The position numbers and the translations under genes were made by a program. From Pseudobdellovibrionaceae bacterium (GTDB taxonomy: Bacteria > Bdellovibrionota > Bdellovibrionia > Bdellovibrionales > UBA1609): a DNA stretch of 64,000 nucleotides. A model generated the notes under the pieces. That model did no database searches. It worked only from the letters and a program-made list of their open reading frames with translations, and was not told the origin of the DNA. The stretch lies in NCBI GenBank assembly GCA_020635075.1, contig JACKAM010000002.1, positions 199,802 through 263,801 on the forward strand, in the 5' to 3' direction. This document shows positions 1 through 64,000 of this stretch, piece by piece. Numbering within the stretch: the stretch's first letter is position 1; each line of letters starts with the position of its first letter.

Positions 1-1004
1 ACCCCCCCAACCTTGCGCACGTACTCAAGTCGGTGAGGCATACCAGGAAATTCATCAATGACCCGTTGAATAGCTTCATGGGTGGCGCCGTGTTCACGGG
101 CCACCAAAATTGCCGCCATCACGTTTTCATAGTTGTGTTTACCGCGCATTTTAGCGTTGGACACCGTGTAGTACTCGATTTCCGGACCGGTGCGCACCCG
201 AATCTGATCCTTGATCAAAACCGCACCACCGATATTCATGATTTGCGGTTCAAGGGTGGGTTTGCGAGAGAAGTAGAAGATTCGACCTCTCTGGACAGCT
301 GGGTCCCGAGCCAATTCCACCACCGCGTTGTCGTCGGCGTTGAGAATGCTGGTTGTGGACTGATTGGTGTTAAGGAAAATCCGTCTCTTGGCATTGACGT
401 ACTCTTCCATGCTCCGATAGCGATCCAAGTGATTTTCAGCCAAATTCATGAAGACAATATTAGAGGGGTTGAAATTCTCAACATGCTCCAATTGGAAACT
501 ACTGACCTCTAAGATCACCACCTGGGCCTTTTCTCCAGCGCGCAGGTATTCACTCAGCGGCTCGCCAAAGTTACCGCCAACCCAACAATTGACCCCAGAG
601 CGACTCAAAAACTGTTCTACCATCCGGGTGGTTGTCGTTTTACCATTGGTTCCAGTAATGGCGATAACCGGTTCCTGAATAAACTGTGAGCAAAACTCAA
701 ATTCACCCGTAACTTTGACCCCATGGCTGCGAGCATAATCAAAGATTTTCAGGTGAGGGGGGACACCGGGACTTAGGATAATCAAATCCTGCTGAAGAAA
801 TGTCTTTGGCGTGTGCCCTCCCAAGTCATAATGAACCTCCAACCCAGACATGGCCTCCAAATGGTTGGCCAATTCCGCCTTTGACTTGTGATCACTCACC
901 GTAACTTCGGCACCATTTTCAGTTAACAGGCGAGCAAGAGAAACCCCCGTTCTCGCCAGACCCACAATCAGAATCTTCTTTCCCCTAATTTCAGACAACT
1001 CCAT
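1..1004 (-). CDS. murD: UDP-N-acetylmuramoylalanine--D-glutamate ligase MurD; C-terminal end cut by window edge
   Basis: Absent from the ORF track because it runs off the window. My reverse translation from the ATG at 1004 gives MELSEIRGKKILIVGLARTGVSLARLL... and later ITGTNGKTTTT (Mur ligase P-loop). It lies directly downstream of mraY in dcw order. Confidence 0.85.
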   Translation of the reverse strand, partial: MELSEIRGKKILIVGLARTGVSLARLLTENGAEVTVSDHKSKAELANHLEAMSGLEVHYDLGGHTPKTFLQQDLIILSPGVPPHLKIFDYARSHGVKVTGEFEFCSQFIQEPVIAITGTNGKTTTTRMVEQFLSRSGVNCWVGGNFGEPLSEYLRAGEKAQVVILEVSSFQLEHVENFNPSNIVFMNLAENHLDRYRSMEEYVNAKRRIFLNTNQSTTSILNADDNAVVELARDPAVQRGRIFYFSRKPTLEPQIMNIGGAVLIKDQIRVRTGPEIEYYTVSNAKMRGKHNYENVMAAILVAREHGATHEAIQRVIDEFPGMPHRLEYVRKVGG

Positions 1005-1017
1005 GATCTTTCCTACC

Positions 1018-2094
1018 TCATCTCAGTTTCAGTGTGCTCAAACTCAGCACGGCTAAAAGAATGCTTACAATCCAAAAACGAACAATAATCTTAGTCTCAT
1101 CCAAACCCTTGAGTTCATAGTGGTGATGAATCGGGGCCATGCGGAACACCCTCTTTCCCGTTAACTTGAAGGACGCCACCTGGGTAATAACGGAAAGGGC
1201 CTCTACGACGAATACACCACCTAACAAAACCAATAATAACTCGTTATGAGTTAACACGGCCATTACGCCAAGAAATCCACCCAGGGACAAACTGCCCACA
1301 TCGCCCATGAAGACCTGGGCGGGAAAGCTATTGAACCAAAGGAAGGCCAGCCCAGAGGCAACGACGGCTGCTGCCAGGATTGTCAACTCACCAGATCCAG
1401 TAACAAAGGGAATAGCCAGGTAACGAGCGATCTCCGAGTGTCCCGCAACGTAGGCGAAGATCATGAATGTTCCAGCACAGACAATAACTGGAAAAATCGC
1501 CAGTCCATCCAAACCATCGGTAAGGTTCACTGCATTGGCGCACCCGACGATTGTGAGAGCCGCAAAGGGGACATAGAACCAACCGAGATCAAAATGAACT
1601 TCTTTGAGGAAGGGGACCGAAAGAACTGTGGTGATCTGACCATCCCATACCAAATAGGCCACGACTAAACCGGAAATCAAAAACTCAAGCAACAGTCTTA
1701 GCCTACCCGACAGTCCTTTTGAGTTCTTCTTAGCCACCTTGAGATAGTCATCTCGGTAGCCAATCAAACCAAACCCATAGGTCACGACCAAAACCGCCCA
1801 GACCATAGGATTCAGCATATCGACCCACAATATCGCTGGAGCCAGTAGTCCCATGAGAATCAGTCCACCACCCATGGTTGGTGTTCCGGCCTTTTTCTTG
1901 TGGCTTTGTGGCCCGTCCTCGCGAATGCTCTGGCCCACCTGTTTTTTCACCAGATGACGAATAAAATAGGGACCAAGGATCCAACAAAGAAAGAAGGCCG
2001 TAAAAAATGAAATGAAAGTTCTAAATGTGATGTAACGAAAGACGTTCAGAGCAGAGATTGAATCCGACGCCTCATAGAGCCAACGATAGAGCAT
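1018..2094 (-). CDS. mraY: phospho-N-acetylmuramoyl-pentapeptide transferase
   Basis: 358 aa polytopic membrane protein. Has the [12 protein letters not shown]-terminus and the [13 protein letters not shown] and HHHYEL motifs typical of MraY. dcw context. Confidence 0.95.
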
Positions 2095-2128
2095 TTACCC
2101 GCATTCCCGTAATCAGCTGTGCGTTGCC

Positions 2129-3535
2129 CTAAAAGCCGATTGGATCCCAGGCCTTAATCACCTGCTCCAGCTTCATCCCGCGCGAACCCTTAATGGCAAC
2201 GATGTCCTGATCGTTTAGCATAGAGCCGATACGAGTTGCAAGCTCTTCTTTGTAAGTGTCTGAAATAAATAGATTTTTTCGAAATTCTGTGCGCCTCACC
2301 CCACGCTCGAAAGCGGCATGGGAAGGGCCGATGAACCATAGGGTGTCCACATCGATGTTGCCCACCATCTCACCTAGCTCCTCATGGAGGCGGTCGGACT
2401 CCTTGCCCAGCTCCAACATCTCTCCCAGAACCAGTATTTTCTTCCCCTTCATGGGCATCTCGTAGAGGTTTTTGATTAAGGCCGCCATGCTTTCCGGGTT
2501 GGCATTATAGCCATCAAACAAGACAGGAGTGCCGCACTTCAATCGTACCAACTGATTGCGCCCCCAGGCACAGCGCAACTCTGGAAGACCCGCCCAGATT
2601 TGCTCGGGTCCCATTCCCGCAGCCATTGCCAGGGCCGCTGCTGCCATTATGTTGGTTCCGTTTTGTCGACCAAACACCGGAACCCTTACATCTCCTTCCA
2701 CTTCGCCGATCAATCCCATGACCTGAATAAAGTCGAGCCCGATTTCGGTAACCCTTAAATTGACCTCAGCGTTGGATTTGTAGGCGGAAAAGGTGAGTAT
2801 GTGTTTTATTCCCTTTTTTACCGCTTCCTCATGCATACGAATGGTGTGCTCATTGACCAGATTATAAACCTGGATGGCCTTGGGGCATGAGCGGTAAAGT
2901 TCCCACTTGGCCTGCACCACGGCCTCCAGACTGCCCAACTCACCAATATGGGCCTGACCCACGTTGGTCACCAAAACAATATCGGGACTGGCAATTTCGC
3001 ATAAGCGAGTGATCTCCCCAGAATGATTCATGCCCATTTCAACCACGGCAACTTCGTGTTCGGGTTCTATCGCCAATAGGGTCAGGGGAACACCCCAGTG
3101 ATTATTGTAACTTCCCTTGTTGTAATGAGTCTTAAATTGGCGATTCAAAAGGGAGGCAACAAACTCCTTTGTCGTTGTTTTACCAGTTGAGCCTGTTATG
3201 GCGATGATCTTGGCTTTGTTCTTCCTGCGCCAATAGGATCCCAAGTCCTGAAGGCCCTTAAGTGTGTCACGAACCTGTACCAGGGTCACCTGATCGACGA
3301 GATCCTTTAGCTCAGGAACAAACTTATCGACAAGAAGACCTGTCGCACCTTGAGTGACGGCGGATTCGACAAAGTCATGGGCGTCGAACTGATCTCCACG
3401 CAAGGCGATAAACAGCTGACCGGTAAGATCAAGACGCGAGTCTGTACCAATTCCAGACCACTCCGTCTGTTTCTCCGACAGGGTTTTGCCCCCCGTCGCT
3501 TTTAAGACCTCATCCAGTGTTAGCTTCCAACTCAT
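2129..3535 (-). CDS. murF: UDP-N-acetylmuramoyl-tripeptide--D-alanyl-D-alanine ligase
   Basis: 468 aa with ITGSTGKTTTKE P-loop and Mur ligase layout. 4-nt ATGA overlap with murE. Confidence 0.9.
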   Translation of the reverse strand: MSWKLTLDEVLKATGGKTLSEKQTEWSGIGTDSRLDLTGQLFIALRGDQFDAHDFVESAVTQGATGLLVDKFVPELKDLVDQVTLVQVRDTLKGLQDLGSYWRRKNKAKIIAITGSTGKTTTKEFVASLLNRQFKTHYNKGSYNNHWGVPLTLLAIEPEHEVAVVEMGMNHSGEITRLCEIASPDIVLVTNVGQAHIGELGSLEAVVQAKWELYRSCPKAIQVYNLVNEHTIRMHEEAVKKGIKHILTFSAYKSNAEVNLRVTEIGLDFIQVMGLIGEVEGDVRVPVFGRQNGTNIMAAAALAMAAGMGPEQIWAGLPELRCAWGRNQLVRLKCGTPVLFDGYNANPESMAALIKNLYEMPMKGKKILVLGEMLELGKESDRLHEELGEMVGNIDVDTLWFIGPSHAAFERGVRRTEFRKNLFISDTYKEELATRIGSMLNDQDIVAIKGSRGMKLEQVIKAWDPIGF

Positions 3536-5019
3536 TGCAATAGATCTTTCACCACGTTCACATCACAAAAGGATAGCTTTTCTGTTCCCACAATCTGGTA
3601 GCCCTCATGTCCCTTTCCCGCAATCAATACAACGTCACCGGAGTTTGCTGATCGCAGCGCCCTAGAAATAGCTTGTTTTCGATCCACTTCACTAAACACT
3701 TTATGGTCCCTATCTCCCTCTTCAATCCCTGAAAAAATATCCTGGATAATCTCCTCCGGGTCCTCTGTCCGCGGATTGTCCGAGGTGACAAACACCAGGT
3801 CCGATCCCTCGACGGCCGCCTTCGCCATAAGTGGGCGTTTGCCCTTATCTCTATCGCCCCCACAACCAAAAACCGAAATAATTCTTGCTGTCGATCCAGA
3901 CAGGCGACGAATTTCGTTCAAAGACGCCAACACAGATTTTAACGCATCATCTGTGTGAGCGTAATCCACAAATACATGAATGCCCTTTTGATTTTCCACT
4001 CTCTCCATTCGTCCAGGAACGCCGTGAAAACGGGACAGAGCCGTGGCACAGGTCTCACTAGAAACACCAGCCGCCAGTCCAACGGCAAATGCCGCTGTGC
4101 AGTTGTAGACATTGTGCCGACCAATCAAGGGACTGCTGATTTCCGTCACTCCACGGGGATGGCGGATTTCATACCTACAACCAGAGAAACCCTGATCCAT
4201 AATCTGAAAACAGAAATCCGCTTCTCTTTCACCATAGGTCCAGCGAGTGGCCTTGTCGGCAATTCGCAACTTACGACCATAAGGGTCATCACGATTGATA
4301 ATGGCATAAAGGTCACGCTTTTCTGACCCCCACAATATCTCATCGAACAGTCTTTGCTTGGCCGAAAAATAACTGTCGAGATCGCCGTGGTAGTCCAGGT
4401 GATCCCTGGTCAAATTTGTGAACACCACGGCATCAAAGGGAATCGCGTCTGCACGAAATTGCGACAAGGCATGACTGGACACCTCGAAGGCTACGGCCTT
4501 TGCCCCTAGAGACTTAAACTCGACCAAACGCTTCTGCAGATCCAGGGCATCAGGAGTGGTGAGCTGACTTTCCCAAACATGGGTCCCAATGTGGTGGTCC
4601 ACAGTGCCCATGACCCCAGTCGACCACCCATATTCATTCAAGATGGACTCCACTAGGTAGGCCAAACTAGTCTTACCATTTGTGCCCGTTACGCCAACAC
4701 AATACATGGAGGCTGCCGGGTTGTTGTAATAGCGACTCGCCAATTGATCTAAAGCCTTGCGACAGTCTCGAACCACCGCCACCGCTCCGGGGTAATCCGC
4801 GGGAATCTTTGACTCCGATTCCACCACCACACCCACAGCCCCAGCGCGGCAGACCTGAGGGAGAAAATCATGACCGTCATGGGCCTGTCCGCGAACCGCC
4901 ACGTAGACACAGCCCGGCTCGACCAGCCGAGAGTCCCGACAAATGAAACGCACATCAGCCGACCGCTGATGGCCCCATTTCAATTGTGGGTAAATGGAAA
5001 ATAACTGAGCGAGTTTCAA
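3532..5019 (-). CDS. murE: UDP-N-acetylmuramoyl-L-alanyl-D-glutamate--2,6-diaminopimelate ligase
   Basis: 495 aa with VTGTNGKTS P-loop and a DNPR motif near the C-terminus (SDNPRTEDP). dcw position between ftsI and murF. Confidence 0.9.
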   Translation of the reverse strand: MKLAQLFSIYPQLKWGHQRSADVRFICRDSRLVEPGCVYVAVRGQAHDGHDFLPQVCRAGAVGVVVESESKIPADYPGAVAVVRDCRKALDQLASRYYNNPAASMYCVGVTGTNGKTSLAYLVESILNEYGWSTGVMGTVDHHIGTHVWESQLTTPDALDLQKRLVEFKSLGAKAVAFEVSSHALSQFRADAIPFDAVVFTNLTRDHLDYHGDLDSYFSAKQRLFDEILWGSEKRDLYAIINRDDPYGRKLRIADKATRWTYGEREADFCFQIMDQGFSGCRYEIRHPRGVTEISSPLIGRHNVYNCTAAFAVGLAAGVSSETCATALSRFHGVPGRMERVENQKGIHVFVDYAHTDDALKSVLASLNEIRRLSGSTARIISVFGCGGDRDKGKRPLMAKAAVEGSDLVFVTSDNPRTEDPEEIIQDIFSGIEEGDRDHKVFSEVDRKQAISRALRSANSGDVVLIAGKGHEGYQIVGTEKLSFCDVNVVKDLLQ

Positions 5020-5022
5020 AAT

Positions 5023-6999
5023 TTACTCTTTCACCGTTTTCGGAGTCTTTAGCTGCAAGTGAATTTCTTGTCCAGGCCGCAGTGGTTCGCCCGCAGTGGG
5101 TCGAGATGAGGCAACCACCCCTGAACCCTTAAACCGTACTTTGACGTCGGTGCCGCGAACACGGCGAATGACCTCACGTAAGGTTAATCCCCTGAAGTCG
5201 GGAGTCACGCCTTCCTGAGTGATATTCATCGACTCATTGACCGCGGTTAGCGCCTTTTCCTGTAGGCTCTCAGAGTCTAAAGCCTTCTCTCTGGTAGCCA
5301 GGATGTTTTCCTCTGAAATGAGCACCGGAGGAAGACCTGACTTGCGAACCATAAAGCTGGCCAAGCGAGCAAAAACCGGAGCTGCCACCTGGGCCCCGTA
5401 GTACTTGACCCGTGGATTGTCGACCGCAATGTAGATAACAAAGCGAGGATCATTGGCCGGAACAAATCCTGCGAAACTGGATATGTAGGCATGCCTGAAA
5501 TAGCCGCCCTTCTCCAAATTCACCTTTTGGGCTGTGCCCGTCTTTCCGGCCACCGGAAACCCCTTGATCCGGGCATTGAATCCTGTGCCCGTGGGAGCCG
5601 TCACATTGGTCAGCATTAAAGTCAATGTCGCCGCATCGTCCTGACTGAGAACACGTTTCTTTTGTCGCTTTTGGAGCTTCACCTCTTCATTGGTATCCTC
5701 TGATATCACTCTTTTAACAATATAAGGCTGCGACCAGACACCACCGTTTGCTATTGCTCCGTAGGCTGCGGCGATTTGCAGAGGGGTTGCGCTAACGCCA
5801 TGACCAAAAGATATGTTGGCCAGTAGGTGTTTGTTCCATGGAGGCTTGTGCAAGATTCCTGAACTCTCCCCGGGAAGGTCAACAAGCGTCTGACTGCCAA
5901 AGCCAAAATCCAACAAGGTTTGGTACAAGCGATCATTGCCTACCATAAAGGCCAACTTGGCTGTACCAACATTTGACGAATAAGCCAAAATCTCGCTCAC
6001 GGTCAGTTGGCCAAAGTTATGGGTGCTGTCTGCCTCACGAATTATTCGCCTGCCAATCTGGAGTTTCCCTCCCTCACAGTCAATGGCTGTGTTTGGCTTG
6101 GCCACCTTGTGCTTGAGGGCCGAGGCCATGACAAAGGTTTTCATCGTCGAGCCTGGCTCAAAGGCATCCGTCACTGATCGATTGCGCCTGACCGAATGGG
6201 GATACTGACGAGCATTGTTGAGATTGAATCCGGGAGTTTGCCCCATCGCCAGAATTTCCGAAGTTCGGGCGTCTAGGACCACACCCACCGCCGAATCGGC
6301 TTCGTACTTTTCCTGAGTGGCTTCTAGTTCCCTTTCCAACAAGTATTGAAGTTGATTGTCTATCGTAAGATGAATATTAAATCCATCAGGGACCTGGCCA
6401 TAGAAATTGCCATTTTCCATAAGAGGACGCCCACGAGCATCGCGCCCCATGTGGATACGAATATTCTGTCCCTTCAAATGTCGTTCGAACGCAAGCTCAA
6501 GCCCTTCTAAACCCTGGCCCTCGGAGCCGACAAATCCTAATGCGGATGCAAGGAGAGAATTATTCGGATAAATTCGGCGAGGTTCCTCGACTAAACCCAG
6601 TCCCCGAATCTTCCAATCCAAAATTGATTCCTTTTGATCTCGGGACAAATGGCGACGTAGCCATACAAATCTCCTTTCACGATTTTTGATTTTCTTATAT
6701 ATTGGACGCCAATCCGCTCCCAAATATTTAGCAACCTTCCTGGCGACTGTTTTGGGTTCCTTTATTATTTTCGGATCGGCAAAAAGGGAATAAGATGAGA
6801 CCGTTACAGCCAACTCCCGACCATCCCGATCGAGAATTGCCCCGCGCCGCGATTTCACAGTCAGCATTGTTTCAAATTGCTTTTTCTGCAGTTCCTCAAG
6901 ACGCGGATCTGCCACCAATTGCAGATAACTTCCTCTCAGGATCATTCCCAACCACATCACCAGGAACAAAACAAATATGAGAACAATCCGGGACTTCAT
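5023..6999 (-). CDS. ftsI: penicillin-binding protein 3-type transpeptidase (FtsI)
   Basis: 658 aa with an N-terminal TM anchor, PBP dimerisation region, and STMK, SSN and KTGT transpeptidase motifs. dcw position. Confidence 0.85.
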   Translation of the reverse strand: MKSRIVLIFVLFLVMWLGMILRGSYLQLVADPRLEELQKKQFETMLTVKSRRGAILDRDGRELAVTVSSYSLFADPKIIKEPKTVARKVAKYLGADWRPIYKKIKNRERRFVWLRRHLSRDQKESILDWKIRGLGLVEEPRRIYPNNSLLASALGFVGSEGQGLEGLELAFERHLKGQNIRIHMGRDARGRPLMENGNFYGQVPDGFNIHLTIDNQLQYLLERELEATQEKYEADSAVGVVLDARTSEILAMGQTPGFNLNNARQYPHSVRRNRSVTDAFEPGSTMKTFVMASALKHKVAKPNTAIDCEGGKLQIGRRIIREADSTHNFGQLTVSEILAYSSNVGTAKLAFMVGNDRLYQTLLDFGFGSQTLVDLPGESSGILHKPPWNKHLLANISFGHGVSATPLQIAAAYGAIANGGVWSQPYIVKRVISEDTNEEVKLQKRQKKRVLSQDDAATLTLMLTNVTAPTGTGFNARIKGFPVAGKTGTAQKVNLEKGGYFRHAYISSFAGFVPANDPRFVIYIAVDNPRVKYYGAQVAAPVFARLASFMVRKSGLPPVLISEENILATREKALDSESLQEKALTAVNESMNITQEGVTPDFRGLTLREVIRRVRGTDVKVRFKGSGVVASSRPTAGEPLRPGQEIHLQLKTPKTVKE

Positions 7000-7016
7000 T
7001 GTTTAAGAATAGCTCC

Positions 7017-7316
7017 TTATTGAGGCAAGGCAATATGAGTGCCTATCATTTGAATGATTTGACCCACCTGGGCATCATTGAGAGTGAAGCGAGAAACGGC
7101 AATCTTACGGACGCGATCAGGACGGGTGATCTGGGCGTACTCCATCACCTGGGAGCGGTGTCGATCTCGCATTACCTTGAAGGTTCGGGACGCAGAAAAC
7201 ACCGAATAACCCATGCGGCGAACCTCCATTTTGAAAAAGGCCATTGTAAAAAGAGTGGCAATGATAAGTAAAATGCTAAAAAACGGCTTCAACTCGCTCA
7301 CTTTTTCCTGGCTCAT
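7017..7316 (-). CDS. ftsL: cell division protein FtsL-like small membrane protein
   Basis: 99 aa with a single TM helix (FFSILLIIATLFTMAFF). Lies between rsmH and ftsI with a 4-nt overlap with rsmH. Confidence 0.6.
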   Translation of the reverse strand: MSQEKVSELKPFFSILLIIATLFTMAFFKMEVRRMGYSVFSASRTFKVMRDRHRSQVMEYAQITRPDRVRKIAVSRFTLNDAQVGQIIQMIGTHIALPQ

Positions 7317-8215
7317 GGCAATTCTCCTTTTTGAAATACGCGCAGCTTAGCGCTGCGGGCGCGAGGATTTTTCTTGGCCTCACCCCAAGGTGCTTGAATG
7401 ACTTTCTTATTCACCAAAAATCCGCGATCACAAAGATCTCGCAGAGCATATTTGACGATTCGATCTTCGAGAGAGTGGAAGGTAATGATCATTAGTCTTC
7501 CTGAATCACGGAGGAGTTCCACCAATTGGGGGATCACTTCCTTAACAACATCTAGCTCGCGATTAACTTCGAGCCTGAGCGCCAAAAAGTATTGAGTGGC
7601 TGGATGGTGCCCCTTTTTTCGCCAACCGAGACAGCGTTCTATGAGCGAAGCTAACTCGCGAGTGGTGCGGAAGGCCTGTTTGCGGCGCTCCTCAATGATC
7701 GCATTAACCACCCGCCCAGGACTCCTTACCTCTCCCAGCTCCCTAAAGAGATCGGACAACTCATCCGGATTCCAATTGTTAATGATATCTTCCGCGGTCA
7801 CTTCTCCCCGCTGATCCATGCGCATATCCAAAGGGCCGTCATGGTAAAAACTGAAGCCTCGGTCACCACGATCTAACTGGGGAGAGCTCACGCCCAAATC
7901 GAGGAGGATAAGATCAAATCCAGCTCCACCATGAAATTCGCTGAATCTTTCCTGCAGGGATTCCACTTCGCGAAAGTTGGCCCGACAGAGAACCAAATGC
8001 CCTGAAGCCAATTCCCTTTGAAAATGCTCCTGACCATAGGCAATCGCCTCCTCGTCCTGATCGAGAGCAAATGTCCGCATCTGAGGAAACTCAGCCATCA
8101 AGGCCCGTGTATGCCCTCCCCTGCCAAATGTGCCATCCAGATAGTGGGCGGGAGGCTGACTGAGGCCCTTTGCCATTTGCAGAATGGGATCAAGGAGAAC
8201 CGGGATGTGTTCCAC
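7313..8215 (-). CDS. rsmH: 16S rRNA (cytosine1402-N4)-methyltransferase
   Basis: 300 aa starting MEHIPVLL. Has the DGTFGRGGHT SAM motif and FHSLEDRIVK motif. GTG start overlaps the mraZ stop. Confidence 0.9.
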   Translation of the reverse strand: MEHIPVLLDPILQMAKGLSQPPAHYLDGTFGRGGHTRALMAEFPQMRTFALDQDEEAIAYGQEHFQRELASGHLVLCRANFREVESLQERFSEFHGGAGFDLILLDLGVSSPQLDRGDRGFSFYHDGPLDMRMDQRGEVTAEDIINNWNPDELSDLFRELGEVRSPGRVVNAIIEERRKQAFRTTRELASLIERCLGWRKKGHHPATQYFLALRLEVNRELDVVKEVIPQLVELLRDSGRLMIITFHSLEDRIVKYALRDLCDRGFLVNKKVIQAPWGEAKKNPRARSAKLRVFQKGELP

Positions 8216-8682
8216 TATTCGTCCCCCTTGTCCATGTCCGCAACCACGGCCAGAATGTTATCGAAATCACCAGCTAGACTTTCATACAGTTCTTGCCAAC
8301 GCTGGGCTGACCAAATCTCGAACTTCCCTCCCATGCCAACCAAAACCGCCTCTTCTTCAAGAGCGGCAAACTTTCTCAACCCCTGAGGGATCAGCAAACG
8401 ATCCTGCGCATCCCCATTTACCACTTGGGCCCCTGCCATATAGAATCGCTGGTAGGCTTGCACTTCAGCTTTTAGGGGTGACAACCGGGAGATGCGCTTT
8501 TCCAAATTTTCCCACTCTTTGAGAGTGTAAACATCCAGACAGCGCTGTCCCTGGTACTGACCATTGGTGATCACAAGCGAGGTCTCTTTCTTGGGAAGGG
8601 ATTGTTTGTAGTTGGCAGGTAGCTTGAAGCGACCTTTGGGATCGATCTTGCAATCAAACCGGCCACGAAACAAAGCGGTCAT
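8215..8682 (-). CDS. mraZ: transcriptional regulator MraZ
   Basis: Two-repeat SpoVT/AbrB-like protein beginning M-TALFRGRFDCKIDPKGRFKLP. I prefer the ATG at 8682 (GGAAGG 6 nt upstream) over the ORF-track start at 8718. Confidence 0.85.
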   Translation of the reverse strand: MTALFRGRFDCKIDPKGRFKLPANYKQSLPKKETSLVITNGQYQGQRCLDVYTLKEWENLEKRISRLSPLKAEVQAYQRFYMAGAQVVNGDAQDRLLIPQGLRKFAALEEEAVLVGMGGKFEIWSAQRWQELYESLAGDFDNILAVVADMDKGDE

Positions 8683-8749
8683 CCATAACCTTCCAGGTAA
8701 AGAGGAAAGCCCATCCATGGGCTTTCAAAGTGGGGAAGGGAGTGTCCGT

Positions 8750-8790
8750 GTTTCCACTTCTTTCCACTTTCCACCACCTTTTTCCACTTT
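8750..8790 (-). promoter_or_regulatory. MraZ operator-like array: four GTGGAAA boxes at exact 10-bp phasing
   Basis: The minus strand reads aaaGTGGaaaaagGTGGtggaaaGTGGaaagaaGTGGaaac, with GTGG at offsets 4, 14, 24 and 34. It lies 68-108 bp upstream of the mraZ start. Confidence 0.55.
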
Positions 8791-8813
8791 AGCAGAGAGC
8801 AGCCTTGCGTCAA
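8786..8813 (-). promoter_or_regulatory. candidate sigma70-type Pmra promoter
   Basis: Minus strand has TTGACG (8813-8808), a 16-nt spacer, then TAAAGT (8791-8786). The -10 overlaps the first GTGG box. Confidence 0.35.
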
Positions 8814-8931
8814 GGGGGCTCATTTCCATTTGGGCTGTCTGTCTAGGCGTGTTAGCCTTTAAAAAAGCGATTTTAGACAGAGGCCCTGCGGACCAAAGGA
8901 ATGGTCCTGGACGAACAGGGAGGTGGGCCCG

Positions 8932-9948
8932 ATGATGCAGGAATGCCCAAAATGTGGGTTCTTGCAACCGCAAGATCGGTTTTGCGCCAACTGCGGTCTT
9001 GATATCGAGAACTATCGCCCTACCCCGACTCCGTGGCACCGGAAGTTGGTATTCAATTCTACGTTTCAAATCACCGCAATTGTTCTCAGTGTTGGCGCCA
9101 TGATTGCCTATATTTCTTGGCAGCAGGGACAGAAGATTGAAACCACCCGCCCTCAATTTATTGCGGGTGACGAAGGTGATCGCGAGCGAGAGGATGCCTC
9201 ACAACCTTCAGCCGATGGACGTTCGGACTCAGGCCAGGCCAGTGGCTCGATAGTTTCCCGAACTGCAAAGGTCAACCAACCCGCAACCGACATCTCCCAA
9301 CCAACGAATGCCATCGGCCCTCCGAGCGGAACCAGCAAAACGGCAACAGCCGATGGTGGGACAGACCCAGGCGAAAAGGTTGCACAAGGGCCGAAACCGC
9401 CTAGTCAGCTTGTTCTGCGATTTGCGGAAATCCCCAGAGAGGTGCTTAGCCAGATGTTTGCCGAATCGCAAATTCTTCACGAGGGGCAACAGGTTCAGGC
9501 GGGAACCTACAAATTTCAAGAGCCCATCGAACAACTCATCAAGAAAAGCTCGCAGGCTCGGTTTCTACCCGGCAAAACCAGCGCAGCTCTTACTGGTGGG
9601 CCATTGCGCATTCAATACACCAAGCCTCTTGGGGACAACCCAGAAGAACTCCAAGGTCTCAATTTTGAAGCCGCTGTCGTCAGTTTTACCCCGGCCGGAT
9701 TGGAGATGGAGACTGGGGGTGGTTTTTTTCTCGGCGGCAAAGGGGAGTTTCCGACCGTCAACGTGCCCCTAGACGGCACTTATAGTCTGCCTTATGGGAG
9801 CCTTCTGATTATTGCCGGAATTGTCCCCCACCGTCCGCTTTCTGAAAAAGAGGCCTCCGCCTTTCGGGGAAGCCCCATTGAAATCATGAATTCGCCAGAA
9901 TTCCTCGCCAATGAAAGCGAGTTCGTTCTTATAATTAAAGCCCAGTAA
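8932..9948 (+). CDS. zinc-ribbon membrane protein, function unknown
   Basis: N-terminal CPKCG...CANCG zinc ribbon, one TM helix, a Pro/Ser/Gly-rich linker and a C-terminal globular part. ATG at 8932 has GGGAGG 8 nt upstream; the ORF-track start at 8923 is a GTG inside that SD. Confidence 0.6.
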   Translation: MMQECPKCGFLQPQDRFCANCGLDIENYRPTPTPWHRKLVFNSTFQITAIVLSVGAMIAYISWQQGQKIETTRPQFIAGDEGDREREDASQPSADGRSDSGQASGSIVSRTAKVNQPATDISQPTNAIGPPSGTSKTATADGGTDPGEKVAQGPKPPSQLVLRFAEIPREVLSQMFAESQILHEGQQVQAGTYKFQEPIEQLIKKSSQARFLPGKTSAALTGGPLRIQYTKPLGDNPEELQGLNFEAAVVSFTPAGLEMETGGGFFLGGKGEFPTVNVPLDGTYSLPYGSLLIIAGIVPHRPLSEKEASAFRGSPIEIMNSPEFLANESEFVLIIKAQ

Positions 9949-10603
9949 GGAATCTGAGAACCTCTTGAGCATGGCCTTCGGCCTTAACGCCTCGCCATTC
10001 CTTTACCAACACACCATTTTCATCAATCAAAAAGGTGCTTCGCTCGATTCCCCGAACTTGCCGACCATACATATTTTTCATCTTGATAACACCAAACAAG
10101 TCACACAGCTCCTCGTCAGCATCACTGAGTAAATCGACGGAATAGCTTTGCTTAGATTTAAAATTCTCATGAGATTTCATTGAATCCCGAGAGACACCAA
10201 AGACCTCGGCGTTCTTCCCGGAAAACTGTTTGTGAAGCTGAGTGAACTCTCGCCCCTCGATCGTACAACCAGGAGTGGAGTCTTTAGGGTAGAAGAACAA
10301 GACCACAAGTTTTCCCTTGAGTCCCTGAAGGTTAATGGTTTTATTGCCGGTCGCAGGCAAAGTGAAGTCTCTCACCTTCTTACCCAGCTTCACACCTGCC
10401 CTGGGAACCAGAGCCGAAAGAACCATTTTCGTTTTTGGCGCCGATTTTTTAGCGGTCTTTTTTACTCCAGACTTTTTCGCAGACTTTTTGCCAGACTTCT
10501 TTTTCGCCACTGACTTTTTGGTGACCACTTTCTTTTTAGCAGTCTTTTTGCTGGCGGTTTTTACATTTGCCTTCTTCTTGGATTTCTTAGCCTTCTTTGC
10601 CAC
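9935..10603 (-). CDS. bcp: Bcp-type peroxiredoxin with a ~60 aa lysine/alanine-rich N-terminal tail
   Basis: The C-terminal 160 aa carry FFYPKDSTPGCT (peroxidatic Cys). The tail reads VAKKAKKSKKKANVKTASKKTAKKK.... GTG at 10603 is preceded by GGAGTGGAGG. The longer ORF-track start would overlap the upstream lipoprotein gene. Confidence 0.8.
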   Translation of the reverse strand: MAKKAKKSKKKANVKTASKKTAKKKVVTKKSVAKKKSGKKSAKKSGVKKTAKKSAPKTKMVLSALVPRAGVKLGKKVRDFTLPATGNKTINLQGLKGKLVVLFFYPKDSTPGCTIEGREFTQLHKQFSGKNAEVFGVSRDSMKSHENFKSKQSYSVDLLSDADEELCDLFGVIKMKNMYGRQVRGIERSTFLIDENGVLVKEWRGVKAEGHAQEVLRFLTGL

Positions 10604-10673
10604 AGAACACCTCCACTCCTTTTTGAGCGAAGACATTGTGAGAAACCTACCAACCAAAATCAAGAGTTTTAGA

Positions 10674-11570
10674 TTAGTTTCCCTGGCTGCCCGCATAGCG
10701 GGTGGCCACACCTGCGGCCTCTTCAAGAGAGTTCACCGACTTCAATCCGTAAACCCTTATATGGTCCAGCAAAAAGGCATCTTCCACTTCACCGCTGGGG
10801 TTGTCACCCACAAAGCCCGAGTCCATAGAGACACTCAAACGAAAAATGGCGGCATTCTTTTTGTCCTCGAATTTGGCAACATCAATTTGAACCTGGCGTG
10901 TAATCCAGTCCTTAGCGGCATGGTTACCCAGTACTACATTTGTTCCGAACTCTGAAGGCTCCTGCCAAATGGTTTCCCACACGGTGGTGCTCTGCAAAGC
11001 AGCCGGTACAGGAGTCGCTCCAAGACCGCAGGTGGCAGAGTCGTGAGGACAGATCTCTATGCGCAAACCCTCAGGGGTGTCCCTCTTGTTGATAGCCAGA
11101 GTTACCTTTTGCTCAAGCCTGACCGGAAGGTAAGATACCACGAAAACCAGATGGTGAAAAACATTGAGGTTCATGGGCTGGGAGATCAAATAGGTGTCAT
11201 GAGCCAACTTGTCATCCTGACTCATAAAAAGAACGGCTTTGGACCCATCAGGAACAACTCCTACATCGGCCTTGTCCTCGATGGTCACGGCCGCTTCAAC
11301 GCCCTCCTCGCCGTCGTCGCGAACGGCCGCATACCAATCAACATTGCCGCCGCCTTTGATCTGGTTTCGCTCGAAGCTATCCTTAATAAGGCTACATCCA
11401 CCGACAAACTTCTCCATACTCTCGACACTTTTGCACGTCGGAAGATTCGGCAAGACCGATAAAAGGTCAATTTGGCTATCTGAATTTTCGTTTTGAAGTT
11501 TCTCTTCCCCTGAACACCCGACAAGAAGTACCAAAGCGAACAACAGGGTCCATCTCATTTCAATACACAT
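10674..11570 (-). CDS. lipoprotein, function unknown
   Basis: Lipobox LLVGC at the N-terminus (MRWTLLFALVLLVGCSG). No recognisable catalytic motif. The start could be 11558. Confidence 0.6.
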   Translation of the reverse strand: MCIEMRWTLLFALVLLVGCSGEEKLQNENSDSQIDLLSVLPNLPTCKSVESMEKFVGGCSLIKDSFERNQIKGGGNVDWYAAVRDDGEEGVEAAVTIEDKADVGVVPDGSKAVLFMSQDDKLAHDTYLISQPMNLNVFHHLVFVVSYLPVRLEQKVTLAINKRDTPEGLRIEICPHDSATCGLGATPVPAALQSTTVWETIWQEPSEFGTNVVLGNHAAKDWITRQVQIDVAKFEDKKNAAIFRLSVSMDSGFVGDNPSGEVEDAFLLDHIRVYGLKSVNSLEEAAGVATRYAGSQGN

Positions 11571-11759
11571 ACTACTCCCCTAAGTGGTCCCGTCCAAGTC
11601 TTATAGATTTCAAGTCTCATACCAGGTCAGTCACGCTTAGATTCGAAACAGATGGACACATTCGAGACACTGTCTAGATACTAGATTGTTCTCTAAATGT
11701 CCCGAATGATTGAAGACTGAGACGGGCCCAATTGGGGAATCCAATCCGGGGGGATCAGC

Positions 11760-12941
11760 TTAATTATTGGGTGCCCCGTCCAGTATCCAGTCTTCAATTG
11801 CCTGCCTGGCGGCCTGGCTAACCAGGCCGGCAGGCGGCATGGGATTATTGGCGTCGTTCATCCGACTCAGAAGGAGACTTCCCGTCGGATCATATGGAAT
11901 CACTACAAAGTAATTGATCATCTCCTGGTAGTTGGTCACGTTCAATCCTGCGCGAGGGTTGGTATTTCCGTGACAACCGACACAGCTCTGACCAAATGTT
12001 CCGCCCCCGGCAACCAATTCAGAGAAGCGGGCGGGGTTAAATGTTGTTGTGCCTAAAGATCCAAAACTCACTCCAAAAGTATCGCCCGCGGCGATGTCAG
12101 TTTCCACAATCAAAGTTCCCGTGGAGACCACGCGGTTTTGTCCAGACGGAACCTTACGGCTGACGGCCTTCCAGGTTGTTCCCTGAGCCAGCTCCTTGCC
12201 ATTGATCGACACACGGATGTCTTTAACCTCAACGGCTTGGCCACCAGCAAAGACTTTGGGATTTCTAAAGTTGTAGTTAGTTTCCCCTGTTGGGGTAGTG
12301 AATGTTCTCACTTCGACTTCAAAGCGGGCACCGGCAACCCCTTGCTGACCTTGAATCATGTCAGCTGAGAGATCTAACGTTCGAGCCTGATAGTTATTGG
12401 TAGCATTAAGGGCAATTTCCTTGGTCCCTACACGAGGGCCGTCAGGAGGAGGAATGACGACTCCACCTCCGCCGCCACCTCCGCCGCCGCCATTGTTCTG
12501 TTGAGCGGCGAGACAGTCGTTAAATGTGATCTGAGCTTCATCCCATCCTGTCTTGTACCCGTTGACCGCCTCCTGATGCTGTTCACCTGTGTAGGGTGGT
12601 TTGTGACTAGGATTAATCGCAAAGTCCGCAATCTTTAGTTCTCCGGCACCGGCAAAGGCCTCAAAGGCCAGCTCCAGATTATCCTCCCCAAAGCTTCCTT
12701 TTCCCCCACCACCATTGACATGGCAGCTGCCACAATTTGTTTTTAGGAAGGGTTGCCAACCTTTGCTGAATTCCTGTTTCAGTATGTCCCCGCAAATTCC
12801 AGATCCCAGCCCAAAGTTGCCACCCAGGTTTTTGGTGCTCCCTTCGCTGTGCATGGGAGCACAGCCTGTGCTACCCAATCCGAGGACAAGTCCGATTAAA
12901 ACCCCAATGTAAACGACGATTGTCTTTCCTGTGATTCCCAT
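11760..12941 (-). CDS. membrane-anchored protein with two CxxCH motifs, planctomycete-cytochrome-c (PSCyt1)-like C-terminus
   Basis: 393 aa with CGSCH near the N-terminus and CVGCHGNTNPRAGLNV...MPPAGLVSQAARQAIEDWILDGA at the C-terminus. Contains a Gly10 run. The N-terminal hydrophobic segment ends in GSTGC. Confidence 0.7.
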   Translation of the reverse strand: MGITGKTIVVYIGVLIGLVLGLGSTGCAPMHSEGSTKNLGGNFGLGSGICGDILKQEFSKGWQPFLKTNCGSCHVNGGGGKGSFGEDNLELAFEAFAGAGELKIADFAINPSHKPPYTGEQHQEAVNGYKTGWDEAQITFNDCLAAQQNNGGGGGGGGGGVVIPPPDGPRVGTKEIALNATNNYQARTLDLSADMIQGQQGVAGARFEVEVRTFTTPTGETNYNFRNPKVFAGGQAVEVKDIRVSINGKELAQGTTWKAVSRKVPSGQNRVVSTGTLIVETDIAAGDTFGVSFGSLGTTTFNPARFSELVAGGGTFGQSCVGCHGNTNPRAGLNVTNYQEMINYFVVIPYDPTGSLLLSRMNDANNPMPPAGLVSQAARQAIEDWILDGAPNN

Positions 12942-12986
12942 TGTTCACACTCCTTGTGAACTTGATGTTTAATAATCCCATTTTCA

Positions 12987-13010
12987 CAGCTGGGCCCCCC
13001 GGCCCAACTG
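12987..13010 (-). terminator. intercistronic GC-rich hairpin (10-bp stem, 4-nt loop), no U tract
   Basis: cagctgggcc-cccc-ggcccaactg lies 12 nt downstream of the stop of the 480-aa gene. One G-U position. Could be an attenuator or an mRNA-stability hairpin rather than a full terminator. Confidence 0.3.
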
Positions 13011-13021
13011 TCCATATTCAC

Positions 13022-14464
13022 TTAAAACAAAACCACTTGATCCAAATCTGAGTTGCTAAAAACGTTTGGTACGACTTTACTCAGAAGGTCGACCCGACCG
13101 GAAAACTTCAAGTAGTTGGCAAAAACCCCAGCAGCCGCTTTCTCAGCCGTTCCGCCAGTCACAAACTGGTCGTTGGCAGTTTGGCCTGAGGTGAAATTAC
13201 CCAACTGAAAGTTCTTAGTCGGCGGACGACCAGCAGGATCAAAAGCGATCATGTACACCACGCCAGCACTACCGCGGTCGCTTCTCCAAGCGGCGTCCGG
13301 GCTGTTTGAAACCGTACTGCTGCAAGAGCCGTCAGTGGACACGTATAAAAACATTTTTTGACCCATCAACCGCGCAGTTTCCAACACGCGGCCGATTAGA
13401 GCACCGGCTTGCTGGTCAGCCTGGTCTCCCCGGGTACGCGTATTGTTGTGGTAGTCGTAACCACCCAACTCAAGAGCTGCCGTACTGGCATTGCCGTTAA
13501 GTACATTGTAGACCATGGAACAGAACACTAAATCCTGGCTGTTATCGCCAGCATTTTGCGCATTCCAAACTCCTGCGATTCCCCGTCCATCTTGGCGAGG
13601 ATCCAAGGTGTCATTGTTGGAACTGATAACATCTACATTCTTTTTGCCCGCGCACTCCACAAGGTCTTTGAGGTTTTCACCACCACTCAGGCTGGCTAGT
13701 CGACGGGTTTGTTCCATACTCAACTTATCGATTGATTTAAAAAGTGATACTTGCTGGGCTTTGCTCAGCCTTCCAAGAGCATTAGTGAATCCACCTGAAG
13801 CTCCCACCAAATCCTGATACCGGTTCACAATCAGTGGCACGGGAGGTCTGACAAAAGCAACGCTTTGACGAATTCCAGTTTCGGAATCGCGGCGTCCTAA
13901 ATTCGGCAATTTGGCTCCCGCCAATCCTGCCGCATTAACCATCCCCGAGACATCCAGCTTGTTAGCATCTGAATCATCACGAGTGCGAACATTAACACCG
14001 ATAAAGGCCGTGTTGGCGATTGTTGCCGCTGTAGCCGTGGAACGAATTCCGGCTAAAAGCTTGCTGATACCATTGCCAGCAAAGGGTGTGTTACCAAATT
14101 CTCTTTCGATGGGAAGACTGCCTCCGGCACCTAGTCCCATCTTGTCGTAAGAGGTAAGTTTTTGTCCGCCTGCATCCATGGGCACAAAGTTGGCGCCCAG
14201 CATGGCTCCGCCGGCAAGATTGATGGTAATGAACGGAACCAAAGTATTGGTGCTTCCCCCGCCACCCCCATCATCTTCGCAAGTTGCCGCGTATGCAAAG
14301 TTGCTTTGCGCTACAACATTTACGATCGACGGTAAAAACAACATTCCGGAAAACTTGAGCAGCCCTGAGGCGAGAAATTCGCGACGTGTCTGGGGTGCTG
14401 CGTGGCCCGGTAGAGGTTCAAACTTACCTTCCTTGATCAGTTTTTCTATCTCTGCCTTTTTCAC
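13022..14464 (-). CDS. Tat-signal exported protein, DUF1501-like
   Basis: 480 aa with twin-arginine motif TRREFLASG followed by a hydrophobic stretch. Has a GGYDYHNN motif resembling the GGxDxH signature I associate with DUF1501 (sulfatase-fold) proteins. Confidence 0.7.
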   Translation of the reverse strand: MKKAEIEKLIKEGKFEPLPGHAAPQTRREFLASGLLKFSGMLFLPSIVNVVAQSNFAYAATCEDDGGGGGSTNTLVPFITINLAGGAMLGANFVPMDAGGQKLTSYDKMGLGAGGSLPIEREFGNTPFAGNGISKLLAGIRSTATAATIANTAFIGVNVRTRDDSDANKLDVSGMVNAAGLAGAKLPNLGRRDSETGIRQSVAFVRPPVPLIVNRYQDLVGASGGFTNALGRLSKAQQVSLFKSIDKLSMEQTRRLASLSGGENLKDLVECAGKKNVDVISSNNDTLDPRQDGRGIAGVWNAQNAGDNSQDLVFCSMVYNVLNGNASTAALELGGYDYHNNTRTRGDQADQQAGALIGRVLETARLMGQKMFLYVSTDGSCSSTVSNSPDAAWRSDRGSAGVVYMIAFDPAGRPPTKNFQLGNFTSGQTANDQFVTGGTAEKAAAGVFANYLKFSGRVDLLSKVVPNVFSNSDLDQVVLF

Positions 14465-14519
14465 TGTAATTCTCCTTGATCGGGCTCCTCATGAGCCCTT
14501 TTTCCCCAATAATCCCCTA

Positions 14520-15215
14520 TTAAAGTTCCAATGCATCCAAGCTAGCGATCATGACCGTGCATACGTAAAGGGCAAAGCGGTCGGTGTCGGCAGCCTGATT
14601 TCCTCCGGCGGCAATGACCTCAGCCATGGCATCCTGAAGGAGTTGCAGTTCTGTATCAGTTTCGTTTCGCCCCCAGAAAGATCTGGCGAGACGACGAATA
14701 ATGTCCATGCGTGCAGTGTTACTAACATTGTTAGGTCCAGACCCAAAATTCACTTGAGGGAAGATCCTGCGCTCAGCGGCGGCGGTCCCCTTCTCTTTGT
14801 TCACTAAGTCACCGCACACTTCACCCCCCAGAGAGGCTGCGGCCATTATCATCGGCGCATTCAGAGTGTTGGCCTTTCCGTTCTCAGAAAATGAACCCTT
14901 CTTTTCTTCGTACAGAGATTTGGCTGCAGCACTGGGCTCTTCTATTCCCGAGATCGCCACCATGTTGTCCAAAACCTGACCAGAGTGAACCACCGAGGTG
15001 GTACGAGCTCCGTCGATAATTTTGAGATCGCCGTTACCGCCGCCAGGACCAGGAGGAAGAAGGCTTCCAAGATCACCCTGGTTTAGGCTGGAAAGATCTT
15101 CGTACTTGTGAACAAAGGCGTTGTTACAACCACTTGCCAGCAGGAAGACCAGACCTAGCATCCATACTTTGATTTCGTTTCCTGAATTGTTTTTCATTTC
15201 ATTCATATGTTTCAT
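14520..15215 (-). CDS. lipoprotein, C-terminus resembles the DUF1595/PSD5-type helical domain
   Basis: 231 aa with lipobox LLASGC. C-terminal IIRRLARSFWGRNETDTELQLL...ASLDAL matches the pattern seen at the start of planctomycete PSD multidomain proteins. Confidence 0.55.
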   Translation of the reverse strand: MKHMNEMKNNSGNEIKVWMLGLVFLLASGCNNAFVHKYEDLSSLNQGDLGSLLPPGPGGGNGDLKIIDGARTTSVVHSGQVLDNMVAISGIEEPSAAAKSLYEEKKGSFSENGKANTLNAPMIMAAASLGGEVCGDLVNKEKGTAAAERRIFPQVNFGSGPNNVSNTARMDIIRRLARSFWGRNETDTELQLLQDAMAEVIAAGGNQAADTDRFALYVCTVMIASLDALEL

Positions 15216-15232
15216 GGCTCAGACCTCCATCC

Positions 15233-17278
15233 TTAGTTGCCCAAGCATGCGCCTTGGACGGCAACACGCTCGAAGAGCCATTTCAGGTTGTAGTTGTTCT
15301 TTTCAAATTCGTCTGCAGTGGTCAGAATCATTTGACCTTCATTCAGTGTGGGCTCCCGCTTACACAGGCTTGAGTAAACCCGACGAACCATGCAGCGGCT
15401 GAAAGCCTGGGAATTTCCAATCATTGTTCCCAAGGAGTTAAGTCCTGCTCCTTGGATCTTTCCGCGCCAACCGAAGTATTTGAGGTTGGAGCCACGGATC
15501 AACTGATTGATCCAGGCGGTATTGTTTACAGCATAACCATCTGGGAACACGTCGTTGTTCACATTCAACTTGTCCGAGATTCCAGCGGGATTTCTCTTCA
15601 TTTGGTTTTCGCCATTTCCGTCGGCCAGACTCAAACCGTGCTTAACTCGGTTATTTTCGAAATCCAGTTGACCGAAGGCAGGGCGGATTGCATCCATGCC
15701 GGCATGACAGCCCTTACATTCAGCCTGGTACTTGGCGTTTGATCCACCAGGATATCGGTCCACATCGCGACCCACCATACTATCCGCGTTCGAGGTGTCG
15801 GCCCATTGTTCGATGGGCACACAGAGGAATTCGCGGAAGGCAAATTCCACTAAACGGCGATTTGTTCCTGCATCAGCGTGAGCCTCCAGGAAGGCACGAC
15901 TGGTGAGTATGCCCGCCGGATCAGGATTGGTCGTTGCTGCCCCGTTTGCTCCCATAATGGGTTGTCCGTTCACTCGGTGAAGGACGCGTGCCAGGGAGTA
16001 TCCTTGGCTGGCCAGGGACTCATAGTGGCGATTTGACAAGAGGATATCCTGAACCACGTTCTGAGGTACAGCGGCCTTGGTTGGATCAGCCTTGTAGTAA
16101 AAATCTCCACTGACAAGAAGACGAGCATCCAAACCATCGCGGGTGACGCCCACGACGGTCGCCACGAAGTCACTCAATGGAGCTTTCATGGTTTCGTCTC
16201 TGGTTGCCATTTGTGCGGCGAAATCCCGCACGGTGATGTTGTAGAAGTTTACAGATGCCGTCGCCTTCTTCGCCGCCTCAACATATTGATTGGCCGCCAT
16301 CAATGCTTCCATTTCATCAAGCACTGGGTGATCGATGGGCACCCGGGTTCCACCGAGACGGTGGTAGAGTACGGCAGCCTTTTGGCGAAGATCACTGATG
16401 GGTTCGTCCGGCTTAGGCATGACCGCCACATTTCCCGGTTGCACAGCCGTATCGCCCTGGATCTCTTTCGCAGTTAAAGCCCGGCAGAAAACAGCCACCA
16501 TGTGCAGCTCTCCCAGCCAGGGACGTTCCTGACCAGCTGTTTGGTAGCTCAGCTCGTTACCAAAGGCGAATTCCATGCTGTCATCCCAATTTGCAAATGA
16601 TCCACTACCACCAAGGTTGGTGAAGGTGGCCTGAAGCTGTCGATCGACATAGAGGCGCGCGGTGGTGCCATCTTTGACCATAACAACATGATGGAGAGCA
16701 TTCTCCTGAAGAACTCCATCAGGGCTTTCAAAGCCGTTTAACGATCCTTGGTTGTTGGTACCAGTTCGCACACGGCCCATCCAGTGGCCTACGCCATCGT
16801 AGGTCTGACCAACGGTGAAGTTGCGCGTTCCAGAATCTCGGGACAGAGTGATCATACGCGCTGGACCATTTTGGTTGTCCTCACTCACGCGGACATATGC
16901 CTCAACAGTGAGGGCATTACTGGCCTTACAGGCATTGATGATTTTGGTTGCCGGTGAACCCGAGCGCGCAATGGTTGGCTGGTTAAACCGCAGATAACCA
17001 TTTTCGCGAGTCACGCGAGCCGGATCACCGATTGTCAGATTCAGGGGAGTTCCTACTCCTGAAGAATCAACAACGGGTCCCGTGGTGTTATTAAAGAGAT
17101 AAAGAGCAGCGATCCCTGTCTTGCTACCTTCACCGTTGATATCCAGTGCTCCAGCCAGAGGCTGTGCACCGATACCAATGGTGAGCAAAGATGTGTAGAT
17201 GATGTTCTTTATCCACGTCCTTGTGGTTGGAACTTGAGTTCCATAGGCACTACCGACCATGGCAGTTCTCCCTTTCAT
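15233..17278 (-). CDS. secreted LamG-domain protein fused to a DUF1588/PSCyt3-like CxxCH domain
   Basis: The N-terminal third is LamG-like (ALTVEAYVRV...HHVVMVKDGTTARLYVDRQL). The C-terminal part has GILTSRAFLEAH...RRLVEFAFREFLC and CKGCHAGMDAIRPAFGQLDF. Start is uncertain (17278, 17260 or the ORF-track 17392). Confidence 0.7.
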   Translation of the reverse strand: MKGRTAMVGSAYGTQVPTTRTWIKNIIYTSLLTIGIGAQPLAGALDINGEGSKTGIAALYLFNNTTGPVVDSSGVGTPLNLTIGDPARVTRENGYLRFNQPTIARSGSPATKIINACKASNALTVEAYVRVSEDNQNGPARMITLSRDSGTRNFTVGQTYDGVGHWMGRVRTGTNNQGSLNGFESPDGVLQENALHHVVMVKDGTTARLYVDRQLQATFTNLGGSGSFANWDDSMEFAFGNELSYQTAGQERPWLGELHMVAVFCRALTAKEIQGDTAVQPGNVAVMPKPDEPISDLRQKAAVLYHRLGGTRVPIDHPVLDEMEALMAANQYVEAAKKATASVNFYNITVRDFAAQMATRDETMKAPLSDFVATVVGVTRDGLDARLLVSGDFYYKADPTKAAVPQNVVQDILLSNRHYESLASQGYSLARVLHRVNGQPIMGANGAATTNPDPAGILTSRAFLEAHADAGTNRRLVEFAFREFLCVPIEQWADTSNADSMVGRDVDRYPGGSNAKYQAECKGCHAGMDAIRPAFGQLDFENNRVKHGLSLADGNGENQMKRNPAGISDKLNVNNDVFPDGYAVNNTAWINQLIRGSNLKYFGWRGKIQGAGLNSLGTMIGNSQAFSRCMVRRVYSSLCKREPTLNEGQMILTTADEFEKNNYNLKWLFERVAVQGACLGN

Positions 17279-17729
17279 CCTTGAAAACTCTCTGCTTGTT
17301 GTGATTTGCCAGATGCCCCGAGAGTTCGTCGTCCTTAACTTCGTTACCCCACTGATAGGTATTGCATAGGTCGGGCCAGGCCCAACACTCAACCGGGGGG
17401 GTCTAGAGGGGTAAGTGCGTTGACACTGATTAAACTTTGGGCACTTTTGGGCCTAATCAATTTTGTGAATATGTCGAACTTTTGGGCAGGTGATCACCCG
17501 TACCCCTAGTTATATGAGAGCCTGAAATCCAAATGGCGTTTAATTGAGTTTCAAGCTGGGATGGAAGTGACCACCCCCCTGTTGACAGCATCCGATGACA
17601 CAGGGCTTCAGATCGAGAAATCGTCAGTCATTTTGACAGACCACGCCAGCCACCGGAACTCTTGAATCCGATTTGGAATCCATCCTAAAACTAAGTATCA
17701 CCATCAATGATTGAATCGAGGAGTTCCCA

Positions 17730-18374
17730 TTGACCGACATTTTTACTCGCCACAAGTTTCGCCCCGGATGGGTGGAGGTCATCGTCGGCTGCATGTTTAG
17801 TGGAAAGACTGAAGAGCTGATTCGCCAACTCCGCCGTGCCCAGCTGGCGAAAATGAAAATCCAGGTGTTTAAACCTGCCCTCGATGACCGCTATTCGGCC
17901 GATCATGTGGCCTCCCACAATCAGAGTCTATTTCCTTCACAAATTGTTCGCCGCTCAGACGAAATCTTGGCTTTGGTTGAGAAGACGACCGAAGTTGTGG
18001 GCATCGATGAGGGGCAGTTCTTTGATGACGGAATTCTGGAAATCACCACTGTCTTGGCCAATGCCGGAAAACGGGTGATTGTTGCCGGCCTGGATACAGA
18101 TTGGAAGGGCCAACCTTTTGGACCTATCCCCCGACTGATGGCGGTAGCCGAAGTGATCCGCAAGCAGTTCGCCATTTGTATGGTCTGTGGCGAGCCCGCG
18201 GTTCGCACCCAGCGCCTGATTTCTGCCGACAATGACATCTTAGTTGGCTCGGGAGAGGCCTATGAAGCCCGTTGCCGTACTCACTTTGACCCGGAGTTCA
18301 GCCAGCGCTTTCAGCAAAACCGCCGTCAAGCCGAGAGCTTAGATGCTCAAGAAGGGCCTTCGCCCAGCCCCTAA
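17730..18374 (+). CDS. tdk: thymidine kinase
   Basis: 214 aa with GCMFSGKTEELI P-loop and a C-terminal CxxC...C zinc site. TTG start with GAGGAG 6 nt upstream. Confidence 0.9.
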   Translation: MTDIFTRHKFRPGWVEVIVGCMFSGKTEELIRQLRRAQLAKMKIQVFKPALDDRYSADHVASHNQSLFPSQIVRRSDEILALVEKTTEVVGIDEGQFFDDGILEITTVLANAGKRVIVAGLDTDWKGQPFGPIPRLMAVAEVIRKQFAICMVCGEPAVRTQRLISADNDILVGSGEAYEARCRTHFDPEFSQRFQQNRRQAESLDAQEGPSPSP

Positions 18375-18459
18375 TATATAGATAGGGGGCAAAACTTGAA
18401 TTCCACCCTGGTTGGTGGCAAGATTGCCTCACTTTTTGCCACTCACCCGGAGGACCAGG

Positions 18460-18993
18460 ATGCCTTCTCAGCTGAAGCTGACCGAACTCATTTCCGAAGA
18501 AGCCCTTACTGCCAAGGTTAAAGAAATTGGCAAAGCATTATCCGACAAGTACCACGGCGAAGACCTGGTGGCGATTTGCGTGCTCAAGGGTTCATTCATG
18601 TTTTACGCTGATCTGATCCGAGAAATTGACACCGATTTGGTCAGCGAGTTCTTTGGGGTATCCAGCTATATGAACTCCAGCAAATCCTCTGGCGAAGTGC
18701 GATTGACCCTGGACCTACACAATCCCATCGAAGGGAAGCACGTTCTGCTCGTTGAAGACATCGTCGACACGGGTTTGACGATGAACTATCTGCAGAAAAC
18801 ATTGGGAGCTCGCAACCCCAAAAGTCTAACTACTGCAGCCCTATTGCTTAAACCCTCATGCCTCAAAGTTGAGTGCAAAGTCGATTATGTGGGCTTTGAG
18901 ATCCCCGATGAATTTGTAGTTGGCTATGGATTGGACTATCAAGGTTACTTCCGTAACATTCCCTACATTGCTCAGGTGCAGGGCCTGATTTGA
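18460..18993 (+). CDS. hpt: hypoxanthine-guanine phosphoribosyltransferase
   Basis: VLLVEDIVDTGLT PRPP-binding motif. ATG at 18460 with GGAGGA upstream; the ORF-track start at 18412 adds 16 unlikely residues. Confidence 0.9.
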   Translation: MPSQLKLTELISEEALTAKVKEIGKALSDKYHGEDLVAICVLKGSFMFYADLIREIDTDLVSEFFGVSSYMNSSKSSGEVRLTLDLHNPIEGKHVLLVEDIVDTGLTMNYLQKTLGARNPKSLTTAALLLKPSCLKVECKVDYVGFEIPDEFVVGYGLDYQGYFRNIPYIAQVQGLI

Positions 18994-19025
18994 TCAACTG
19001 GTTCCTGCCAGTGATGCGGGAAAAC

Positions 19026-19051
19026 AAAAAGCCACCAAAAGGTGGCTTTTT
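19026..19051. terminator. bidirectional rho-independent terminator
   Basis: aaaaagccacc-aaaa-ggtggcttttt is flanked by A and T runs. It sits between convergent hpt and the 128-aa gene. Confidence 0.7.
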
Positions 19052-19075
19052 GTTTTTTCCAAAAAAACCTGGAAC

Positions 19076-19462
19076 CTAAAGCTTTGTCTTAATCTTGTAA
19101 GTTGCCTGTGAGGTACATATCGTCCCGCCACTTTGGTTCTGGCAGGTCGGCTTGCCGCAATTTATAGCTAGAACTTTGTTTTCCTTGTTGTCCTGACGCA
19201 GTTCCTTCTCCCAGGTCTTACAGGCTGCCTTCCAGTTTTTACGGGCCTCACGAGACATAGGAGCCTCATCTCCTTCGATGTCAGCCGTTCCATCCACCAC
19301 TTCCCAGGTATTTCCTTTAGCATCAGTGTCGGCCTTCTTGCCCTTGCGGATTTCAATAGTGGTTGTTTCACCCTCTTCGGCTTCCACATCCTTCACATCC
19401 ACGCTTTGCGCGAAAGCGATGGGTGCCAAAATCAAAGTTAAGATCACGACTAATTTTTTCAT
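19076..19462 (-). CDS. small secreted Cys-containing protein, function unknown
   Basis: 128 aa with a clear signal peptide (MKKLVVILTLILAPIAFAQS), a charged middle and four Cys in the C-terminal half. Confidence 0.55.
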   Translation of the reverse strand: MKKLVVILTLILAPIAFAQSVDVKDVEAEEGETTTIEIRKGKKADTDAKGNTWEVVDGTADIEGDEAPMSREARKNWKAACKTWEKELRQDNKENKVLAINCGKPTCQNQSGGTICTSQATYKIKTKL

Positions 19463-19519
19463 AAGTACTCCTTGTTAAATCAAGAAGCTTATCCTCTCCC
19501 AAGGGTGAAAGCTGAGCAA

Positions 19520-21004
19520 CTATTTTGGAATGGTAATTTTTTGACCAGCGCGTAGAGCACGGGGATTGCTGATCTCGTTAGCATTGATGATCGCCCGCAC
19601 GGTAACACCAAAGCGCTGAGCAATATCACTAAGCGTGTCTCCACGCTGAACCCTATACTTTTCACCGTCCATAACTTCTGGCTTTTGGTCTTTCAACGTG
19701 TCAATTCTCGCTAGACTTTTTTCCTTTTCGCCCGGTGGCACAAAGATAAAGTTGCCCTCTCGAACCACTCTCCAGCCCCGCCAAACATAGGAGTGAACAT
19801 GAGGGTTGAAGTATCTGGCCTGCTCCACGTCTCCGCCAAAAATATCCAATAGACCCTGGTGATTCACATTTCGATTGAGCTTGATCATTTCCCGTGAATG
19901 CTCGGCCATCCACATCGGCTCTTTAAAATATTTCTTAGCGTTCTTCTCCACTTCAAGGGCAGCCAGAAAGCTGGCGTAGAAGTTAGCTGACGCAAAACCA
20001 AACCGACCCTTGCGCACATCAAGAAGATCCACCAGATTGGACGTTTGCTCCTTCTGCACCAAGCGACGCATACCCGCTGGCCCATGATTATAAGCCGTCA
20101 CCGCAAGAGGCCAACTCTCCAGCATTCCATAGTTGATCTTTAACAAACGGGCCGCGGCCTCTGTTGCCCTAATCGGGTCATTTCGCTCGTCCACAGACCA
20201 ATTGATCTTCAGAAATTGCCTCCCGGTGTAGCGCATGAACTGCCAAATGCCCGAGGCCCCAGCTCGAGACCTAGCTTTCAAGTTGAAACTCGACTCCACA
20301 AATGGGATGCGCGTCAGCTCAATTGGAAGACCAGCTTCCCGAAAGATCCTCTCCATTTGCCTCAGGTATCTCCCCGAGTAATGTATTCCCTGAAGAAAAC
20401 GATCTTTCTGTCCCAGCTGAAACCTCAGCCGCCCCTTAGTCGACGCCTCTTTGAATTTGTTTTTCTCATCCACTTTGGCAAACATATACCAGTAGCGCAG
20501 ATCTTCGCCATCGAGCCCCGCCGGACTACTCAGCTTTTCCAATCGATGGAGCCTCTCCGTGACCACCTTTTTGGCCTCATTCACCCGCTTACGTCTGGCT
20601 CTGACTTTTTGCACATCGGTGAGATCCGTTTGCACCTGAATATCGGTGAAGTCCACCTTTTCATACACGATGTGCACATATCGGCTATCATGGAGAAGTC
20701 CCTGATCTGTGGTGAGTTCCGAGTAGATGTCGATCCAAAAAGACACCCTCTCTTCCATTCCCGGAAGAATGGCGAAGGCACCCGCGCCATACCCTAGAGC
20801 ATTTTCCTGATTTGAATAATCTGGTGAAAACCAAGGGCGATCGCCCCTTTCAGGCACGTTGGGATCCATATCGGCCAACACCACTGGAGTTTCCTCATCA
20901 GAGGTGGCAGCAGCAAAACGGCCAAACAGACTGCCCGACACGGTTAGAAAAAAGGAAATCAATATTAACCAGATCAAAACAAATGTCGGTCGCGTGTAAT
21001 TCAT
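19520..21004 (-). CDS. membrane-bound lytic murein transglycosylase (SLT domain) with C-terminal LysM
   Basis: SLT motif ESSFNLKARSRAGASGIWQFM. C-terminal LysM (YRVQRGDTLSDIAQRFGV...GQKITIP). I prefer the start at MNYTRPTFVLIW (21004), 5 nt after the dacB stop. Confidence 0.8.
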   Translation of the reverse strand: MNYTRPTFVLIWLILISFFLTVSGSLFGRFAAATSDEETPVVLADMDPNVPERGDRPWFSPDYSNQENALGYGAGAFAILPGMEERVSFWIDIYSELTTDQGLLHDSRYVHIVYEKVDFTDIQVQTDLTDVQKVRARRKRVNEAKKVVTERLHRLEKLSSPAGLDGEDLRYWYMFAKVDEKNKFKEASTKGRLRFQLGQKDRFLQGIHYSGRYLRQMERIFREAGLPIELTRIPFVESSFNLKARSRAGASGIWQFMRYTGRQFLKINWSVDERNDPIRATEAAARLLKINYGMLESWPLAVTAYNHGPAGMRRLVQKEQTSNLVDLLDVRKGRFGFASANFYASFLAALEVEKNAKKYFKEPMWMAEHSREMIKLNRNVNHQGLLDIFGGDVEQARYFNPHVHSYVWRGWRVVREGNFIFVPPGEKEKSLARIDTLKDQKPEVMDGEKYRVQRGDTLSDIAQRFGVTVRAIINANEISNPRALRAGQKITIPK

Positions 21005-21008
21005 AATC

Positions 21009-22460
21009 TTATTGTACCAGCTCTGTGGCCAATTGATCAAAAAGATCTCGAGCTGAGATTGTATGTCCGGCACGTCCATTGAATAGAAACACAAAAGTTA
21101 CAATTCCGCCGTCCTCGCGGCCAGCATAACCGGCCAATCCGGCTACACCATTGAGCATTCCAGTTTTTGCCCGAACCCATCCCTTTGCTGGCGGTTGATT
21201 CATTCTTGATTTCAAAGTGCCATCGATACCGGAAATCGGCAGTGAGGAAATGAATTCACTGAACACGGTAAAGTTCTTACGCAGATCTTCAAGAATACGA
21301 TGAAACTGGGCGGGACTCAATCTGTTCTCCCGCGACAAGCCTGATGGACTGGTGATGGAAAACTTGTCTGCTTTAAATCCCTTTTCAACCAAGTAGTCCG
21401 ACAAAGCTATGAGTCCATTGGCCATGGTTCCTGGTTCACCTTTTTGTTCAACGGCCAAATTCTTGGTTAGCATTTCCGCCACATAGTTGTTGGAGAATTT
21501 CATCATATCAGTGACGATTTGACCAATCGGTTTACTTTCGGCCTGAGCCAAGAGGTTGGCTTTTGAAGGTGTCGCCCCTGTCCGTACACCGCCGGTGACG
21601 ACAATGCCCCGCCTCTGCAAAAAAGCCTTTAGGTGAGAGCCGGACCAGGTGTCAGGATGAAGGATGCCTTTGTAAATGACGGCCTCATCGGCATCAAGAG
21701 CCAAAGATCCATGAACAACAATGGTGTCACCATTGGAGCCATTGCTTTTTCGTTCAGCCTTAAGATTTTTGCGGCTGCCCTTTTTGCCTGTCACTGCCTT
21801 ATTGACTACCGTGATATAACTGTTTTCCGGATCGGCAAATATTCTTGCCTTTTCACCCGCTTTTTCCCCAGGCCGCACATAAATATTGATTGAGTTCCAA
21901 TTGAAAGACATTGCACCAACCGGAGCATCATAAGCCCTGTCAACACGGCTGGGGTCACGTCCCTCATGAAATCGCTCACTGTCAAAGCGGGTGTCATCGA
22001 CGACCACGTCACCCTCGATCCGGCGAACGCCCGTGCGATAGAATTCATTGACCAAAAACCACATGGACTCTGACACAAAGGCCGGATCCCCGCCGCCCTT
22101 CAAATAGAGATCACCCTTGAGGGTCGTGCCGCTTGCCTTATTAACTGAAAGAAGTTCAGTAAAGAACTTGTGCCCAGGAGGATATTTTTCAAGGCTCATG
22201 CCGGCGGTGAGGATCTTGGTTAATGAGGCTGGCACCATGGAATTTTGCCCATTGAGGTCTATGAGTCTGGTCGCCTGACCTTCCTGATGCAAAAAAGCCA
22301 GTATTCCCAACTCCTCCTTCTTAATGGCTGATGAGCTGATGCGCTTGCTGAGGCGTTGACTAAGATCGTCGGCCAATTCGCCTGCCCCGGACGAGAATGA
22401 AAACAGAATTCCTACCAGCAAAATCCAGATTGTCCGCTGTTGCATCATGATTTGGACCAT
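21009..22460 (-). CDS. dacB: D-alanyl-D-alanine carboxypeptidase/endopeptidase (PBP4 family)
   Basis: SLTK, SNN and KTG motifs in PBP4 order, with a signal peptide. ATG at 22460 has GAAGG upstream. Confidence 0.85.
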   Translation of the reverse strand: MVQIMMQQRTIWILLVGILFSFSSGAGELADDLSQRLSKRISSSAIKKEELGILAFLHQEGQATRLIDLNGQNSMVPASLTKILTAGMSLEKYPPGHKFFTELLSVNKASGTTLKGDLYLKGGGDPAFVSESMWFLVNEFYRTGVRRIEGDVVVDDTRFDSERFHEGRDPSRVDRAYDAPVGAMSFNWNSINIYVRPGEKAGEKARIFADPENSYITVVNKAVTGKKGSRKNLKAERKSNGSNGDTIVVHGSLALDADEAVIYKGILHPDTWSGSHLKAFLQRRGIVVTGGVRTGATPSKANLLAQAESKPIGQIVTDMMKFSNNYVAEMLTKNLAVEQKGEPGTMANGLIALSDYLVEKGFKADKFSITSPSGLSRENRLSPAQFHRILEDLRKNFTVFSEFISSLPISGIDGTLKSRMNQPPAKGWVRAKTGMLNGVAGLAGYAGREDGGIVTFVFLFNGRAGHTISARDLFDQLATELVQ

Positions 22461-22526
22461 ATTACCTTCGCCATTAAAGTTAGAAGCAGGCAAATCATAT
22501 CAACAGCCAGTTGCAAGGTGAATAAA

Positions 22527-24029
22527 ATGCGCCGCACAATTCCCATTCTTTTGGCAGGTCTTCTGCTTTGGTCCTGTTCCAGAACTCAGAAACTGGAACC
22601 TGATACTCTTTATGTTGCATTGGGCTCTCAGCCCAGCTCTCTCGATCCCCGCTTTGCCACGGATGCTAATGGAATGCGTATTGCCCAACTTATGTTTAAC
22701 TCCATTGTACGCATCGGCCCGGACCTTAAGGTCACCGGAGATGCGGCCGAATCCTGGACCTACAAGGATCTGATCTACACCTTCAAGTTGCGTGAGAATT
22801 TGAGTTTTTCCAATGGGCGCAAAGTTCATCCGGAGGATATTCAGTTTTCGTTTGAGCAGTATCGCCTGGACAACAACCCATTTCATTCGGCTCTGGATTT
22901 AGTCAATGGGGTGACGGCCAAAGACATGGGTACCCATTTGCAGGTTAAGGTTCGCCTCAAAGAGTATTCTGCCAAACTTCTGACCTCTGATCTACCGGTA
23001 GTCAAAATTCTTCCGAAGGAGGAAACTCTCGCTGCTGGTGCCGACTTTGCAAAACAGCTGATCGGCACAGGGAGTTTTTCCTTCGATCATCAGTCGGCCA
23101 ACGAAATCGTTCTTAAAGCGCGGAAGGATCATCCCTATGCTTCCCCTAGGGTCAATCGCCTGATTTTTAAAGTTATTCGCGATGAGTTCACCCGTTTTCA
23201 AAAGACCTACAAGGGGTCCATCGATATCGCCCAGGCGGAGATCCCTCTTTCCAAAGTGATTGTTTTTGAAAGGAGGCCTGAAGACTTTCAGGTTTATAAG
23301 TACCCAGGTTTGTCGATGAGCTACATATTGGTAAATCTCAAAGATCCACTTTTACAAAACCTGCAAGTCCGGCAAGCCCTGGCACATGGACTTCAGCGCG
23401 ATGAAATCATTAAATACAAACTTGAAGGCCTAGCGAGCCCAGCAACTGCGATTTTGACTCCAAATAATCCCTTTCATGACCAGGATCTCAACAACCTCCC
23501 CTTTGATCTGGCGAAGGGAAAGGCCCTTCTTGAGCAAAGCCAGGCCTCCGGTAAAACTCTGACTCTCAAGACTTCTAACGCCCAATCAGCAGTAGAAAAC
23601 GGTAAGGTCTTGGTTAATCAACTCTCCCAATTGGGAATCAAGGTTGTCTTGCAAAGTTTTGAGTGGGGAACCTTTTATGACGACGTCCGCAAGGGCAACT
23701 TCCAGCTAGCCACCATGAGGTGGATCGGAGCACTAGACCCGGACATCTACCGCATCGCGCTCCACTCCAGTGAAACACCTCCCGGACGAAACCGGGGGCA
23801 ATACGTCAATTCACAATTGGATCTGCTCTTGGAACAAGGTCTTAAGATTGCCGACGAGGGTCGAAGGATTGCCCACTACAAAAAGGTCCAGAAAATTGTT
23901 TTGGACGATCTTCCCATAATTCCCCTCTGGTACGATGGACAGGTTGCCATCGTTAACAAACGAGTTAAAAATTATACTCCACCCTTAAACGGGGACTTCA
24001 GCCCATTTGTTCGGGTGACAAAAGAATAG
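22527..24029 (+). CDS. ABC transporter substrate-binding lipoprotein, peptide/nickel family 5
   Basis: Lipobox LLLWSC. Length and motifs match SBP_bac_5 (LDPRFATDANGMRIAQLMFNSIVR). No permease or ATPase genes are adjacent. Confidence 0.8.
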   Translation: MRRTIPILLAGLLLWSCSRTQKLEPDTLYVALGSQPSSLDPRFATDANGMRIAQLMFNSIVRIGPDLKVTGDAAESWTYKDLIYTFKLRENLSFSNGRKVHPEDIQFSFEQYRLDNNPFHSALDLVNGVTAKDMGTHLQVKVRLKEYSAKLLTSDLPVVKILPKEETLAAGADFAKQLIGTGSFSFDHQSANEIVLKARKDHPYASPRVNRLIFKVIRDEFTRFQKTYKGSIDIAQAEIPLSKVIVFERRPEDFQVYKYPGLSMSYILVNLKDPLLQNLQVRQALAHGLQRDEIIKYKLEGLASPATAILTPNNPFHDQDLNNLPFDLAKGKALLEQSQASGKTLTLKTSNAQSAVENGKVLVNQLSQLGIKVVLQSFEWGTFYDDVRKGNFQLATMRWIGALDPDIYRIALHSSETPPGRNRGQYVNSQLDLLLEQGLKIADEGRRIAHYKKVQKIVLDDLPIIPLWYDGQVAIVNKRVKNYTPPLNGDFSPFVRVTKE

Positions 24030-24043
24030 GGAGACTCCCACTT

Positions 24044-24982
24044 GTGACCACCGAGTCGACAACGAAACCAAAAATTCTCTGTGTCGATGATGAACGAGCC
24101 GTGCTTGAGGCCCTACGTCGACTTCTCCGCAGTGATTTCCGGGTGGTCACGGCCGAATCCGGAGAGGAAGCCTTGAACCTCCTTGAGAGTCATCCAGATT
24201 TGGCGGTGATTTTGAGTGACTACCGCATGGAAGGTCTTTCGGGAATCGAGCTTTTGCGCCGCAGTCGCAGCATCGTTCCAAACGCCGTTCGCGCCATCTT
24301 AAGCGGGCAGATTGAGCTCAAACAGATTTCTGAAGCTATCAACCGGGCTGAGATCCATCGATTGATCTTAAAGCCCTGGGACAACGAATATTTGCGCATC
24401 CAAATGCAGGAAGCGGTGCTCACCCATAGTACCCTGGTCGAAAAAAATCAACTGCGCCAGTTGGCCATCACCGATCCCGTCACCGGTCTAACTAATCACC
24501 GTTATTTCCAGGAGCGACTTCAAGATCTGTGGAGAAAAGGTCTTACTCCTCAACACCCCATGAGTCTGTTAATGATTGATATCGACAACTTTAAGTCTGT
24601 GAATGATAAATACGGCCACTTAGCCGGGGATCAGGTTCTCGCTGAGGTTGCTGAAAGGCTGGTGTCCAGTATCGGCGACTCAGATTCTGTGAGTCGCTAT
24701 GGGGGCGAGGAATTTTCCCTGATCCTTACCGACACCGATAGCGGAGGGGCTGGACAAAGGGCCGACAAGATTCGCCAGGCGATCGAGTCTGAGAAATTCA
24801 CCATAGCCAACTCCCAACAGGCTACTTTGACCGTCAGCATCGGCGTGACCACCTATCCGGGCGCCATCAGCCTTGAAAGACCAACTGATTTGATTGCCCA
24901 GGCTGACCACGCCCTTTATCGGGCAAAAAATCAGGGGCGTAATCAGGTTTTGATTTACGACCCGACTCTCGACCGGAACTGA
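24044..24982 (+). CDS. response regulator receiver-GGDEF diguanylate cyclase
   Basis: REC domain (KILCVDDE...D...KP) followed by GGDEF with an intact GGEEF active site and RxxD-type spacing upstream. GTG start. Confidence 0.85.
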   Translation: MTTESTTKPKILCVDDERAVLEALRRLLRSDFRVVTAESGEEALNLLESHPDLAVILSDYRMEGLSGIELLRRSRSIVPNAVRAILSGQIELKQISEAINRAEIHRLILKPWDNEYLRIQMQEAVLTHSTLVEKNQLRQLAITDPVTGLTNHRYFQERLQDLWRKGLTPQHPMSLLMIDIDNFKSVNDKYGHLAGDQVLAEVAERLVSSIGDSDSVSRYGGEEFSLILTDTDSGGAGQRADKIRQAIESEKFTIANSQQATLTVSIGVTTYPGAISLERPTDLIAQADHALYRAKNQGRNQVLIYDPTLDRN

Positions 24983-25037
24983 CCCCAATCTAATTTGACC
25001 GTAAGCATCCTTCCATCCATTTGCTATTCTGTACTCT

Positions 25038-26066
25038 GTGAAAAAACGTGATTGGGTCTTCGTTATTGGATTGGTATTAGTTGTTTGGTTGGCAGATCGC
25101 CTGACAAAGGCGTGGGCCCTCGACGCTATCACCCACCTTCAATTTTACGGACCTCTTGGACTGGTCCTTCACCGCAACCCGGGTGCGATCCTAGGTGCCT
25201 TCTCCAACCTCCCCCCACTCCTTCGCGTGGTCTCACTTTCGACGGGCGGAGCCTTTCTCATTTTCACTTATGCGGCTATTCAGTATCTGCTTCCTCGACG
25301 CTCATTTGTTCTTCGCGCCGGAATGTCCATTCTCCTAGGGGGAATTCTTGGTAACGTCACCGACCGAATCATCTGGGGCTCAGTGGTGGATTTTGTCCTT
25401 CTTGGCAGTCCCCATTGGGCCACACCGGCATTTAACTTTGCAGACGCCATTCAATGGGTGGGTTACTTCATGATCGTTGGTTCCCTCATTAAAGAAGGGA
25501 ATCAAATTTGGCCTAATGAAAATGAACGCAAGCGGGTTTGGATCAACCCCCTCTATCAATGGAAGTACTGCCTGGTTCTGGTCTTTGTTGGCTTGGGATT
25601 TGCCATCATTAGCGGGGTATTTTCTTATACCTTCTTAAAGGTGACGATTGATGACATCATTATTGGATCCCCTGCGGTGGCTGAGCAGAAGTTCCTGTCC
25701 CCATTTTTGATGACCTACATGTCAATCTGTTCGGGATTTCTGATCATGCTCTTTCTTATTGGCCGAATTCTTTCCCACCGGACCGCTGGCCCCCTATATG
25801 CATTTGAGCGCTTTATGGATGATGTCATGATCGGAAAAGACCGGGTCCTCAAGCTCCGTCAGGGCGACGAATTCATGCACCTCGAAGAGCTGGCTGAAAA
25901 GATCCGCGATCGCTTCATACACGAAGGACTTCTTAAAAAATCAGACCACCCCGAGGAAATTCATGAACCCGAGGACCAACATGTTCTCGGCCAGGAGTCA
26001 GACCCGGAAGAATCCGGTGAGACGGAAGCCATCGCCGCCATTCCGAAAGAAGCGGGCAACGAGTAG
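25038..26066 (+). CDS. lspA: lipoprotein signal peptidase II fused to extra TM helices and a HAMP-like cytoplasmic segment
   Basis: The first ~165 aa have LspA motifs (GNVTDR, VVDF, FNFADA). Two more TM helices follow, then HRTAGPLYAFERFMDDVMIGKDRVLKLRQGDEFMHLEELA and an acidic tail. Confidence 0.8.
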   Translation: MKKRDWVFVIGLVLVVWLADRLTKAWALDAITHLQFYGPLGLVLHRNPGAILGAFSNLPPLLRVVSLSTGGAFLIFTYAAIQYLLPRRSFVLRAGMSILLGGILGNVTDRIIWGSVVDFVLLGSPHWATPAFNFADAIQWVGYFMIVGSLIKEGNQIWPNENERKRVWINPLYQWKYCLVLVFVGLGFAIISGVFSYTFLKVTIDDIIIGSPAVAEQKFLSPFLMTYMSICSGFLIMLFLIGRILSHRTAGPLYAFERFMDDVMIGKDRVLKLRQGDEFMHLEELAEKIRDRFIHEGLLKKSDHPEEIHEPEDQHVLGQESDPEESGETEAIAAIPKEAGNE

Positions 26067-26071
26067 TAAAA

Positions 26072-26917
26072 CTAGCTGCGGGCCTTTTTAATTTTTTCTA
26101 GGAAATATCTCTTTGGTACTTCTTCCAGAGACCGATTGGTGCCGCATTTCTCCTCACGAGCAACGAGAAAATCCCCATTGGGGTTTCGGACGATCCCCAA
26201 CGGCATAACTGTTCTTGCTTCACCAGGTCTCGACCCTCCTGAATATACAATCTCAACCGGTTGCTTCGCCCGCAAAGCCTTGATGATCTCAGCCATCACT
26301 CTATTGGCGTGGAGGTTGTGAAGAGAGTAGTCCCGCCAGTTGAGCTCCGGACCCTGAGCTGCCAAAACTTCAGCCACCGTCTTATATTTACCCACCCGGT
26401 CCAAACACTTAAACATCAGGGCCAGGCAGGCGATAGCATCATCGAGAGCGCGATGAGCCTGGCCACCCTCAATTCCCAAAAAGCTTACCAGTGTCTGCAA
26501 CCGATGATTGGGACTCTCGGGAATCACCGCCCTCGACAGCAAGCTGGTACATAGCACAGGCGTCGATGGCAAGGGGAGCCTTTGATTCTCAAATTCGATG
26601 GACAAAAAACCTAAGTCAAAGGGTGCATGATGAGCCACCGGAACAGCATCACCCAAAAACTCATGAAACTCGCCAATTTTTGCCCCTATCGGAGGGGCAT
26701 CAACCACCATCTCGTTGGTAATGTTATGGATCTTGATCACCTCTTCAGACATCCTGTGGGTCGGTTTAATCAGAGTCTGATAACGACCAATCTCCTGGCC
26801 ATTTCTCCATTTGACGGCAGCGATTTCACAGATTTCCGCATCCAGGGGGTATTTTCCCGTGGTCTCCGTGTCAAAGGCGACATATGTGGCATCCGGCCAG
26901 AATAGGCTTAAATCCAT
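26072..26917 (-). CDS. DEDDh 3'-5' exonuclease (DnaQ-like) with WYL-like C-terminal domain
   Basis: Exo motifs FDTETTG, HHAPFDLGFL and HRALDDA. The C-terminal 90 aa follow a WYL-type pattern (VEIVYSGGSRPGEARTVMPLGIV...DFLVARE...RYFLEKI). Confidence 0.75.
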   Translation of the reverse strand: MDLSLFWPDATYVAFDTETTGKYPLDAEICEIAAVKWRNGQEIGRYQTLIKPTHRMSEEVIKIHNITNEMVVDAPPIGAKIGEFHEFLGDAVPVAHHAPFDLGFLSIEFENQRLPLPSTPVLCTSLLSRAVIPESPNHRLQTLVSFLGIEGGQAHRALDDAIACLALMFKCLDRVGKYKTVAEVLAAQGPELNWRDYSLHNLHANRVMAEIIKALRAKQPVEIVYSGGSRPGEARTVMPLGIVRNPNGDFLVAREEKCGTNRSLEEVPKRYFLEKIKKARS

Positions 26918-27029
26918 TCAATCGGTTTAGGGGCTTTTGAGTCTTAAGACAATGAATTTCTTAAGATTCATTGCCCATATCCCTCCTTTTTTCTAGAATA
27001 ATGGCCATCGATTACCGGGACCTGGAAAT

Positions 27030-30000
27030 ATGCGTTCGATCATTGGATTTTTTGCTAAAGAACATCTCCTCGGCAATCTGCTCACTGTCCTGATCATCAT
27101 CACCGGCGTCTTTACCATATTCACCATTCGCCGTGATATCTGGCCAAATGTGCAATTCAATTTGACCACTGTCTCCACCTTTCTGGGCGGGGCATCTCCT
27201 GAGCAAGTGGAAAAACTGGTGATCAATCCGGTGGAAGAAGCCCTCCGGGAAGTGGATGGAATCAAGAAGGTTTTTTCCACGGCGACCGAGGGCCGGGCCG
27301 TTGTCGTCGCCCAACTCGATCCCGATGCTCGCAACCCAGACAAAACCAATTCCGACATCCAACAAGCCATTGACCGCATTGACTCTCTGCCTTCATCTGC
27401 TGACAAACCGGTAATCTATGCCATCGAGGCAGGCCGTGAACCAGTGATTGAAGTCACCGTCACTGGCGAGAAAAATCCCATCGAAGTGCGCAACGCTGCC
27501 AAATTTGTCGCCGATGAACTGAGCCTGGAAAATTTGGTTTCAAAGGTCACCAAGCGCGGCTACGATAAAAGAGAATTTGTGGTCGAAGCCGACCCCGTGA
27601 AGCTGGCAAGACGAAGAGTTCCTTTGTCAGCTCTTATACAATCAATTGAGTCACGCAACATCTCCCTCCCTGGTGGCAGTATACAGAACAATGCAGGCGT
27701 GGAAGTACTCGTGCGAACCGAGGGTGAGTACTCATCGGCCGAAGAAATCGGACGTACTGTGATCTTGGCCAATGAGGCTGGGTATGGCACCCGTGTTCGG
27801 GACGTAGCCACTGTCACCGAAAGCCTAGCTCCTCCCGAAAGGCTATACCGCACCGACGGTGAAGCTGGAATCAATATGATTGTTGCCAAAAAGCAAAATG
27901 CCGATGCCATTGAACTGGTGGAAATTGTTCGCAATAAGGTGGAGCAGTTAAAGTCGAAGGTGCCTGCGAGCGTGCGCCTAGGCTTTTCCAATGACTTTAC
28001 CATTTATCTGGCCAACCGCCTTAACACCCTAAGCTCTAATCTGATGATCGGTCTCGTTCTTGTCATTCTTGTTCTTAGTCTATTCCTGCCCTGGCGGGTG
28101 ACTTTGGTCGTGGCTCTAGGAATTCCTATTGCCCTTTTTGCCTCCCTATCGACAGCTCAGTACTTTGATGTTTCGCTAAATCTTATCAGCTTGATTGGTT
28201 TGATTATCGTTTTGGGCATGCTGGTCGACGATGCCATTGTCGTCAGTGAAAACATCTGGCGTCACATCGAGGACGGAGAATCCTCAGAAAAGGCCATCAT
28301 TGAAGGGACCCGTGAAGTACTGGGGCCCGTACTGGCGTCCGTACTCACCACGGTTTCGGCCTTTGCGCCAATGATGTTCATGACTGGCATCTTTGGTGCT
28401 TTTGTCTTCCAAATTCCCCTTATGGTCATACTTGCGCTTTGCATTTCCCTATTTGAAGCCTTTTTGATCATGCCCTCCCACTTCGCCGCATGGGTGGTTC
28501 CATTTGTCAGTATTGAAAAACAGCAGGCGAAATCCGCCAACTGGTATACTCACCTCTCCGAAACCTATGCCAAATTTGTTTCCTGGAGTCTTACCAAACG
28601 CTACCTCATGCTCGGCCTGGCAGGACTAATGCTTGTTGGCTCCATCACTTTGATTTTTGTCACCGGCCGCTTTGTATTGTTCCCGCCAGGAAGTGTGGAG
28701 CTGATCTTTGTGTCTCTGGAAGCACCAACAGGGACCTCTCTGGAAAAAATGGTGGATTTGGTGACGCCGGTTGAAAATACAATCAACGAACTCCCTGACC
28801 ATGAACTACTGGACTTTATGACTTCGATTGGCATCATCCAGCAGGGCACCATTGATCCTCAAACTCGCCGGGGCTCCCACTACGCCCACATTCGGATCGC
28901 GCTGACATCCAAACTCAAACGAAGCCGAACAGCAACGGAGATAATCGAACAACTGCGCGCCTCGATTGGCCGGCCCGAAGGCTTCAATTCGATTTCATTT
29001 GAATTCGCCCGCGAGGGACCTCCCCAGGGACGACCGATTTCACTCAATGTTCTCGGTCCCGACTTTCAGACTCTACAGACTCTTGCTGGTCAAATCAAAA
29101 AGGAGTTGGGCGAAATTGAGGGGGTTGTCGATGTTCGCGATTCATTTGTTTTAGGAAAACCTGAATGGAATGTTCTTCCGCGCTTCGAAGAATCAGCGAC
29201 TCTTGGCCTTTCTGCTTCCGAAATCGCCCTAAGCGTACGCACGGCCTTTGAGGGAATCATTGCATCCTCCATTCGCGAGTTAGATGAAGAAGTAGATATC
29301 CGTGTGCGCCTGGCTGAGAAAAAGGGCGATGCCCAGACTCAGCTGGAAAACATCAAGATCGGCAATCGCTTAGGAAATCTTATACCTCTCTCCGCCATCG
29401 CCGATTTTAAACAGGAAAAAACACTAAGTGCCATTAATCACCTCCACCATCGCCGCTTAATCAATGTCAGTGCTGAAGTTCAACTTGAGAAGATAACGGC
29501 CAACGAAGTCACGACCAAAATTAAACCCAAAATGGCTGAGCTCACCAAGGGAATGTCCGAGTATTCAATCGATTTTGGTGGAGAGGACGAAGACACTGAG
29601 GAGTCCATGGCGGCTCTTGCACGTGCCTTTATTTTTGCCGCCTTTATTATTTTCTCCCTTCTGATCGTCACCTTTAAAAATCTGTTTCAGCCCATTCTTA
29701 TTCTCACTAGCATTCCCTTGGGGCTGATGGGAGTGATTATCGCAATGTTTCTTCACAATCGCCCTTTGAGTTTCATGGCCATGCTAGGGGTGATTGCCCT
29801 TGCCGGCGTCATCGTCAACAATGCCATTGTACTCATTGATTTTATCAATCGCCGCCGGGAGCAAGGGGACGACCTCAATACCTCCGTGGTAACCGCCGCC
29901 AAGGTCAGACTTCGACCAATCTTACTCACGACCGCAACGACCGTCAGCGGCCTCTTCCCCACGGCCTACGGCGAGCACTTCCAGAAGTATCTCGGAATTG

Positions 30001-30158
30001 GGGGCGGAGATCCGTTTATCGTTCCTATCGCGTTGGCTCTTGGCTGGGGTCTTGCCTTCGGCGCCATTCTCACCCTGATCTTCTTCCCCTCCTTTGTCCG
30101 CATCCTCGACGACATCCGCTCCCTCACCCGCAAATTCCTCCTCCGCCGTAGCCAGTGA
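27030..30158 (+). CDS. RND (AcrB/HAE family) efflux transporter, inner-membrane subunit
   Basis: 1042 aa with 12-TM RND topology and two large periplasmic loops. Typical VVSENI and AIVLIDF motifs. Confidence 0.9.
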   Translation: MRSIIGFFAKEHLLGNLLTVLIIITGVFTIFTIRRDIWPNVQFNLTTVSTFLGGASPEQVEKLVINPVEEALREVDGIKKVFSTATEGRAVVVAQLDPDARNPDKTNSDIQQAIDRIDSLPSSADKPVIYAIEAGREPVIEVTVTGEKNPIEVRNAAKFVADELSLENLVSKVTKRGYDKREFVVEADPVKLARRRVPLSALIQSIESRNISLPGGSIQNNAGVEVLVRTEGEYSSAEEIGRTVILANEAGYGTRVRDVATVTESLAPPERLYRTDGEAGINMIVAKKQNADAIELVEIVRNKVEQLKSKVPASVRLGFSNDFTIYLANRLNTLSSNLMIGLVLVILVLSLFLPWRVTLVVALGIPIALFASLSTAQYFDVSLNLISLIGLIIVLGMLVDDAIVVSENIWRHIEDGESSEKAIIEGTREVLGPVLASVLTTVSAFAPMMFMTGIFGAFVFQIPLMVILALCISLFEAFLIMPSHFAAWVVPFVSIEKQQAKSANWYTHLSETYAKFVSWSLTKRYLMLGLAGLMLVGSITLIFVTGRFVLFPPGSVELIFVSLEAPTGTSLEKMVDLVTPVENTINELPDHELLDFMTSIGIIQQGTIDPQTRRGSHYAHIRIALTSKLKRSRTATEIIEQLRASIGRPEGFNSISFEFAREGPPQGRPISLNVLGPDFQTLQTLAGQIKKELGEIEGVVDVRDSFVLGKPEWNVLPRFEESATLGLSASEIALSVRTAFEGIIASSIRELDEEVDIRVRLAEKKGDAQTQLENIKIGNRLGNLIPLSAIADFKQEKTLSAINHLHHRRLINVSAEVQLEKITANEVTTKIKPKMAELTKGMSEYSIDFGGEDEDTEESMAALARAFIFAAFIIFSLLIVTFKNLFQPILILTSIPLGLMGVIIAMFLHNRPLSFMAMLGVIALAGVIVNNAIVLIDFINRRREQGDDLNTSVVTAAKVRLRPILLTTATTVSGLFPTAYGEHFQKYLGIGGGDPFIVPIALALGWGLAFGAILTLIFFPSFVRILDDIRSLTRKFLLRRSQ

Positions 30159-30168
30159 CCATAGCTGT

Positions 30169-30309
30169 CCATAAATCCGTTCTCTAAATCCACCTCCCCA
30201 TAAATTCGGACGCGGGCTCCTTGCCCTCGCCGGCATCGCTGCGCGAACGCGTCCCGCTTGCCGGAGGTCCTCATTTATAGAGATGCGGATTTGGGGAACC
30301 CATTTCTGG
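30169..30309 (-). repeat. structured repeat copy 1 (core 30198-30280 in reverse orientation, own flanking imperfect stem)
   Basis: The reverse complement reads ctataaatgaGGACCTCCGGCAAGCGGGACGCGTTCgcgcagcgaTGCCGGCGAGGGCAAGGAGCCCGCGTCCGAATTTATG. Flanking arms at about 30181-30205 and 30274-30298 match in 19 of 25 positions. Confidence 0.85.
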
Positions 30310-30362
30310 ACCATTCTACTTCCTCGCTGGGAGGGAAAGAGTAATTGGGAAATCTACCTCTA

Positions 30363-30415
30363 TATTCCTCCTTCTAAAGCAAATCTAAATCTGTCCGGCT
30401 GCAGTTTTGTTTTTT
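30363..30415 (+). repeat. second repeat family (R2), copy a
   Basis: tattcctc...caaatc.taa.tctg....ctgcagttttgttttt is about 80% identical by eye to 30845-30896. Confidence 0.7.
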
Positions 30416-30526
30416 CGAATTTGTGGACCGGTCCTCTAGTTAGATGGCTGGCCTTTTTGTTATCCTTAGTTAATTCCCTACTCACTATCATTGTTCAGTT
30501 GCGGAAAAGTAGATGATGTTCAGGGA

Positions 30527-30660
30527 GGGGTCATTGAGATCCGTCTTTCTGTAAATGAAGACCTCCGACAAGCGGGACGCGTTCACAGACGAAGTCCGTG
30601 ATGTCGGCGAGGGCAGGAGCCCGTGTCTGAATTTATAGGAAGGCGGATCTCAATGACCCC
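30527..30660 (+). repeat. structured repeat copy 2 (core about 30553-30639 inside a 30-bp stem)
   Basis: Arms are ggggtcattgagatccgtctttctgtaaat (30527-30556) and atttataggaaggcggatctcaatgacccc (30631-30660). There are four mismatches, all G-U compatible if read as plus-strand RNA. Confidence 0.9.
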
Positions 30661-30735
30661 TTACTGGACGGCTACGTTCGCGGGCGAAGCCCAGCGATGT
30701 CGGCGAGGGCAGGAGCCCATGTCTGAATTTATAGG
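30640..30735 (+). repeat. structured repeat copy 3 (96-bp tandem unit, left part of core replaced)
   Basis: Shares the 3' 40 nt GATGTCGGCGAGGGCAGGAGCCC.TGTCTGAATTTATAGG. Hairpin is cgcgggc-gaa-gccc(a)gcg. Confidence 0.9.
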
Positions 30736-30830
30736 AAGGCGGATCTCAATGACCCCTTACTGGACGGCTACGTTCGCGGACAAGGTCCGTGATGCCGGCG
30801 AGGGCAGGAGCCCGTGTCTGAGTTCATAAG
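30736..30830 (+). repeat. structured repeat copy 4 (95-bp tandem unit)
   Basis: The first 43 nt are identical to copy 3. The hairpin differs (cgcggac-aag-gtccgtg). The tail is GATGCCGGCGAGGGCAGGAGCCCGTGTCTGAGTTCATAAG. Confidence 0.9.
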
Positions 30831-30844
30831 AAACCCACTCCTTG

Positions 30845-30896
30845 TATTCCTCTACCTACAACAAATCCTAATCTGCCAAACTGCAGTTTTGTTTTT
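30845..30896 (+). repeat. second repeat family (R2), copy b
   Basis: Matches 30363-30415. Its 3' end (tttgttttt) forms the base of the copy-5 outer stem. Confidence 0.7.
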
Positions 30897-31037
30897 AGAG
30901 TCCACGGAGTGGCTTTCCTATGAAAGAAGACCTCCGACAAGCGGGACGCGTTCACGGACGAAGTCCGTGATGTCGGCGAGGGCAGGAGCCCGCGTCTGAG
31001 TTCATAGGGAAGCCACTCCGTGGACTCTAAAAACAAA
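30888..31037 (+). repeat. structured repeat copy 5 (core about 30925-31000 inside a 37-bp stem)
   Basis: Arms are tttgtttttagagtccacggagtggctttcctatgaa (30888-30924) and ttcatagggaagccactccgtggactctaaaaacaaa (31001-31037), with one U-G position. Perfect inner hairpin cacggac-gaa-gtccgtg. The element ends 16 nt from the motB stop. Confidence 0.9.
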
Positions 31038-31053
31038 TCAAAGATTGTTCAGA

Positions 31054-31986
31054 TTATTTGTTGCGCCTTGCACGCCACCGCGCCCGCGGATCATTAGTAT
31101 CGAACTTATCGCCCTTCTTCCGATCCGTCAGCTGATTGACAAAGTTGTCGTAGGGCGACTTGTCGGTATCAGATTTGCCGAAAACATCATCCAATTGCCG
31201 CGGCTTTCGCCCGTCTTTGGTGAAGTCCTTTTGCTTGACCTTAAAACGAATCACTCCATTGTCAACCTTCTGCCCAGGCGCAAGCGTACCGGCGACCTTG
31301 ACCTGGGATTTCCCAAACACATCCACCGATCCGTGTTCCAAGGATGACTGAATTTTTTGGGAAACCAAGTCTAATCTCTGTTCGGCCACTCGACGAGCAT
31401 CCCCTTTGTCCTTGGTGCGAACGGTTTGGTCAAAGATGGTGGAATCAACAAAGACATTTGAGTCTTCAAGTCCCGAGGTGATTGCCTTCAATTTCTCCAT
31501 TACGTCTACAAAATGAGCTTGGGGCTCAGCCGTGCCATAGCCAAACAATTGGTCGGCGGGAATCTCAAAAAATACTTCGTCGGCATTGACTTCCACATTT
31601 TGCGCAATGTCTCCAAGCTGGTCGGCAATGTGGTGAAGAACGATTTTCTTTGATCCCATTCCCATAATGTTGGGGGTAAAATCCGTAGGTGTAACAAAGG
31701 CCTGAAAGAATTTGAGTGGCTCATTGATGAGGTCGAGGAACAACTTTTCCAGAGTCAACTCAACTCCATAGTTGGAGAAGTTGTACTCAATGATACTAGG
31801 GGTGGAGAAATAGTCTGCAATATTCTTTTTCACCTGCTCAGATTGACTGATTAGCCACATCACAAGAAAAAAGGCCATCATAGAAGTCATAAAGTCGGCA
31901 AAGGCCACCTTCCAGGAACCACCATGTGCTCCTGCGGCTTGCACGTTAATCTTTTTGATTACCACTATGGGCTGTTTTTCAGCCAC
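31054..31986 (-). CDS. motB: flagellar motor stator protein MotB
   Basis: The N-terminus ([24 protein letters not shown]) contains the conserved Asp-bearing TM helix. Lies immediately downstream of motA. Confidence 0.8.
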
Positions 31987-32019
31987 GGTACTGACTCCTT
32001 AGTCCATTTACCCATTCAA

Positions 32020-32880
32020 TTAGGCAGCTTTCTTTCCTTCTTTGGTCGCAGCATCCATCTCATCGAAGCTTGGGCGCTCTGTCGGAAAAACACTTCTCCG
32101 TGCGAACTCCACACAAACAAGAGGTGGAGCACCCCTCTGCAGAGCCACCAGGGCAGCCTTAATCACCGATAAATAACGTCCCTCAGCCTCGATGTCGTTG
32201 CCCATTTTGGTAGACATCGGACCAAAGAATCCATAACAAAACAAAACCCCCAGGAACGTTCCCACAAGTGCGGCAGCAACCAAGCCACCGATGGTTTGTA
32301 CTCCCTGGTCCAGATAATCCATAGTGTGTACAATTCCTAAAACCGCGGCCACAATTCCTAGTCCCGGCAGAGCATCGGCAACACTCTGAACGGCATGGGC
32401 CGCCGCGTGTTCTTCTGTGTGAGCCACTTTGATGTCCTGATCCAAAAGATCATCCACGTCATACTGGGTGAGGTCTGCAGACAGCGTGATCTTCATGGTG
32501 TCGCAGAGAAAATCTACCGCATGGTGGTTCTTCAAAAATCCCGGATAGGCTTTAAAGATCTCACTGCTATTGGGTTCCTCAATGTGTTTTTCCACCGCTT
32601 GAGGACCATCCTTACGGAAGATCTGAAAGAGTTGAAACATCATCTGCAGAAGCTCAAGATACTCCTTTTTGCTGGGTGGCTTGCCCGTCAAGGCATGGAT
32701 GGATTTGGAAATTGCCATTTTGACGGTGCCTATAGGGTTGGCGATGAGGAATCCACCAAGAGCAGCACCGAAAATGATGACCACCTCGAAGGGCTGCCAA
32801 ATCACATGAAGATGTCCGCCGGCCGCTAGAAAGCCACCGAACACGCACACTACCACGACGATTGCTCCAACAAATCCCAT
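32020..32880 (-). CDS. motA: flagellar motor stator protein MotA
   Basis: 286 aa, four TM helices, MotA/TolQ/ExbB channel motifs (ALPGLGIVAAVLGIV, GTFLGVLFCYG). Confidence 0.9.
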   Translation of the reverse strand: MGFVGAIVVVVCVFGGFLAAGGHLHVIWQPFEVVIIFGAALGGFLIANPIGTVKMAISKSIHALTGKPPSKKEYLELLQMMFQLFQIFRKDGPQAVEKHIEEPNSSEIFKAYPGFLKNHHAVDFLCDTMKITLSADLTQYDVDDLLDQDIKVAHTEEHAAAHAVQSVADALPGLGIVAAVLGIVHTMDYLDQGVQTIGGLVAAALVGTFLGVLFCYGFFGPMSTKMGNDIEAEGRYLSVIKAALVALQRGAPPLVCVEFARRSVFPTERPSFDEMDAATKEGKKAA

Positions 32881-33011
32881 AGCACTTCCTCTCCACTATA
32901 TGTCGGCGCACTCACGGCCCGTATTGAGGGCCAACCCCCCGAAACTGCTGGATTTCAGGCCTTCGTCCAGGGCGCAATGCGTTTCCATAGCCTAAGCAGC
33001 AGACCTTTTCC

Positions 33012-33041
33012 TCGACCATGGTCCCGTGACTCAGGTATAAT
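33012..33041 (+). promoter_or_regulatory. candidate sigma70 promoter for dsbD
   Basis: TATAAT at 33036-33041 with tcgacc 18 nt upstream, about 50 nt before the dsbD ATG. Weak -35. Confidence 0.3.
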
Positions 33042-33089
33042 AAAACTTTAGTCCGTTAACTTTTTCGCTTCTGCGACGTATTAGTTTCT

Positions 33090-34895
33090 ATGAGTGGAGT
33101 GGACCCTTTGGCGGATCAGCCATTTAAATCTTATGTAACGCCTGTGTTTTTGAGCCTGGTGGCTCTGCTGGCGATTCTTACTGCTGGATTGGGCGAAGCC
33201 CAGCAAGATGGGCTGATTAATAACAAGCCTCTAAAGGCAACTTCCTTTCTTGCCATCGATCCTCTGCCCCAGGGGGCGAATAGTGCTCTGCGCATTGATA
33301 TGGAGTTGGCGCCTGAGTTCCACGCTTACTTGGATAAATTCAAAGTTCAGATAACCAACCCAGAAGGCCTGCAAATCAGCAAATTCAACATCACCCCGGT
33401 GGTGGAGTTCGAAGACGTGTTTACTAAAAAGATGAAGCAAGGGGTTAAAGGGATATCCCAGATTCACACAGTTCTCAATGTTCCTCCTGGATTTCCAGTC
33501 GGTCCGGTAGACGGAATTCTCGAAATCACCTATCAGGCCTGCACCAAAGAATACTGTCTTCTCCCTAAGCGCCTACCCGTGCCCCTGTCGTTTACCGTTG
33601 CCAAGGGCGATGCCGCTATTGGCGGAACCACATCTTCACAGGACGACAGTCTTCTCGCGCAAGCAAAGAGCAAGGGTTGGTTGTTTGTATTTTTGATGGT
33701 GTTTCTTGGCGGCGTCTTGACCTGCTTTACCCCCTGTATTTTTCCCATGATCCCCATCACTTTAGCTGTGATTGGAGCAACAGGAACGCATCACAGCCGC
33801 TGGCAAAACTTTCGGGTATCCATTTTCTACGTCTTGGGCATTGCCTTAACCTACTCCACTCTTGGAGTTGTCGCTGCCCTGACGGGATCCCTGTTTGGCT
33901 CCTTACTTGGCCACCCCTTGGTGGCCATGGGATTTGCTCTATTGTTTTTGCTGATGGCGCTCAGTATGTATGGACTGTTCGAGATTCAAGCTCCCGCCTT
34001 TGTTCGCAACCGACTGGGAACCCACCAGTCGAAGAGTCGGTACATTGGCGCTTTGCTGTCGGGACTGATTGCAGGAATTGTGGCCAGCCCCTGTGTTGGA
34101 CCTGTGCTCATTGGCGTCTTAGCCTTTGTTGCCCAGAGCCAAGACCCGCTGATGGGTTTTGCCCTCCTGTTTACCTTTGCTCTGGGAATGGGCCAGTTGT
34201 TTTTGGTTTTAGGCTTTTCTTCCCAGTTGATTCAGAAAATACCCAAAGCTGGTCCTTGGATGAATTTCACCAAGTTCATTTTTGGAACAGCGATGGTGGC
34301 CTTAGCCCTATTTTATGTCCATCCCGTCGTTGGCGACCGCGTGTTTGATGGCCTGTTGGGCATTGCCTTGGTGGCCGTTTGTGCCTTTCACGGCGCCTTT
34401 TCTCCGATCAAAAAGCTCACCCTGACCAAAAGCCTCATTCAAGGAGCCATGATAGCCGGGATTCTCGTCGGCGGGGTGTTTTTGGTTCGCGCTGGCTTTC
34501 CCCAATATTTCGACGGCCTCAATCCAGATGAAACCCGGGCCCTTCATGAACAAGGGGGATGGTTGCCCTTTTCAGATGAAACACTTCAACAAGCACATAT
34601 GGACGGCAAGCCCGTCATTGTTGATTTCTATGCCGACTGGTGCGCCGCCTGCAAAGAGTTGGAGTCCATCACCTTCATGGACAAGGACGTAATGGAAGAA
34701 GGCAAAAAGTTTGTGCTTATGCGCTTTGATGCCACCAAAATGACTCCTGAGTTTGATGTCCTCAAGGAAAAATTCAATATCCTTGGCCTCCCCACCATCG
34801 TCTTTCACGATGGCAAAACATGGCGCACGGATTTGACACTGACTGGGTTTGAATCGGGCCCTGAGTTTCTCAAGCGAATGAAGCAAGTCTTCTAG
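33090..34895 (+). CDS. dsbD: thiol:disulfide interchange protein DsbD
   Basis: 601 aa with an N-terminal periplasmic domain, a DsbD TM core containing CFTPC.FPMIP, and a C-terminal thioredoxin with WCAAC. Confidence 0.85.
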   Translation: MSGVDPLADQPFKSYVTPVFLSLVALLAILTAGLGEAQQDGLINNKPLKATSFLAIDPLPQGANSALRIDMELAPEFHAYLDKFKVQITNPEGLQISKFNITPVVEFEDVFTKKMKQGVKGISQIHTVLNVPPGFPVGPVDGILEITYQACTKEYCLLPKRLPVPLSFTVAKGDAAIGGTTSSQDDSLLAQAKSKGWLFVFLMVFLGGVLTCFTPCIFPMIPITLAVIGATGTHHSRWQNFRVSIFYVLGIALTYSTLGVVAALTGSLFGSLLGHPLVAMGFALLFLLMALSMYGLFEIQAPAFVRNRLGTHQSKSRYIGALLSGLIAGIVASPCVGPVLIGVLAFVAQSQDPLMGFALLFTFALGMGQLFLVLGFSSQLIQKIPKAGPWMNFTKFIFGTAMVALALFYVHPVVGDRVFDGLLGIALVAVCAFHGAFSPIKKLTLTKSLIQGAMIAGILVGGVFLVRAGFPQYFDGLNPDETRALHEQGGWLPFSDETLQQAHMDGKPVIVDFYADWCAACKELESITFMDKDVMEEGKKFVLMRFDATKMTPEFDVLKEKFNILGLPTIVFHDGKTWRTDLTLTGFESGPEFLKRMKQVF

Positions 34896-34903
34896 CGGTA
34901 CCC

Positions 34904-35464
34904 CTAGAAAGCCAAGTTGATGACGCCCAAAAAGCTCATTAGATGGAAGGGTTTCAGCTCCACTTCCGTTGAGCCTGCTGTGGTCAATGACCGCTGCATG
35001 GCCATGAAGCTCCCTTCGATGCCAACGTTGAGCAAGGAGAAGAGTTTAAAATCATATCCAGAAACAATTCCGTAGTGGTACGGGGAAAAGATCACATCGG
35101 TGCTATTTTCAACTGTATTAAATTTGGAAACTCCGGCACGGACTCCCACGTAAACCTTTTTGTCTCCACCTGTGAGGAAACTACGAAACTCCAAACCAGT
35201 AAGGCTGAAGCTAAAGTCGCCATTATTGCGACCGGTTTCTTCCGATGAAACCATGTGGTAGCCGCCAAAACCATAGGAGTCCGAAATCTGGCTCCCACCT
35301 TTTACTCCATAAAGCTGATGAGTTTTGGTATTGGCAATATCAGGGACACTGAGGCCATAAACGATACCGACATAGCCGCCGCCTTGATTACCTGACTGAG
35401 CAACAACCCCTGCCGTGAGCATCGAAAACAACACTGTAAGGACCCATTTCGAAATCCCGTACAC
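34904..35464 (-). CDS. small outer-membrane beta-barrel protein
   Basis: 186 aa with a signal peptide, alternating beta-strand pattern and a C-terminal aromatic (NLAF). Paralogous in style to 47797-48339. Confidence 0.65.
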   Translation of the reverse strand: MYGISKWVLTVLFSMLTAGVVAQSGNQGGGYVGIVYGLSVPDIANTKTHQLYGVKGGSQISDSYGFGGYHMVSSEETGRNNGDFSFSLTGLEFRSFLTGGDKKVYVGVRAGVSKFNTVENSTDVIFSPYHYGIVSGYDFKLFSLLNVGIEGSFMAMQRSLTTAGSTEVELKPFHLMSFLGVINLAF

Positions 35465-35637
35465 TCGGTTCCCTCTTTAGCCCCGAAGGGGCATTCGTCG
35501 AACAGTCGTCACCACCCCCATTATATGGGACTCGCCGCAAGGAGTTAATAGCGGTCCTGCAAAATGAAAGGGAATCTAGCCTAAGAGCGATATGGATCTA
35601 TCTGATTTACTAGATTTAAGTGCAAAAACTGGCCACT

Positions 35638-36165
35638 TTAAAGGCGCTTAAGACGGGCAATTTCTCGACGGGCGTCTTCCAAAGAGGCCTTGGCCCCCAT
35701 CAATTGGATCTCTTGTTCGTGAACCAACTTTTGAATCTGACTGAGCCGGGACTCATATCCCTGGAGCACCTGATTGTGTCGGTCCATCATCTCTTCAATC
35801 TTAGTCTCCTGAAGACGCCGCTCAGCCACCCGACTACTTAGGTTGGCGAACTTCTCATTCACTTCGTGAATGACGTTTTTCAAAAACTGCTCCATTCTGG
35901 AGCCAGCACTATTGAAGCGCTCAAACCGGGATTTCACTGCTGCCGTCCACTCACTGACACGACTCTCAAAATTCTCCTGCCGGGTTTCGACTTCCTGGAT
36001 GCGCTTTTTTAGAATATCGATTTTGGCGACCAGAATTTGCCAATCTTCCTTGAGCACGGGGGCCAAGGACTCGATTCTGGCTTCCCGCTCCTGGTGAGGG
36101 AGGGCCGCAGATTTGTTTTGAGGCTGCAAATCGGGAAAAAGCTCCCTATTTAACTCTCGCGACAT
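35638..36165 (-). CDS. coiled-coil protein, function unknown
   Basis: Heptad-rich, highly charged sequence. ATG at 36165 follows GGGGGAGAGGG. The ORF-track start at 36249 is a TTG that would overlap the divergent gene. Confidence 0.5.
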   Translation of the reverse strand: MSRELNRELFPDLQPQNKSAALPHQEREARIESLAPVLKEDWQILVAKIDILKKRIQEVETRQENFESRVSEWTAAVKSRFERFNSAGSRMEQFLKNVIHEVNEKFANLSSRVAERRLQETKIEEMMDRHNQVLQGYESRLSQIQKLVHEQEIQLMGAKASLEDARREIARLKRL

Positions 36166-36231
36166 CCCTCTCCCCCGTTTTGAGCCACTTTTCTCTGGAC
36201 TCATGCGTTGAACCAAATTTATCGTTCTCTT

Positions 36232-37224
36232 ATGGCCTCTGTCACTCAATTAGCACAATTTCTCTTAAAATTGAATCCACAGAACTCTGTGGCGCGCCTG
36301 TCCTTTTACCATTGGGTAAAGAACTTCCTGGATTTGCAGCTCGATCTGCAACCAAAAATGATTGAGCAGTTTTACGACCATGCCCTACAAATTCCCTATT
36401 GGCAGAACTCCCAAAAGGAGCTGGCAGAGACTGTCCAAAATGACCTGATCACCTTTGCTCATAATCATCCCCTGGGATTTGAACTGAATGACATTCGCCA
36501 TGCCAATACCTGGCAAACCTTGGAGCTCCAACAAGGGCAGGATTTTTATCAGGTCCTGCGCGACCACGGCCCCGGCAAAATGGAGGAGAGCAAGCGGAAG
36601 TATCTTGCTCTAAGTCCAACCCAAATCCTACAGATTCATGTTCTAGATAATGGTGGGTTAGACGTGTGTGTTTATTCTAACCGAGTAAAGGTTGATGGCA
36701 GTCGATTAAAGCCACTGTCTCCACTCACTCGCTTGCATTACAACTCAGCACTGGAATTGGTGCCGGGACAGACTCAGCTGTTGCAGACCTCCCATCTGAC
36801 CTGGGCCCGGTTTCAAATGGACGATGGTGCCTGTCACGGACTCCTGTTTAAGGGCTACACCTTTCAAAAGGCCGATGCCTTTATGGGCAAAGTGATGAGC
36901 CAGTACCCCGAACTCTACTACGCCCTCAAGCGACTCGAACGTCATTTTATCGACCTCAAGTCAGATCCCCTCTATCAGGAGTTGGTGGCCCTGCTTGAAA
37001 AGGCCAATGCCATGGCAGCCAGCCCTCACCCCGAGGCCACTCGTCTGGCAGAGACGGCTCTCCAGAAGGGCCAGCTGGCCCTGAAGAATATTTTTCCCAA
37101 TGACAAGCTGCTGACACTTCTGGTAACCAATTTGGAATACCGAATAACCGACGGGAGGCCGCAACGCCCCTCTCTCCAAGGGAAGCCAGAAGAACCATGT
37201 CCAAGCCTTCGTCCTCTCACTTAG
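36232..37224 (+). CDS. hypothetical protein
   Basis: Long ORF with ordinary, non-repetitive amino-acid composition and no motif I recognise. Start uncertain (TTG 36208 or ATG 36232). Confidence 0.45.
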   Translation: MASVTQLAQFLLKLNPQNSVARLSFYHWVKNFLDLQLDLQPKMIEQFYDHALQIPYWQNSQKELAETVQNDLITFAHNHPLGFELNDIRHANTWQTLELQQGQDFYQVLRDHGPGKMEESKRKYLALSPTQILQIHVLDNGGLDVCVYSNRVKVDGSRLKPLSPLTRLHYNSALELVPGQTQLLQTSHLTWARFQMDDGACHGLLFKGYTFQKADAFMGKVMSQYPELYYALKRLERHFIDLKSDPLYQELVALLEKANAMAASPHPEATRLAETALQKGQLALKNIFPNDKLLTLLVTNLEYRITDGRPQRPSLQGKPEEPCPSLRPLT

Positions 37225-37979
37225 TTCGCCTCAATAAATACCTGGCCTCCTGTGGAATCGCCAGTCGGCGAAGGGCCGACGAGCTTATTGACGAGGGTTC
37301 GGTCAAAGTTAATGGCAAGGTGGTCTACGAGCTTGGCGTTCGCATTGATCCCGAAAGAGACAAAATCACGGTGAGTGGAAAACCAGTCAGACCTGAACTC
37401 CAGAAGGTCTACATCATGTTTCACAAGCCCAAGCACGTTTTAACATCAATGGAAGACCCACAGGGGCGTCCCACGGTGGCTGATTTTTTTCGCCGTATGC
37501 CTGTTCGGGTTTTCCCAGTTGGTCGGCTAGACTGGGACACGGAAGGCCTGCTGCTTTTGACCAACGACGGAGAATTCGCACAGAAGGTGAACCACCCCAG
37601 CCAGGAAATTCCCAAAGTTTATTTGGCCAAGGTGGATGGAAAACCTTCCAATGAGCAATTGCGCAAGCTCACCACTGGGGTGACGATCATTGGGGGAAGG
37701 GTGAAAGCCCTGGAAGCCACCCGATTGCGCGGTAAAGGTACCGATCAGTACGACTGGATCCGCATTGTGATCACCGAAGGCAAGAATCGTCAGGTGCGCA
37801 AGATGTTCGAAAAGATTGGTTTCGGTGTGAAGAAGCTCCAACGCATCGCCATCGGTCAGTTGCGATTGGCCAATCTCAAGCGCGGGGATCATGTCCTTCT
37901 AGATCCCCGGGACCTGAAGAAGATATTCGATCGCAAAGTCAAAAAGGAACGCCCAAAGTCACATAAGAAGAATGCTTAA
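37197..37979 (+). CDS. rluB: 23S rRNA pseudouridine synthase, RsuA/RluB family
   Basis: S4 domain (RLNKYLASCGIASRRRADELI), catalytic GRLDWDTEGLLLLTNDG, and a Lys-rich tail. Confidence 0.85.
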   Translation: MSKPSSSHLVRLNKYLASCGIASRRRADELIDEGSVKVNGKVVYELGVRIDPERDKITVSGKPVRPELQKVYIMFHKPKHVLTSMEDPQGRPTVADFFRRMPVRVFPVGRLDWDTEGLLLLTNDGEFAQKVNHPSQEIPKVYLAKVDGKPSNEQLRKLTTGVTIIGGRVKALEATRLRGKGTDQYDWIRIVITEGKNRQVRKMFEKIGFGVKKLQRIAIGQLRLANLKRGDHVLLDPRDLKKIFDRKVKKERPKSHKKNA

Positions 37980-38135
37980 GCTTTAAGCGCCCCTCAAAAA
38001 TGCCGCCCATATTTTAAGCAAACCCCTGACGCAGGCCTATGCCGCCAGTCAGAATTTGGTGAGCTGGACACAATATATTGGACTCCCAGTAAATTTAATT
38101 ACTAGATTTAGGGAAACTACAACAGGGAGTGGGAA

Positions 38136-39353
38136 ATGGACGTCCACGGACAGCATCGTCAGGGAATACTGGGTCGAGCGGCCTTATCACTATTAGCTCT
38201 TCTTATGGGAGCCAGCGCATGGGGGGCGGGGAACAATCCTTTTTACCTCACCACCGACCGGGACGAAATCAAGATCATGACTTATAACGTTCTCAACTTG
38301 TTCGACAACGTTCACGATGAGGGCAAGTCGGATTGGACTTTCCTTCCCATCAATCACCCCCTTAAAAAGGAATGCGCAAAAATGCGCAATCCCTACTACC
38401 GCGAAGCCTGTGAGCAGGTGGATTGGACACCGGATCGGATTAAACTGAAACTTGGACAGATCAAACATGCTATTTCCTTTCAGGGCCCCCTCCCCGACAT
38501 TCTTGCTGTCGAGGAAATTGAAAATGCCAACATCACCCGCATGCTGGCTCAGGAGCTGGGATACAAACACTTTTTGATCACGGATAGCCCCGACGGCAGA
38601 GGAATTGACGTCGCTCTTCTCTATAACGATGACAAAATTGAATACATCGAACACGAAGAGATCGACGCCACAGCCGCCCTAAACTATCCTGGTCGCAACA
38701 TCCTGCGCGTTCACTTTCGCCCACGCACGGGACGCATACTTGATGTCATAGGCGTTTACGTCAATCACTGGCCGGCGCAAATGATTTCGCCCATCAAAAG
38801 GGTGGAAGCAGCACGGGTGTTGGCTCGGGCTATCGACACGCAAACCACCAAGGTCGGCAAAGACAATTATAAAGTGATCGCCCTGGGTGACTTTAACCTC
38901 ACCCAAGTCGAGACACCGAACGCCTTTCACCACGTCATCACCAACCCCTATTGGCAGAATGCTCTGGTGGATGTTCAGGACTACTCAGAGGTGCGCAGGA
39001 GTCCTTACCGCTACCAGATGCCTCCCGGCTCTTATTGGATCAATGGCATAGACTCCTGGCGCCGATTGGATCGTTTTGCCGTTAGCCAGAACCTGACTGA
39101 TGAGTCTGGGATGCACGTCGTGTACGACAGCTTTCGCATTGTTGGCCCTGCCGAACTCACCCGCTCCAAGTCCTTCTCTGGCCGGTCATCCGATTTTTAC
39201 GCCACCTCGATGCAGGTTCCCTTTCGCGCCAATCCCATGGCCGACAGCCCAAAAGATGCCGGGTACTCTGATCACCTTCCAATTGTGATGAAGATTAAGT
39301 TCACCGCCAATCCCAATCCCAAAAAACCCAAGCAGACTGGGGAAGAGGACTGA
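38136..39353 (+). CDS. secreted endonuclease/exonuclease/phosphatase (EEP) family protein
   Basis: Signal peptide. EEP motifs (IMTYNVLNLF, AVEEIEN, GDFN, SDHLP). Confidence 0.75.
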   Translation: MDVHGQHRQGILGRAALSLLALLMGASAWGAGNNPFYLTTDRDEIKIMTYNVLNLFDNVHDEGKSDWTFLPINHPLKKECAKMRNPYYREACEQVDWTPDRIKLKLGQIKHAISFQGPLPDILAVEEIENANITRMLAQELGYKHFLITDSPDGRGIDVALLYNDDKIEYIEHEEIDATAALNYPGRNILRVHFRPRTGRILDVIGVYVNHWPAQMISPIKRVEAARVLARAIDTQTTKVGKDNYKVIALGDFNLTQVETPNAFHHVITNPYWQNALVDVQDYSEVRRSPYRYQMPPGSYWINGIDSWRRLDRFAVSQNLTDESGMHVVYDSFRIVGPAELTRSKSFSGRSSDFYATSMQVPFRANPMADSPKDAGYSDHLPIVMKIKFTANPNPKKPKQTGEED

Positions 39354-39356
39354 GAA

Positions 39357-40163
39357 CTATTTGTCCTCAGTTTTACCCGGAGCCAATTTGGTTCCGGGTA
39401 CATTCCCCATTTCCTCAAAATCCTTTAAAAATTGAGGGTCGACTCCTTCGGGAGCCTGGCTTGGAGATGTTTGGGATTTTTGCTTGGCGCGCTTCTCTTC
39501 GCGCTTTTGTTTTTCCTGATCCGACCAGCGCTTGTAGTACTGGCGGTGCTGCTCATTGAACTCCCGGTCCCTCTCACGCATATAGGAGTCAAACTCCTTG
39601 GACTGGGCTTTGACCTCTGACTCAAAATCTTTCCGTTTATCTCTTTCGTTAGCAAAAAAATCGCGCCGCTTACGGTCTTGTTCGGCATAAAAGCGCTTAG
39701 ACAATTCGCGATCAACTTTGGTCTTTTTAAAATCTTCCCTCTCGCCTTTCATCTTAGCCAAAAAATCCTCGCGACGCTCTTTCTCCTTGCGAGTGTACTC
39801 GTCCCGCCACTTTTTGACGTTATCGCGATGTTGACCGCGCTTTTTGCGAACCAAATCTCCCCACTTTGAGCGCACTTTGCTGGGATGGTATTTAAGCTGT
39901 CCCATCAACTCCAACAGCAGAGCTTTTTCATCATTTGCGATGCGTTTTTCTTCAGGAATGTCCTTACGTAGATCGTCCAAGTGGGAGCGGTCGGCCTTGA
40001 GAGAAATCTCCTCGTCCAACACTGGCCGCCCCTCCTCTTCTTTACTACCGATCTGACAACCCGACAGACTGAAGGCCAGGACAAGGGAGCCGAGGCAAAA
40101 ACAGCCCACTCCTAAGGAATTGAAAGGGAAAAATCTGCCGACTGACTTTTGCAGTGAGTTCAT
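39357..40163 (-). CDS. lipoprotein with 11-residue charged repeats
   Basis: Lipobox LSGC after the start MNSLQKSV (ATG 40163). Seven consecutive, mostly 11-aa units each ending in Phe or Trp (LAKMKGEREDF, YAEQDRKRRDF, FANERDKRKDF, ESEVKAQSKEF, DSYMRERDREF ...). Confidence 0.6.
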   Translation of the reverse strand: MNSLQKSVGRFFPFNSLGVGCFCLGSLVLAFSLSGCQIGSKEEEGRPVLDEEISLKADRSHLDDLRKDIPEEKRIANDEKALLLELMGQLKYHPSKVRSKWGDLVRKKRGQHRDNVKKWRDEYTRKEKERREDFLAKMKGEREDFKKTKVDRELSKRFYAEQDRKRRDFFANERDKRKDFESEVKAQSKEFDSYMRERDREFNEQHRQYYKRWSDQEKQKREEKRAKQKSQTSPSQAPEGVDPQFLKDFEEMGNVPGTKLAPGKTEDK

Positions 40164-40235
40164 GTGGATATGATAGAAGACCTTTGGGGAAAATACAATG
40201 CAGGATAAAATTGAACTATGTGGCTTGGTAAAGGC

Positions 40236-40886
40236 ATGGAACATACACACCCTGCGACTTTCGCCCGCCGGGGTTCATTTTTTGTCGATCGGGAATTTCA
40301 GGTCCGATACATCTCCTTGGTCCTTGCCGCCGCCACCGTTGGAGCCTTGTTAAACCTTATTCCCATTTTCTTTTTCCTCGAACAGAACTATGACATCTTC
40401 TATGAGCTGGCTTTCAACACTGCTCCGCAGGTTCTTGAACACCTGGAGCGGGAACGGTTTTGGATTCGAATATTTTCAGTTGGATCATTCCTGTCAATCG
40501 TCGCCTTCTTCGGCTTTATCGGCTTCAAGATGACCTCCCGGATCGTGGGTCCACTCAAGGTCCTGCGTAACCACTTAAAACAAGTCTCCAGAGGGAATTG
40601 GCGATTGAATCCAATTAAGGTGCGAGAGGCTGACGAGTTCCAAGATCTCATTGAGGCCTACAATTACTTCTACAGCTCCTATCGAACCATGTTACAAAGG
40701 GATTTGGACCGACTCAAGTCCCTGAGTATCGACTCAAGCAATCGGGATGCCTATATTGCCTGGAAACAGATGATTGAAGAGAGGGCCATGCAGCTTCACC
40801 TGCCCAACGCATGGCCTGACCCTGCACCGACTAGCGTGAGCGACGCATCGTCTTCTGCAACTCCCGATTCACGTCGCGCTTCTTGA
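40236..40886 (+). CDS. two-TM membrane protein with HAMP-like segment
   Basis: TM helices are followed by SRIVGPLKVLRNHLKQVSRGNW...VREADEFQDLIEAYN, then a short coiled region with no output domain. Confidence 0.55.
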   Translation: MEHTHPATFARRGSFFVDREFQVRYISLVLAAATVGALLNLIPIFFFLEQNYDIFYELAFNTAPQVLEHLERERFWIRIFSVGSFLSIVAFFGFIGFKMTSRIVGPLKVLRNHLKQVSRGNWRLNPIKVREADEFQDLIEAYNYFYSSYRTMLQRDLDRLKSLSIDSSNRDAYIAWKQMIEERAMQLHLPNAWPDPAPTSVSDASSSATPDSRRAS

Positions 40887-41286
40887 TCGAGTCACGCTTA
40901 TCGTGTTTCTTCTTTCCTCTTCCTAAGCCAATCTCAACTTTGACTCGGCCTTTTTTAAAATAGACCTTCAGAGGGACGCAGGTGAGGCCCTTCTCCTGAA
41001 TGGCCGCGGCAATCTTATTGAGCTCATAATCGTGAAGGAGGAGTTTGCGTAATCTTTCTGGCTCATGGTTGTTGTAGCTGCTCGGCTTGTAAATGGGGAT
41101 ATGAGCATTCTGAAGGTAGGCCTCGTGGTTTTGAAAAGACACGTAGGCGTCCTTGAGGGTGCAGTGCCCCGCGCGCAAGGATTTGACCTCGGAACCCATA
41201 AGGGCAATTCCAGCCTCATAGGTATCAAAAATCTCAAAGTCAAAGCGGGCCTTTCGGTTGTCCGCTATCAACTTGATACCACTCAT
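40831..41286 (-). CDS. smpB: SsrA-binding protein
   Basis: 151 aa. IADNRKARFDFEI...GSEVKSLR...L is canonical SmpB, with a basic C-terminal tail. Confidence 0.9.
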   Translation of the reverse strand: MSGIKLIADNRKARFDFEIFDTYEAGIALMGSEVKSLRAGHCTLKDAYVSFQNHEAYLQNAHIPIYKPSSYNNHEPERLRKLLLHDYELNKIAAAIQEKGLTCVPLKVYFKKGRVKVEIGLGRGKKKHDKRDSIKKRDVNRELQKTMRRSR

Positions 41287-42125
41287 TGCTGATTCTCTTT
41301 TCCAGCCCGGGACAATTCCTCAAACAGCAGACGAAACTGCCGGGGCGACAATTCCTCGGCCCTGACTTGATGCCCAAGACCTAAGTCCTGACCCACGCGA
41401 AGAGCCAAGTCCATTTCTACACCAAAGCGACTGTACTCGCCAGAGAGGTTCTTCCACAAAATCTTGCGACGGTGGGAGAACGCGGCCTTCACAAAGCGCA
41501 AGAGGGCCTGCCCACTGCAATTAGGCGCATCCTCAAGCCGATTAAAAAGCAACACCCGACTGGCCACCTGGGGTGCCGGCCAAAAACAGCGAGGCCCGGC
41601 TTCACAAACCGCTCTCACCCGCCAAAACAACTGGGCCACGACGCTCAGGAGACCATACTCCTTGGTTTTGGGGCCGGCCATAATTCTCTGTGCCACTTCT
41701 TTCTGAAACATCAAAACCATGGATTCAATGGCTAATGGCCCCAAACAGCGGTCGATCACAATAGAGCTAGATATCTGATAGGGAAGGTTGCTCACCAGCG
41801 TCGTCCCCTGAGCGAGATTCAAAGAGTTCCAGTCCACCATAAGGGCGTCTTCTTCAAGCAACTCCAGACCCTCACCCCGCCAGAGTCCCGCAAACTCCCT
41901 GTCCAACTCGATCAATAGAAGTGGAACATCCAATCCTCGCAGTCTTTCTGTCAATGAACCCAATCCAGGGCCCACTTCAACTAACGAGTTTGGCTGGCAA
42001 CCTTTTACCGCCTCCACAATTCTTTTCACGATATTTTCATCAATGAGAAAGTTCTGTCCCAGGGATCTTTTGGGCGAGGATCCCAATTGGGCTAGCTTGT
42101 CTTGAATATCCTCTTTGAGACTCAT
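41283..42125 (-). CDS. rsmA: 16S rRNA (adenine1518/1519-N6)-dimethyltransferase
   Basis: KRSLGQNFLID and VEVGPGLGSLT motifs, NLPYQISS. Confidence 0.9.
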   Translation of the reverse strand: MSLKEDIQDKLAQLGSSPKRSLGQNFLIDENIVKRIVEAVKGCQPNSLVEVGPGLGSLTERLRGLDVPLLLIELDREFAGLWRGEGLELLEEDALMVDWNSLNLAQGTTLVSNLPYQISSSIVIDRCLGPLAIESMVLMFQKEVAQRIMAGPKTKEYGLLSVVAQLFWRVRAVCEAGPRCFWPAPQVASRVLLFNRLEDAPNCSGQALLRFVKAAFSHRRKILWKNLSGEYSRFGVEMDLALRVGQDLGLGHQVRAEELSPRQFRLLFEELSRAGKENQQ

Positions 42126-43189
42126 GGAGAGTCCGCGGTCTTGAAATCACCAGGGTAGGGTCTTGGACTGGGACCCAAGTCTTCAGCCGCCCTCTCCCCT
42201 TTGCGCAAACGATGGATTCCCGCATAGCCAATCATGGCCGCATTATCAGTACAGTAGCGAAGAGGGGGAATCACCACTAAACAGCCCTGCTGCTGACCCC
42301 ACTCTTCCGCCCGACTGCGCAAACGGGAGTTGGCACTCACACCGCCAGTCAATACCACGGTTTTGATCCCTGTCTGCTGCACTCCTCGTGTGAGTTTAGC
42401 CAATAAGACATCGACGATGGCTTCTTGGTAGGAGGCACACAGAGAGCTGATTTCGGACTTCTTCTCTTCAGCCGACATTTTAGCCAATTGATTTTGTGCT
42501 GCGGTCTTCAGTCCTGAAAAACTAAAATTTAGATTCTCTTCGTGAATCATGGCGCGAGGAAAGCTGTACTTGCTTGCATCCCCTTCACGGGACAGCCAAT
42601 CGACCTGCACACCGCCCGGAAAGCCAAGCCCGGCCATCTTGGCAAACTTGTCAAAGGCCTCACCAGCAGCATCGTCCACCGTGCGTCCCAGAATCGTGTA
42701 AGAACCCAGCTCATCAACCTGAAACAAATGGGTATGACCGCCAGAAATCGCCAGCCCCAGATAGGGGAAGCCGAATTCATCAGGTGCCGAGAAATCATTG
42801 TCCTTCAAAAAACCCGCAAGAAGATGCCCCTCTAGGTGATTCACCGCGACCAGGGGAAGGCCTTTTGCCAAGGACAGGGTTTTCGCCGTCACCAATCCCA
42901 CGAGTAAAGAACCCACCAGACCCGGGCGGGAAGTCACTGCCAAACCGTGAATGTCAGACCAATTCCGTCCCGATCGACTCAAAGTTTGTTCAATTAGAGG
43001 AAGAATATTTAATGTATGATTGCGACTGGCAATTTCGGGTACCACACCACCAAAAGGTTCATGAACCAAGTCCTGATTGGCTGAACACACGGCCTCCACC
43101 TGACCCTGCCAGGTCACCACAGCGGCCGAAGTGTCATCACAACTGGTTTCGATAGCTAATATGCGCTCAATTTCTGGATTGAATTCCAT
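42122..43189 (-). CDS. tsaD: tRNA N6-adenosine threonylcarbamoyltransferase
   Basis: ILAIETSCDDTSAAV, HLEGH and GGVSAN motifs. I prefer ATG 43189 (MEFNPEIERIL) over the ORF-track start. Confidence 0.9.
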   Translation of the reverse strand: MEFNPEIERILAIETSCDDTSAAVVTWQGQVEAVCSANQDLVHEPFGGVVPEIASRNHTLNILPLIEQTLSRSGRNWSDIHGLAVTSRPGLVGSLLVGLVTAKTLSLAKGLPLVAVNHLEGHLLAGFLKDNDFSAPDEFGFPYLGLAISGGHTHLFQVDELGSYTILGRTVDDAAGEAFDKFAKMAGLGFPGGVQVDWLSREGDASKYSFPRAMIHEENLNFSFSGLKTAAQNQLAKMSAEEKKSEISSLCASYQEAIVDVLLAKLTRGVQQTGIKTVVLTGGVSANSRLRSRAEEWGQQQGCLVVIPPLRYCTDNAAMIGYAGIHRLRKGERAAEDLGPSPRPYPGDFKTADSP

Positions 43190-43254
43190 TCTCAGGAAAT
43201 AGCACAGGGGCATACAAAAGGCGAGCTTCGGGCCCCGTCAACCACCCCTTCCCT

Positions 43255-43923
43255 CTATTTTTTGACGGATTTCAAGCGTGTTTTGGCTTGCTTGGCCTCT
43301 GAAGACTTAGGAAATTTTTCAATCACTTCGTCAAAAAAAGCCCTGGCATCATTGCCCATGCCCAGCTCCTGAAAACACACGCCAATTTTATAGGTGGCCG
43401 ACGCGTACTTGCGTCCCTTTGGATTCATCTCGCGGTACTTCTGATAGCCAACGATGGCAGCTTTCCAGTCCTTTTTATCAAATGAATCTTCAGCCGCCGA
43501 AAAGTTGCCCTTCTTGGAAGCTGGAGCCGGAGCTGCCTTTGCCTTTTTCACCTGCTCCAACTCTTGGGAGAGCGATACAATTTGACCTTCCAGTTTGCGC
43601 AAGGCCTCCTCATAGAGCCTTAGTCTCTCATCACTTTGGGTTTTGGCTGTTTGCCGCTCCTGCAGTGCCTGTTCCTTCTCCTGACGAGCCTCGTTCAGCC
43701 TTTGCTCAAGAGTTTCAATGCGACCTCGCATATAGCGGAATTGCTCATCATAGTCCTGAAAGCGCACCTCATCCCGTGCCGCCGACTGCTGAAGATTGCT
43801 CAACTTGTTTTGCATTTCACTCTTGGACTCAGCTTCTTTGAGATCAGCCCGTGTCCGCAGACACCCCGAAAAGGACCCAAGGATGAACAAACCGACTATG
43901 CCAGATAGAAACAAATTTCTCAT
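43255..43923 (-). CDS. cpoB: Tol-Pal associated coiled-coil/TPR protein CpoB (YbgF)-like
   Basis: Lipobox or signal FSGC, a long coiled coil, and a C-terminal TPR-like YKIGVCFQELG. Lies downstream of pal. Confidence 0.65.
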   Translation of the reverse strand: MRNLFLSGIVGLFILGSFSGCLRTRADLKEAESKSEMQNKLSNLQQSAARDEVRFQDYDEQFRYMRGRIETLEQRLNEARQEKEQALQERQTAKTQSDERLRLYEEALRKLEGQIVSLSQELEQVKKAKAAPAPASKKGNFSAAEDSFDKKDWKAAIVGYQKYREMNPKGRKYASATYKIGVCFQELGMGNDARAFFDEVIEKFPKSSEAKQAKTRLKSVKK

Positions 43924-44246
43924 GGAAACCCCTCACCCGATTGAAATTTACGGAGTCGTGCGGAATTTTCCGCCTTTTCCGCATATTCTCGCGCCTGCTC
44001 GAAAAACTCGCGGGCCACTCCAAAATCATTGTCCGCATAGGCTTGTTCACCTTTGCGATAATACTCCTCAGACTTGTGCCAAAAGCCAGACGCATAGCGG
44101 GCTGCCTCAACATCCTGGGCCGCCTGTAGTGCCGTTCGTGCAATGGTGTATTCTGGAATCGGTGGTGCGCTGGCACATCGCCAGCCACCAAAGATCATGA
44201 GTACGATCAGAAGAAGTGTTCGAAAGGAAATGTCTCGCCCCATCAA
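43920..44246 (-). CDS. small exported helical protein (DUF4398-like)
   Basis: 108 aa with a signal/TM segment, then an ARTALQAAQDVEAARYA...YRKGEQAY helical hairpin pattern. Lies between pal and cpoB. Confidence 0.5.
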   Translation of the reverse strand: MMGRDISFRTLLLIVLMIFGGWRCASAPPIPEYTIARTALQAAQDVEAARYASGFWHKSEEYYRKGEQAYADNDFGVAREFFEQAREYAEKAENSARLRKFQSGEGFP

Positions 44247-44261
44247 TTGGGCCTCACTTCC

Positions 44262-44768
44262 TTACTGGGGAAGCGGTACAAAGTTGGCGCGACGGTTACG
44301 AGCATGATCAGCTTCACTGTCACCTTGTGACAAAAGCTTTTCTTTTCCATAACTGATGATGGTCATCCGCTTGCCATCAATTCCCAAGCTCACCAAATAG
44401 TTTTTAACCGCCTTGGCACGACGCTCCCCCAAGGAGAGGTTGTACTCAATTGAACCGCGGCTGTCGCAGTGACCTTCAATTTGAATGGTCAGATTGCTGT
44501 TTTCCTTAATCCATGAAGCATTGCCAGAGAGAATCTTGCGAGCAGATGCAGTCAAAGTTGCCTGGTCATAGTCAAAGTTGACGGTTTGCAGACCTTGAAT
44601 ATTTCCACTGTCAGATCCCATGGGATCAAAAGACATGGCCTGTGAGGTCACACTGGGATCGGCACTCACATCACCTACGGTGGAGTCTTCTTTTTTTTGC
44701 TTACTTGTACAAGAAACACCGAAAACAAGAGTCAGAGAGAGAAAAATCAAGGCGACAATGCGAGACAT
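44262..44768 (-). CDS. pal: peptidoglycan-associated lipoprotein
   Basis: Lipobox FGVSC. OmpA_C domain (IEGHCDSRGSIEYNLSLGERRAKAV). Confidence 0.85.
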   Translation of the reverse strand: MSRIVALIFLSLTLVFGVSCTSKQKKEDSTVGDVSADPSVTSQAMSFDPMGSDSGNIQGLQTVNFDYDQATLTASARKILSGNASWIKENSNLTIQIEGHCDSRGSIEYNLSLGERRAKAVKNYLVSLGIDGKRMTIISYGKEKLLSQGDSEADHARNRRANFVPLPQ

Positions 44769-44993
44769 AACGACACTCCTTCTAGTTGAGTCCCCATTCT
44801 AGGAAATCACGTGTAAAAGTCAAATGTTGCAGGTTCTTGGCCAAATACTCTTTGACGCCAGCCATAAGCCCGCTCATGTCCTGTTTACGGACATGAAACA
44901 TTTCGCTGTGGCCAAAAGCCTCATTCTGGATTGGTGCCGACCTTGCACCACCTGTCTTAACTCAGACTAAACCAATTTTTGTGGAGGATATCC

Positions 44994-45353
44994 ATGCAAA
45001 GTCTCAATACCGTCATTCTCTCTGGCTACCTTGGGGCAGACCCCGAATCGCTAGAATCCAAAGACGGCAAAACCTATACCCGCCTGAGCCTGGCCACCCA
45101 CCAGGCTAAACGCAAAGGAGAAAATCAGCCGTGGAGCCTACACACCCACTGGCATAAGGTCCTAGTGTTCGGACGCCAAAGTTTGCTGTGTCAGACCCGC
45201 CTGCACAAAGGTGATCGCATCGCCATCGAAGGGATGTTGAGTTCCATTTCCAACAAGAACGCAGATGGCCAGACTTTCCGCCAGGTCGCGGTTTTGGCCA
45301 ATCGAGTGAGTTTTATTGAAGTGAAGGAAAATCAAGTGGATGATGAGGATTAG
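44994..45353 (+). CDS. ssb: short single-stranded DNA-binding protein (OB fold only)
   Basis: LNTVILSGYLGADPE...WHKVLVFG OB-fold pattern. 119 aa from ATG 44994. Acidic end VDDED but no Gly/Pro linker or IPF tip. Confidence 0.7.
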   Translation: MQSLNTVILSGYLGADPESLESKDGKTYTRLSLATHQAKRKGENQPWSLHTHWHKVLVFGRQSLLCQTRLHKGDRIAIEGMLSSISNKNADGQTFRQVAVLANRVSFIEVKENQVDDED

Positions 45354-45488
45354 AAAGCCCCGTAGTTCAGTCTGGATTTGACCAAAATGAGGGTGCCGGT
45401 AGCACCTCGATCTTGACTTTTCCCGCCCCGCAGGAAATGATTATGCTGTGGCGCATCTTATGGCGCTCTGCTTTCTGTCGGGGGAGAC

Positions 45489-45983
45489 ATGGACAAGTTG
45501 CAGTGGATCCGAGACTTAGTGCTGGCTGAACAGCAAATGGAAGAGTCGGGTGTGGTGGATTTCTCAGCCGGATTCGATCCCGGCAAGGATGTGGATCAGG
45601 CCACCATTGAGTTTATGAACGATCTCAAGGCAGCTTTCGTGGAGAGTGCCAGTGCCTTTAATCAACTCAAGGGCTCCTCGGTCGGCAACGTCAAAATCTA
45701 CGGTATTTCCAAAACAAAATCGGATTTCATGCTTTTTCGCAATGGTTACAAACTGATCTTTGCTCTGCGCAAGCCAGGACTGATTGGAATTCGCTTTAAT
45801 CTGATTGGCTCCAGCTTTTTGCCTGGACAAGAACCTGAGCAAGTCTCTGGCAAAGAGGATCTTCTGAAGGCCGCGTGGGGCGCCTTTGGTGAACTCAAGT
45901 GGACTTATAATGATCAGCTAATCAACCTGGATTACCTGGTTCGCTATTATCTGAGCCGCTTTATTCGTGAAAGCTCTAAATAG
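45489..45983 (+). CDS. hypothetical protein
   Basis: 164-aa ORF with GGGGAG SD upstream. No recognisable motif. Confidence 0.5.
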   Translation: MDKLQWIRDLVLAEQQMEESGVVDFSAGFDPGKDVDQATIEFMNDLKAAFVESASAFNQLKGSSVGNVKIYGISKTKSDFMLFRNGYKLIFALRKPGLIGIRFNLIGSSFLPGQEPEQVSGKEDLLKAAWGAFGELKWTYNDQLINLDYLVRYYLSRFIRESSK

Positions 45984-46212
45984 AAATATCAAAGCGCCCA
46001 CGACCGGGCTCCGCTAGTCGAAATGCATAAGGGCGGACGGCCGTAACGACCAGGTCAATGCTTTGGCCAAGCCGAAATTTTTTAGCAGTTTGGTTGTGAA
46101 CGCGGATTAGATCTCCCTGGAAACGCACAACCATGGAACCGTCCCGTTGCAGCTCCACCACCTGTGCTTCCACCACGTCCCCGGGATTAAATTGAGGAAG
46201 AGAAAACTTCAT
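45976..46212 (-). CDS. hypothetical small protein
   Basis: 78-aa ORF directly downstream of the 407-aa gene. Beta-rich sequence (VVEAQVVELQRDGSMVVRF). Confidence 0.4.
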   Translation of the reverse strand: MKFSLPQFNPGDVVEAQVVELQRDGSMVVRFQGDLIRVHNQTAKKFRLGQSIDLVVTAVRPYAFRLAEPGRGRFDISI

Positions 46213-46217
46213 GGCGA

Positions 46218-47441
46218 CTAGCCTAGATAATCATTCACGTTGATTTTGGGAAAAGCCACCTCACGCACCCCTGCCTCTCTAGGACGTAGACCATTCTTGT
46301 CCCGCGGCTCGCCTTCTGGTTCCAACATAGTAAATCGGGTCTGGGCTTCATCCGAACTTGCTGAGGGCTTTTGCAGGTCAAAGCTCGGCACCCCACCCAC
46401 CTCCTCGTTCTTTGCCAAAGTGGTATTGAAGCTCGGCTCCCCAGGCATAATGATTTCCGGACCTTCGTCTTCAGGTTGGTCCTCGTCCCGCGTTTTATCC
46501 AAGTCCAAGACAAAGGATTCACTGATCTCAGCCGGTACGTGGGGCTTGATAAGCGAATTCACATCACGCTTTTCAGCGACTTGTGCTTGAGATGGTTCCT
46601 CGATAAAACTATCAACCGACTCGTCTCTTTTGTCGTGAAGAAGGGATGATGCCTTGCTCATCAATTTATCAGTCACCTTGCGTGCCGCCTCCATCAGCTT
46701 ACTGGCTTCAACGGACTCCTGGGCTTCTTCAATCTGCTGAGTCTCGTAGCTGCGACAGGCCTCGCGGAATTCATTGCCCAGCTTTTGGAGTGACGCATAT
46801 TCCTCCTTGGGAACATCAAACACCGCCGAGAGATCACTGCCGCGATATTCAAAATCCTCAGCTCCGTCTTCGAGGATTCTCTCGTCACCTGATTCTTCGA
46901 CCTGAGGCACTGGCTCCTCGATTCGTGCCCACTCCGGAAGAGCATCCTGATCAAACATCAGGCGGTCCTTGTTCACTTTGGCAATGAACTCAATCTCACC
47001 CATGGGAAGATCCACCGCTTGGGCGATCTCAGCCAAACTGGCCCCTTCATGGGCCATACGAGCAGCGCGCACGTATTTGATGGTATTTTGTCTCTCAATA
47101 ATCTCCTCATGGGGAATTTTGTCTTGAAAGATCTCGGCCATTTCTCGGCTGCGTTCGATGGAGTGATCGACTTGATTCATGTGCTTTTGCGCGTCCTCAA
47201 TTTTTTGCTGAACCTGACGAGTCTTTTGCTCAAGAAGAGCCGTCAGCTGTTTCACCTGAACATCGGTACGGTCAGACAAGTCCTCAAGCACAGCAATCTT
47301 GCTCTGCAAAAGTTGCAAGCCACGACTGAGGCGAGGATCATCTTGTGGAGGCTTCTTGAGTTTTGACCACAAGATATAAATTGCCAGTCCCAAAATCAGA
47401 TTCACCACGATTTGCAAAAGCATGAGTGAACTCACAGCCAC
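46218..47441 (-). CDS. N-terminally anchored acidic coiled-coil protein, function unknown
   Basis: 407 aa with an N-terminal TM helix, a coiled coil, a possible HTH-like stretch (GASLAEIAQAVDLPMGEIEFIAKV) and an acidic disordered tail. Confidence 0.55.
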   Translation of the reverse strand: MAVSSLMLLQIVVNLILGLAIYILWSKLKKPPQDDPRLSRGLQLLQSKIAVLEDLSDRTDVQVKQLTALLEQKTRQVQQKIEDAQKHMNQVDHSIERSREMAEIFQDKIPHEEIIERQNTIKYVRAARMAHEGASLAEIAQAVDLPMGEIEFIAKVNKDRLMFDQDALPEWARIEEPVPQVEESGDERILEDGAEDFEYRGSDLSAVFDVPKEEYASLQKLGNEFREACRSYETQQIEEAQESVEASKLMEAARKVTDKLMSKASSLLHDKRDESVDSFIEEPSQAQVAEKRDVNSLIKPHVPAEISESFVLDLDKTRDEDQPEDEGPEIIMPGEPSFNTTLAKNEEVGGVPSFDLQKPSASSDEAQTRFTMLEPEGEPRDKNGLRPREAGVREVAFPKINVNDYLG

Positions 47442-47685
47442 GTCCTTTCGTTCAAATTGATCCCTCTTTGGATCAATGCCGTCGGCCGCTTAGTGGAGTT
47501 CACCTGGAAGAAAGATGGCAGCCGCCTTCCTCTATAATAATGAAGGTCGAGGCTAGCCGCAACACGACACGAGAGAACTCCCCGCAAGAAGTCCAGCTCT
47601 CTGTAACAATTCAATTGTAGTTTTTGAATTTCAAGACCTTGGCTCAGTCTTTTTTGGTCAATTGTTTACGGCGACCTTGGTCGAG

Positions 47686-47792
47686 GGTTAGGTGCCTATC
47701 TACTTTTTTGGATGCACGGTAATAAAAAAGGAAGGGTTGAACCCTTCCTTTTCTATTACCGTGCATCCAAAAAAGTAGATAGGCACCTAACC
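47686..47792. repeat. 107-bp near-perfect palindrome with a terminator-like core
   Basis: The left half 47686-47739 is the reverse complement of 47740-47792 with a single mismatch (A/G near 47724). The centre, aaaaaaggaagggttgaacccttcctttt, looks like a bidirectional intrinsic terminator. It ends 5 nt from the stop of the 180-aa OMP gene. Confidence 0.9.
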
Positions 47793-47796
47793 TACA

Positions 47797-48339
47797 TCAG
47801 AACCAAGCCTTCGCAGCAATATTGAAGTTCAAGGCCTGAAAACCTTCAGCCTCCACTCCGCTGTCGCTCGAGGACTCAATCGACATCCAGCTACCTTCAA
47901 CTCCCAAGGAGAAATTGTCGTTGAGAAACTTGTCGTAGCCAAAGACAAGGCCAAAGTGAGTGGGGCTACTGGAAAAGGTTGTTCCCACATCCAGTTTTGT
48001 CGTACCAACACGCAAGCCAATAAAAGCGCCGTCGGCCACACCCTCAAAGTGGAAGGATCCCTCGATACCATAAAGGGCATAGTTGAAGTCCACTTTACTG
48101 CCGCTTACGTCTTCCTCTTTTGAAGACGTTAAAAAGTAAGCGCCAAAACCAAGCTCACCATCCAGGCGGGCTCCGCCAATCACTCCGTACGCTAAACGCG
48201 AAGATGTGTCATCCGCGTTGGGCACACTAAGTCCTGCTGTGGCTCCAACATATCCCTTGGCCTGAGCCAATGCGGGCGTAGAAGTAAAAACCAGGGCCAT
48301 TGCCATTCCTGCCAAAACCAAAAACCACGACTTTTTCAT
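47797..48339 (-). CDS. small outer-membrane beta-barrel protein
   Basis: 180 aa with signal peptide ...TPALAQA, alternating strands and C-terminal AKAWF. Confidence 0.65.
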   Translation of the reverse strand: MKKSWFLVLAGMAMALVFTSTPALAQAKGYVGATAGLSVPNADDTSSRLAYGVIGGARLDGELGFGAYFLTSSKEEDVSGSKVDFNYALYGIEGSFHFEGVADGAFIGLRVGTTKLDVGTTFSSSPTHFGLVFGYDKFLNDNFSLGVEGSWMSIESSSDSGVEAEGFQALNFNIAAKAWF

Positions 48340-48396
48340 TATACCAGACTCCTTGTTGTTCTTATTCTAATACCGATCTCAATCAAAACCCTCTAA

Positions 48397-49593
48397 CTAA
48401 TCCAAACGGTCAATAAAGCTCTCGATCCGCATCAGGGCCTTTCCTAACACATCCTGATCAAGGGCAAAACTCAAGCGCAGAAATCCGGGAGCGCCAAACT
48501 CACAGCCTGGAACAGTGGCCACAAGCTCTTCCTCAAGCAACACTTTGGCAATCTGACTGCAGTCATCAAGGCCATGACCCTTAAATCCGCGACCACAGAC
48601 ACCACGAAAATCAGGGAAGATGTAAAACGCACCCTGAGGTTTTAAGACTTTCACGCCTTTCATTTTGCTAAGGCTATCGTAGACAAAATCACGGCGGACC
48701 TGCAGCTTTTTGAGATAGGGAGCCAGAGCGTCCTTGCCCATCTTTAGTGCCGCCAGAGCTGCTATTTGGGTAAAGGGGCTGGCACAGCTCACAGACTGAC
48801 TCTGCAAATTGGTCATAGCTTTAATCACCTCTTTGGGGCCAACTGCCCAACCCAACCTCCAGCCAGTCATCGAATAGGTCTTAGACACTCCGTTAACAAC
48901 GACAGTCCGATCCACCAACTCTGGTGTGGTTTGAAGGATATGAGGAGCCACGTCGCTGCCATCAAAAATCAGGCGATTGTAGATGTCATCACTGAGGACG
49001 ACCACCTGCTTGTGTTTTTTTAAAACCTCTCCGATCTGTTTCCATTCCTCCATGGTGTAAACGGAGCCCGTTGGATTACTGGGAGAGTTGAGGATGATTA
49101 ATTTGGTTTTAGGGGTGATGTGGCGCTCGAGCAGCTCCGCCGTCAGCTTGAATCCTGTTTCAGGACCGCAATTGACAAGCACAGGCTTTCCCGCGGCCAA
49201 CTCCACCATAGTGGGATAGCTCACCCAGTAAGGACCGGGCACTATGACTTCGTCTCCGGGATTCACCAAGGCCTGAAGGGCAGCATAGAGAACAAATTTG
49301 GCACCAGTAGACACCGTCACCTGATCAGCATCGTAATGATGACCCAGATCCAAGATCGTCTGTTCGCAGATCGCCTGGCGCAACTCAGGCAAACCATTTG
49401 CTGGAGCGTACTTGGTTTGCCCCGATTTTATGGCTTCGATACCTGCTGCCTTGATTTGTTCAAAAGTGTCCCAGTCGGGCTCACCGACTGTCAGGGAGTA
49501 CACGTCGTGGCCTTGTTTCTTTAGTTCCTTGGCTTTTGCCGCCAAGGCAAGCGTGGGAGATGGTTTTAAGCTGGCAACTCGATCAGCTAACAT
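48397..49593 (-). CDS. class I pyridoxal-phosphate aminotransferase (aspartate aminotransferase-like)
   Basis: 398 aa with NPSNPTG and SKTYSMTGWRLG (PLP lysine) motifs. Confidence 0.85.
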   Translation of the reverse strand: MLADRVASLKPSPTLALAAKAKELKKQGHDVYSLTVGEPDWDTFEQIKAAGIEAIKSGQTKYAPANGLPELRQAICEQTILDLGHHYDADQVTVSTGAKFVLYAALQALVNPGDEVIVPGPYWVSYPTMVELAAGKPVLVNCGPETGFKLTAELLERHITPKTKLIILNSPSNPTGSVYTMEEWKQIGEVLKKHKQVVVLSDDIYNRLIFDGSDVAPHILQTTPELVDRTVVVNGVSKTYSMTGWRLGWAVGPKEVIKAMTNLQSQSVSCASPFTQIAALAALKMGKDALAPYLKKLQVRRDFVYDSLSKMKGVKVLKPQGAFYIFPDFRGVCGRGFKGHGLDDCSQIAKVLLEEELVATVPGCEFGAPGFLRLSFALDQDVLGKALMRIESFIDRLD

Positions 49594-49633
49594 TTTGGGC
49601 CTGGCCTTTCTAGGATCTGTTTTTGGTCCTCAA

Positions 49634-50107
49634 TTAAATTCTTTTTTTCAATGCATCCGCCACCTGTCCTGGTACCAGATCCTGAAGGGATCCCCCGTTG
49701 ACGGCGACTTCCTTAACCATGCGAGAGGAAACGTAATTGTATTCGGGTCGTGTAAAGACAATCATGGTTTCAATCTCAGGTGCCAACTTACGATTCATAT
49801 TGGCCATGGCCAGTTCATACTCATAATCCGAAACCGCGCGCAGACCGCGCACAATCACCTGAGCTCCAGAGCGCTTGGCATAATCCACCGTTAAACCAGA
49901 AAAGACTTCAACCTTTACCCCAGAAGTACCCGACAAACACTGACGGATCAGCTCGGCCCTTTCCTCGGCTGCAAACATATAACTCTTTTGCTCTGATTGA
50001 GCGACTAAAACAACCACTTCAGAAAACAATGGTTGAATGCGCTTGATGATATCAAGGTGCCCATAGGTGATGGGATCAAAACTCCCTGGATAAACGGCCC
50101 GAACCAT
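49634..50107 (-). CDS. coaD: phosphopantetheine adenylyltransferase
   Basis: AVYPGSFDPITYGHLDII motif, 157 aa. Confidence 0.9.
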   Translation of the reverse strand: MVRAVYPGSFDPITYGHLDIIKRIQPLFSEVVVLVAQSEQKSYMFAAEERAELIRQCLSGTSGVKVEVFSGLTVDYAKRSGAQVIVRGLRAVSDYEYELAMANMNRKLAPEIETMIVFTRPEYNYVSSRMVKEVAVNGGSLQDLVPGQVADALKKRI

Positions 50108-50110
50108 ATT

Positions 50111-50662
50111 TCACTTCTCCGGCATACTGAAGAACGAAACATTTTTATCACCAAAGCTACGGCGATCCAAGAAATTATAGGGTGGGTAATTTTCGCCAAT
50201 AGGCTCTTGGTGACTGGATTCGATGACAATCAGTCCCTCTGGGGTCACCAGAGGGAATTGAGCCAAAATCTCCATTACAGGATGGGCTATTTTTTCCGTA
50301 AAAGGAGGATCCGCCAAGACCACATCAAAAGGAGCACCATCCCATTTTTTTACAAATTTAAAGACATCGTCTTTTACAACTTTCACGTCTTCATTAATGC
50401 CAAGTGTTGTGAGGTTTTTCTTAAGAATTTGTAGAGACCTTCCACTTTTTTCTACAAACACCACCTCCGCCGCCCCCCTGGAAAGGGCCTCAATACCCAG
50501 ATTTCCCGTCCCGGCAAACAAGTCCAAGACCCGGGCACCCTCGATATAAGGTGCAATCTTGTTAAAGAGGCTCTCCTTGACTCTATCCGTCGTAGGGCGA
50601 ATATGCCCGGCCTGAAAGCTCACCAGCTTCCGACCCCTATATTTTCCGGCAATGATGCGCAT
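50111..50662 (-). CDS. rsmD: 16S rRNA (guanine966-N2)-methyltransferase
   Basis: MRIIAGKYRGRKL, LDLFAGTGNLGIEALSRGA and DPPF motifs. Confidence 0.85.
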   Translation of the reverse strand: MRIIAGKYRGRKLVSFQAGHIRPTTDRVKESLFNKIAPYIEGARVLDLFAGTGNLGIEALSRGAAEVVFVEKSGRSLQILKKNLTTLGINEDVKVVKDDVFKFVKKWDGAPFDVVLADPPFTEKIAHPVMEILAQFPLVTPEGLIVIESSHQEPIGENYPPYNFLDRRSFGDKNVSFFSMPEK

Positions 50663-51036
50663 TAAGGTGCCACCTGCTTGATTCGCACGAGAAAGCCCCG
50701 AATCTCCTGACGGTGCTGATCGGAAAGCTGAAGAAAGTGAAACTCCGTCAATCGCTGCACACTACGGTTCTTTTCTCCATCGATCAAGGTTCGGTCGTAA
50801 TTTTTAATCACCCTCAATGGCCCGGCGATCACCACTTCCGTCAATGGAATTGTAAAGCTGGCTTCTGGAAGGGACGACGCCACCTTCAAGATAATGCCCG
50901 TGGTGTCCACTATCATCCCGCGCTCGGTAAGCTTAAGGATCTTCATGGTCACCACCTTACCCTCACGCTGAACATTCAGATCAATGGGGTAAGGAGAAAC
51001 CTTTTTGCGAACGACGGGTTGGCTGTTCATTGACAC
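50662..51036 (-). CDS. PilZ-like small protein (degenerate c-di-GMP motifs)
   Basis: 124 aa, beta-rich. LTERGMIV resembles the D/NxSxxG element, but the RxxxR element is not intact (VRKKV). Overlaps the receiver gene by 10 nt. Confidence 0.4.
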   Translation of the reverse strand: MSMNSQPVVRKKVSPYPIDLNVQREGKVVTMKILKLTERGMIVDTTGIILKVASSLPEASFTIPLTEVVIAGPLRVIKNYDRTLIDGEKNRSVQRLTEFHFLQLSDQHRQEIRGFLVRIKQVAP

Positions 51037-51380
51037 AGTCTCTCAGCGGTTTCAAATATGACAAAGATGTCATCAAATGGTTTGGGCACAAACATATCCG
51101 CCCCAATCGATTTGGCTGCTTCCAGATTGTACTCACCGGAATAGGCGGAAATCAAAATAACTTTTGCATTGTGATCGGTACCAATCTCCTTCATGACCTG
51201 AGGGCCACTCAACCCCGGCATGAGGACGTCTAAAAATACCAACCTGGGATTTTCGCGCCGCCAAACCTCAAGGCCCTGGGTTCCATTCTCGGCTTCCAGC
51301 ACCTCGTGGCCCTTCATCTCTGCCACACGTTTTAGCGCCCGTCGCACTAGAGGTTCATCGTCGACTATCAGAATTCTCAC
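51027..51380 (-). CDS. stand-alone CheY-like receiver protein
   Basis: 117 aa. MRILIVDDE...DVLMPG...KP receiver signature. Confidence 0.85.
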   Translation of the reverse strand: MRILIVDDEPLVRRALKRVAEMKGHEVLEAENGTQGLEVWRRENPRLVFLDVLMPGLSGPQVMKEIGTDHNAKVILISAYSGEYNLEAAKSIGADMFVPKPFDDIFVIFETAERLCQ

Positions 51381-53440
51381 TCCTCATCTCCCGCCTGGGG
51401 AAGCCGAACGGTGAATTCGGTTCCATTTTTTCCATCACTCCACACCCAAATGCTACCGCCAAACTCCTGTACCACCTTGCGACTCATACTTAAACCCAGG
51501 CCGGTTCCTTTGCCTTCGGCTTTGGTGGTAAAGAACGGGTCAAAAATGCTCTCCTGAATTTCCTCGGGAATGCCCTTCCCTGAATCGCGCACGCGAAAAT
51601 CCACGTAGGGCTTGCCATCTTCCATACCCGTTTCGGTGGAAATCCACAAGGTCCCCCCATCTTCCATGGCCTGACAGGCGTTATTGACAATATTAAACAC
51701 AACCTGCTGTACCAACTGAGGTTCGACTTTGACACTCGTGTCGTCTTCACTCAATTCAATTTCCTTTATAAAGGGATTCATGGCGGTCTTAAGTAAAGGC
51801 AGAGTTTTGGTTACAATCTCGTTTAAGCCCACCACCTTCAAAGGCATGGCGTGACTGCCACGGGAGAATTCAAGAAGGTTGCGGATGATGGACTGACAGC
51901 GGGCAGCCGCCTTCTCTACCTCAACCAGATCCGAATACAGGGAGTTCCCAGGAGTCCGATCATGAAGTAGGATCTGGGCCGTGGAGCGAATGCCAGTCAG
52001 TGGATTATTCAGCTCGTGGGCTATGTGCCCAGCCAAGTGGCCGACGGCAGCCATCTTTTCATTTTGTACCATGCGACTTTGCAGATCATGGGCCCGCGTG
52101 ATGTCCAGATAGTGATTCACTACTGTGGTCGGATGGCCTTCGTCATAGAGGCGAATAGGATAAGAATGAACCTCAAAAATTTGGTTGCCCTTTTTCACCA
52201 TGGACTGCTGTGGGCCTGGCCCCTCAAGCGCAGCCGGTACAGGACACCCAGAGCAAACGTCTCCCCGTCCCTGAAACTGCTGATAGCATTTATGAGGTCT
52301 CTCACTCTGGTTGGTAAATGTCTTGTTAGATAGCAAGAGGTTGAAGTCCATATCCACAATGGCCACGGGGTCATCAATGCCGTCAAAGGTCTGCTCCCAC
52401 AGGTGAGAAGTATTGCGCAGTTCCTGCTCCAACAGAATTCGATCAAGGGCAATGCTCAAGGGCTGAAGACGGGCGGACAGAAATTTAATAAACTGCTCCT
52501 GGGCTCGATCTTGTAGGGAGTGTTCAAAAAACATCACCGCCACTTCAAACTTGTCGTCCGCTAAGGGCTTCTTTCCCGAAGGAAGAGGAATGGCCAAGAC
52601 CTTGCCAAAGGGTCTTGAAAAGGCATTGGCCAGGTACTGACTGTCCGCCTTTTCATTGAGCCGCAATCGCAACCCCTGAGGCCAAGGATTCCTTGCGTGG
52701 CTGATGTGAACTTTTCCGGCCCGAATGTGTAAGAGACGGCGGTTTTGGTTGCTAAGCACGTAGGCCAATATGGGGTCACGAACCTGATGAAAGGGTTTGG
52801 TTTCCTCCCTTAGCAATTCCACCAATTCCTCAACAGCCACTAGCCCTGCTAAATCCTTTACAAAGCGGATCAGACGACTGATTTCCGTGACTTTACTCTC
52901 TGCCTCTGACTTGGACGACTGAAGCTCCCGGGTTCTCTCGCGAACCAACTCCGTCTGTCCCGAGGTCAGCTCTTCCAGGTCTCTGTTCTGCGCCTTAATC
53001 CGCCTTACCAGGCTGGTTCGGTCTTCCTGCTTTTCTTTTAGGCGGATTGATTCAAAAACCAGAGCCGACAGCTCAACCTCTGAGCCTCCAGCAGATATGA
53101 CTCCATAGACCCCCGCTCGATTCACAGCTTCGCTCAATGCCTCGGGACTGTCTTCATTCAAAAGAAGAATCCGAGGCACATCAGGGCGAAGTTCCCTGGC
53201 GCTCGCCAAGAAATCTACCGCCGAATCAAATCTCCCGGAGCTTATGGCAACAGCCAACGAAATATCAGCCTCACCCAAGCGAACCAAGGCCTCATCGAAT
53301 CCACTGATGCGAACAATCTGGGCCGGCTGAACTTGTCGGGAAATTTTTTGAAAGGTGTCCAAAGAGGGAGCGTCTGGCGACTCCTCCGCCCAGAGAATTC
53401 GACTTTGGGCTAATGCCTGGACAATATTATCTTCGGCCAT
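51377..53440 (-). CDS. cytoplasmic multidomain sensor histidine kinase
   Basis: 687 aa. H-box HIAHELNNPLTGI and N/G boxes (NNACQAM, DSGKGI, GTGLGLS). A PAS-like region with a Cys cluster (CYQQFQGRGDVCSGC) and a coiled coil lie upstream. No TM helix is evident. Confidence 0.85.
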   Translation of the reverse strand: MAEDNIVQALAQSRILWAEESPDAPSLDTFQKISRQVQPAQIVRISGFDEALVRLGEADISLAVAISSGRFDSAVDFLASARELRPDVPRILLLNEDSPEALSEAVNRAGVYGVISAGGSEVELSALVFESIRLKEKQEDRTSLVRRIKAQNRDLEELTSGQTELVRERTRELQSSKSEAESKVTEISRLIRFVKDLAGLVAVEELVELLREETKPFHQVRDPILAYVLSNQNRRLLHIRAGKVHISHARNPWPQGLRLRLNEKADSQYLANAFSRPFGKVLAIPLPSGKKPLADDKFEVAVMFFEHSLQDRAQEQFIKFLSARLQPLSIALDRILLEQELRNTSHLWEQTFDGIDDPVAIVDMDFNLLLSNKTFTNQSERPHKCYQQFQGRGDVCSGCPVPAALEGPGPQQSMVKKGNQIFEVHSYPIRLYDEGHPTTVVNHYLDITRAHDLQSRMVQNEKMAAVGHLAGHIAHELNNPLTGIRSTAQILLHDRTPGNSLYSDLVEVEKAAARCQSIIRNLLEFSRGSHAMPLKVVGLNEIVTKTLPLLKTAMNPFIKEIELSEDDTSVKVEPQLVQQVVFNIVNNACQAMEDGGTLWISTETGMEDGKPYVDFRVRDSGKGIPEEIQESIFDPFFTTKAEGKGTGLGLSMSRKVVQEFGGSIWVWSDGKNGTEFTVRLPQAGDEE

Positions 53441-53453
53441 GTTCCTGGCAGAC

Positions 53454-54080
53454 TCAGTGCTCCAGCTCCTCGTCTACCATTTTATCGACCCGGGATAAAA
53501 CCTCAAGCCATTTATCGAGAGCGTTGCTCATCTCATACTCTAGATAGTCAGCCAACAAGACCTTGTCATTGCTTTCAAATGCGGAGTACAGAGTGCGGAC
53601 GACATCGGCAAATTGAAGTTCAGCTCGGCGCCATTCTTCTTCTGCCACTCCGACTTCAGCCCAGTCCTGACAACTCTTTTTAATCAGGAATAGGGCATCA
53701 ATTAACCAACGACTGGAGTCGAGTATTTGTGAGAGCAGCTGATGCCCCTTTTGAAAGTCACCTGTCTGCATATGGCCAGCCGCCAAAACCGAGCTCTCCT
53801 TGATCTTCGGGATGTAGGCTTTGGCTGTCGTCACAGTCTGTCCCAATAACTCCTTGGGGCGCTGAGTTTTTACCTCAAGCCTCTCCACTCCGGCCAGCTT
53901 CTCCTTGGCAAATCTCTCTTCATCGCTCTCATCCAAAAACATGCCATTGACTCGAATTTCACAAACCACCTCGCCCACCTGCCACAGACGGTCCTCGATA
54001 GCACGAATCACATCGGCAAGCGATTCACACTGATCAAACTGGCTCCTAATTTCCTCAGCTGACCAAGTTGTCGTCTGCAT
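53454..54080 (-). CDS. hypothetical helical protein
   Basis: 208-aa ORF that overlaps the upstream GT9 gene stop by 26 nt. No recognisable motif. Confidence 0.5.
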   Translation of the reverse strand: MQTTTWSAEEIRSQFDQCESLADVIRAIEDRLWQVGEVVCEIRVNGMFLDESDEERFAKEKLAGVERLEVKTQRPKELLGQTVTTAKAYIPKIKESSVLAAGHMQTGDFQKGHQLLSQILDSSRWLIDALFLIKKSCQDWAEVGVAEEEWRRAELQFADVVRTLYSAFESNDKVLLADYLEYEMSNALDKWLEVLSRVDKMVDEELEH

Positions 54081-55572
54081 GACCTTCCTCCAATCCGTGA
54101 ATTCCTATTCCCTCACGTCCCATGTAAAGACTGGCGACCATTTTAAGGGACTCAAAAATCCGCCGAGTCTGTTCTGCCAATTCCACAACAGATGACGGGC
54201 CAATGCGAATCTTTTCAGTTTCAAACCAGGAGATTAGGGGATCTAAGTCGGGGACCATGCGCCGAACGCTGCCCATTAGTCCGTCCACCTGACCAAGAAT
54301 TTCTGCGGCGACAGCTCGTGCCCCTTCATTGTGAATCACCTCAATTTGAGCAATGGCCAGCTCCGCCAATTCGTAAATGCGGTGAAAACCATGAACCGCC
54401 AGAGTCGATGGTGGTGCGGGAAAATCAGCACCCAGGTAAATAGCGCGAATCAAATCCCAAGAGAACTCCGTGTTGGCTGAGATCCCGCTGTGCTCAAACC
54501 AAACTGGACTCTCGCCTGTGGCAAAAGCTACGTCACCTTCCGGGGTCAGGCCTTCCAACAAGTGCCAAATCTCCTTGGCCATACTTTCAGGGTTGGGGGC
54601 CTGGCTACCGCCGACCAAAAGAATCCGGGAACCTGGCTCTTTGGGGCCAGTTTCCCAAAAGTTGACTGTCGGAAATGAAACGTTCAAACACTCCACCTGC
54701 GCCAGGGAGGCCATTTGCATGACCACACTATCGCCACCAATTACTATCCGCGCCGAGGACAGGAGAGGGAACAGTTCGCTCAATCGCGTTTTGCCCACGA
54801 GACTGTGGACGCGCGAGGAGCAAACCCCCTCCAAGATTCTTTGTCCAATCAAAACTTCACTGGGACTGCCCACTAAAATAATTCGCCCCTGCCACCACTG
54901 CAATAATCGCCTGCACGTCGCTGACCACCGCTCAGCGCTGAGAGTCTTATGTGAATCGCTAGCCCCTACATGGAGAACTAAGTAGGGATCGCGGGTGGGA
55001 ATTTCATGAGATTCAAAAATTCGGTCCTTTTGCCCAGGGTTTCTCTGATAGTCCAAGAGAGTCCAGTCACTGTCCTGAACATCCACTTCAGCAACCGAAG
55101 CAAAGAGCTCAGCCAGGTGAACGCGATTGTGCCGACCGACACCAACTTGAGCGTAGAAGTAAGCACTGGCGTCATCAGGAATAGCCAGAAATCCATCATC
55201 AAAACGGGTGTAACCTCTGACCACCGTGTTCTCCCGACTAAGGGAGCGGGAGAGATAACTGGAGAATGGCGAAAAACTCAGGTTAATAATTTCATCAAAG
55301 CCAATTTCCCCTAGCCGATCGACCCATTCGCTCAATCTCCTAAGAGAGGCACCAGTACTGGTGCGAACGCCGTAGACCGGTTCCAGGAGATGGGCCGTGT
55401 CCATTTGATGAACAGTGCACTCAATGCCCACTCCCTCAAGTGCGGCCGCAAAGCGCTTTCTGACCAGCAGGTGTACCTCGGCCTGGGGATATTTTCTTTT
55501 TACCGCGCGAATCGTTGGCCAGGACTGATAAATGTCACCGAACCGAGCGAGTTGAGTAATCAGAATTTTCAT
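54055..55572 (-). CDS. GT9 (heptosyltransferase-family) glycosyltransferase with ~170 aa C-terminal helical extension
   Basis: The N-terminus MKILITQLARFGDIYQSWPTIRAVKRKYP is the classic GT9 start, followed by a second Rossmann half (GGDSVVMQMA). The extension has no motif I recognise. Confidence 0.75.
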   Translation of the reverse strand: MKILITQLARFGDIYQSWPTIRAVKRKYPQAEVHLLVRKRFAAALEGVGIECTVHQMDTAHLLEPVYGVRTSTGASLRRLSEWVDRLGEIGFDEIINLSFSPFSSYLSRSLSRENTVVRGYTRFDDGFLAIPDDASAYFYAQVGVGRHNRVHLAELFASVAEVDVQDSDWTLLDYQRNPGQKDRIFESHEIPTRDPYLVLHVGASDSHKTLSAERWSATCRRLLQWWQGRIILVGSPSEVLIGQRILEGVCSSRVHSLVGKTRLSELFPLLSSARIVIGGDSVVMQMASLAQVECLNVSFPTVNFWETGPKEPGSRILLVGGSQAPNPESMAKEIWHLLEGLTPEGDVAFATGESPVWFEHSGISANTEFSWDLIRAIYLGADFPAPPSTLAVHGFHRIYELAELAIAQIEVIHNEGARAVAAEILGQVDGLMGSVRRMVPDLDPLISWFETEKIRIGPSSVVELAEQTRRIFESLKMVASLYMGREGIGIHGLEEGHADDNLVS

Positions 55573-55714
55573 TTTTTAACTGCTCCCTGATGAGCTCTTC
55601 GAGCATTCTAATTTTTTCCACTTCCTTGGTGTAGCCACGGGTCTCTACAATTTTTCGACCCGACTCTTCTAGCTTCTTTAGGGCTTCGCGCAGTTCGCCT
55701 TCAGCTTTCTTCAT
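55535..55714 (-). CDS. candidate 59-aa helical small protein (below ORF-track cutoff)
   Basis: My translation: MKKAEGELREALKKLEESGRKIVETRGYTKEVEKIRMLEELIREQLKNENSDYSTRSVR. Its ATG shares ATGA with the stop of the upstream GT9 gene. The 3' end overlaps the next GT9 start by 38 nt. Confidence 0.35.
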   Translation of the reverse strand: MKKAEGELREALKKLEESGRKIVETRGYTKEVEKIRMLEELIREQLKNENSDYSTRSVR

Positions 55715-57372
55715 AACATCTCCATTGATTGGCTTTGCATTGAGCGAATGAGTTTCATTCGTATCGTGGATTTGTGTTTCACTTCTTCAAGCATCCCTCG
55801 GATGCGACGCAGTCTGGCCAAATCCGGTAGGCCGTCTCGTTGAGCTCCGCCCAAAGAGGACAAATAGGACAATAATACACGACCGCTGTCGTCCCGATCA
55901 CACTCCTCATACAGGAGATCGATCATGCCCTTCAATGCCACCTCGCTATCACGACTGCTCCCCAACCTGCGACTTTTGTTAAGTAAGCCACCAACCACGT
56001 TTTCCGTGAGAGTGGCTTCTCTCTCCAGAGCCAACAGACTCTTTTTGATATCTTCTTTTTTGAATTTTGGATGAGCCTGGGTGACCGACATATAGAGACG
56101 ACGGCCCTCGCTGCCAAATTCACCCACAGGCCTGAGGTGTTCCTTTTCCAGCATCATTTTCCAGGTGGATCGTTCGATCCATCGCTTGATCGTCGCCACT
56201 CCAGGGCGATCGCCAATGGCCTCGGCCATCCAATAGCCCGAAGAGGAAAAGTCACTTACTAAAATTTCGGCCTCCGAGGCGAATTCGCGGGTCAATAGCA
56301 ATAAGGATTTTCTATTGCCGTTCAAAAGTGCCTCCGCCGCTAGAGCAATGAGCTCCGGCGACAGACGGTCACCACAGCGGTGGCTTTCAAATCCACAGCT
56401 CACTGAGTGCTGGCAGGGGGCACAGGGTTCCTTGCTTTGAACAATGAGATTTCCCTTCCGATAAATTCCCGTTTTTCGATAGTCGCTACTCCCCAAACTG
56501 ATTTCCAACACCGGACAGTCCGTCGCTGATGCCAAATGCTTGATGCTGGTGTCTCCCGTGAGAAGCAAATCAGCCCGGCATAGCAGGCTATAGGCACCTG
56601 CAAAACTACAAAGAGCTAATTCAGCCTTTACGGATTTCTGCAGACAGAGTTCCTGAAGAGCCAAAAGGGATTTCTCCTCAAAAGGAGCTCCGAGCAAATA
56701 GAATCGAGCCTGGGGGTTTTTGACCTGCAAAAGCCGCAAAGACTCACTCCACGCCTCAGTTGACCAGTTCTTCTTTGCATCACTGGTTAAGGCCTGGACC
56801 AAATATCGGGGCCCTGAGTGGCCACCGAAAATGAGTTCAGCCTCTTCCCGACCTTCCTGACTCTCAGCCAGACTGTAGCGGTTGACTGGACTCACTCCGG
56901 CGCCATAGCAAAAGATATCGCTATAGTGAAATATCTCCTTGCCACCAGCAGCCACATAATCGTTAAGGTAATTAAACCAGGTGGAACCAAAACTCGGCAC
57001 CCCGTTGCGATTCAGGATCAGTCCTGCTTTTTCACGCGCATCAAGGGCCCCACATAGCCAACCACTCAACCTGTTTTGGGTGACGTTGATCAGGCGGTCG
57101 AACTTCTCCTGATTTAGCTCATCAATCAGGTCGCGAAGCATGAAATAGGAATCAAAGAAGGGACGATTATATTCACCCAGCCCTTTTTGCAACTCGTCTC
57201 GTTCAAAGTAGTGAAAGGTGGCAAAGGGCATAAGCGGCTTTAGCAGGGCCGAGCCTCTATTAACGAGAATATGAATTTCGATTTCAGGGTTGGATTTGCG
57301 CATGGACTCCAACAGGGGTAGTGCCAACAGCGTGTCACCAATGCGCAACAGACTCACTAAGAGTACTTTCAT
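55711..57372 (-). CDS. GT9 (heptosyltransferase-family) glycosyltransferase with ~200 aa C-terminal extension
   Basis: N-terminus MKVLLVSLLRIGDTLLALPLLESMRKSNP. TGDTSIKHLA and the Cys cluster CAPCQHSVSCGFESHRC are typical of GT9 C-terminal halves. Paralogue of 54055-55572. Confidence 0.75.
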   Translation of the reverse strand: MKVLLVSLLRIGDTLLALPLLESMRKSNPEIEIHILVNRGSALLKPLMPFATFHYFERDELQKGLGEYNRPFFDSYFMLRDLIDELNQEKFDRLINVTQNRLSGWLCGALDAREKAGLILNRNGVPSFGSTWFNYLNDYVAAGGKEIFHYSDIFCYGAGVSPVNRYSLAESQEGREEAELIFGGHSGPRYLVQALTSDAKKNWSTEAWSESLRLLQVKNPQARFYLLGAPFEEKSLLALQELCLQKSVKAELALCSFAGAYSLLCRADLLLTGDTSIKHLASATDCPVLEISLGSSDYRKTGIYRKGNLIVQSKEPCAPCQHSVSCGFESHRCGDRLSPELIALAAEALLNGNRKSLLLLTREFASEAEILVSDFSSSGYWMAEAIGDRPGVATIKRWIERSTWKMMLEKEHLRPVGEFGSEGRRLYMSVTQAHPKFKKEDIKKSLLALEREATLTENVVGGLLNKSRRLGSSRDSEVALKGMIDLLYEECDRDDSGRVLLSYLSSLGGAQRDGLPDLARLRRIRGMLEEVKHKSTIRMKLIRSMQSQSMEML

Positions 57373-57995
57373 TTAATGAGCTCCCTCAGTGTTTTAATAA
57401 TAAAAAAGTCCTGATCCGAAATCTCCTCTGGGCCACCAGAGTCCATAGGATCAAATATGCGCCAGTTAACCGGAACCTCATTGAGCCACAACAAAGGCTT
57501 CTGACCCATGGAACTGAAGCTGGGATGAGAGGCCAACTGCAACCGAAAACCGCTGAGCGTTCGACCAAGGAGTTGCTCCCTGATTTTTTCGTACCACGCT
57601 AAATTCAAATCAACCGAGGCTGGATGACTGAGGATCGAATACCTGGCCGCTAACAATCTCTGAACTGAGTGATCCTCGGTGATGGCACTCTCGTCGTTGC
57701 CGGTCAGAATAGGAGTATCAAACAATTCTAATGGAAAGAGCTTTTCGGCAAACTGCCGACAGCGCTCACTTTGTTCAAATATTACTATCTGCTTTGTAGG
57801 ATAACGCTTTCTCAGCAGAGCCACGTGATAACCAGCCCCGAGACCAAGAATAACCAACCCCTTGCTTTTTGTAATCTGGTCACGATGTCCGGCCAACCAA
57901 CGTTCGGCCTCGACTTTGGGATCTATCCGGGAGCAAAGGTACTTCTCACCGATCCGCAGAACCCGGTCACCAGACTTGGCGTAGAGCTCTTCCAT
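57369..57995 (-). CDS. hypothetical protein resembling the N-terminal region of Maf-type motility accessory factors
   Basis: YLCSRIDPKVEAERWL followed by VILGLGAGYHVALL matches my recollection of the Maf/DUF115-protein N-terminus. No DUF115 catalytic part is present. Tentative. Confidence 0.45.
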   Translation of the reverse strand: MEELYAKSGDRVLRIGEKYLCSRIDPKVEAERWLAGHRDQITKSKGLVILGLGAGYHVALLRKRYPTKQIVIFEQSERCRQFAEKLFPLELFDTPILTGNDESAITEDHSVQRLLAARYSILSHPASVDLNLAWYEKIREQLLGRTLSGFRLQLASHPSFSSMGQKPLLWLNEVPVNWRIFDPMDSGGPEEISDQDFFIIKTLRELIK

Positions 57996-57999
57996 GAAT

Positions 58000-59097
58000 T
58001 CAGTTAAACCTTTCTTTTTGCCTCTTTAACTCTCCATCCACCATGCTCTTGAGAGTCAGGGCCTGGGACGAAGTTGGTTCAAGGAGCAAAGTTCTTTCTA
58101 ATTCAATCGAAGCCTGGCGAAAACGGCCGGAACTATATAGAAGCTTCGCCAGAGTTAAGCTTTTGGCTGCGTCCTGATCACGGCGCTGAAGATAGTTCTC
58201 CAGTCGATCAATGAGCTGAGCCATCCGGCCATCCTTAAGTGCCCATTCAATGGCCAGATTCAAGGCCGTTTCATTCTCCGGATTTAGGTCCATGGATCTT
58301 TCCAAATTACCCCAACTCAACTCCAGGTCGCCAAACTGACGGTGAACTAAAGCCAACCCCACCCAAGCCTTGTCACTGGCCGGGTTCAATTCCACTGCCT
58401 GACGAAAACGGGAAACGGCCCGTTCCAGGTCCCCCCGTTGAATCTCTAAAGTTCCGTAGTTCACCAGCAAGGTGTCGGAATGAGGATTGAGAGTGTAGGC
58501 CCGATTGTAGTTTTCTTCGGCTGACTCGTAATCGCCTGAACGTACCTGAATGTTGCCCACATTTTTGAAGATCTCAAACAGCTCAGGCTCCTCACCACGC
58601 AGCCCCTCTAAGGCCTGAAAGTAGTGATTGAGGGCCTCTTCGTCTTGTCCCATCTCATAATAGACCTCGGCGGCCCTGAGGTGATTCTCTGTGTTCTCTT
58701 CGATTCGCAGCAGCTCCGAATAGCATCGGGCGGCCTCATCCAAGTGCCCTTCACCTTTGAGGGCATCACCCATCCACTTGATTGCCAGTTTGTGCCTGGA
58801 GTTTTTGGCCAATACTTTGCGCAACAAACTTTGAACCAGACGATACTCGCGGGCCTGAAGAAGAATTTTTGCATTATTAAGGAGCTCGGGCTCCTGGCAG
58901 CTCTGCGCATCGGAAGGGGCAGCAACGGGGGGACTCTCCTGCTCCCTGTCAAAGGCCTCAACTGCCTCAACGGACCGAGTGATCGGAAGAGCTCGCATCT
59001 TTTCCTCTTTAATGGGAAACCGCTGGACCTCGTCAGTCGATTGTTCGTTCTTGATTGAAAATGATCGTGAATGACGTTCGGACTCAAGTCTAGACAT
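58000..59097 (-). CDS. TPR-repeat protein
   Basis: At least 7 TPR-like units (AxxYYxxGxxxEAxxxF pattern). ATG 59097 follows GGTGGAGGG. Confidence 0.7.
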   Translation of the reverse strand: MSRLESERHSRSFSIKNEQSTDEVQRFPIKEEKMRALPITRSVEAVEAFDREQESPPVAAPSDAQSCQEPELLNNAKILLQAREYRLVQSLLRKVLAKNSRHKLAIKWMGDALKGEGHLDEAARCYSELLRIEENTENHLRAAEVYYEMGQDEEALNHYFQALEGLRGEEPELFEIFKNVGNIQVRSGDYESAEENYNRAYTLNPHSDTLLVNYGTLEIQRGDLERAVSRFRQAVELNPASDKAWVGLALVHRQFGDLELSWGNLERSMDLNPENETALNLAIEWALKDGRMAQLIDRLENYLQRRDQDAAKSLTLAKLLYSSGRFRQASIELERTLLLEPTSSQALTLKSMVDGELKRQKERFN

Positions 59098-59299
59098 GGG
59101 AAATCCCTCCACCAATTGAAGGGAGCAACTCCAGTGCCATCGCCAGGAACCAATTCAGGCCTAAGTGAAGTCAATTTGATGACGGAGATTTGACTCTTAC
59201 AATAAGAGAGCGTCAGGTTTTTGGCTGGGCTTATGAGTCAAACCCAGCCGTTTGGGGAAGATCAACTGAAGGAGTGCGCACGATTAATCAGTTTGCGGC

Positions 59300-59731
59300 C
59301 TATGCCTTTTCGTCCAACTGACTGGAACCACCACCAGAGTGATAACCCTTCATAGCCTTTCGCGCGGCACGAACACTCGAAAGTTCCTTGATGATTCCCG
59401 ACTTGGTCTTCTCAATGATCGAAAGAATCTGAAGATCCTGAGCCAGGATTCGGGTTACCAGTTCATTCTTGTAGGAGATGGCCTCTAGCATGAGCTTCTT
59501 GTCGCTGTCGGAAACGCCAACCTGTTCGATTGGTCCGGTATTGGACTCCTCAATCAACTTGTCAATCTTATGAATCATTTCAAGCAGAGACTCCCGGGAG
59601 TGATAAAAGCTCTCCAGATTGTCAAAGTTGCCCTCGGCAAAGTTGAGTAACTCGCACTCATTGAGGCGATAGAATTTCTCAAGATGACAGTTCTTATCTT
59701 CTAACAGATCGATGATTTCTTTCATACGCAA
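59300..59731 (-). CDS. small helical protein downstream of fliS (FliT/FlgN-like chaperone candidate)
   Basis: 143 aa, all-helical and acidic. Position after fliS is as for fliT in other fliDST loci. No sequence motif to confirm. Confidence 0.45.
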   Translation of the reverse strand: MRMKEIIDLLEDKNCHLEKFYRLNECELLNFAEGNFDNLESFYHSRESLLEMIHKIDKLIEESNTGPIEQVGVSDSDKKLMLEAISYKNELVTRILAQDLQILSIIEKTKSGIIKELSSVRAARKAMKGYHSGGGSSQLDEKA

Positions 59732-59748
59732 CCCTCCTTGGCAGTCCC

Positions 59749-60138
59749 CTACTTAACCTGTTCTTCCCTTTTTAATTTTTCAATGGCCTGTACCCAACCC
59801 TCGTGTAACGTCTGCAAGACTTTGAGAGCGTGATCCAGGTACTCGCGATTACCCGTAATATTGGCCTGTGTCAGCTGATCGGTGATGAACATATACAGCT
59901 GCTCCAAATTCTTGGCCACCTCTCCCCCAACTTCATGATTGAGGGTGTTGTTCAGCTCAATAACGATGTCGAAAGCCCGACCAATATTGGCACCCCGTTC
60001 GGCGATGTCCCTTTTGTCGATGGCAATCTGCGCCCTTTTGACGTACTTAATGGCTCCCTCGTACATCATCAAGAGAAGCTTTTCGCGGCTAGCACTTTCA
60101 ATAGATGTCTTTTTGTATTGCTGATAACCGTTCTTCAT
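59749..60138 (-). CDS. fliS: flagellin-specific chaperone FliS
   Basis: YQQYKKTSIESASREKLLLMMYEGAIKYVKRA...LYMFITDQL is canonical FliS. I prefer ATG 60138. Confidence 0.85.
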   Translation of the reverse strand: MKNGYQQYKKTSIESASREKLLLMMYEGAIKYVKRAQIAIDKRDIAERGANIGRAFDIVIELNNTLNHEVGGEVAKNLEQLYMFITDQLTQANITGNREYLDHALKVLQTLHEGWVQAIEKLKREEQVK

Positions 60139-60212
60139 TCTCGTCCAAGACCTTTCAACATATCCATTCATACCCATCGGTGTTTCATTACGAAACTTAA
60201 CTCAACTCAGAT

Positions 60213-61592
60213 CTAACCCCCGATTTTTAGACCAGCCCCGCCGGCACCCATGGCCGCCAACTGTCCACCCTGGGCCTTCAGTCGAGACATGGTCTCCTCC
60301 AGGTTGGCAAACTTTCGTCTAAGGTTGGCCTCTTTGCGCACTAACATTTTCTCTTTGTTTTCAATGTTTCCATCCACCCGGCGAATATTGTCCTGCAGTG
60401 ATTTCTTACGCAGAGCCAAAGGACCAAAGGTGGTGTTGGTAACTGATGTCAGGGTCGCCTTTAGGCTTGGAATGAACCCCACATTGAATCCATCTCCGGC
60501 AAAAAACTGCTGAACAGCTGCCGGGTCCTTGGCCAACACCATATTGAACTTGTCCTGATCGAACTTCAGCGTTCCGCTGCGGGTGAATTCAATGCCGATT
60601 TGATTAAGGCGGCGGATGGGCCCCTCAATTCCCACTTGGCTGTTTTGCACTAATCGACGCATGCGGTTTTCGATACCCCTGAGCAGACCATCACCGCCGA
60701 GAGTTTTCGTTGTATCTGTGTTGGCTTCCAATCTGTTTTGGGCCTGAATAAAAGAGAAAACCTCATTCATGGCCTTAACGAATTCGTCGACCTTGCCGGC
60801 CACCACTTCCTGATCCTCTTTAACGGTTACGTTAACTTGACGCCCGGGGGAGGCCTGCTTGATCTCCAAAGTCACGCCGGGGATGATATCGGTCACCGTG
60901 TTGTCGTCTATGGCAAACTCAAATCCGTCGACTTTGATCACACCGTTGCGCGCCTCGCGCTGGTCATCAAAGTACAAATCCTGATCGCCATCCAAAAAGT
61001 AAAGAGTGGGATACTGGATCTGATTATCTCCCCCGACACTGTCTCCGGAAATCATCAGGCGATAGGGATAATCGGGATCATTGCGGTCGTTGATCACTGC
61101 GGCTCTCACACCGACACCGGAACCATTAATGGCAGCTGCCGCCCCCTCAAGAGTGTTATTGGAGCCATTGATGTAGACTTCCTTGTCTCCATCGGGTGTC
61201 TCAAAGCGAAAGTAACCGACACCAATTTCGGTTCGATCCTTATCGGGAAATCCATTGGTCACAGCCGAAGCTTTTTGCGCTAACTCCATGACCTCGATAT
61301 TCCAGCTGCCACTAACGCTAGCTGATGGGTCCACTGAGCCCTGAATGATGTTAGGATCACCGGAAAGAACTTTGATGTCATTGAATCCGCGAGTAGAGGC
61401 CAGCGTACCAATGGAGGCATTGATCTTGGAGAGTTTCTCCTCCAGATCCGTGACCAAACCAAGACGAGTCTCAATCTTAGTCTTTTTCGCCTCTAGGTTT
61501 TTGATTGGAATGCGTTCTGCTTCCACCAATTGGTCCACCAAATTAGGTGGTAAACCAGAAGCCATTCCTCCAAACGTAATCGCCGGCACCAC
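60213..61592 (-). CDS. fliD: flagellar filament cap protein FliD
   Basis: The N-terminus ITFGGMASGLPPNLVDQLVEAERIPI and a C-terminal coiled region match FliD. Confidence 0.85.
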   Translation of the reverse strand: MVPAITFGGMASGLPPNLVDQLVEAERIPIKNLEAKKTKIETRLGLVTDLEEKLSKINASIGTLASTRGFNDIKVLSGDPNIIQGSVDPSASVSGSWNIEVMELAQKASAVTNGFPDKDRTEIGVGYFRFETPDGDKEVYINGSNNTLEGAAAAINGSGVGVRAAVINDRNDPDYPYRLMISGDSVGGDNQIQYPTLYFLDGDQDLYFDDQREARNGVIKVDGFEFAIDDNTVTDIIPGVTLEIKQASPGRQVNVTVKEDQEVVAGKVDEFVKAMNEVFSFIQAQNRLEANTDTTKTLGGDGLLRGIENRMRRLVQNSQVGIEGPIRRLNQIGIEFTRSGTLKFDQDKFNMVLAKDPAAVQQFFAGDGFNVGFIPSLKATLTSVTNTTFGPLALRKKSLQDNIRRVDGNIENKEKMLVRKEANLRRKFANLEETMSRLKAQGGQLAAMGAGGAGLKIGG

Positions 61593-61709
61593 AGTCCTCC
61601 TGACACGGGTGAACGAGCCGTTCTTTCATTATCACCTGGAACGAAGAAAAAATATGAGTCAATAATATGGCTTAGACTAATGGGCTAAAACCCGCTACCA
61701 GTCTGGGTT

Positions 61710-62081
61710 TCACATGGCTTTGTCAAGAATCTGACCGGTCTTTTTTTCCTGGTTTGCGAGAACTTGCCAGAGGTCTGCCTCGGTCAGGCGGCGAATGGTC
61801 TCGCCATTAGGACCTTCAAGCAGGACAATGGAAAAATTTTCCGACTTGACCAAACGAACACGTAGAGAACTGGCCGATAATCCAGGCAGCCCTTTGATTA
61901 TCTCCAGAGCCTTGGCCAACTCCTCGTCAGTCATTTGACGATGGGGATGCTCTTCCCCTCTCTCCTGACGACCATTTGGATCGCGGTCTCGACTTTCCTC
62001 CAGGACCATTTCTTTCGGTTGGTCCGTCTTGATGCGAGCATCGAGAGCAGAGATTGTTGGGAGGATAGATTTTATGTTCAT
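61710..62081 (-). CDS. flaG: FlaG-family flagellar protein
   Basis: 123 aa lying between fliC and fliD. The C-terminal VLLEGPNGETIRRLTEADLWQV resembles the FlaG core. Confidence 0.65.
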   Translation of the reverse strand: MNIKSILPTISALDARIKTDQPKEMVLEESRDRDPNGRQERGEEHPHRQMTDEELAKALEIIKGLPGLSASSLRVRLVKSENFSIVLLEGPNGETIRRLTEADLWQVLANQEKKTGQILDKAM

Positions 62082-62186
62082 ACGACCCCCCTATCGGCAC
62101 AACTGTGTCTCAAACTAAGGCTTTCAGGGCGATTTTGGCCCTTCGTCCCCTAACCGCTTTACTTTTGCTGCACCCAAATTAGGTAC

Positions 62187-62215
62187 CCCAGAGGGCAAAT
62201 GATCAGCCCTCTGGG
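62187..62215 (-). terminator. hairpin 2 downstream of fliC (10-bp stem)
   Basis: cccagagggc-aaatgatca-gccctctggg. No strong U tract. Confidence 0.35.
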
Positions 62216-62227
62216 TAGGTAAAGCAC

Positions 62228-62257
62228 CGGAAAGACCAAAGGAGTCCGGTCTTTCCG
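62228..62257 (-). terminator. hairpin 1 downstream of fliC (10-bp stem)
   Basis: cggaaagacc-aaaggagtcc-ggtctttccg lies 17 nt after the fliC stop. On the minus strand it is followed by gtgcttt. Confidence 0.4.
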
Positions 62258-62273
62258 CTTCTTATAGTCTCGA

Positions 62274-63107
62274 TTATCCAATCAATTTCAGTGCGGCTGC
62301 GGGCGTCTGATTGGCCTGTGCTAACACACCAATCGAGGCGTTCAACAGGATGTTGTTGCGCGAAAGTTCCGCAGAGGATTGCGCCACATCTGTGTCCCGA
62401 ATCCGCATATTTGCAGCCGAGAAGTTCTCAACCGCCACTCCCAGATTCTCAGTAGTCGAAATCAACCGGTTTTGAATGGCACCCAGATTTGCTCGGTGAC
62501 CATTCACTGTTCTTTGCGCTGTTTCCAACACTTCAAGAGCCTCACGGGCACCTGCTTTGTCGGAAAATTCAAAGCCATCCACTCCAAGTTCTGAAGTCGT
62601 GGCGACCTGCGCACTGGAATCAAAGTTGATTCTGTCCTGGAAGTCATCGTTACCAATGTCCACTTGAAAGGAGAATTCTTCTCCTGAACCATCCAATAAT
62701 TTAGTCGAGCCAAAGCGCGTGGACTCGGCGATACGCTGAATCTCAGCTTTGAGCTGCTGCACCTCTTTATCGATGAAACCTCTTTCTACGTCACCCACAG
62801 TATCGGATGCGGCCTGCACACCCAACTCCCGCATGCGAGTCAGGATATTGCTGATTTCACCCAATCCGCCCTCTGCCACTTGCACCATGGAAATACCATC
62901 GTTGGCATTGCGTTGAGCCTGGGTGTAGCCACGAATCGTGGACTTTAATGTTTCACTGATAGAGAGTCCGGCAGCATCGTCAGCTGCTTTTGTAATTCGG
63001 CTTCCACTCGCTAGTTGAGTGAAGCTCTTGTCCATTGCCCTCTGACTGCGCGACAGAGTGTTCTGTGCAGCAATAGAGGAGATATTAGTTGTTACCGTAA
63101 GTCCCAT
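62274..63107 (-). CDS. fliC: flagellin
   Basis: MGLTVTTNISSIAAQNTLSRSQ...LASGSRI N-terminus and C-terminal ...LLNASIGVLAQANQTPAAALKLIG. ATG 63107 follows AAGGAGG; the ORF-track start adds 13 residues. Confidence 0.9.
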   Translation of the reverse strand: MGLTVTTNISSIAAQNTLSRSQRAMDKSFTQLASGSRITKAADDAAGLSISETLKSTIRGYTQAQRNANDGISMVQVAEGGLGEISNILTRMRELGVQAASDTVGDVERGFIDKEVQQLKAEIQRIAESTRFGSTKLLDGSGEEFSFQVDIGNDDFQDRINFDSSAQVATTSELGVDGFEFSDKAGAREALEVLETAQRTVNGHRANLGAIQNRLISTTENLGVAVENFSAANMRIRDTDVAQSSAELSRNNILLNASIGVLAQANQTPAAALKLIG

Positions 63108-63606
63108 GACGGGCCTCCTTTTGTCACTGTGGGAATCCCTTCCCATTTCACCGGGGCTCTACCTACTGAGCACATCAGTGAAACCGGCCATTCCTTGGCC
63201 AATTGGTTGAACACGTTGGAGCAAAACCAGGTTTGCGATCTTTCTCAGACGAAGGTCCTGTCCGCAGTCACTCAGACAAGTCTTCTTGAAAGGTTTGCGA
63301 CCTTAGTACTGCTACCTGCTTGCTAATCCTTTCGGCCAGGTCTGGCTGCACTTGAGTCGAGTCCAGTAGAACTAGACCTAAGGCCGATGTGAACTAGACC
63401 TTGGTCATGATGAAAGAACCCAATGCGAATTAAGGAGGACTTAAGCTCTGCGGCGTCGAGCTCGACCCAGCCCCTGGTCCAACTGGAGTATAGCCCAGTT
63501 GATTGGGCGGCAAACCGCGTCGGGATAGGGCTTTGCCGGATCTCTTTGACAGATTTGCTGACCCGGGACATAAAAAATATCCAGGGATGTTGAGGGGGGT
63601 AGAGAT

Positions 63607-64000
63607 ATGGATATCTTGAGGCGAGTCCTATATATAAGCGCGTTTTTGTCACTGATTCTGTCTGGCCACCTGGCGGGAGCGGCACCAAAGGCACTTGTGG
63701 TTCTCATCCCGGGCTTTGGCAGCAGCATTCTCCATGAAATACCACCCCATGATCTTCCACCGGAGTCCGTGTCACCTTATTTTTCTGCCACTGTGGCGGG
63801 TACCATGATCGAGGCGGGCTATGATGTTCTCGCTCTCAAAGGCATGGGAAGTGCCGCTGATTTCGCAGTTAACGGTGGGCGGGCCATCAGCCAAATTAAT
63901 GAGTACATGCTTCGATACCAGGGCAACCCTCCTCCTGTTTATCTCCTTGGACACAGTATGGGAGGTCTACTGTCCCTTTATGTGACCAACGAAATTGGCT
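63607..64000 (+). CDS. secreted alpha/beta hydrolase (lipase/esterase-like); C-terminal part beyond window
   Basis: Absent from the ORF track (no stop in the window). My translation is MDILRRVLYISAFLSLILSGHLAGAAPKALVVLIPGFGSS...VYLLGHSMGGLLSLYV (GxSxG nucleophile elbow), with GAGGGGGG upstream. Confidence 0.7.
   Translation, partial: MDILRRVLYISAFLSLILSGHLAGAAPKALVVLIPGFGSSILHEIPPHDLPPESVSPYFSATVAGTMIEAGYDVLALKGMGSAADFAVNGGRAISQINEYMLRYQGNPPPVYLLGHSMGGLLSLYVTNEIG

Follow-up and report, generated by a model that had tools for sequence, protein, structure and literature searches.

In the PVC superphylum, a module is described that consists of a PSCyt1-PSCyt2-PSD1 protein and a DUF1501 protein (Kamneva et al. 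2012, PMC3542564). Laminin_G_3 is sometimes attached to it, four-gene versions exist, and its function is unknown (PMC3542564). PSCyt/PSD module types, LamG-bearing ones among them, are described as conserved and also of unknown function (PMC3542564, PMC5615132), and PSCyt proteins with carbohydrate-binding heads such as LamG have been reported (PMC5615132). Another system, known from Planctomycetota, Verrucomicrobiota, Bacteroidota and sphingomonads, has the order PSD3-PSD5-PSD4-PSCyt3-PSD2 (DUF1587/1595/1592/1588/1585), often with an N-terminal PSCyt1, and its partner is a Tat-signal DUF1552 protein (HXXSHH). Pairs of DUF1800 and Tat-exported DUF1501 proteins occur in Proteobacteria and Actinobacteria.

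The window, a 64,000-nucleotide stretch of DNA from a Pseudobdellovibrionaceae bacterium, carries four genes that form one operon, conserved in predatory Bdellovibrio-type bacteria. As the original prediction had claimed, the list of open reading frames contains four co-directional, tightly spaced genes, here termed g1 to g4, on the minus strand at 11760-17278, separated in the order g1-g2-g3-g4 by 17, 55 and 80 nt and all bearing export signals. The median intergenic gaps in the relatives are 11, 21 and 42 nt. All four genes were found in 54 of the 57 Bdellovibrionota loci with sufficient flanking DNA, and the order g1-g2-g3-g4 was kept in 53 of the 57. The genes flanking the operon vary from locus to locus; those in the window are of housekeeping type. 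The best 80 genomic loci all belong to Bdellovibrionota except one MAG that is probably mis-binned, so conservation across Planctomycetota and Myxococcota, which the original prediction had proposed to analyse, was not seen. Three CxxCH motifs, one in g1 (39 homologues) and two in g4 (31 homologues), are invariant across homologues of just 21-67% identity. As the motifs persist at this identity and the gene order recurs as described, both lie far beyond chance expectation. The original prediction had named three outcomes that would speak against it, and two of these, an absence of synteny in relatives and a loss of the CxxCH motifs, are the opposite of what was found. Overall, that interpretation was partly supported.

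Table 1. Features of the operon (positions in the window; -, minus strand).
Feature	Position	Strand	Basis
g1: exported LamG + family-specific helical domain + PSCyt3 + PSD2	15233..17278	-	681 aa ORF
g1 LamG / concanavalin-like head, residues 116-274	16457..16933	-	Pfam Laminin_G_3
g1 PSCyt3 + PSD2 region, residues 453-679	15242..15922	-	hhalign; CKGCH at 15704-15718
g2: small lipoprotein-like protein, 231 aa	14520..15215	-	alignment of 35 homologues
g2 invariant signal-end Cys	15126-15128	-	35-homologue alignment
g2 PSD5-like C-terminal segment (weak)	14523-14711	-	Pfam PSD5, hhalign
g3: Tat-exported protein, 480 aa, predicted alkaline-phosphatase-superfamily fold	13022..14464	-	AF2, Foldseek
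g3 TRREFLA, residues 26-32	14369-14389	-	motif search
g3 GGYDYH, residues 334-339	13448-13465	-	motif search
g3 STDG	13328-13339	-	
g3 SDRGS	13268-13282	-	
g4: putative dihaem lipoprotein-like cytochrome c, 393 aa	11760..12941	-	
g4 N-terminal haem domain, CGSCH residues 70-74	12720-12734	-	
g4 Gly10 linker, exactly ten Gly, residues 151-160	12462-12491	-	
g4 C-terminal PSCyt1 domain	11826-11984	-	Pfam PSCyt1
g4 CVGCH, residues 320-324	11970-11984	-	
g4 MPP, residues 368-370	11832-11840	-	

We consider it likely that the operon represents the two-gene modules of a PSCyt/PSD multidomain protein and a neighbouring Tat-exported DUF1501 or DUF1552 protein in a form that is split, rearranged and specific to Bdellovibrionota, operating by the mechanism set out below. 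The products would probably form a periplasmic, membrane-tethered complex in which a metal-dependent catalytic subunit is combined with three c-type haems. The canonical proteins carry PSCyt1-PSD3-PSD5-PSD4-PSCyt3-PSD2 on a single chain adjoining a DUF1552 gene, and the earlier view that these domains are split here across separate polypeptides was upheld.

The g1 protein has a Sec-type export signal. The second ATG (17260), which gives 675 aa, is a more probable translation start than the ORF start, because a AAAGGGAGA ribosome-binding site lies 6 nt upstream and an identical database protein has 675 aa. The LamG head proposed for g1 was confirmed by Pfam PF13385 (Laminin_G_3; E 9.4e-18, 65 bits, cut-off 27.6). 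Homologous heads occur at ~24 of ~74 related loci, about a third, and g1 has ~420 or ~545 aa in the loci without one; the LamG head is an optional accessory domain. The direct motif search located GILTSRAFLEAHADAGTNRRLVEFAFREFLC at residues 456-486 and CKGCH at residues 521-525, along with all of the other motifs quoted for g1, g3 and g4. Taken alone, g1 of the window matched Pfam weakly (PSD2, E 0.01-0.035; PSCyt3, E 0.19), and within the g1 family PSD2 was found in 36 of 39 members (best E 6e-9) and PSCyt3 in 16 of 39. The hhalign comparison of g1 with genuine PSD3-PSD5-PSD4-PSCyt3-PSD2 proteins gave a probability of 97% and an E value of 1.1e-10 over 175 columns, with the g1 CxxCH, whose Cys and His residues do not vary among 39 homologues, falling in register with the canonical CAxCH. 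At the level of sequence profiles, the C-terminal half of g1 is shown to be a true PSCyt3+PSD2 homologue, in agreement with the predicted PSCyt3/DUF1588-type region. The haem at this motif is putative. When the last 392 aa of g1 were modelled with AF2 (pLDDT 94.4), the model had no PDB neighbour, with no cytochrome among the matches, and the CxxCH is located within a long helix of this model, which counts against our preferred reading.

The two CxxCH motifs, Gly10 linker and PSCyt1-like tail ascribed to g4 were all found, with WILDGA at residues 385-390 in the direct motif search. Pfam PSCyt1 matched with an E value of 4.6e-7 and 30.8 bits (cut-off 22), which by profile shows the C-terminus to be homologous to PSCyt1. 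Both CxxCH, H113, M368 and three more Cys are invariant in 31 homologues, H113 and M368 being candidate axial ligands, and the length of the middle region differs among homologues. The hydrophobic N-terminus closes with a Cys that is invariant in the 31 homologues, as does that of g2 in 35 homologues, in which two more Cys are also invariant. The box preceding the signal-end Cys is often a non-canonical F-N-N-C, so lipidation of g2 and g4 is something we only infer. For the C-terminus of g2, which had been called DUF1595-like, Pfam PSD5 matched 3 of 35 members (best E 0.014), and hhalign gave P 0.011 with an alignment that lands on the PSD5 position of the canonical proteins, weakly suggesting a PSD5/DUF1595-like segment.

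The haem motifs bear on a rival explanation, in which the operon encodes a purely hydrolytic scavenging enzyme. In this case g3 would be a phospho- or sulfo-esterase exported through Tat like PhoD and PhoX, g1 and g2 would be substrate-recognition or scaffold partners, the PSCyt3 CxxCH would be a structural or metal site and not a haem site, and g4 would be a co-operonic cytochrome with no direct catalytic role. Such an explanation is at odds with the co-occurrence of g4 with g1, g2 and g3 in 54 of 57 loci, with the fusion at one locus (L098) of the N-terminal haem domain of g4 to g2, with the fusion of PSCyt1 to the PSD chain in the canonical proteins, and with the invariance of all three CxxCH motifs and of H113 and M368. 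It gains from the lack of a cytochrome-like PDB neighbour for the g1 core model, and from the dependence of predatory Bdellovibrionota on periplasmic hydrolases. It also gains from the haem-free DUF1800 proteins that Proteobacteria pair with DUF1501: no CxxCH is among the DUF1800 invariant residues, so haem is not universal to such pairs, which counts against our preferred reading. No separate cytochrome gene was annotated beside DUF1800 and DUF1501 in the four annotated pairs examined.

The g3 protein was described originally as a Tat-signal, DUF1501-like protein with a sulfatase fold. The Tat signal was confirmed, with RR invariant within the T-R-R-x-F-L motif. The DUF1501 likeness was weakly supported, being retained for the C-terminal block and not for the protein as a whole. 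No match to g3 was found in Pfam or NCBIfam, and Pfam DUF1501 or DUF1552 was found in 0 of 42 scanned family members, which weighs against our reading; by these searches g3 is a separate family without a Pfam match, with 1,008 clusters at 50% identity (E<=1e-3). The profile-profile signal between g3 and DUF1501 was mostly due to the common Tat signal peptide. With Tat signals removed, the whole-domain profile was not significantly similar to either DUF1501 (P 0.053) or DUF1552 (P 0.17), again to the detriment of our reading. Control profiles (five unrelated, two reversed) gave P 0.16-0.69. The C-terminal block gave P 0.0066 against DUF1501, and the five off-target or N-terminal-block comparisons made with it gave P 0.13-0.44; against DUF1552 the block gave P 0.36. 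GGYDYH...TDG...SDRG of g3 aligns in register with GGWDTH...EFGR...TDHG of DUF1501.

The AF2 model of g3 (pLDDT 77, pTM 0.76) points to an alkaline-phosphatase/sulfatase-type fold class. All of the top 50 Foldseek matches in the PDB were sulfatase, alkaline phosphatase, EptC, iPGM or phosphopentomutase, and the fold search thus points to the superfamily that includes sulfatases; the best E value (8.7e-4) is borderline and the TM of 0.18-0.28 reflects poor global superposition, a point against our reading. The g3 sequence matched no PDB chain, neither a C/S-x-P-x-R nor a D-S-A nucleophile motif could be recognised in it, and residues 216-299 form an inserted helical region of ~90 aa modelled at low confidence. 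That every fold match is a hydrolase, transferase or mutase of the alkaline-phosphatase superfamily favours the hydrolytic explanation, from which the loss of two DUF1501 metal-ligand positions detracts; on balance we think it unlikely.

Those two positions are the beta-1 Asp, which is absent from g3, and the His of T-D-H-G, which is replaced by Arg, and the metal site, if any, would therefore be remodelled. The g3 protein could even be non-catalytic, which would count against our reading. The same changes are in line with a periplasmic complex that has a non-enzymatic role in binding, sensing or uptake, as are the optional LamG binding head and neighbouring genes that point to no metabolic pathway. 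Here a degenerate, catalytically dead alkaline-phosphatase-fold g3 would be the ligand-binding subunit, and the haems would be redox or gas sensors or would act in haem/iron handling. This explanation appears quite improbable, given that g3 retains an invariant acidic/His/Asn cluster (D164, N168, D337, H339, D378, D396) at or immediately after the predicted beta-strands, that no transporter, sensor kinase or regulator was conserved beside the module across the loci compared, and that Tat export is typical of enzymes containing cofactors.

In the split-module reading that we prefer, the pieces of the canonical single chain would be spread over three polypeptides, with g4 contributing an extra haem domain and PSCyt1, g2 the PSD5-like end, and g1 PSCyt3-PSD2 with the optional LamG head, while g3 would fill the place of the Tat-exported partner. 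The g3 protein would fold in the cytoplasm, perhaps with metal uptake there, and after Tat export would assemble with g1, g2 and g4 in the periplasm, where the lipidated Cys of g2 and g4 would anchor the complex to a membrane. A metal-dependent active site would be provided by g3 at the C-terminal ends of its central beta-strands, and the c-type haems, two of them in g4 and the third in g1, would link this site to the respiratory electron pool or, alternatively, would work on the same substrate as g3. Where present, the LamG head may bind a polymeric ligand such as a glycan. We infer that the proteins form a complex, that haem is attached, that g2 and g4 are lipidated, and that catalysis and any redox coupling take place. 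Electron transfer is not known to be required by enzymes of the alkaline-phosphatase fold, which counts against this mechanism. Cultured strains that carry the operon could be used to test the role of these PSCyt/PSD-type proteins.

The operon resembles the known systems to different extents. It shares with the LIC11213 family lipoprotein of Leptospira (NCBIfam NF047812) the PSCyt1-type domain of g4 (positions 39-116/118, E 2.4e-8; 34 bits, below the cut-off of 100), but LIC11213 is one small domain, whereas g4 combines two haem domains with a variable middle region. In its predicted alpha/beta core, g3 is like sulfatases, alkaline phosphatase, EptC and cofactor-independent phosphoglycerate mutase, from which it differs in the sequence and superposition features given above and in its helical insert. 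Like the DUF1800 and DUF1501 pairs, the operon has a helical partner and a Tat-exported DUF1501-type protein in adjacent co-directional genes, although neither g1 nor g2 is significantly similar to DUF1800 (E 0.17 and 0.34). As in the PVC module, a Tat-signal partner adjoins exported CxxCH proteins, and DUF1501 gives the best alignment with the motif block at the g3 C-terminus; in contrast, the operon lacks PSCyt2 and PSD1, g3 fails the Pfam model and lacks the two DUF1501 residues, and the lineage is Bdellovibrionota. Compared with the PSD/PSCyt3 and DUF1552 pair, mature g3 has no significant similarity to the DUF1552 partner, the domains lie over three genes in permuted order, PSD3 and PSD4 were undetectable by profile comparison with the canonical proteins, g1 adds a family-specific helical domain of ~165 aa, and g4 adds its N-terminal haem domain and variable middle region. 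The likeness to this pair lies in PSCyt3+PSD2 of g1, PSCyt1 of g4, the weakly PSD5-like end of g2, and the Tat-exported partner that comes next. The PSCyt/PSD modules with DUF1501 or DUF1552 are thus already known and uncharacterised, and what is new is their four-protein split version in Bdellovibrionota.

The four genes of the module, namely g1 with its LamG head, the lipoprotein-like g2, g3 with its Tat-type motif and the dihaem-type g4, lie head to tail in the window with intergenic gaps of 17, 55 and 80 nt. The four predicted ORFs were found, as was every motif string quoted in the original prediction when it was searched for directly. The start of g1 is more probably its second ATG (17260) than its first: a good ribosome-binding site belongs to this codon, and the database entry of identical sequence has 675 aa. 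The module is flanked by separately transcribed housekeeping genes, which encode a peroxiredoxin, an SLT/LysM transglycosylase, a thymidine kinase and a phosphoribosyltransferase. A scan for promoters and terminators gave no signal exceeding the shuffled expectation. Within the peroxiredoxin ORF as predicted, a Lys/Ala-rich histone-H1-like stretch of ~60 aa (KKAKKSKKKANVKTASKKTAKKK...) precedes the AhpC/TSA domain.

Coordinates of the module genes and of the two ORFs downstream of them in the window
Feature	Coordinates	Strand	Description
g1	15233-17278	minus	ORF call
g2	14520-15215	minus	ORF call
g3	13022-14464	minus	ORF call
g4	11760-12941	minus	ORF call
g5	10674-11570	minus	298-aa lipoprotein-like ORF, directly downstream of module
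Peroxiredoxin AhpC/TSA	9935-10726	minus	Pfam E 4e-34, residues 115-241

Relatives of g3 were sought in one genome per GTDB species, which gave 337 stretches, and the best 80 of these were examined by tblastn with five window proteins. All of the best 80 are labelled Bdellovibrionota except for one 'Bacillota' MAG. The contig in question (L059, JBLMWG010000269.1) carries a complete Bdellovibrionota-type module, and its Bacillota label is probably a binning error. The genes g1, g2, g3 and g4 occur together in almost all of the best 80 of 337 loci. Where there was enough flanking DNA, all four genes were present in 54 of 57 loci and stood in the same order in 53 of 57, with median intergenic gaps of 11, 21 and 42 nt, so that the synteny expected in relatives was borne out. 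The neighbourhoods beyond the four genes vary between loci. The module is a conserved operon, and its unit is exactly these four genes. The downstream ORF g5, which has no Pfam or NCBIfam match, was ruled out as a fifth member: it is absent beside the module in all of the best 80 of 337 loci (tblastn) and thus lies outside the module.

Among the best 80 of 337 loci there is usually one locus per genome, and two MAGs have two separate loci each (L011/L065 and L071/L072), in both cases of different subtypes. L044 likewise has two copies: g3 and g4 of the one lie on the minus strand (751-3611), and g1, g2 and an incomplete g3 of the other lie on the plus strand (8001-10648). The module is also carried by cultured strains with complete genomes, namely Bdellovibrio sp. 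HCB290, HCB337, HCB288, HCB185ZH and HCB209. A tblastn search of plasmids with g3 gave no match.

In terms of domain content, the strongest results were obtained for g1 and g4. The predicted LamG head of g1 matched PF13385 (Laminin_G_3) with 65.2 bits (gathering cut-off 27.6; E 9.4e-18) at residues 116-274, in an alignment spanning model positions 12-151 of 151. This head is optional: it is present in ~24 of ~74 loci, and g1 is ~420 or ~545 aa long in the loci without it. The remaining core of the window protein stays below the Pfam gathering cut-offs for PSD2 (PF07624, DUF1585; 16.0 versus 25.8 bits) and for PSCyt3 (PF07627, DUF1588; 12.5 versus 27 bits). Some g1 family members have a precomputed PF07624 match, and when the C-terminal 392 aa of 39 homologues were analyzed, PSD2 was matched by 36 (best E 6e-9) and PSCyt3 by 16.

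The reference sequences for the profile comparisons were annotated plasmid genes retrieved with short bait peptides, and the baits themselves are not evidence. The canonical partner set came from DUF1552 loci on plasmids; its five Pfam-verified partners have the architecture PSD3-PSD5-PSD4-PSCyt3-PSD2, sometimes with PSCyt1 in front. The g1 core (39 homologues) aligned by hhalign to these five partners with 97% probability and an E of 1.1e-10 over 175 columns covering PSCyt3 and PSD2. In this alignment CKGCH of g1 is in register with the canonical CAxCH, and the Cys, Cys and His of the motif are invariant in 39/39 homologues. The PSCyt3/DUF1588-like region proposed for g1 is thereby strongly supported. 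For the N-terminal ~165 aa of the core no relative was detected; a PSD4 or PSD3 identity for this N-terminal helical domain was rejected for want of signal (P 0.07). The AlphaFold model of the core (15233-16411, minus) has very high confidence (pLDDT 94.4, pTM 0.93), and a Foldseek search of the PDB with it found no structural neighbour (best E 2.5). The predicted fold of the PSCyt3-PSD2-containing core thus seems to be missing from the solved structures of the PDB, and fold analogy cannot support haem binding by PSCyt3.

The PSCyt1-like tail predicted for g4 was also well supported, since residues 320-372 matched PF07635 with 30.8 bits (gathering cut-off 22; E 4.6e-7) and the PSCyt1 residues C320, C323 and H324 are invariant in 31 homologues. 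In the same 31 homologues both CxxCH motifs, His113 (H-x-P-P-Y-T-G), Met368 (P-M-P), the Cys at the end of the signal and two other Cys are invariant. A direct motif search located a run of exactly ten glycines. The middle region of g4 was rejected as PSD3, as the similarity is centred on the CxxCH motifs only. In related loci whose g1 has a LamG-type head, g4 is mostly longer, by 170-250 residues that stand ahead of PSCyt1; the window departs from this trend, its g1 being LamG-bearing and its g4 short. A second, divergent g4 paralogue lies between g3 and g4 in three loci of the LamG/long-g4 subtype (L066, 9419-11165; L071, 9431-10859; L077, 9434-11289). With their invariant CxxCH motifs as putative haem attachment sites, g1 and g4 are candidate c-type cytochromes.

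The N-terminus of g2 is hydrophobic and ends in a Cys that is invariant among 35 aligned homologues, and the family shares a further pair of invariant Cys as well as the motif A-R-S-x-W-G-R-N-x-x-x-E-E. The boxes at the signal ends are A-S-G-C in g2 and S-T-G-C in g4 of the window, and the Cys is invariant in both families; the family consensus, F-N-N-C, departs from the standard lipobox [LVI][ASTVI][GAS]C. Both g2 and g4 may be lipidated. The proposal that the end of g2 resembles DUF1595 (PSD5) is weakly supported. The window protein has no match in Pfam or NCBIfam, including PSD5 (PF07637; gathering cut-off 34.2 bits), and PSD5 was matched by just 3 of 35 family members (best E 0.014). On the other side, hhalign against the canonical partners gave P 0.011, and the aligned segment falls exactly on the PSD5 domain (canonical ...aYRRPxTxxE...L.SPxFL versus ...ARSxWGRNxTxEE...MLSSxDA in g2). 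This alignment is suggestive of a PSD5-like C-terminus. A reading of g1 and g2 as a split DUF1800 protein was rejected (E 0.17 and 0.34). In L098, a distant module variant, a single gene of 345 aa (5947-6984, plus) consists of the N-terminal haem domain of g4 fused to g2, which points to a functional link between g2 and g4. The fusion gene has a g1-like gene on one side and a g3-like gene on the other.

The g3 protein matches, at 100% identity, a 'hypothetical protein' in NCBI that comes from a Bdellovibrionaceae MAG. Its residues 26-32 form the Tat-type motif T-R-R-E-F-L-A (compare S/T-R-R-x-F-L-K before a hydrophobic stretch), whose two arginines (R27, R28) are shared by all 32 aligned homologues, and by this motif g3 is a putative Tat substrate. 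No Pfam or NCBIfam family was matched by the window protein or by its 32 aligned or 10 divergent homologues, and no match was found among PDB sequences. An exhaustive profile search at E<=1e-3 returned 1,008 clusters (50% identity); g3 thus represents a large family for which no Pfam match was found. When its AlphaFold model (pLDDT 77) was compared with the PDB, 50/50 top hits belonged to the alkaline-phosphatase superfamily, among them steroid, choline and carrageenan sulfatases, alkaline phosphatases, EptC, iPGM and phosphopentomutase, with weak fold-match figures (best E 8.7e-4, TM 0.18-0.28). The invariant residues D164, N168, D337, H339, D378 and D396 are located at or just after predicted beta-strands. 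A rival reading, that of a purely hydrolytic scavenging enzyme to which the cytochromes are accessory, seems unlikely.

The suggestion that g3 is DUF1501-like is weakly supported, through its C-terminal part. Pfam DUF1501 (PF07394) was matched by 0/32 aligned and 0/10 divergent members (0/42), even at E<=1-10, while genuine DUF1501 controls scored 103-130 bits. DUF1552/HXXSHH (PF07586) gave no g3 match, and the HxxSHH motif is absent. In the reference sets the DUF1501, DUF1800 and PSD-partner examples were Pfam-verified, which for the DUF1501 set means two of its eight members, and the DUF1552 set was assigned from the annotation of the records. The positive control, DUF1501 against DUF1552, gave 91.5% (E 8.5e-7). 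Full-length g3 against DUF1501 gave P 0.0023 by hhalign, and with a g3 profile built from 133 sequences P was 8.8e-4 for DUF1501 and 6.6e-4 for DUF1552; seven negative-control profiles gave P 0.16-0.69. Once the Tat signals were removed from both sides, the values fell off to P 0.053 for DUF1501 and 0.17 for DUF1552, which indicates that most of the score was the shared export signal. The similarity at P about 1e-3 was downgraded for this reason. In a block-wise test, the C-terminal motif block of g3 gave P 0.0066 against DUF1501 and P 0.36 against DUF1552, and five off-target or N-terminal-block comparisons gave P 0.13-0.44; a specific signal is left in this block alone, and there for DUF1501 alone. 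GGYDYH, TDG and SDRG of g3 are in register with GGWDTH, EFGR and TDHG of DUF1501. In contrast to DUF1501, g3 lacks the beta-1 Asp, and the His of T-D-H-G is replaced by Arg. A second rival reading, of the module as a non-catalytic binding or sensing complex, is very unlikely. We conclude that g3 probably represents a family sister to DUF1501 and DUF1552, of one fold class with them, and that it is a member of neither Pfam family. It takes their genomic position, and its motifs are closer to those of DUF1501.

On the comparative evidence the four proteins belong together as a single unit: the operon is conserved, PSCyt1, PSD5, PSCyt3 and PSD2 are joined in single-chain homologues, and L098 carries the g4-g2 fusion. 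The module is probably a split variant of the kind in which a PSCyt/PSD protein accompanies a DUF1501 or DUF1552 protein. The original prediction is supported in part, strongly for g1, g4, the synteny and the haem motifs and weakly for g2 and g3. In such a split system all four proteins would be periplasmic, and the complex would be tethered through lipidation of g2 and g4. Folding of g3, perhaps with metal uptake, would precede its export by Tat, and the protein would supply a metal-dependent site. The three putative c-type haems could connect g3 with the electron-transport chain or share its substrate, and LamG, where present, may target a polymeric ligand. Redox coupling in the module is a tentative possibility. 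Its fullest form, a minimal subunit-resolved PSCyt/PSD-DUF1501/1552 machine in which g3 chemistry is coupled to electron transfer via the three haems, for instance for oxidative and not hydrolytic cleavage of a LamG-bound ester or glycan, is distinctly improbable. If true, this would give the alkaline-phosphatase superfamily a novel redox activity, and the domain families abundant in Planctomycetota and Verrucomicrobiota would have their first function.

PSCyt, PSD, DUF1501 and DUF1552 proteins are numerous in Planctomycetota and Verrucomicrobiota and have no known function (PMC3542564, PMC5615132). As cited in those two papers, the families were first described in Rhodopirellula baltica and, within what these sources cover, have been unexplained since. 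In full-text literature on these families and on Bdellovibrio with PSCyt, no functional study and no description of a Bdellovibrionota module was found. The value of this module is as an entry point to the question of what these families do. It is low-copy and subunit-resolved, occurs in cultured strains and contains long-unexplained domain families; as the domains lie on individual polypeptides, knock-outs, subunit expression, haem and metal analysis and complex reconstruction would be more tractable. It also defines a large family of about 1,000 clusters (50% identity), Tat-exported by its motif and of predicted phosphatase fold, that Pfam does not recognise.

Separate cytochrome genes are attached to a PSD-partner/DUF1552 pair in another case as well. 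On the Sphingobium herbicidovorans plasmid pMSHV (L094, 963-6496), two small hypothetical proteins come before a canonical PSD3-PSD5-PSD4-PSCyt3-PSD2 protein and a DUF1552 protein, and genes for cytochrome c' and cytochrome b come after this pair. Modules of DUF1501 with PSCyt1/PSCyt2/PSD1 have been described in the PVC superphylum, where some bear Laminin_G_3 and some consist of four genes, and membrane-targeted electron transport was proposed for them without an established function (Kamneva et al. 2012, PMC3542564). The Bdellovibrionota module is not surprising in kind and is a variant of this known, uncharacterised type of system.

Follow-up and report, generated by a model that had tools for sequence, protein, structure and literature searches.

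The stretch of DNA analyzed here, 64,000 nucleotides in full (the window), contains an 895-bp gap (positions 30159 to 31053) between a gene for an AcrB-like transporter and a MotB-like gene. A covariance model of the repeat family described below gave five matches in the whole window, all of them inside this gap. The genes, the repeat copies with their cmsearch matches, and a second pair of repeats are arranged as follows.

27030 to 30158, plus strand: AcrB/RND-type transporter gene, left neighbor (Pfam ACR_tran, 1e-176)
30179 to 30299, minus strand: copy 1, full hairpin (fold, −58.6 kcal/mol; z, −3.9)
30200 to 30277, minus strand: c1, cmsearch match of copy 1 (77 bits)
30363 to 30414, plus strand: D3a, second repeat, 79% identical to 30845 to 30896
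30518 to 30669, plus strand: copy 2, full hairpin (fold, −91.3 kcal/mol; z, −12)
30552 to 30636, plus strand: c2, cmsearch match of copy 2 (93 bits)
30647 to 30732, plus strand: copy 3 (c3), partial, first unit of a 96-nt tandem duplication (cmsearch, 42 bits)
30743 to 30827, plus strand: copy 4 (c4), partial, second unit of the 96-nt tandem duplication (cmsearch, 42.5 bits)
30845 to 30896, plus strand: D3b, partner of D3a, overlapping the outer left arm of copy 5, which is degenerate
30869 to 31056, plus strand: copy 5, full hairpin (fold, −90.9 kcal/mol; z, −10.5)
30921 to 31005, plus strand: c5, cmsearch match of copy 5 (94 bits)
31054 to 31986, minus strand: MotB-like gene, right neighbor (Pfam MotB_plug)

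A preliminary description of this DNA had reported a nest of structured core copies in the gap. The nest is real and consists of three full and two 5′-truncated copies of a core of ∼72 nt, the 5′ half of which occurs exactly three times and the 3′ half four times (∼0 and 0.29 occurrences expected by chance). Copy 1 (core at ∼30206 to 30271, minus strand; arms at ∼30179 to 30205 and 30272 to 30299) begins some 20 nt past the AcrB stop codon with its core antisense to AcrB, and it recurs in an independent Logan assembly (L001). Copy 2 (core at ∼30558 to 30630) has 45-nt arms at 30518 to 30562 and 30625 to 30669 (82%) within which a 14-bp closing extension containing a tandem G·A is conserved. 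Copy 3 retains the central hairpin and the 3′ half and has the right arm of copy 2 in place of the 5′ half; the 93-nt units of the tandem duplication that forms copies 3 and 4 align at 95%, and the true 5′ half is absent from both. Copy 5 (core at ∼30927 to 30999) is antisense to MotB and has near-perfect 37-nt arms at 30888 to 30924 and 31001 to 31037 (37 nt at 97% by BLAST). Its degenerate outer extension (30869 to 30887 and 31038 to 31056; 63-nt arms, 79%) reaches the MotB stop codon (TAATCTG/CAGATTA), and D3a may be an orphan copy of its outer left arm. The central hairpins differ between copies, as described previously, and the distances given to the two flanking stop codons (11 nt and 16 to 17 nt) are correct. 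The outer stems of copies 1, 2, and 5 had been considered mutually unrelated, which does not hold: the hairpins of copies 1 and 2 are paralogous, arms included (roughly 65 to 70%), and copy 5 alone has different arms.

The open reading frames in the gap (61 to 77 amino acids) have no Pfam match, and a protein-coding gap was therefore rejected. The gap yielded no sigma-70-like promoter. Homologues of the MotB-like gene in Bdellovibrionaceae MAGs are named MotB. Compared with related genomes, the AcrB-like gene and the repeat nest are an insertion, and the nest is located at a synteny break. The relatives have MotB followed directly by RNase_T at this locus and lack AcrB entirely, so the preinsertion sequence could not be reconstructed. 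Logan contigs terminate within the nest.

Several other kinds of loci were considered and rejected. The spacings between copies (96, 96, and 178 nt), the one inverted copy, and repeats that are 72-nt junction folds speak against a CRISPR array, in agreement with the earlier assessment that the nest is neither a CRISPR array nor a classical MITE. Integron attC sites have the opposite architecture, the repeat having a conserved center and variable ends. Against a retron msr/msd, the genes bordering the gap are AcrB-like and MotB-like, the open reading frames inside it are without a Pfam match, and the family copies lie amid unrelated housekeeping genes.

Core structure and family

Either strand of the core can be folded as a Y-shaped three-way junction with four parts, of which the closing helix is one. 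A second helix, CTCCGGCA/TGCCGG(C)GAG, holds an internal loop that is conserved (AAGCGTGAMGCGTT) and an apical hairpin that varies, and a further hairpin (GGGC-AGGA-GCCC) is invariant. The closing helix is conserved over 5 to 14 bp within subfamilies only and covaries between them (GGGGAC/GTCCCC, CAAGA/TCTTG, and, in the window, YTRTRAAWGARGAC). The core is conserved and structured, as first proposed, and its helices stay paired through double substitutions. Across the family copies, pairing was kept in 98.2% of cells of the three-way junction, with double changes at 15 pairs, a result reached by 0 of 500 shuffles. G-U cells are rare (3/490), and the unpaired core nucleotides are highly conserved. 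At orthologous sites, the core diverges far less than its flanks, unpaired nucleotides included, and this fits a host function (RNA or protein binding) as well as it fits selection at the level of the element. A suggested pseudoknot between GACGCG and CGCGTC was rejected: its pairing rate of 80% of cells is equaled by 435 of 500 shuffles, it shows no covariation, and it overlaps the closing helix.

Beyond the window, 20 core copies were found in Pseudobdellovibrionaceae/Bdellovibrionales MAGs and metagenomes. The 21 full copies that were scored (the window, 14 loci from species-representative genomes, and 4 metagenome contigs) have cmsearch E values of 1e-11 to 1e-25; a search of orthologous loci added L041, giving 19 nonwindow full copies, and a palindromic variant (L012) completes the set. 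Most copies were ascertained through an exact 20-mer match, so the invariance of the 20-mer stretch and the apparent taxonomic restriction are partly by construction. No match for the whole gap or the cores was found in phages or plasmids, and both core halves gave 0 matches in viral_contigs. The literature searched contained no description of the core element or of Bdellovibrio intergenic repeats. The ∼72-nt core is a previously undescribed repeat family, found only in Bdellovibrio-like bacteria with the restriction partly by construction.

The copies lie among unrelated housekeeping genes and occupy nonorthologous sites in different genomes. They are extragenic, mostly between convergent genes, with the core mostly 30 to 55 nt downstream of genes or tRNAs. 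The core is almost always antisense relative to the upstream gene: an earlier remark on the orientation of the outermost window copies generalizes to 13 independent loci. At orthologous sites, the core (90 to 96% identity) outlasts both the arms (47 to 83%) and the 200-nt flanks (38 to 75%). By our own count, the cores of L041 and L043, a pair found without a pattern search, are ∼96% identical.

Arms and their flanks

Nearly every core copy is enclosed by its own near-perfect inverted repeat of 26 to 67 nt, which is locus specific in sequence. In family loci totaling ∼95 kb, inverted repeats of at least 18 nt within 160 nt were confined to the core-flanking arms, and ∼39 kb of related DNA lacking the core had none. 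In loci with an arm that overlaps the end of a gene, the arm farther from the gene duplicates, in inverted orientation, the flank next to the gene. The distal arm of L016 is an inverted copy of the 33-nt trailer and the last 20 nt of a tRNA-Arg gene, the arms of L009 and L010 extend 7 and 4 nt into the 3′ ends of tRNA genes, and the L020 arm contains the stop codon of the upstream gene. A conserved core with nonhomologous stems had been taken to indicate a structured RNA or ribozyme; these stems are instead inverted duplications of the local flank. No flank sequence is shared between loci except orthologous ones, and inspection of three junctions (L009, L010, and L016) revealed no direct repeat outside the arms. 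Spacer-like arms of phage or plasmid origin were rejected, as no matches were found and the arms are copies of the local flank.

The proximal arms often start at the very end of a gene. The 50 nt beyond the arm on the 5′ side of the core, as read in the preliminary description, show a C-over-G skew (281 C versus 181 G) that is strong in ∼6 of the 21 copies; since this skew was all that was found, an extra conserved module beside the element was rejected. An intrinsic (Rho-independent) terminator was likewise rejected: no promoter-like or terminator-like signals were found at the elements, the terminator scan included, and the sequence past the distal arm is not T rich in either orientation.

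Comparison of orthologous loci indicates how the arms change. Between L007 and L021, five paired arm positions differ, four of them as compensated double changes, including two transversion pairs; L028 and L031 differ by two double changes. In L022, ∼13 nt of one arm has been lost relative to L015. Arm complementarity is kept via one-step double changes and otherwise decays, as in L022 and L031. In L012, an inverted copy of one core half stands in place of the other half, centered on the apical hairpin, and this variant is a copy-back palindrome. For L041 and L043, a core flipped between homologous arms was considered and rejected, as the similarity of their arms is not significant (P = 0.26 and 0.52); either independent insertion or inversion may account for the difference. 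One orthologous site, L040, has the same ORF-ORF-tRNA-Arg(tcg) order with neither core nor palindrome. Neither a recent insertion polymorphism nor an empty site in a close relative was recovered, and the insertion event itself is therefore not reconstructed.

The order of events could in principle be reversed, with long palindromes, such as overextended terminator hairpins, arising first at gene 3′ ends and a mobile core inserting specifically into the single-stranded tips of the resulting hairpins or cruciforms. Insertion at palindromes has precedents, since IS1397 and IS110-type elements insert at REP palindromes. Cores do lie exactly at the centers of their palindromes, and the window has one core-less 107-bp near-perfect palindrome, 4 nt past a stop codon, with a terminator-like center. 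Nevertheless, this is a single core-less long palindrome against more than 20 core-bearing ones in the ∼200 kb examined, the orthologous tRNA-Arg site in L040 is without a palindrome, and a preexisting 53-bp palindrome including 20 nt of a tRNA gene (as L016 would require) is implausible. We regard this order of events as very improbable.

Structured RNA or DNA palindrome

No Rfam 15 family matched. At an E value of ≤10, the gap gave only two chance matches (14 and 13 bits), in the flanking AcrB coding sequence; the whole window gave 0 matches at the gathering threshold, and the L016 and L020 copies gave only subthreshold hairpin-like matches. Known RNA families (hammerhead, twister, pistol, hatchet, HDV-like, and hairpin ribozymes, 6S, Y RNA, and Bdellovibrio/Deltaproteobacteria motifs) were rejected on this basis, so a structured RNA, if this is one, would be new. 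As such, it could be a 3′-untranslated-region element, a small noncoding RNA, or a ribozyme with the Y-core as its active or protein-binding part, and the long outer helix would be a selected double-stranded RNA clamp, for instance one that gives protection from 3′ exonucleases or is processed by RNase III. The paired and covarying three-way junction, the conserved unpaired nucleotides, the slower divergence of the core at orthologous sites, and the consistent orientation relative to the upstream gene all fit this explanation. So do two features of the window: copy 2 folds better on one strand than on the other (−91 versus −75 kcal/mol), and the tandem G·A is conserved, within the window subfamily, on the strand read in the preliminary description.

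These signs of strandedness do not extend to the family. The strands have equal folding energies with both RNA and DNA parameters (mean difference, 0.3 kcal/mol; the strand read in the preliminary description is more stable in 10 of 21 copies), and no strand preference was found by this measure. The mismatches in the copy 2 and copy 5 stems had been described as all G-U compatible, which is only roughly so: copy 2 has five G·T and no A·C mismatches, yet also three purine·purine ones, and the 37-bp perfect part of copy 5 has one T·G and a conserved G·A/A·G internal loop. Family-wide, arm mismatches are 22 G·T versus 16 A·C, which shows no G·U-versus-A·C asymmetry, and the core has almost no G-U pairs. 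In the window, the strand that G·A and G·U favor runs antisense to the neighboring genes. The arms are demonstrably duplicated DNA, in some cases with part of a tRNA, and a tRNA-derived arm in a tRNA precursor would sequester the tRNA 3′ end; they decay in some orthologues, and no promoter-like or terminator-like signal accompanies them. The truncated tandem copies and the palindromized copy are typical of repeat DNA, and the pseudoknot is unsupported.

Template switching is documented to create perfect stems with one-step (PMC8794818) and multibase (PMC8794818; PMC8604942) compensatory changes; covariation therefore cannot discriminate RNA from DNA here. Overall, the evidence favors palindrome dynamics at the DNA level over a strand-specific RNA, and we consider a functional structured RNA unlikely. 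The BIME/REP-like 3′-end element that the preliminary description had kept as a fallback fits better.

Equal folding of the strands and exclusively Watson-Crick pairing would also suit a cis-acting DNA site of the host, where a nucleoid, topoisomerase, or replication/termination protein binds a cruciform or hairpin whose structure is under selection and which is immobile today. BIMEs bind gyrase, IHF, and Pol I. Conservation of the core at orthologous positions across species and its extragenic location, mostly between convergent genes, agree with such a role. We nonetheless find it quite improbable, as copies occupy nonorthologous sites and the orthologous L040 site is empty; nests, truncated copies, and the position at a rearrangement breakpoint suggest a repeat that proliferates, and a gene orientation bias is unexpected for a symmetric DNA structure.

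Interpretation and relation to known repeats

Our preferred reading, held with slightly better than even confidence, is that the gap is a nest of a small, noncoding, interspersed REP/MITE-like DNA repeat specific to Pseudobdellovibrionaceae/Bdellovibrionales, with arms generated by copy-back (template-switch) duplication. Copy-back DNA synthesis would both make and maintain the arms: having just copied the stable Y-hairpin, a nascent strand would fold back and copy its own flank. The core may have spread and been kept conserved via a trans-acting protein that recognizes its folded form, a putative candidate being a transposase or nuclease that acts on single-stranded DNA, like those that move REP/REPIN or IS200-type ends. 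Tandem and inverted duplication would then have given the five-copy nest at the synteny breakpoint. Some observations sit less easily with this reading. Among the ∼16 window proteins scanned against Pfam, neither a transposase nor another mobilizing enzyme was found. Ordinary replication template switching also leaves unexplained both the antisense orientation of the core and the start of the proximal arms at gene ends.

In a more novel reading, the core would be a mobile element of a new kind, whose integration gives a long inverted (20- to 55-nt) rather than direct duplication of one target flank, through hairpin-primed copy-back synthesis from the folded Y-core coupled to the transcription direction of the upstream gene. 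We hold this only tentatively, as an unlikely reading; if true, it would imply that Bdellovibrionota have an unrecognized transposition chemistry and partner enzyme. No less novel is the alternative that a dedicated host protein binds the Y-core as a new RNA or single-stranded-DNA ligand, with a functional double-stranded RNA or DNA clamp.

The Y-core repeat can be compared with several known elements. REP/BIME and REPIN sequences share with it an extragenic, multicopy distribution at gene 3′ ends and in convergent gaps, the capacity to form hairpins that are sometimes clustered in opposite orientations, conservation across related species, and presumably recognition as folded single-stranded DNA. 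Most Y-core copies lie in convergent gaps or just past a tRNA or ORF. REPINs are mobilized by RAYT, an HUH/Y1 transposase. The conserved unit of REP is, however, a 20- to 40-nt imperfect palindrome, whereas the Y-core is a ∼72-nt three-way junction; REPINs combine conserved arms with a variable loop, whereas here a conserved apex carries locus-unique arms, and no conserved GTAG-type 5′ tetranucleotide was seen, nor was a RAYT gene identified among the ∼16 window proteins scanned.

Bacterial MITEs (Correia/NEMIS, ERIC, RUP, BOX, and others) and the stem-loop families cataloged by Cozzuto et al. 2008 (PMC2267715) are likewise small, noncoding, interspersed, and intergenic, with stable stem-loops, and the Y-core repeat has subfamilies with 5 to 14 bp of conserved terminal complementarity. 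The terminal inverted repeats of MITEs are conserved, and their target-site duplications are short and direct, whereas the Y-core repeat has a long inverted duplication of one flank just outside the core, and no direct duplication was seen at the three junctions inspected. Template-switch (quasipalindrome) mutagenesis, which creates and maintains hairpins (Monttinen & Loytynoja 2022, PMC8794818; PMC8604942), resembles the process proposed here in yielding reverse-complement copies of adjacent sequence, perfect stems from a single event, multibase compensatory changes, and homogenized arms. That process is known as sporadic, whereas here it would act on every copy of one family with arms of 26 to 67 nt, and the Y-core arms are linked to a fixed orientation relative to the neighboring gene.

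A further analogy may lie outside bacteria: the inverted terminal repeat of parvoviruses and AAV is a T- or Y-shaped self-priming hairpin, a long stem capped by two small hairpin arms at a three-way junction, much like the Y-core repeat. A fold of this type can prime copy-back synthesis of the adjoining strand. The analogy is one of mechanism only: the sequences are not similar, the Y-core resides in intergenic regions of the chromosome, and neither a Rep gene nor a nicking site was identified.

In the literature searched, no REP, BIME, REPIN, or MITE sequence is described as having a conserved apex and locus-specific arms that were copied from the flank, and the Y-core family adds a repeat to a poorly studied lineage of predatory bacteria. 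Because nearly every copy has a long inverted flank duplication, a copy-back or template-switch origin of hairpins becomes directly testable. The family also carries a caution for motif discovery, in that perfect stems with Watson-Crick covariation can stem from DNA mechanics and not from a functional RNA. In genomes, Y-core elements break short-read assemblies and mark synteny breakpoints, and their 50-bp duplexes beside tRNA and mRNA 3′ ends could affect processing.

Organization and synteny of the window nest

The sole large noncoding gap of the 64-kb window (30159-31053) lies between convergent AcrB-type and MotB-like genes and holds five copies (c1 to c5) of a ~72-nt repeat unit, the core, each full copy being enclosed by a long inverted repeat (the arms).

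Genes and full core copies at the gap
27030-30158, + strand: AcrB-type transporter gene, left neighbor of the gap, convergent with the MotB-like gene
30200-30277, - strand: c1, full core copy with a 1-nt insertion
30552-30636, + strand: c2, full core copy
30921-31005, + strand: c5, full core copy
31054-31986, - strand: MotB-like gene, right neighbor of the gap

The core recognized in the preliminary description was borne out by exact counts. Its 5′ half (GACCTCCGRCAAGCGGGACGCGTTC) occurs three times in the window versus none expected by chance, and four exact matches to its 3′ half (GGCGAGGGCAGGAGCCC) compare with ~0.29 expected, in addition to the minus-strand c1. A 96-nt tandem duplication accounts for c3 and c4, one per unit, and in both the right arm of c2 stands in place of a true 5′ half. 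Folded with their outer stems, c2 and c5 reach −91 kcal/mol (z about −10 to −12). The claim that the stems are unrelated among copies fails for c1 and c2, which are paralogous, arms included, at roughly 65 to 70%, and some of the mismatches, all previously thought to be G-U compatible, are of other kinds. The nest has been reshaped by tandem duplication (c3 and c4) and inverted duplication (c1 and c2).

A second direct repeat of 52 nt (79% identical) links 30363-30414 to 30845-30896; the latter overlaps the outer left arm of c5, which is degenerate, and the former is perhaps an arm orphaned in an earlier rearrangement. Two short-read contigs with the same AcrB gene (Logan assemblies of SRR17907852 and SRR17907851) end within c2 and ~40 nt past the AcrB gene, ahead of c1, respectively: the element breaks short-read assemblies.

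In relatives whose MotB is 74 to 80% identical (loci L033 to L038 compared), the gene order is MotA-MotB-RNase_T-peptidase A8-GGDEF, and the MotB-RNase_T gap spans 30 to 85 nt, with neither AcrB nor the element. In the window, the AcrB gene, which has no adjoining MFP or OMP partner, and the 895-bp nest intervene between MotB and RNase_T. Because both are absent from the relatives' junction, the nest lies at a lineage-specific insertion or rearrangement junction. The sequence AAGAAATTCATTGTCTTAAG (~26930-26960), just upstream of RNase_T, resembles what would be left of the former MotB 3′ end, and the arrangement points to a lineage-specific insertion into the end of MotB.

Extent of the family, core fold, and orientation

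The Rfam comparison named as a check in the preliminary description returned no known family: nothing matched the gap even at an E value of ≤10, and there were 0 matches across the whole window at gathering thresholds. Scanning species-representative genomes for exact GYCGGCGAGGGCAGGAGCCC yielded 14 loci that are true homologues, each in a MAG of the Pseudobdellovibrionaceae/Bdellovibrionales, a narrow taxonomic range that, like the invariance of the searched stretch, is partly by construction, since the scans needed an exact 20- to 23-mer. The same scan also picked up GC-rich coding sequence from unrelated phyla by chance. Five further copies came from four contigs in a metagenome scan, and the viral_contigs, plasmid, and phage collections gave no match. 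Copies reached by other routes (c1, L023b, L029b, and L041; L numbers denote comparison loci, and a and b denote two copies in one locus) vary within the ascertained stretch. We found no description of the element in the searchable literature.

A three-way junction (hence Y-core) is supported by 21 aligned copies. It consists of a 5-bp closing helix; a helix (CTCCGGCA/TGCCGG(C)GAG) enclosing a variable apical hairpin and a 12-nt internal loop (AAGCGTGAMGCGTT) that is conserved; and an invariant hairpin, GGGC-AGGA-GCCC. Standard pairs fill 98.2% of cells, and both sides have changed in 15 of 24 pairs; the P1 variants are CCGGCA/TGCCGG, CCGACA/TGTCGG, and CCTGCA/TGCAGG. The observed pairing values were reached by 0 of 500 shuffles, and pairing falls to about 40% in slid controls. 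The pseudoknot suggested earlier was not upheld: 80% of its cells pair, yet 435 of 500 shuffles are equally good, and covariation is absent. One copy (L023, 5263-5372) has an extra 30-nt hairpin (GGTCGCCCTTT...AAAGGGCGACC) in place of the internal-loop segment TGAMGC, so the loop tolerates insertion.

The usual location of a copy is between convergent genes or directly past a gene or tRNA, with roughly 30 to 55 nt between core and gene end. Read in the orientation of the preliminary description, 13 independent loci have the core antisense to its upstream neighbor gene.

Loci with an antisense core
Window: c1 versus AcrB; c2-c5 block versus MotB
Elsewhere: L007, L009, L010, L015/L022, L016, L020, L023a, L023b, L027, L029a, L031/L028

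No clear sense-orientation case was found among the loci (L021, L024, and L041 are ambiguous), and all two-copy nests (window, L023, and L029) are arranged head to head. In two related species, cores of opposite orientation occupy one and the same convergent epimerase/pyrophosphatase gap (L041, 3480-3601; L043, 3470-3605), and their arms show no significant similarity (P = 0.26 and 0.52); this could be independent insertion or inversion.

Across the 21 copies, the 50 nt beyond the gene-distal arm (5′ in the same orientation) are C-rich and G-poor (281 C versus 181 G), with strong skew in L003, L010, L016, L024, L027, and c5. On the gene's strand, these tracts read as G-rich, SD-like runs (e.g., GGGGGGAGGTTTTGGGAGGG).

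Origin of the arms in the flank

Almost every copy has its own near-perfect inverted repeat of 26 to 67 nt, closing helix included; L022 is left with only a degenerate, indel-disrupted arm. Other than core arms, the family loci (~95 kb) contain no long inverted repeats, and ~39 kb of core-free DNA from related Bdellovibrionales had none. Three copies lie directly 3′ of tRNA genes (L009, L010, and L016). In L016, the distal arm, farther from the gene, repeats in reverse complement the 33-nt trailer together with the final 20 nt of tRNA-Arg, the tRNA sequence aaatccttccgggcgcgcca being copied as tggcgcgcccggaaggattt; the arms take in the last 7 tRNA nucleotides in L009 and the last 4 in L010. 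Because the 3′ end of a functional tRNA must be the original, copying ran from the proximal flank to the distal arm. In L020, the upstream gene's stop codon falls within the arm; in the window, the outer, degenerate arm of c5 extends to the MotB stop codon; and the proximal arm of L027 begins immediately past a stop codon.

In a related genome, the orthologous locus L040 shares the ORF-ORF-tRNA-Arg(tcg) order and lacks both core and palindrome, from which it follows that the arms come with the core. We consider it very unlikely that cores inserted into preexisting palindromes, a reading that could draw on a single core-less 107-bp palindrome at 47686-47792.

This near-perfect palindrome (53-nt arms, 98%, 1-nt center) lies 4 nt past the stop codon of an OMP beta-barrel gene (47797-48339, - strand) and is the sole core-less long inverted repeat in the ~200 kb examined. 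Its center, AAAAAAGGAAGGGTT-G-AACCCTTCCTTTTCT, resembles a bidirectional terminator with arms extended by ~35 bp per side. An ordinary bidirectional intrinsic terminator lies at 19021-19056 (AAAACAAAAAGCCACC / GGTGGCTTTTTGTTTT), and normal terminators of this genome are accordingly short-stemmed.

Strand symmetry, template switching, and the nature of the element

Arm mismatches in the 21 copies comprise 22 G·T, 16 A·C, and 49 others. G-U occurs in just 3 of 490 core cells, and the two core strands have equal folding energies with both RNA and DNA parameters. This is behavior at the DNA level rather than that of a strand-specific RNA. A functional strand-specific RNA, with which core conservation and the orientation bias would agree, is an unlikely reading, and a host DNA-structure site seems to us decidedly improbable.

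At orthologous filled sites in sister species, core identity is 95.9% (L007/L021), 94.5% (L015/L022), and 90.3% (L028/L031), or ~96%, 92.5%, and 86.5% without the ascertained 20-mer, as counted from the alignments; the arms are 47 to 83% and the 200-nt flanks 38 to 75% identical. The L041/L043 pair, obtained without a pattern search, differs by count at 3 of 73 core positions. Between the L007 and L021 arms, five paired positions differ; at four of them both sides have changed in compensation, two being C:G-to-G:C transversion pairs without a wobble intermediate, and the L028 and L031 arms differ by two double changes; such double changes arose in one step. The arms also decay, as L022 has lost ~13 nt of one arm. 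In a palindromic variant in L012 (6870-6990), an inverted copy of the 3′ core half, with an insertion in hairpin C, has taken the place of the 5′ half across the apical hairpin, as in textbook copy-back.

Replication template switching yields reverse-complement copies of adjacent sequence, producing perfect stems from one event as well as multibase compensatory changes (PMC8794818); arm homogenization and spacer inversion are added by a further report (PMC8604942). The patterns in the orthologues and L012 match such products. Covariation, previously taken as a sign of functional RNA, cannot serve as such a signature here, because template switching produces the same pattern (PMC8794818).

We lean, with somewhat better than even confidence, toward a new REP/MITE-like interspersed DNA element. 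Its Y-core would be conserved by the need for recognition by a presumed trans-acting protein, and the folded core would prime the copy-back/template-switch synthesis through which arms arise and are maintained; we infer this mechanism, the mobility, and the partner enzyme. The antisense rule for core orientation, and the tendency of proximal arms to begin exactly where the gene ends, are not accounted for by the model.

An intrinsic terminator was rejected because the element has no U-tract, and a CRISPR array, an attC site, and a retron were each rejected. Like REP/BIME/REPIN sequences and MITEs, the element is extragenic, hairpin forming, and multicopy. Unlike in REP/BIME, its conserved unit is no short palindrome; compared with REPINs, the conserved and variable parts are swapped; and compared with MITEs, conserved long terminal repeats seem to be lacking, with conservation at the ends limited to a 5- to 14-bp closing helix within subfamilies, and no direct target duplication was seen at the three junctions inspected (L009, L010, and L016). 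We class it with the interspersed stem-loop repeats, with an arm structure that is unusual and mechanistically interesting.
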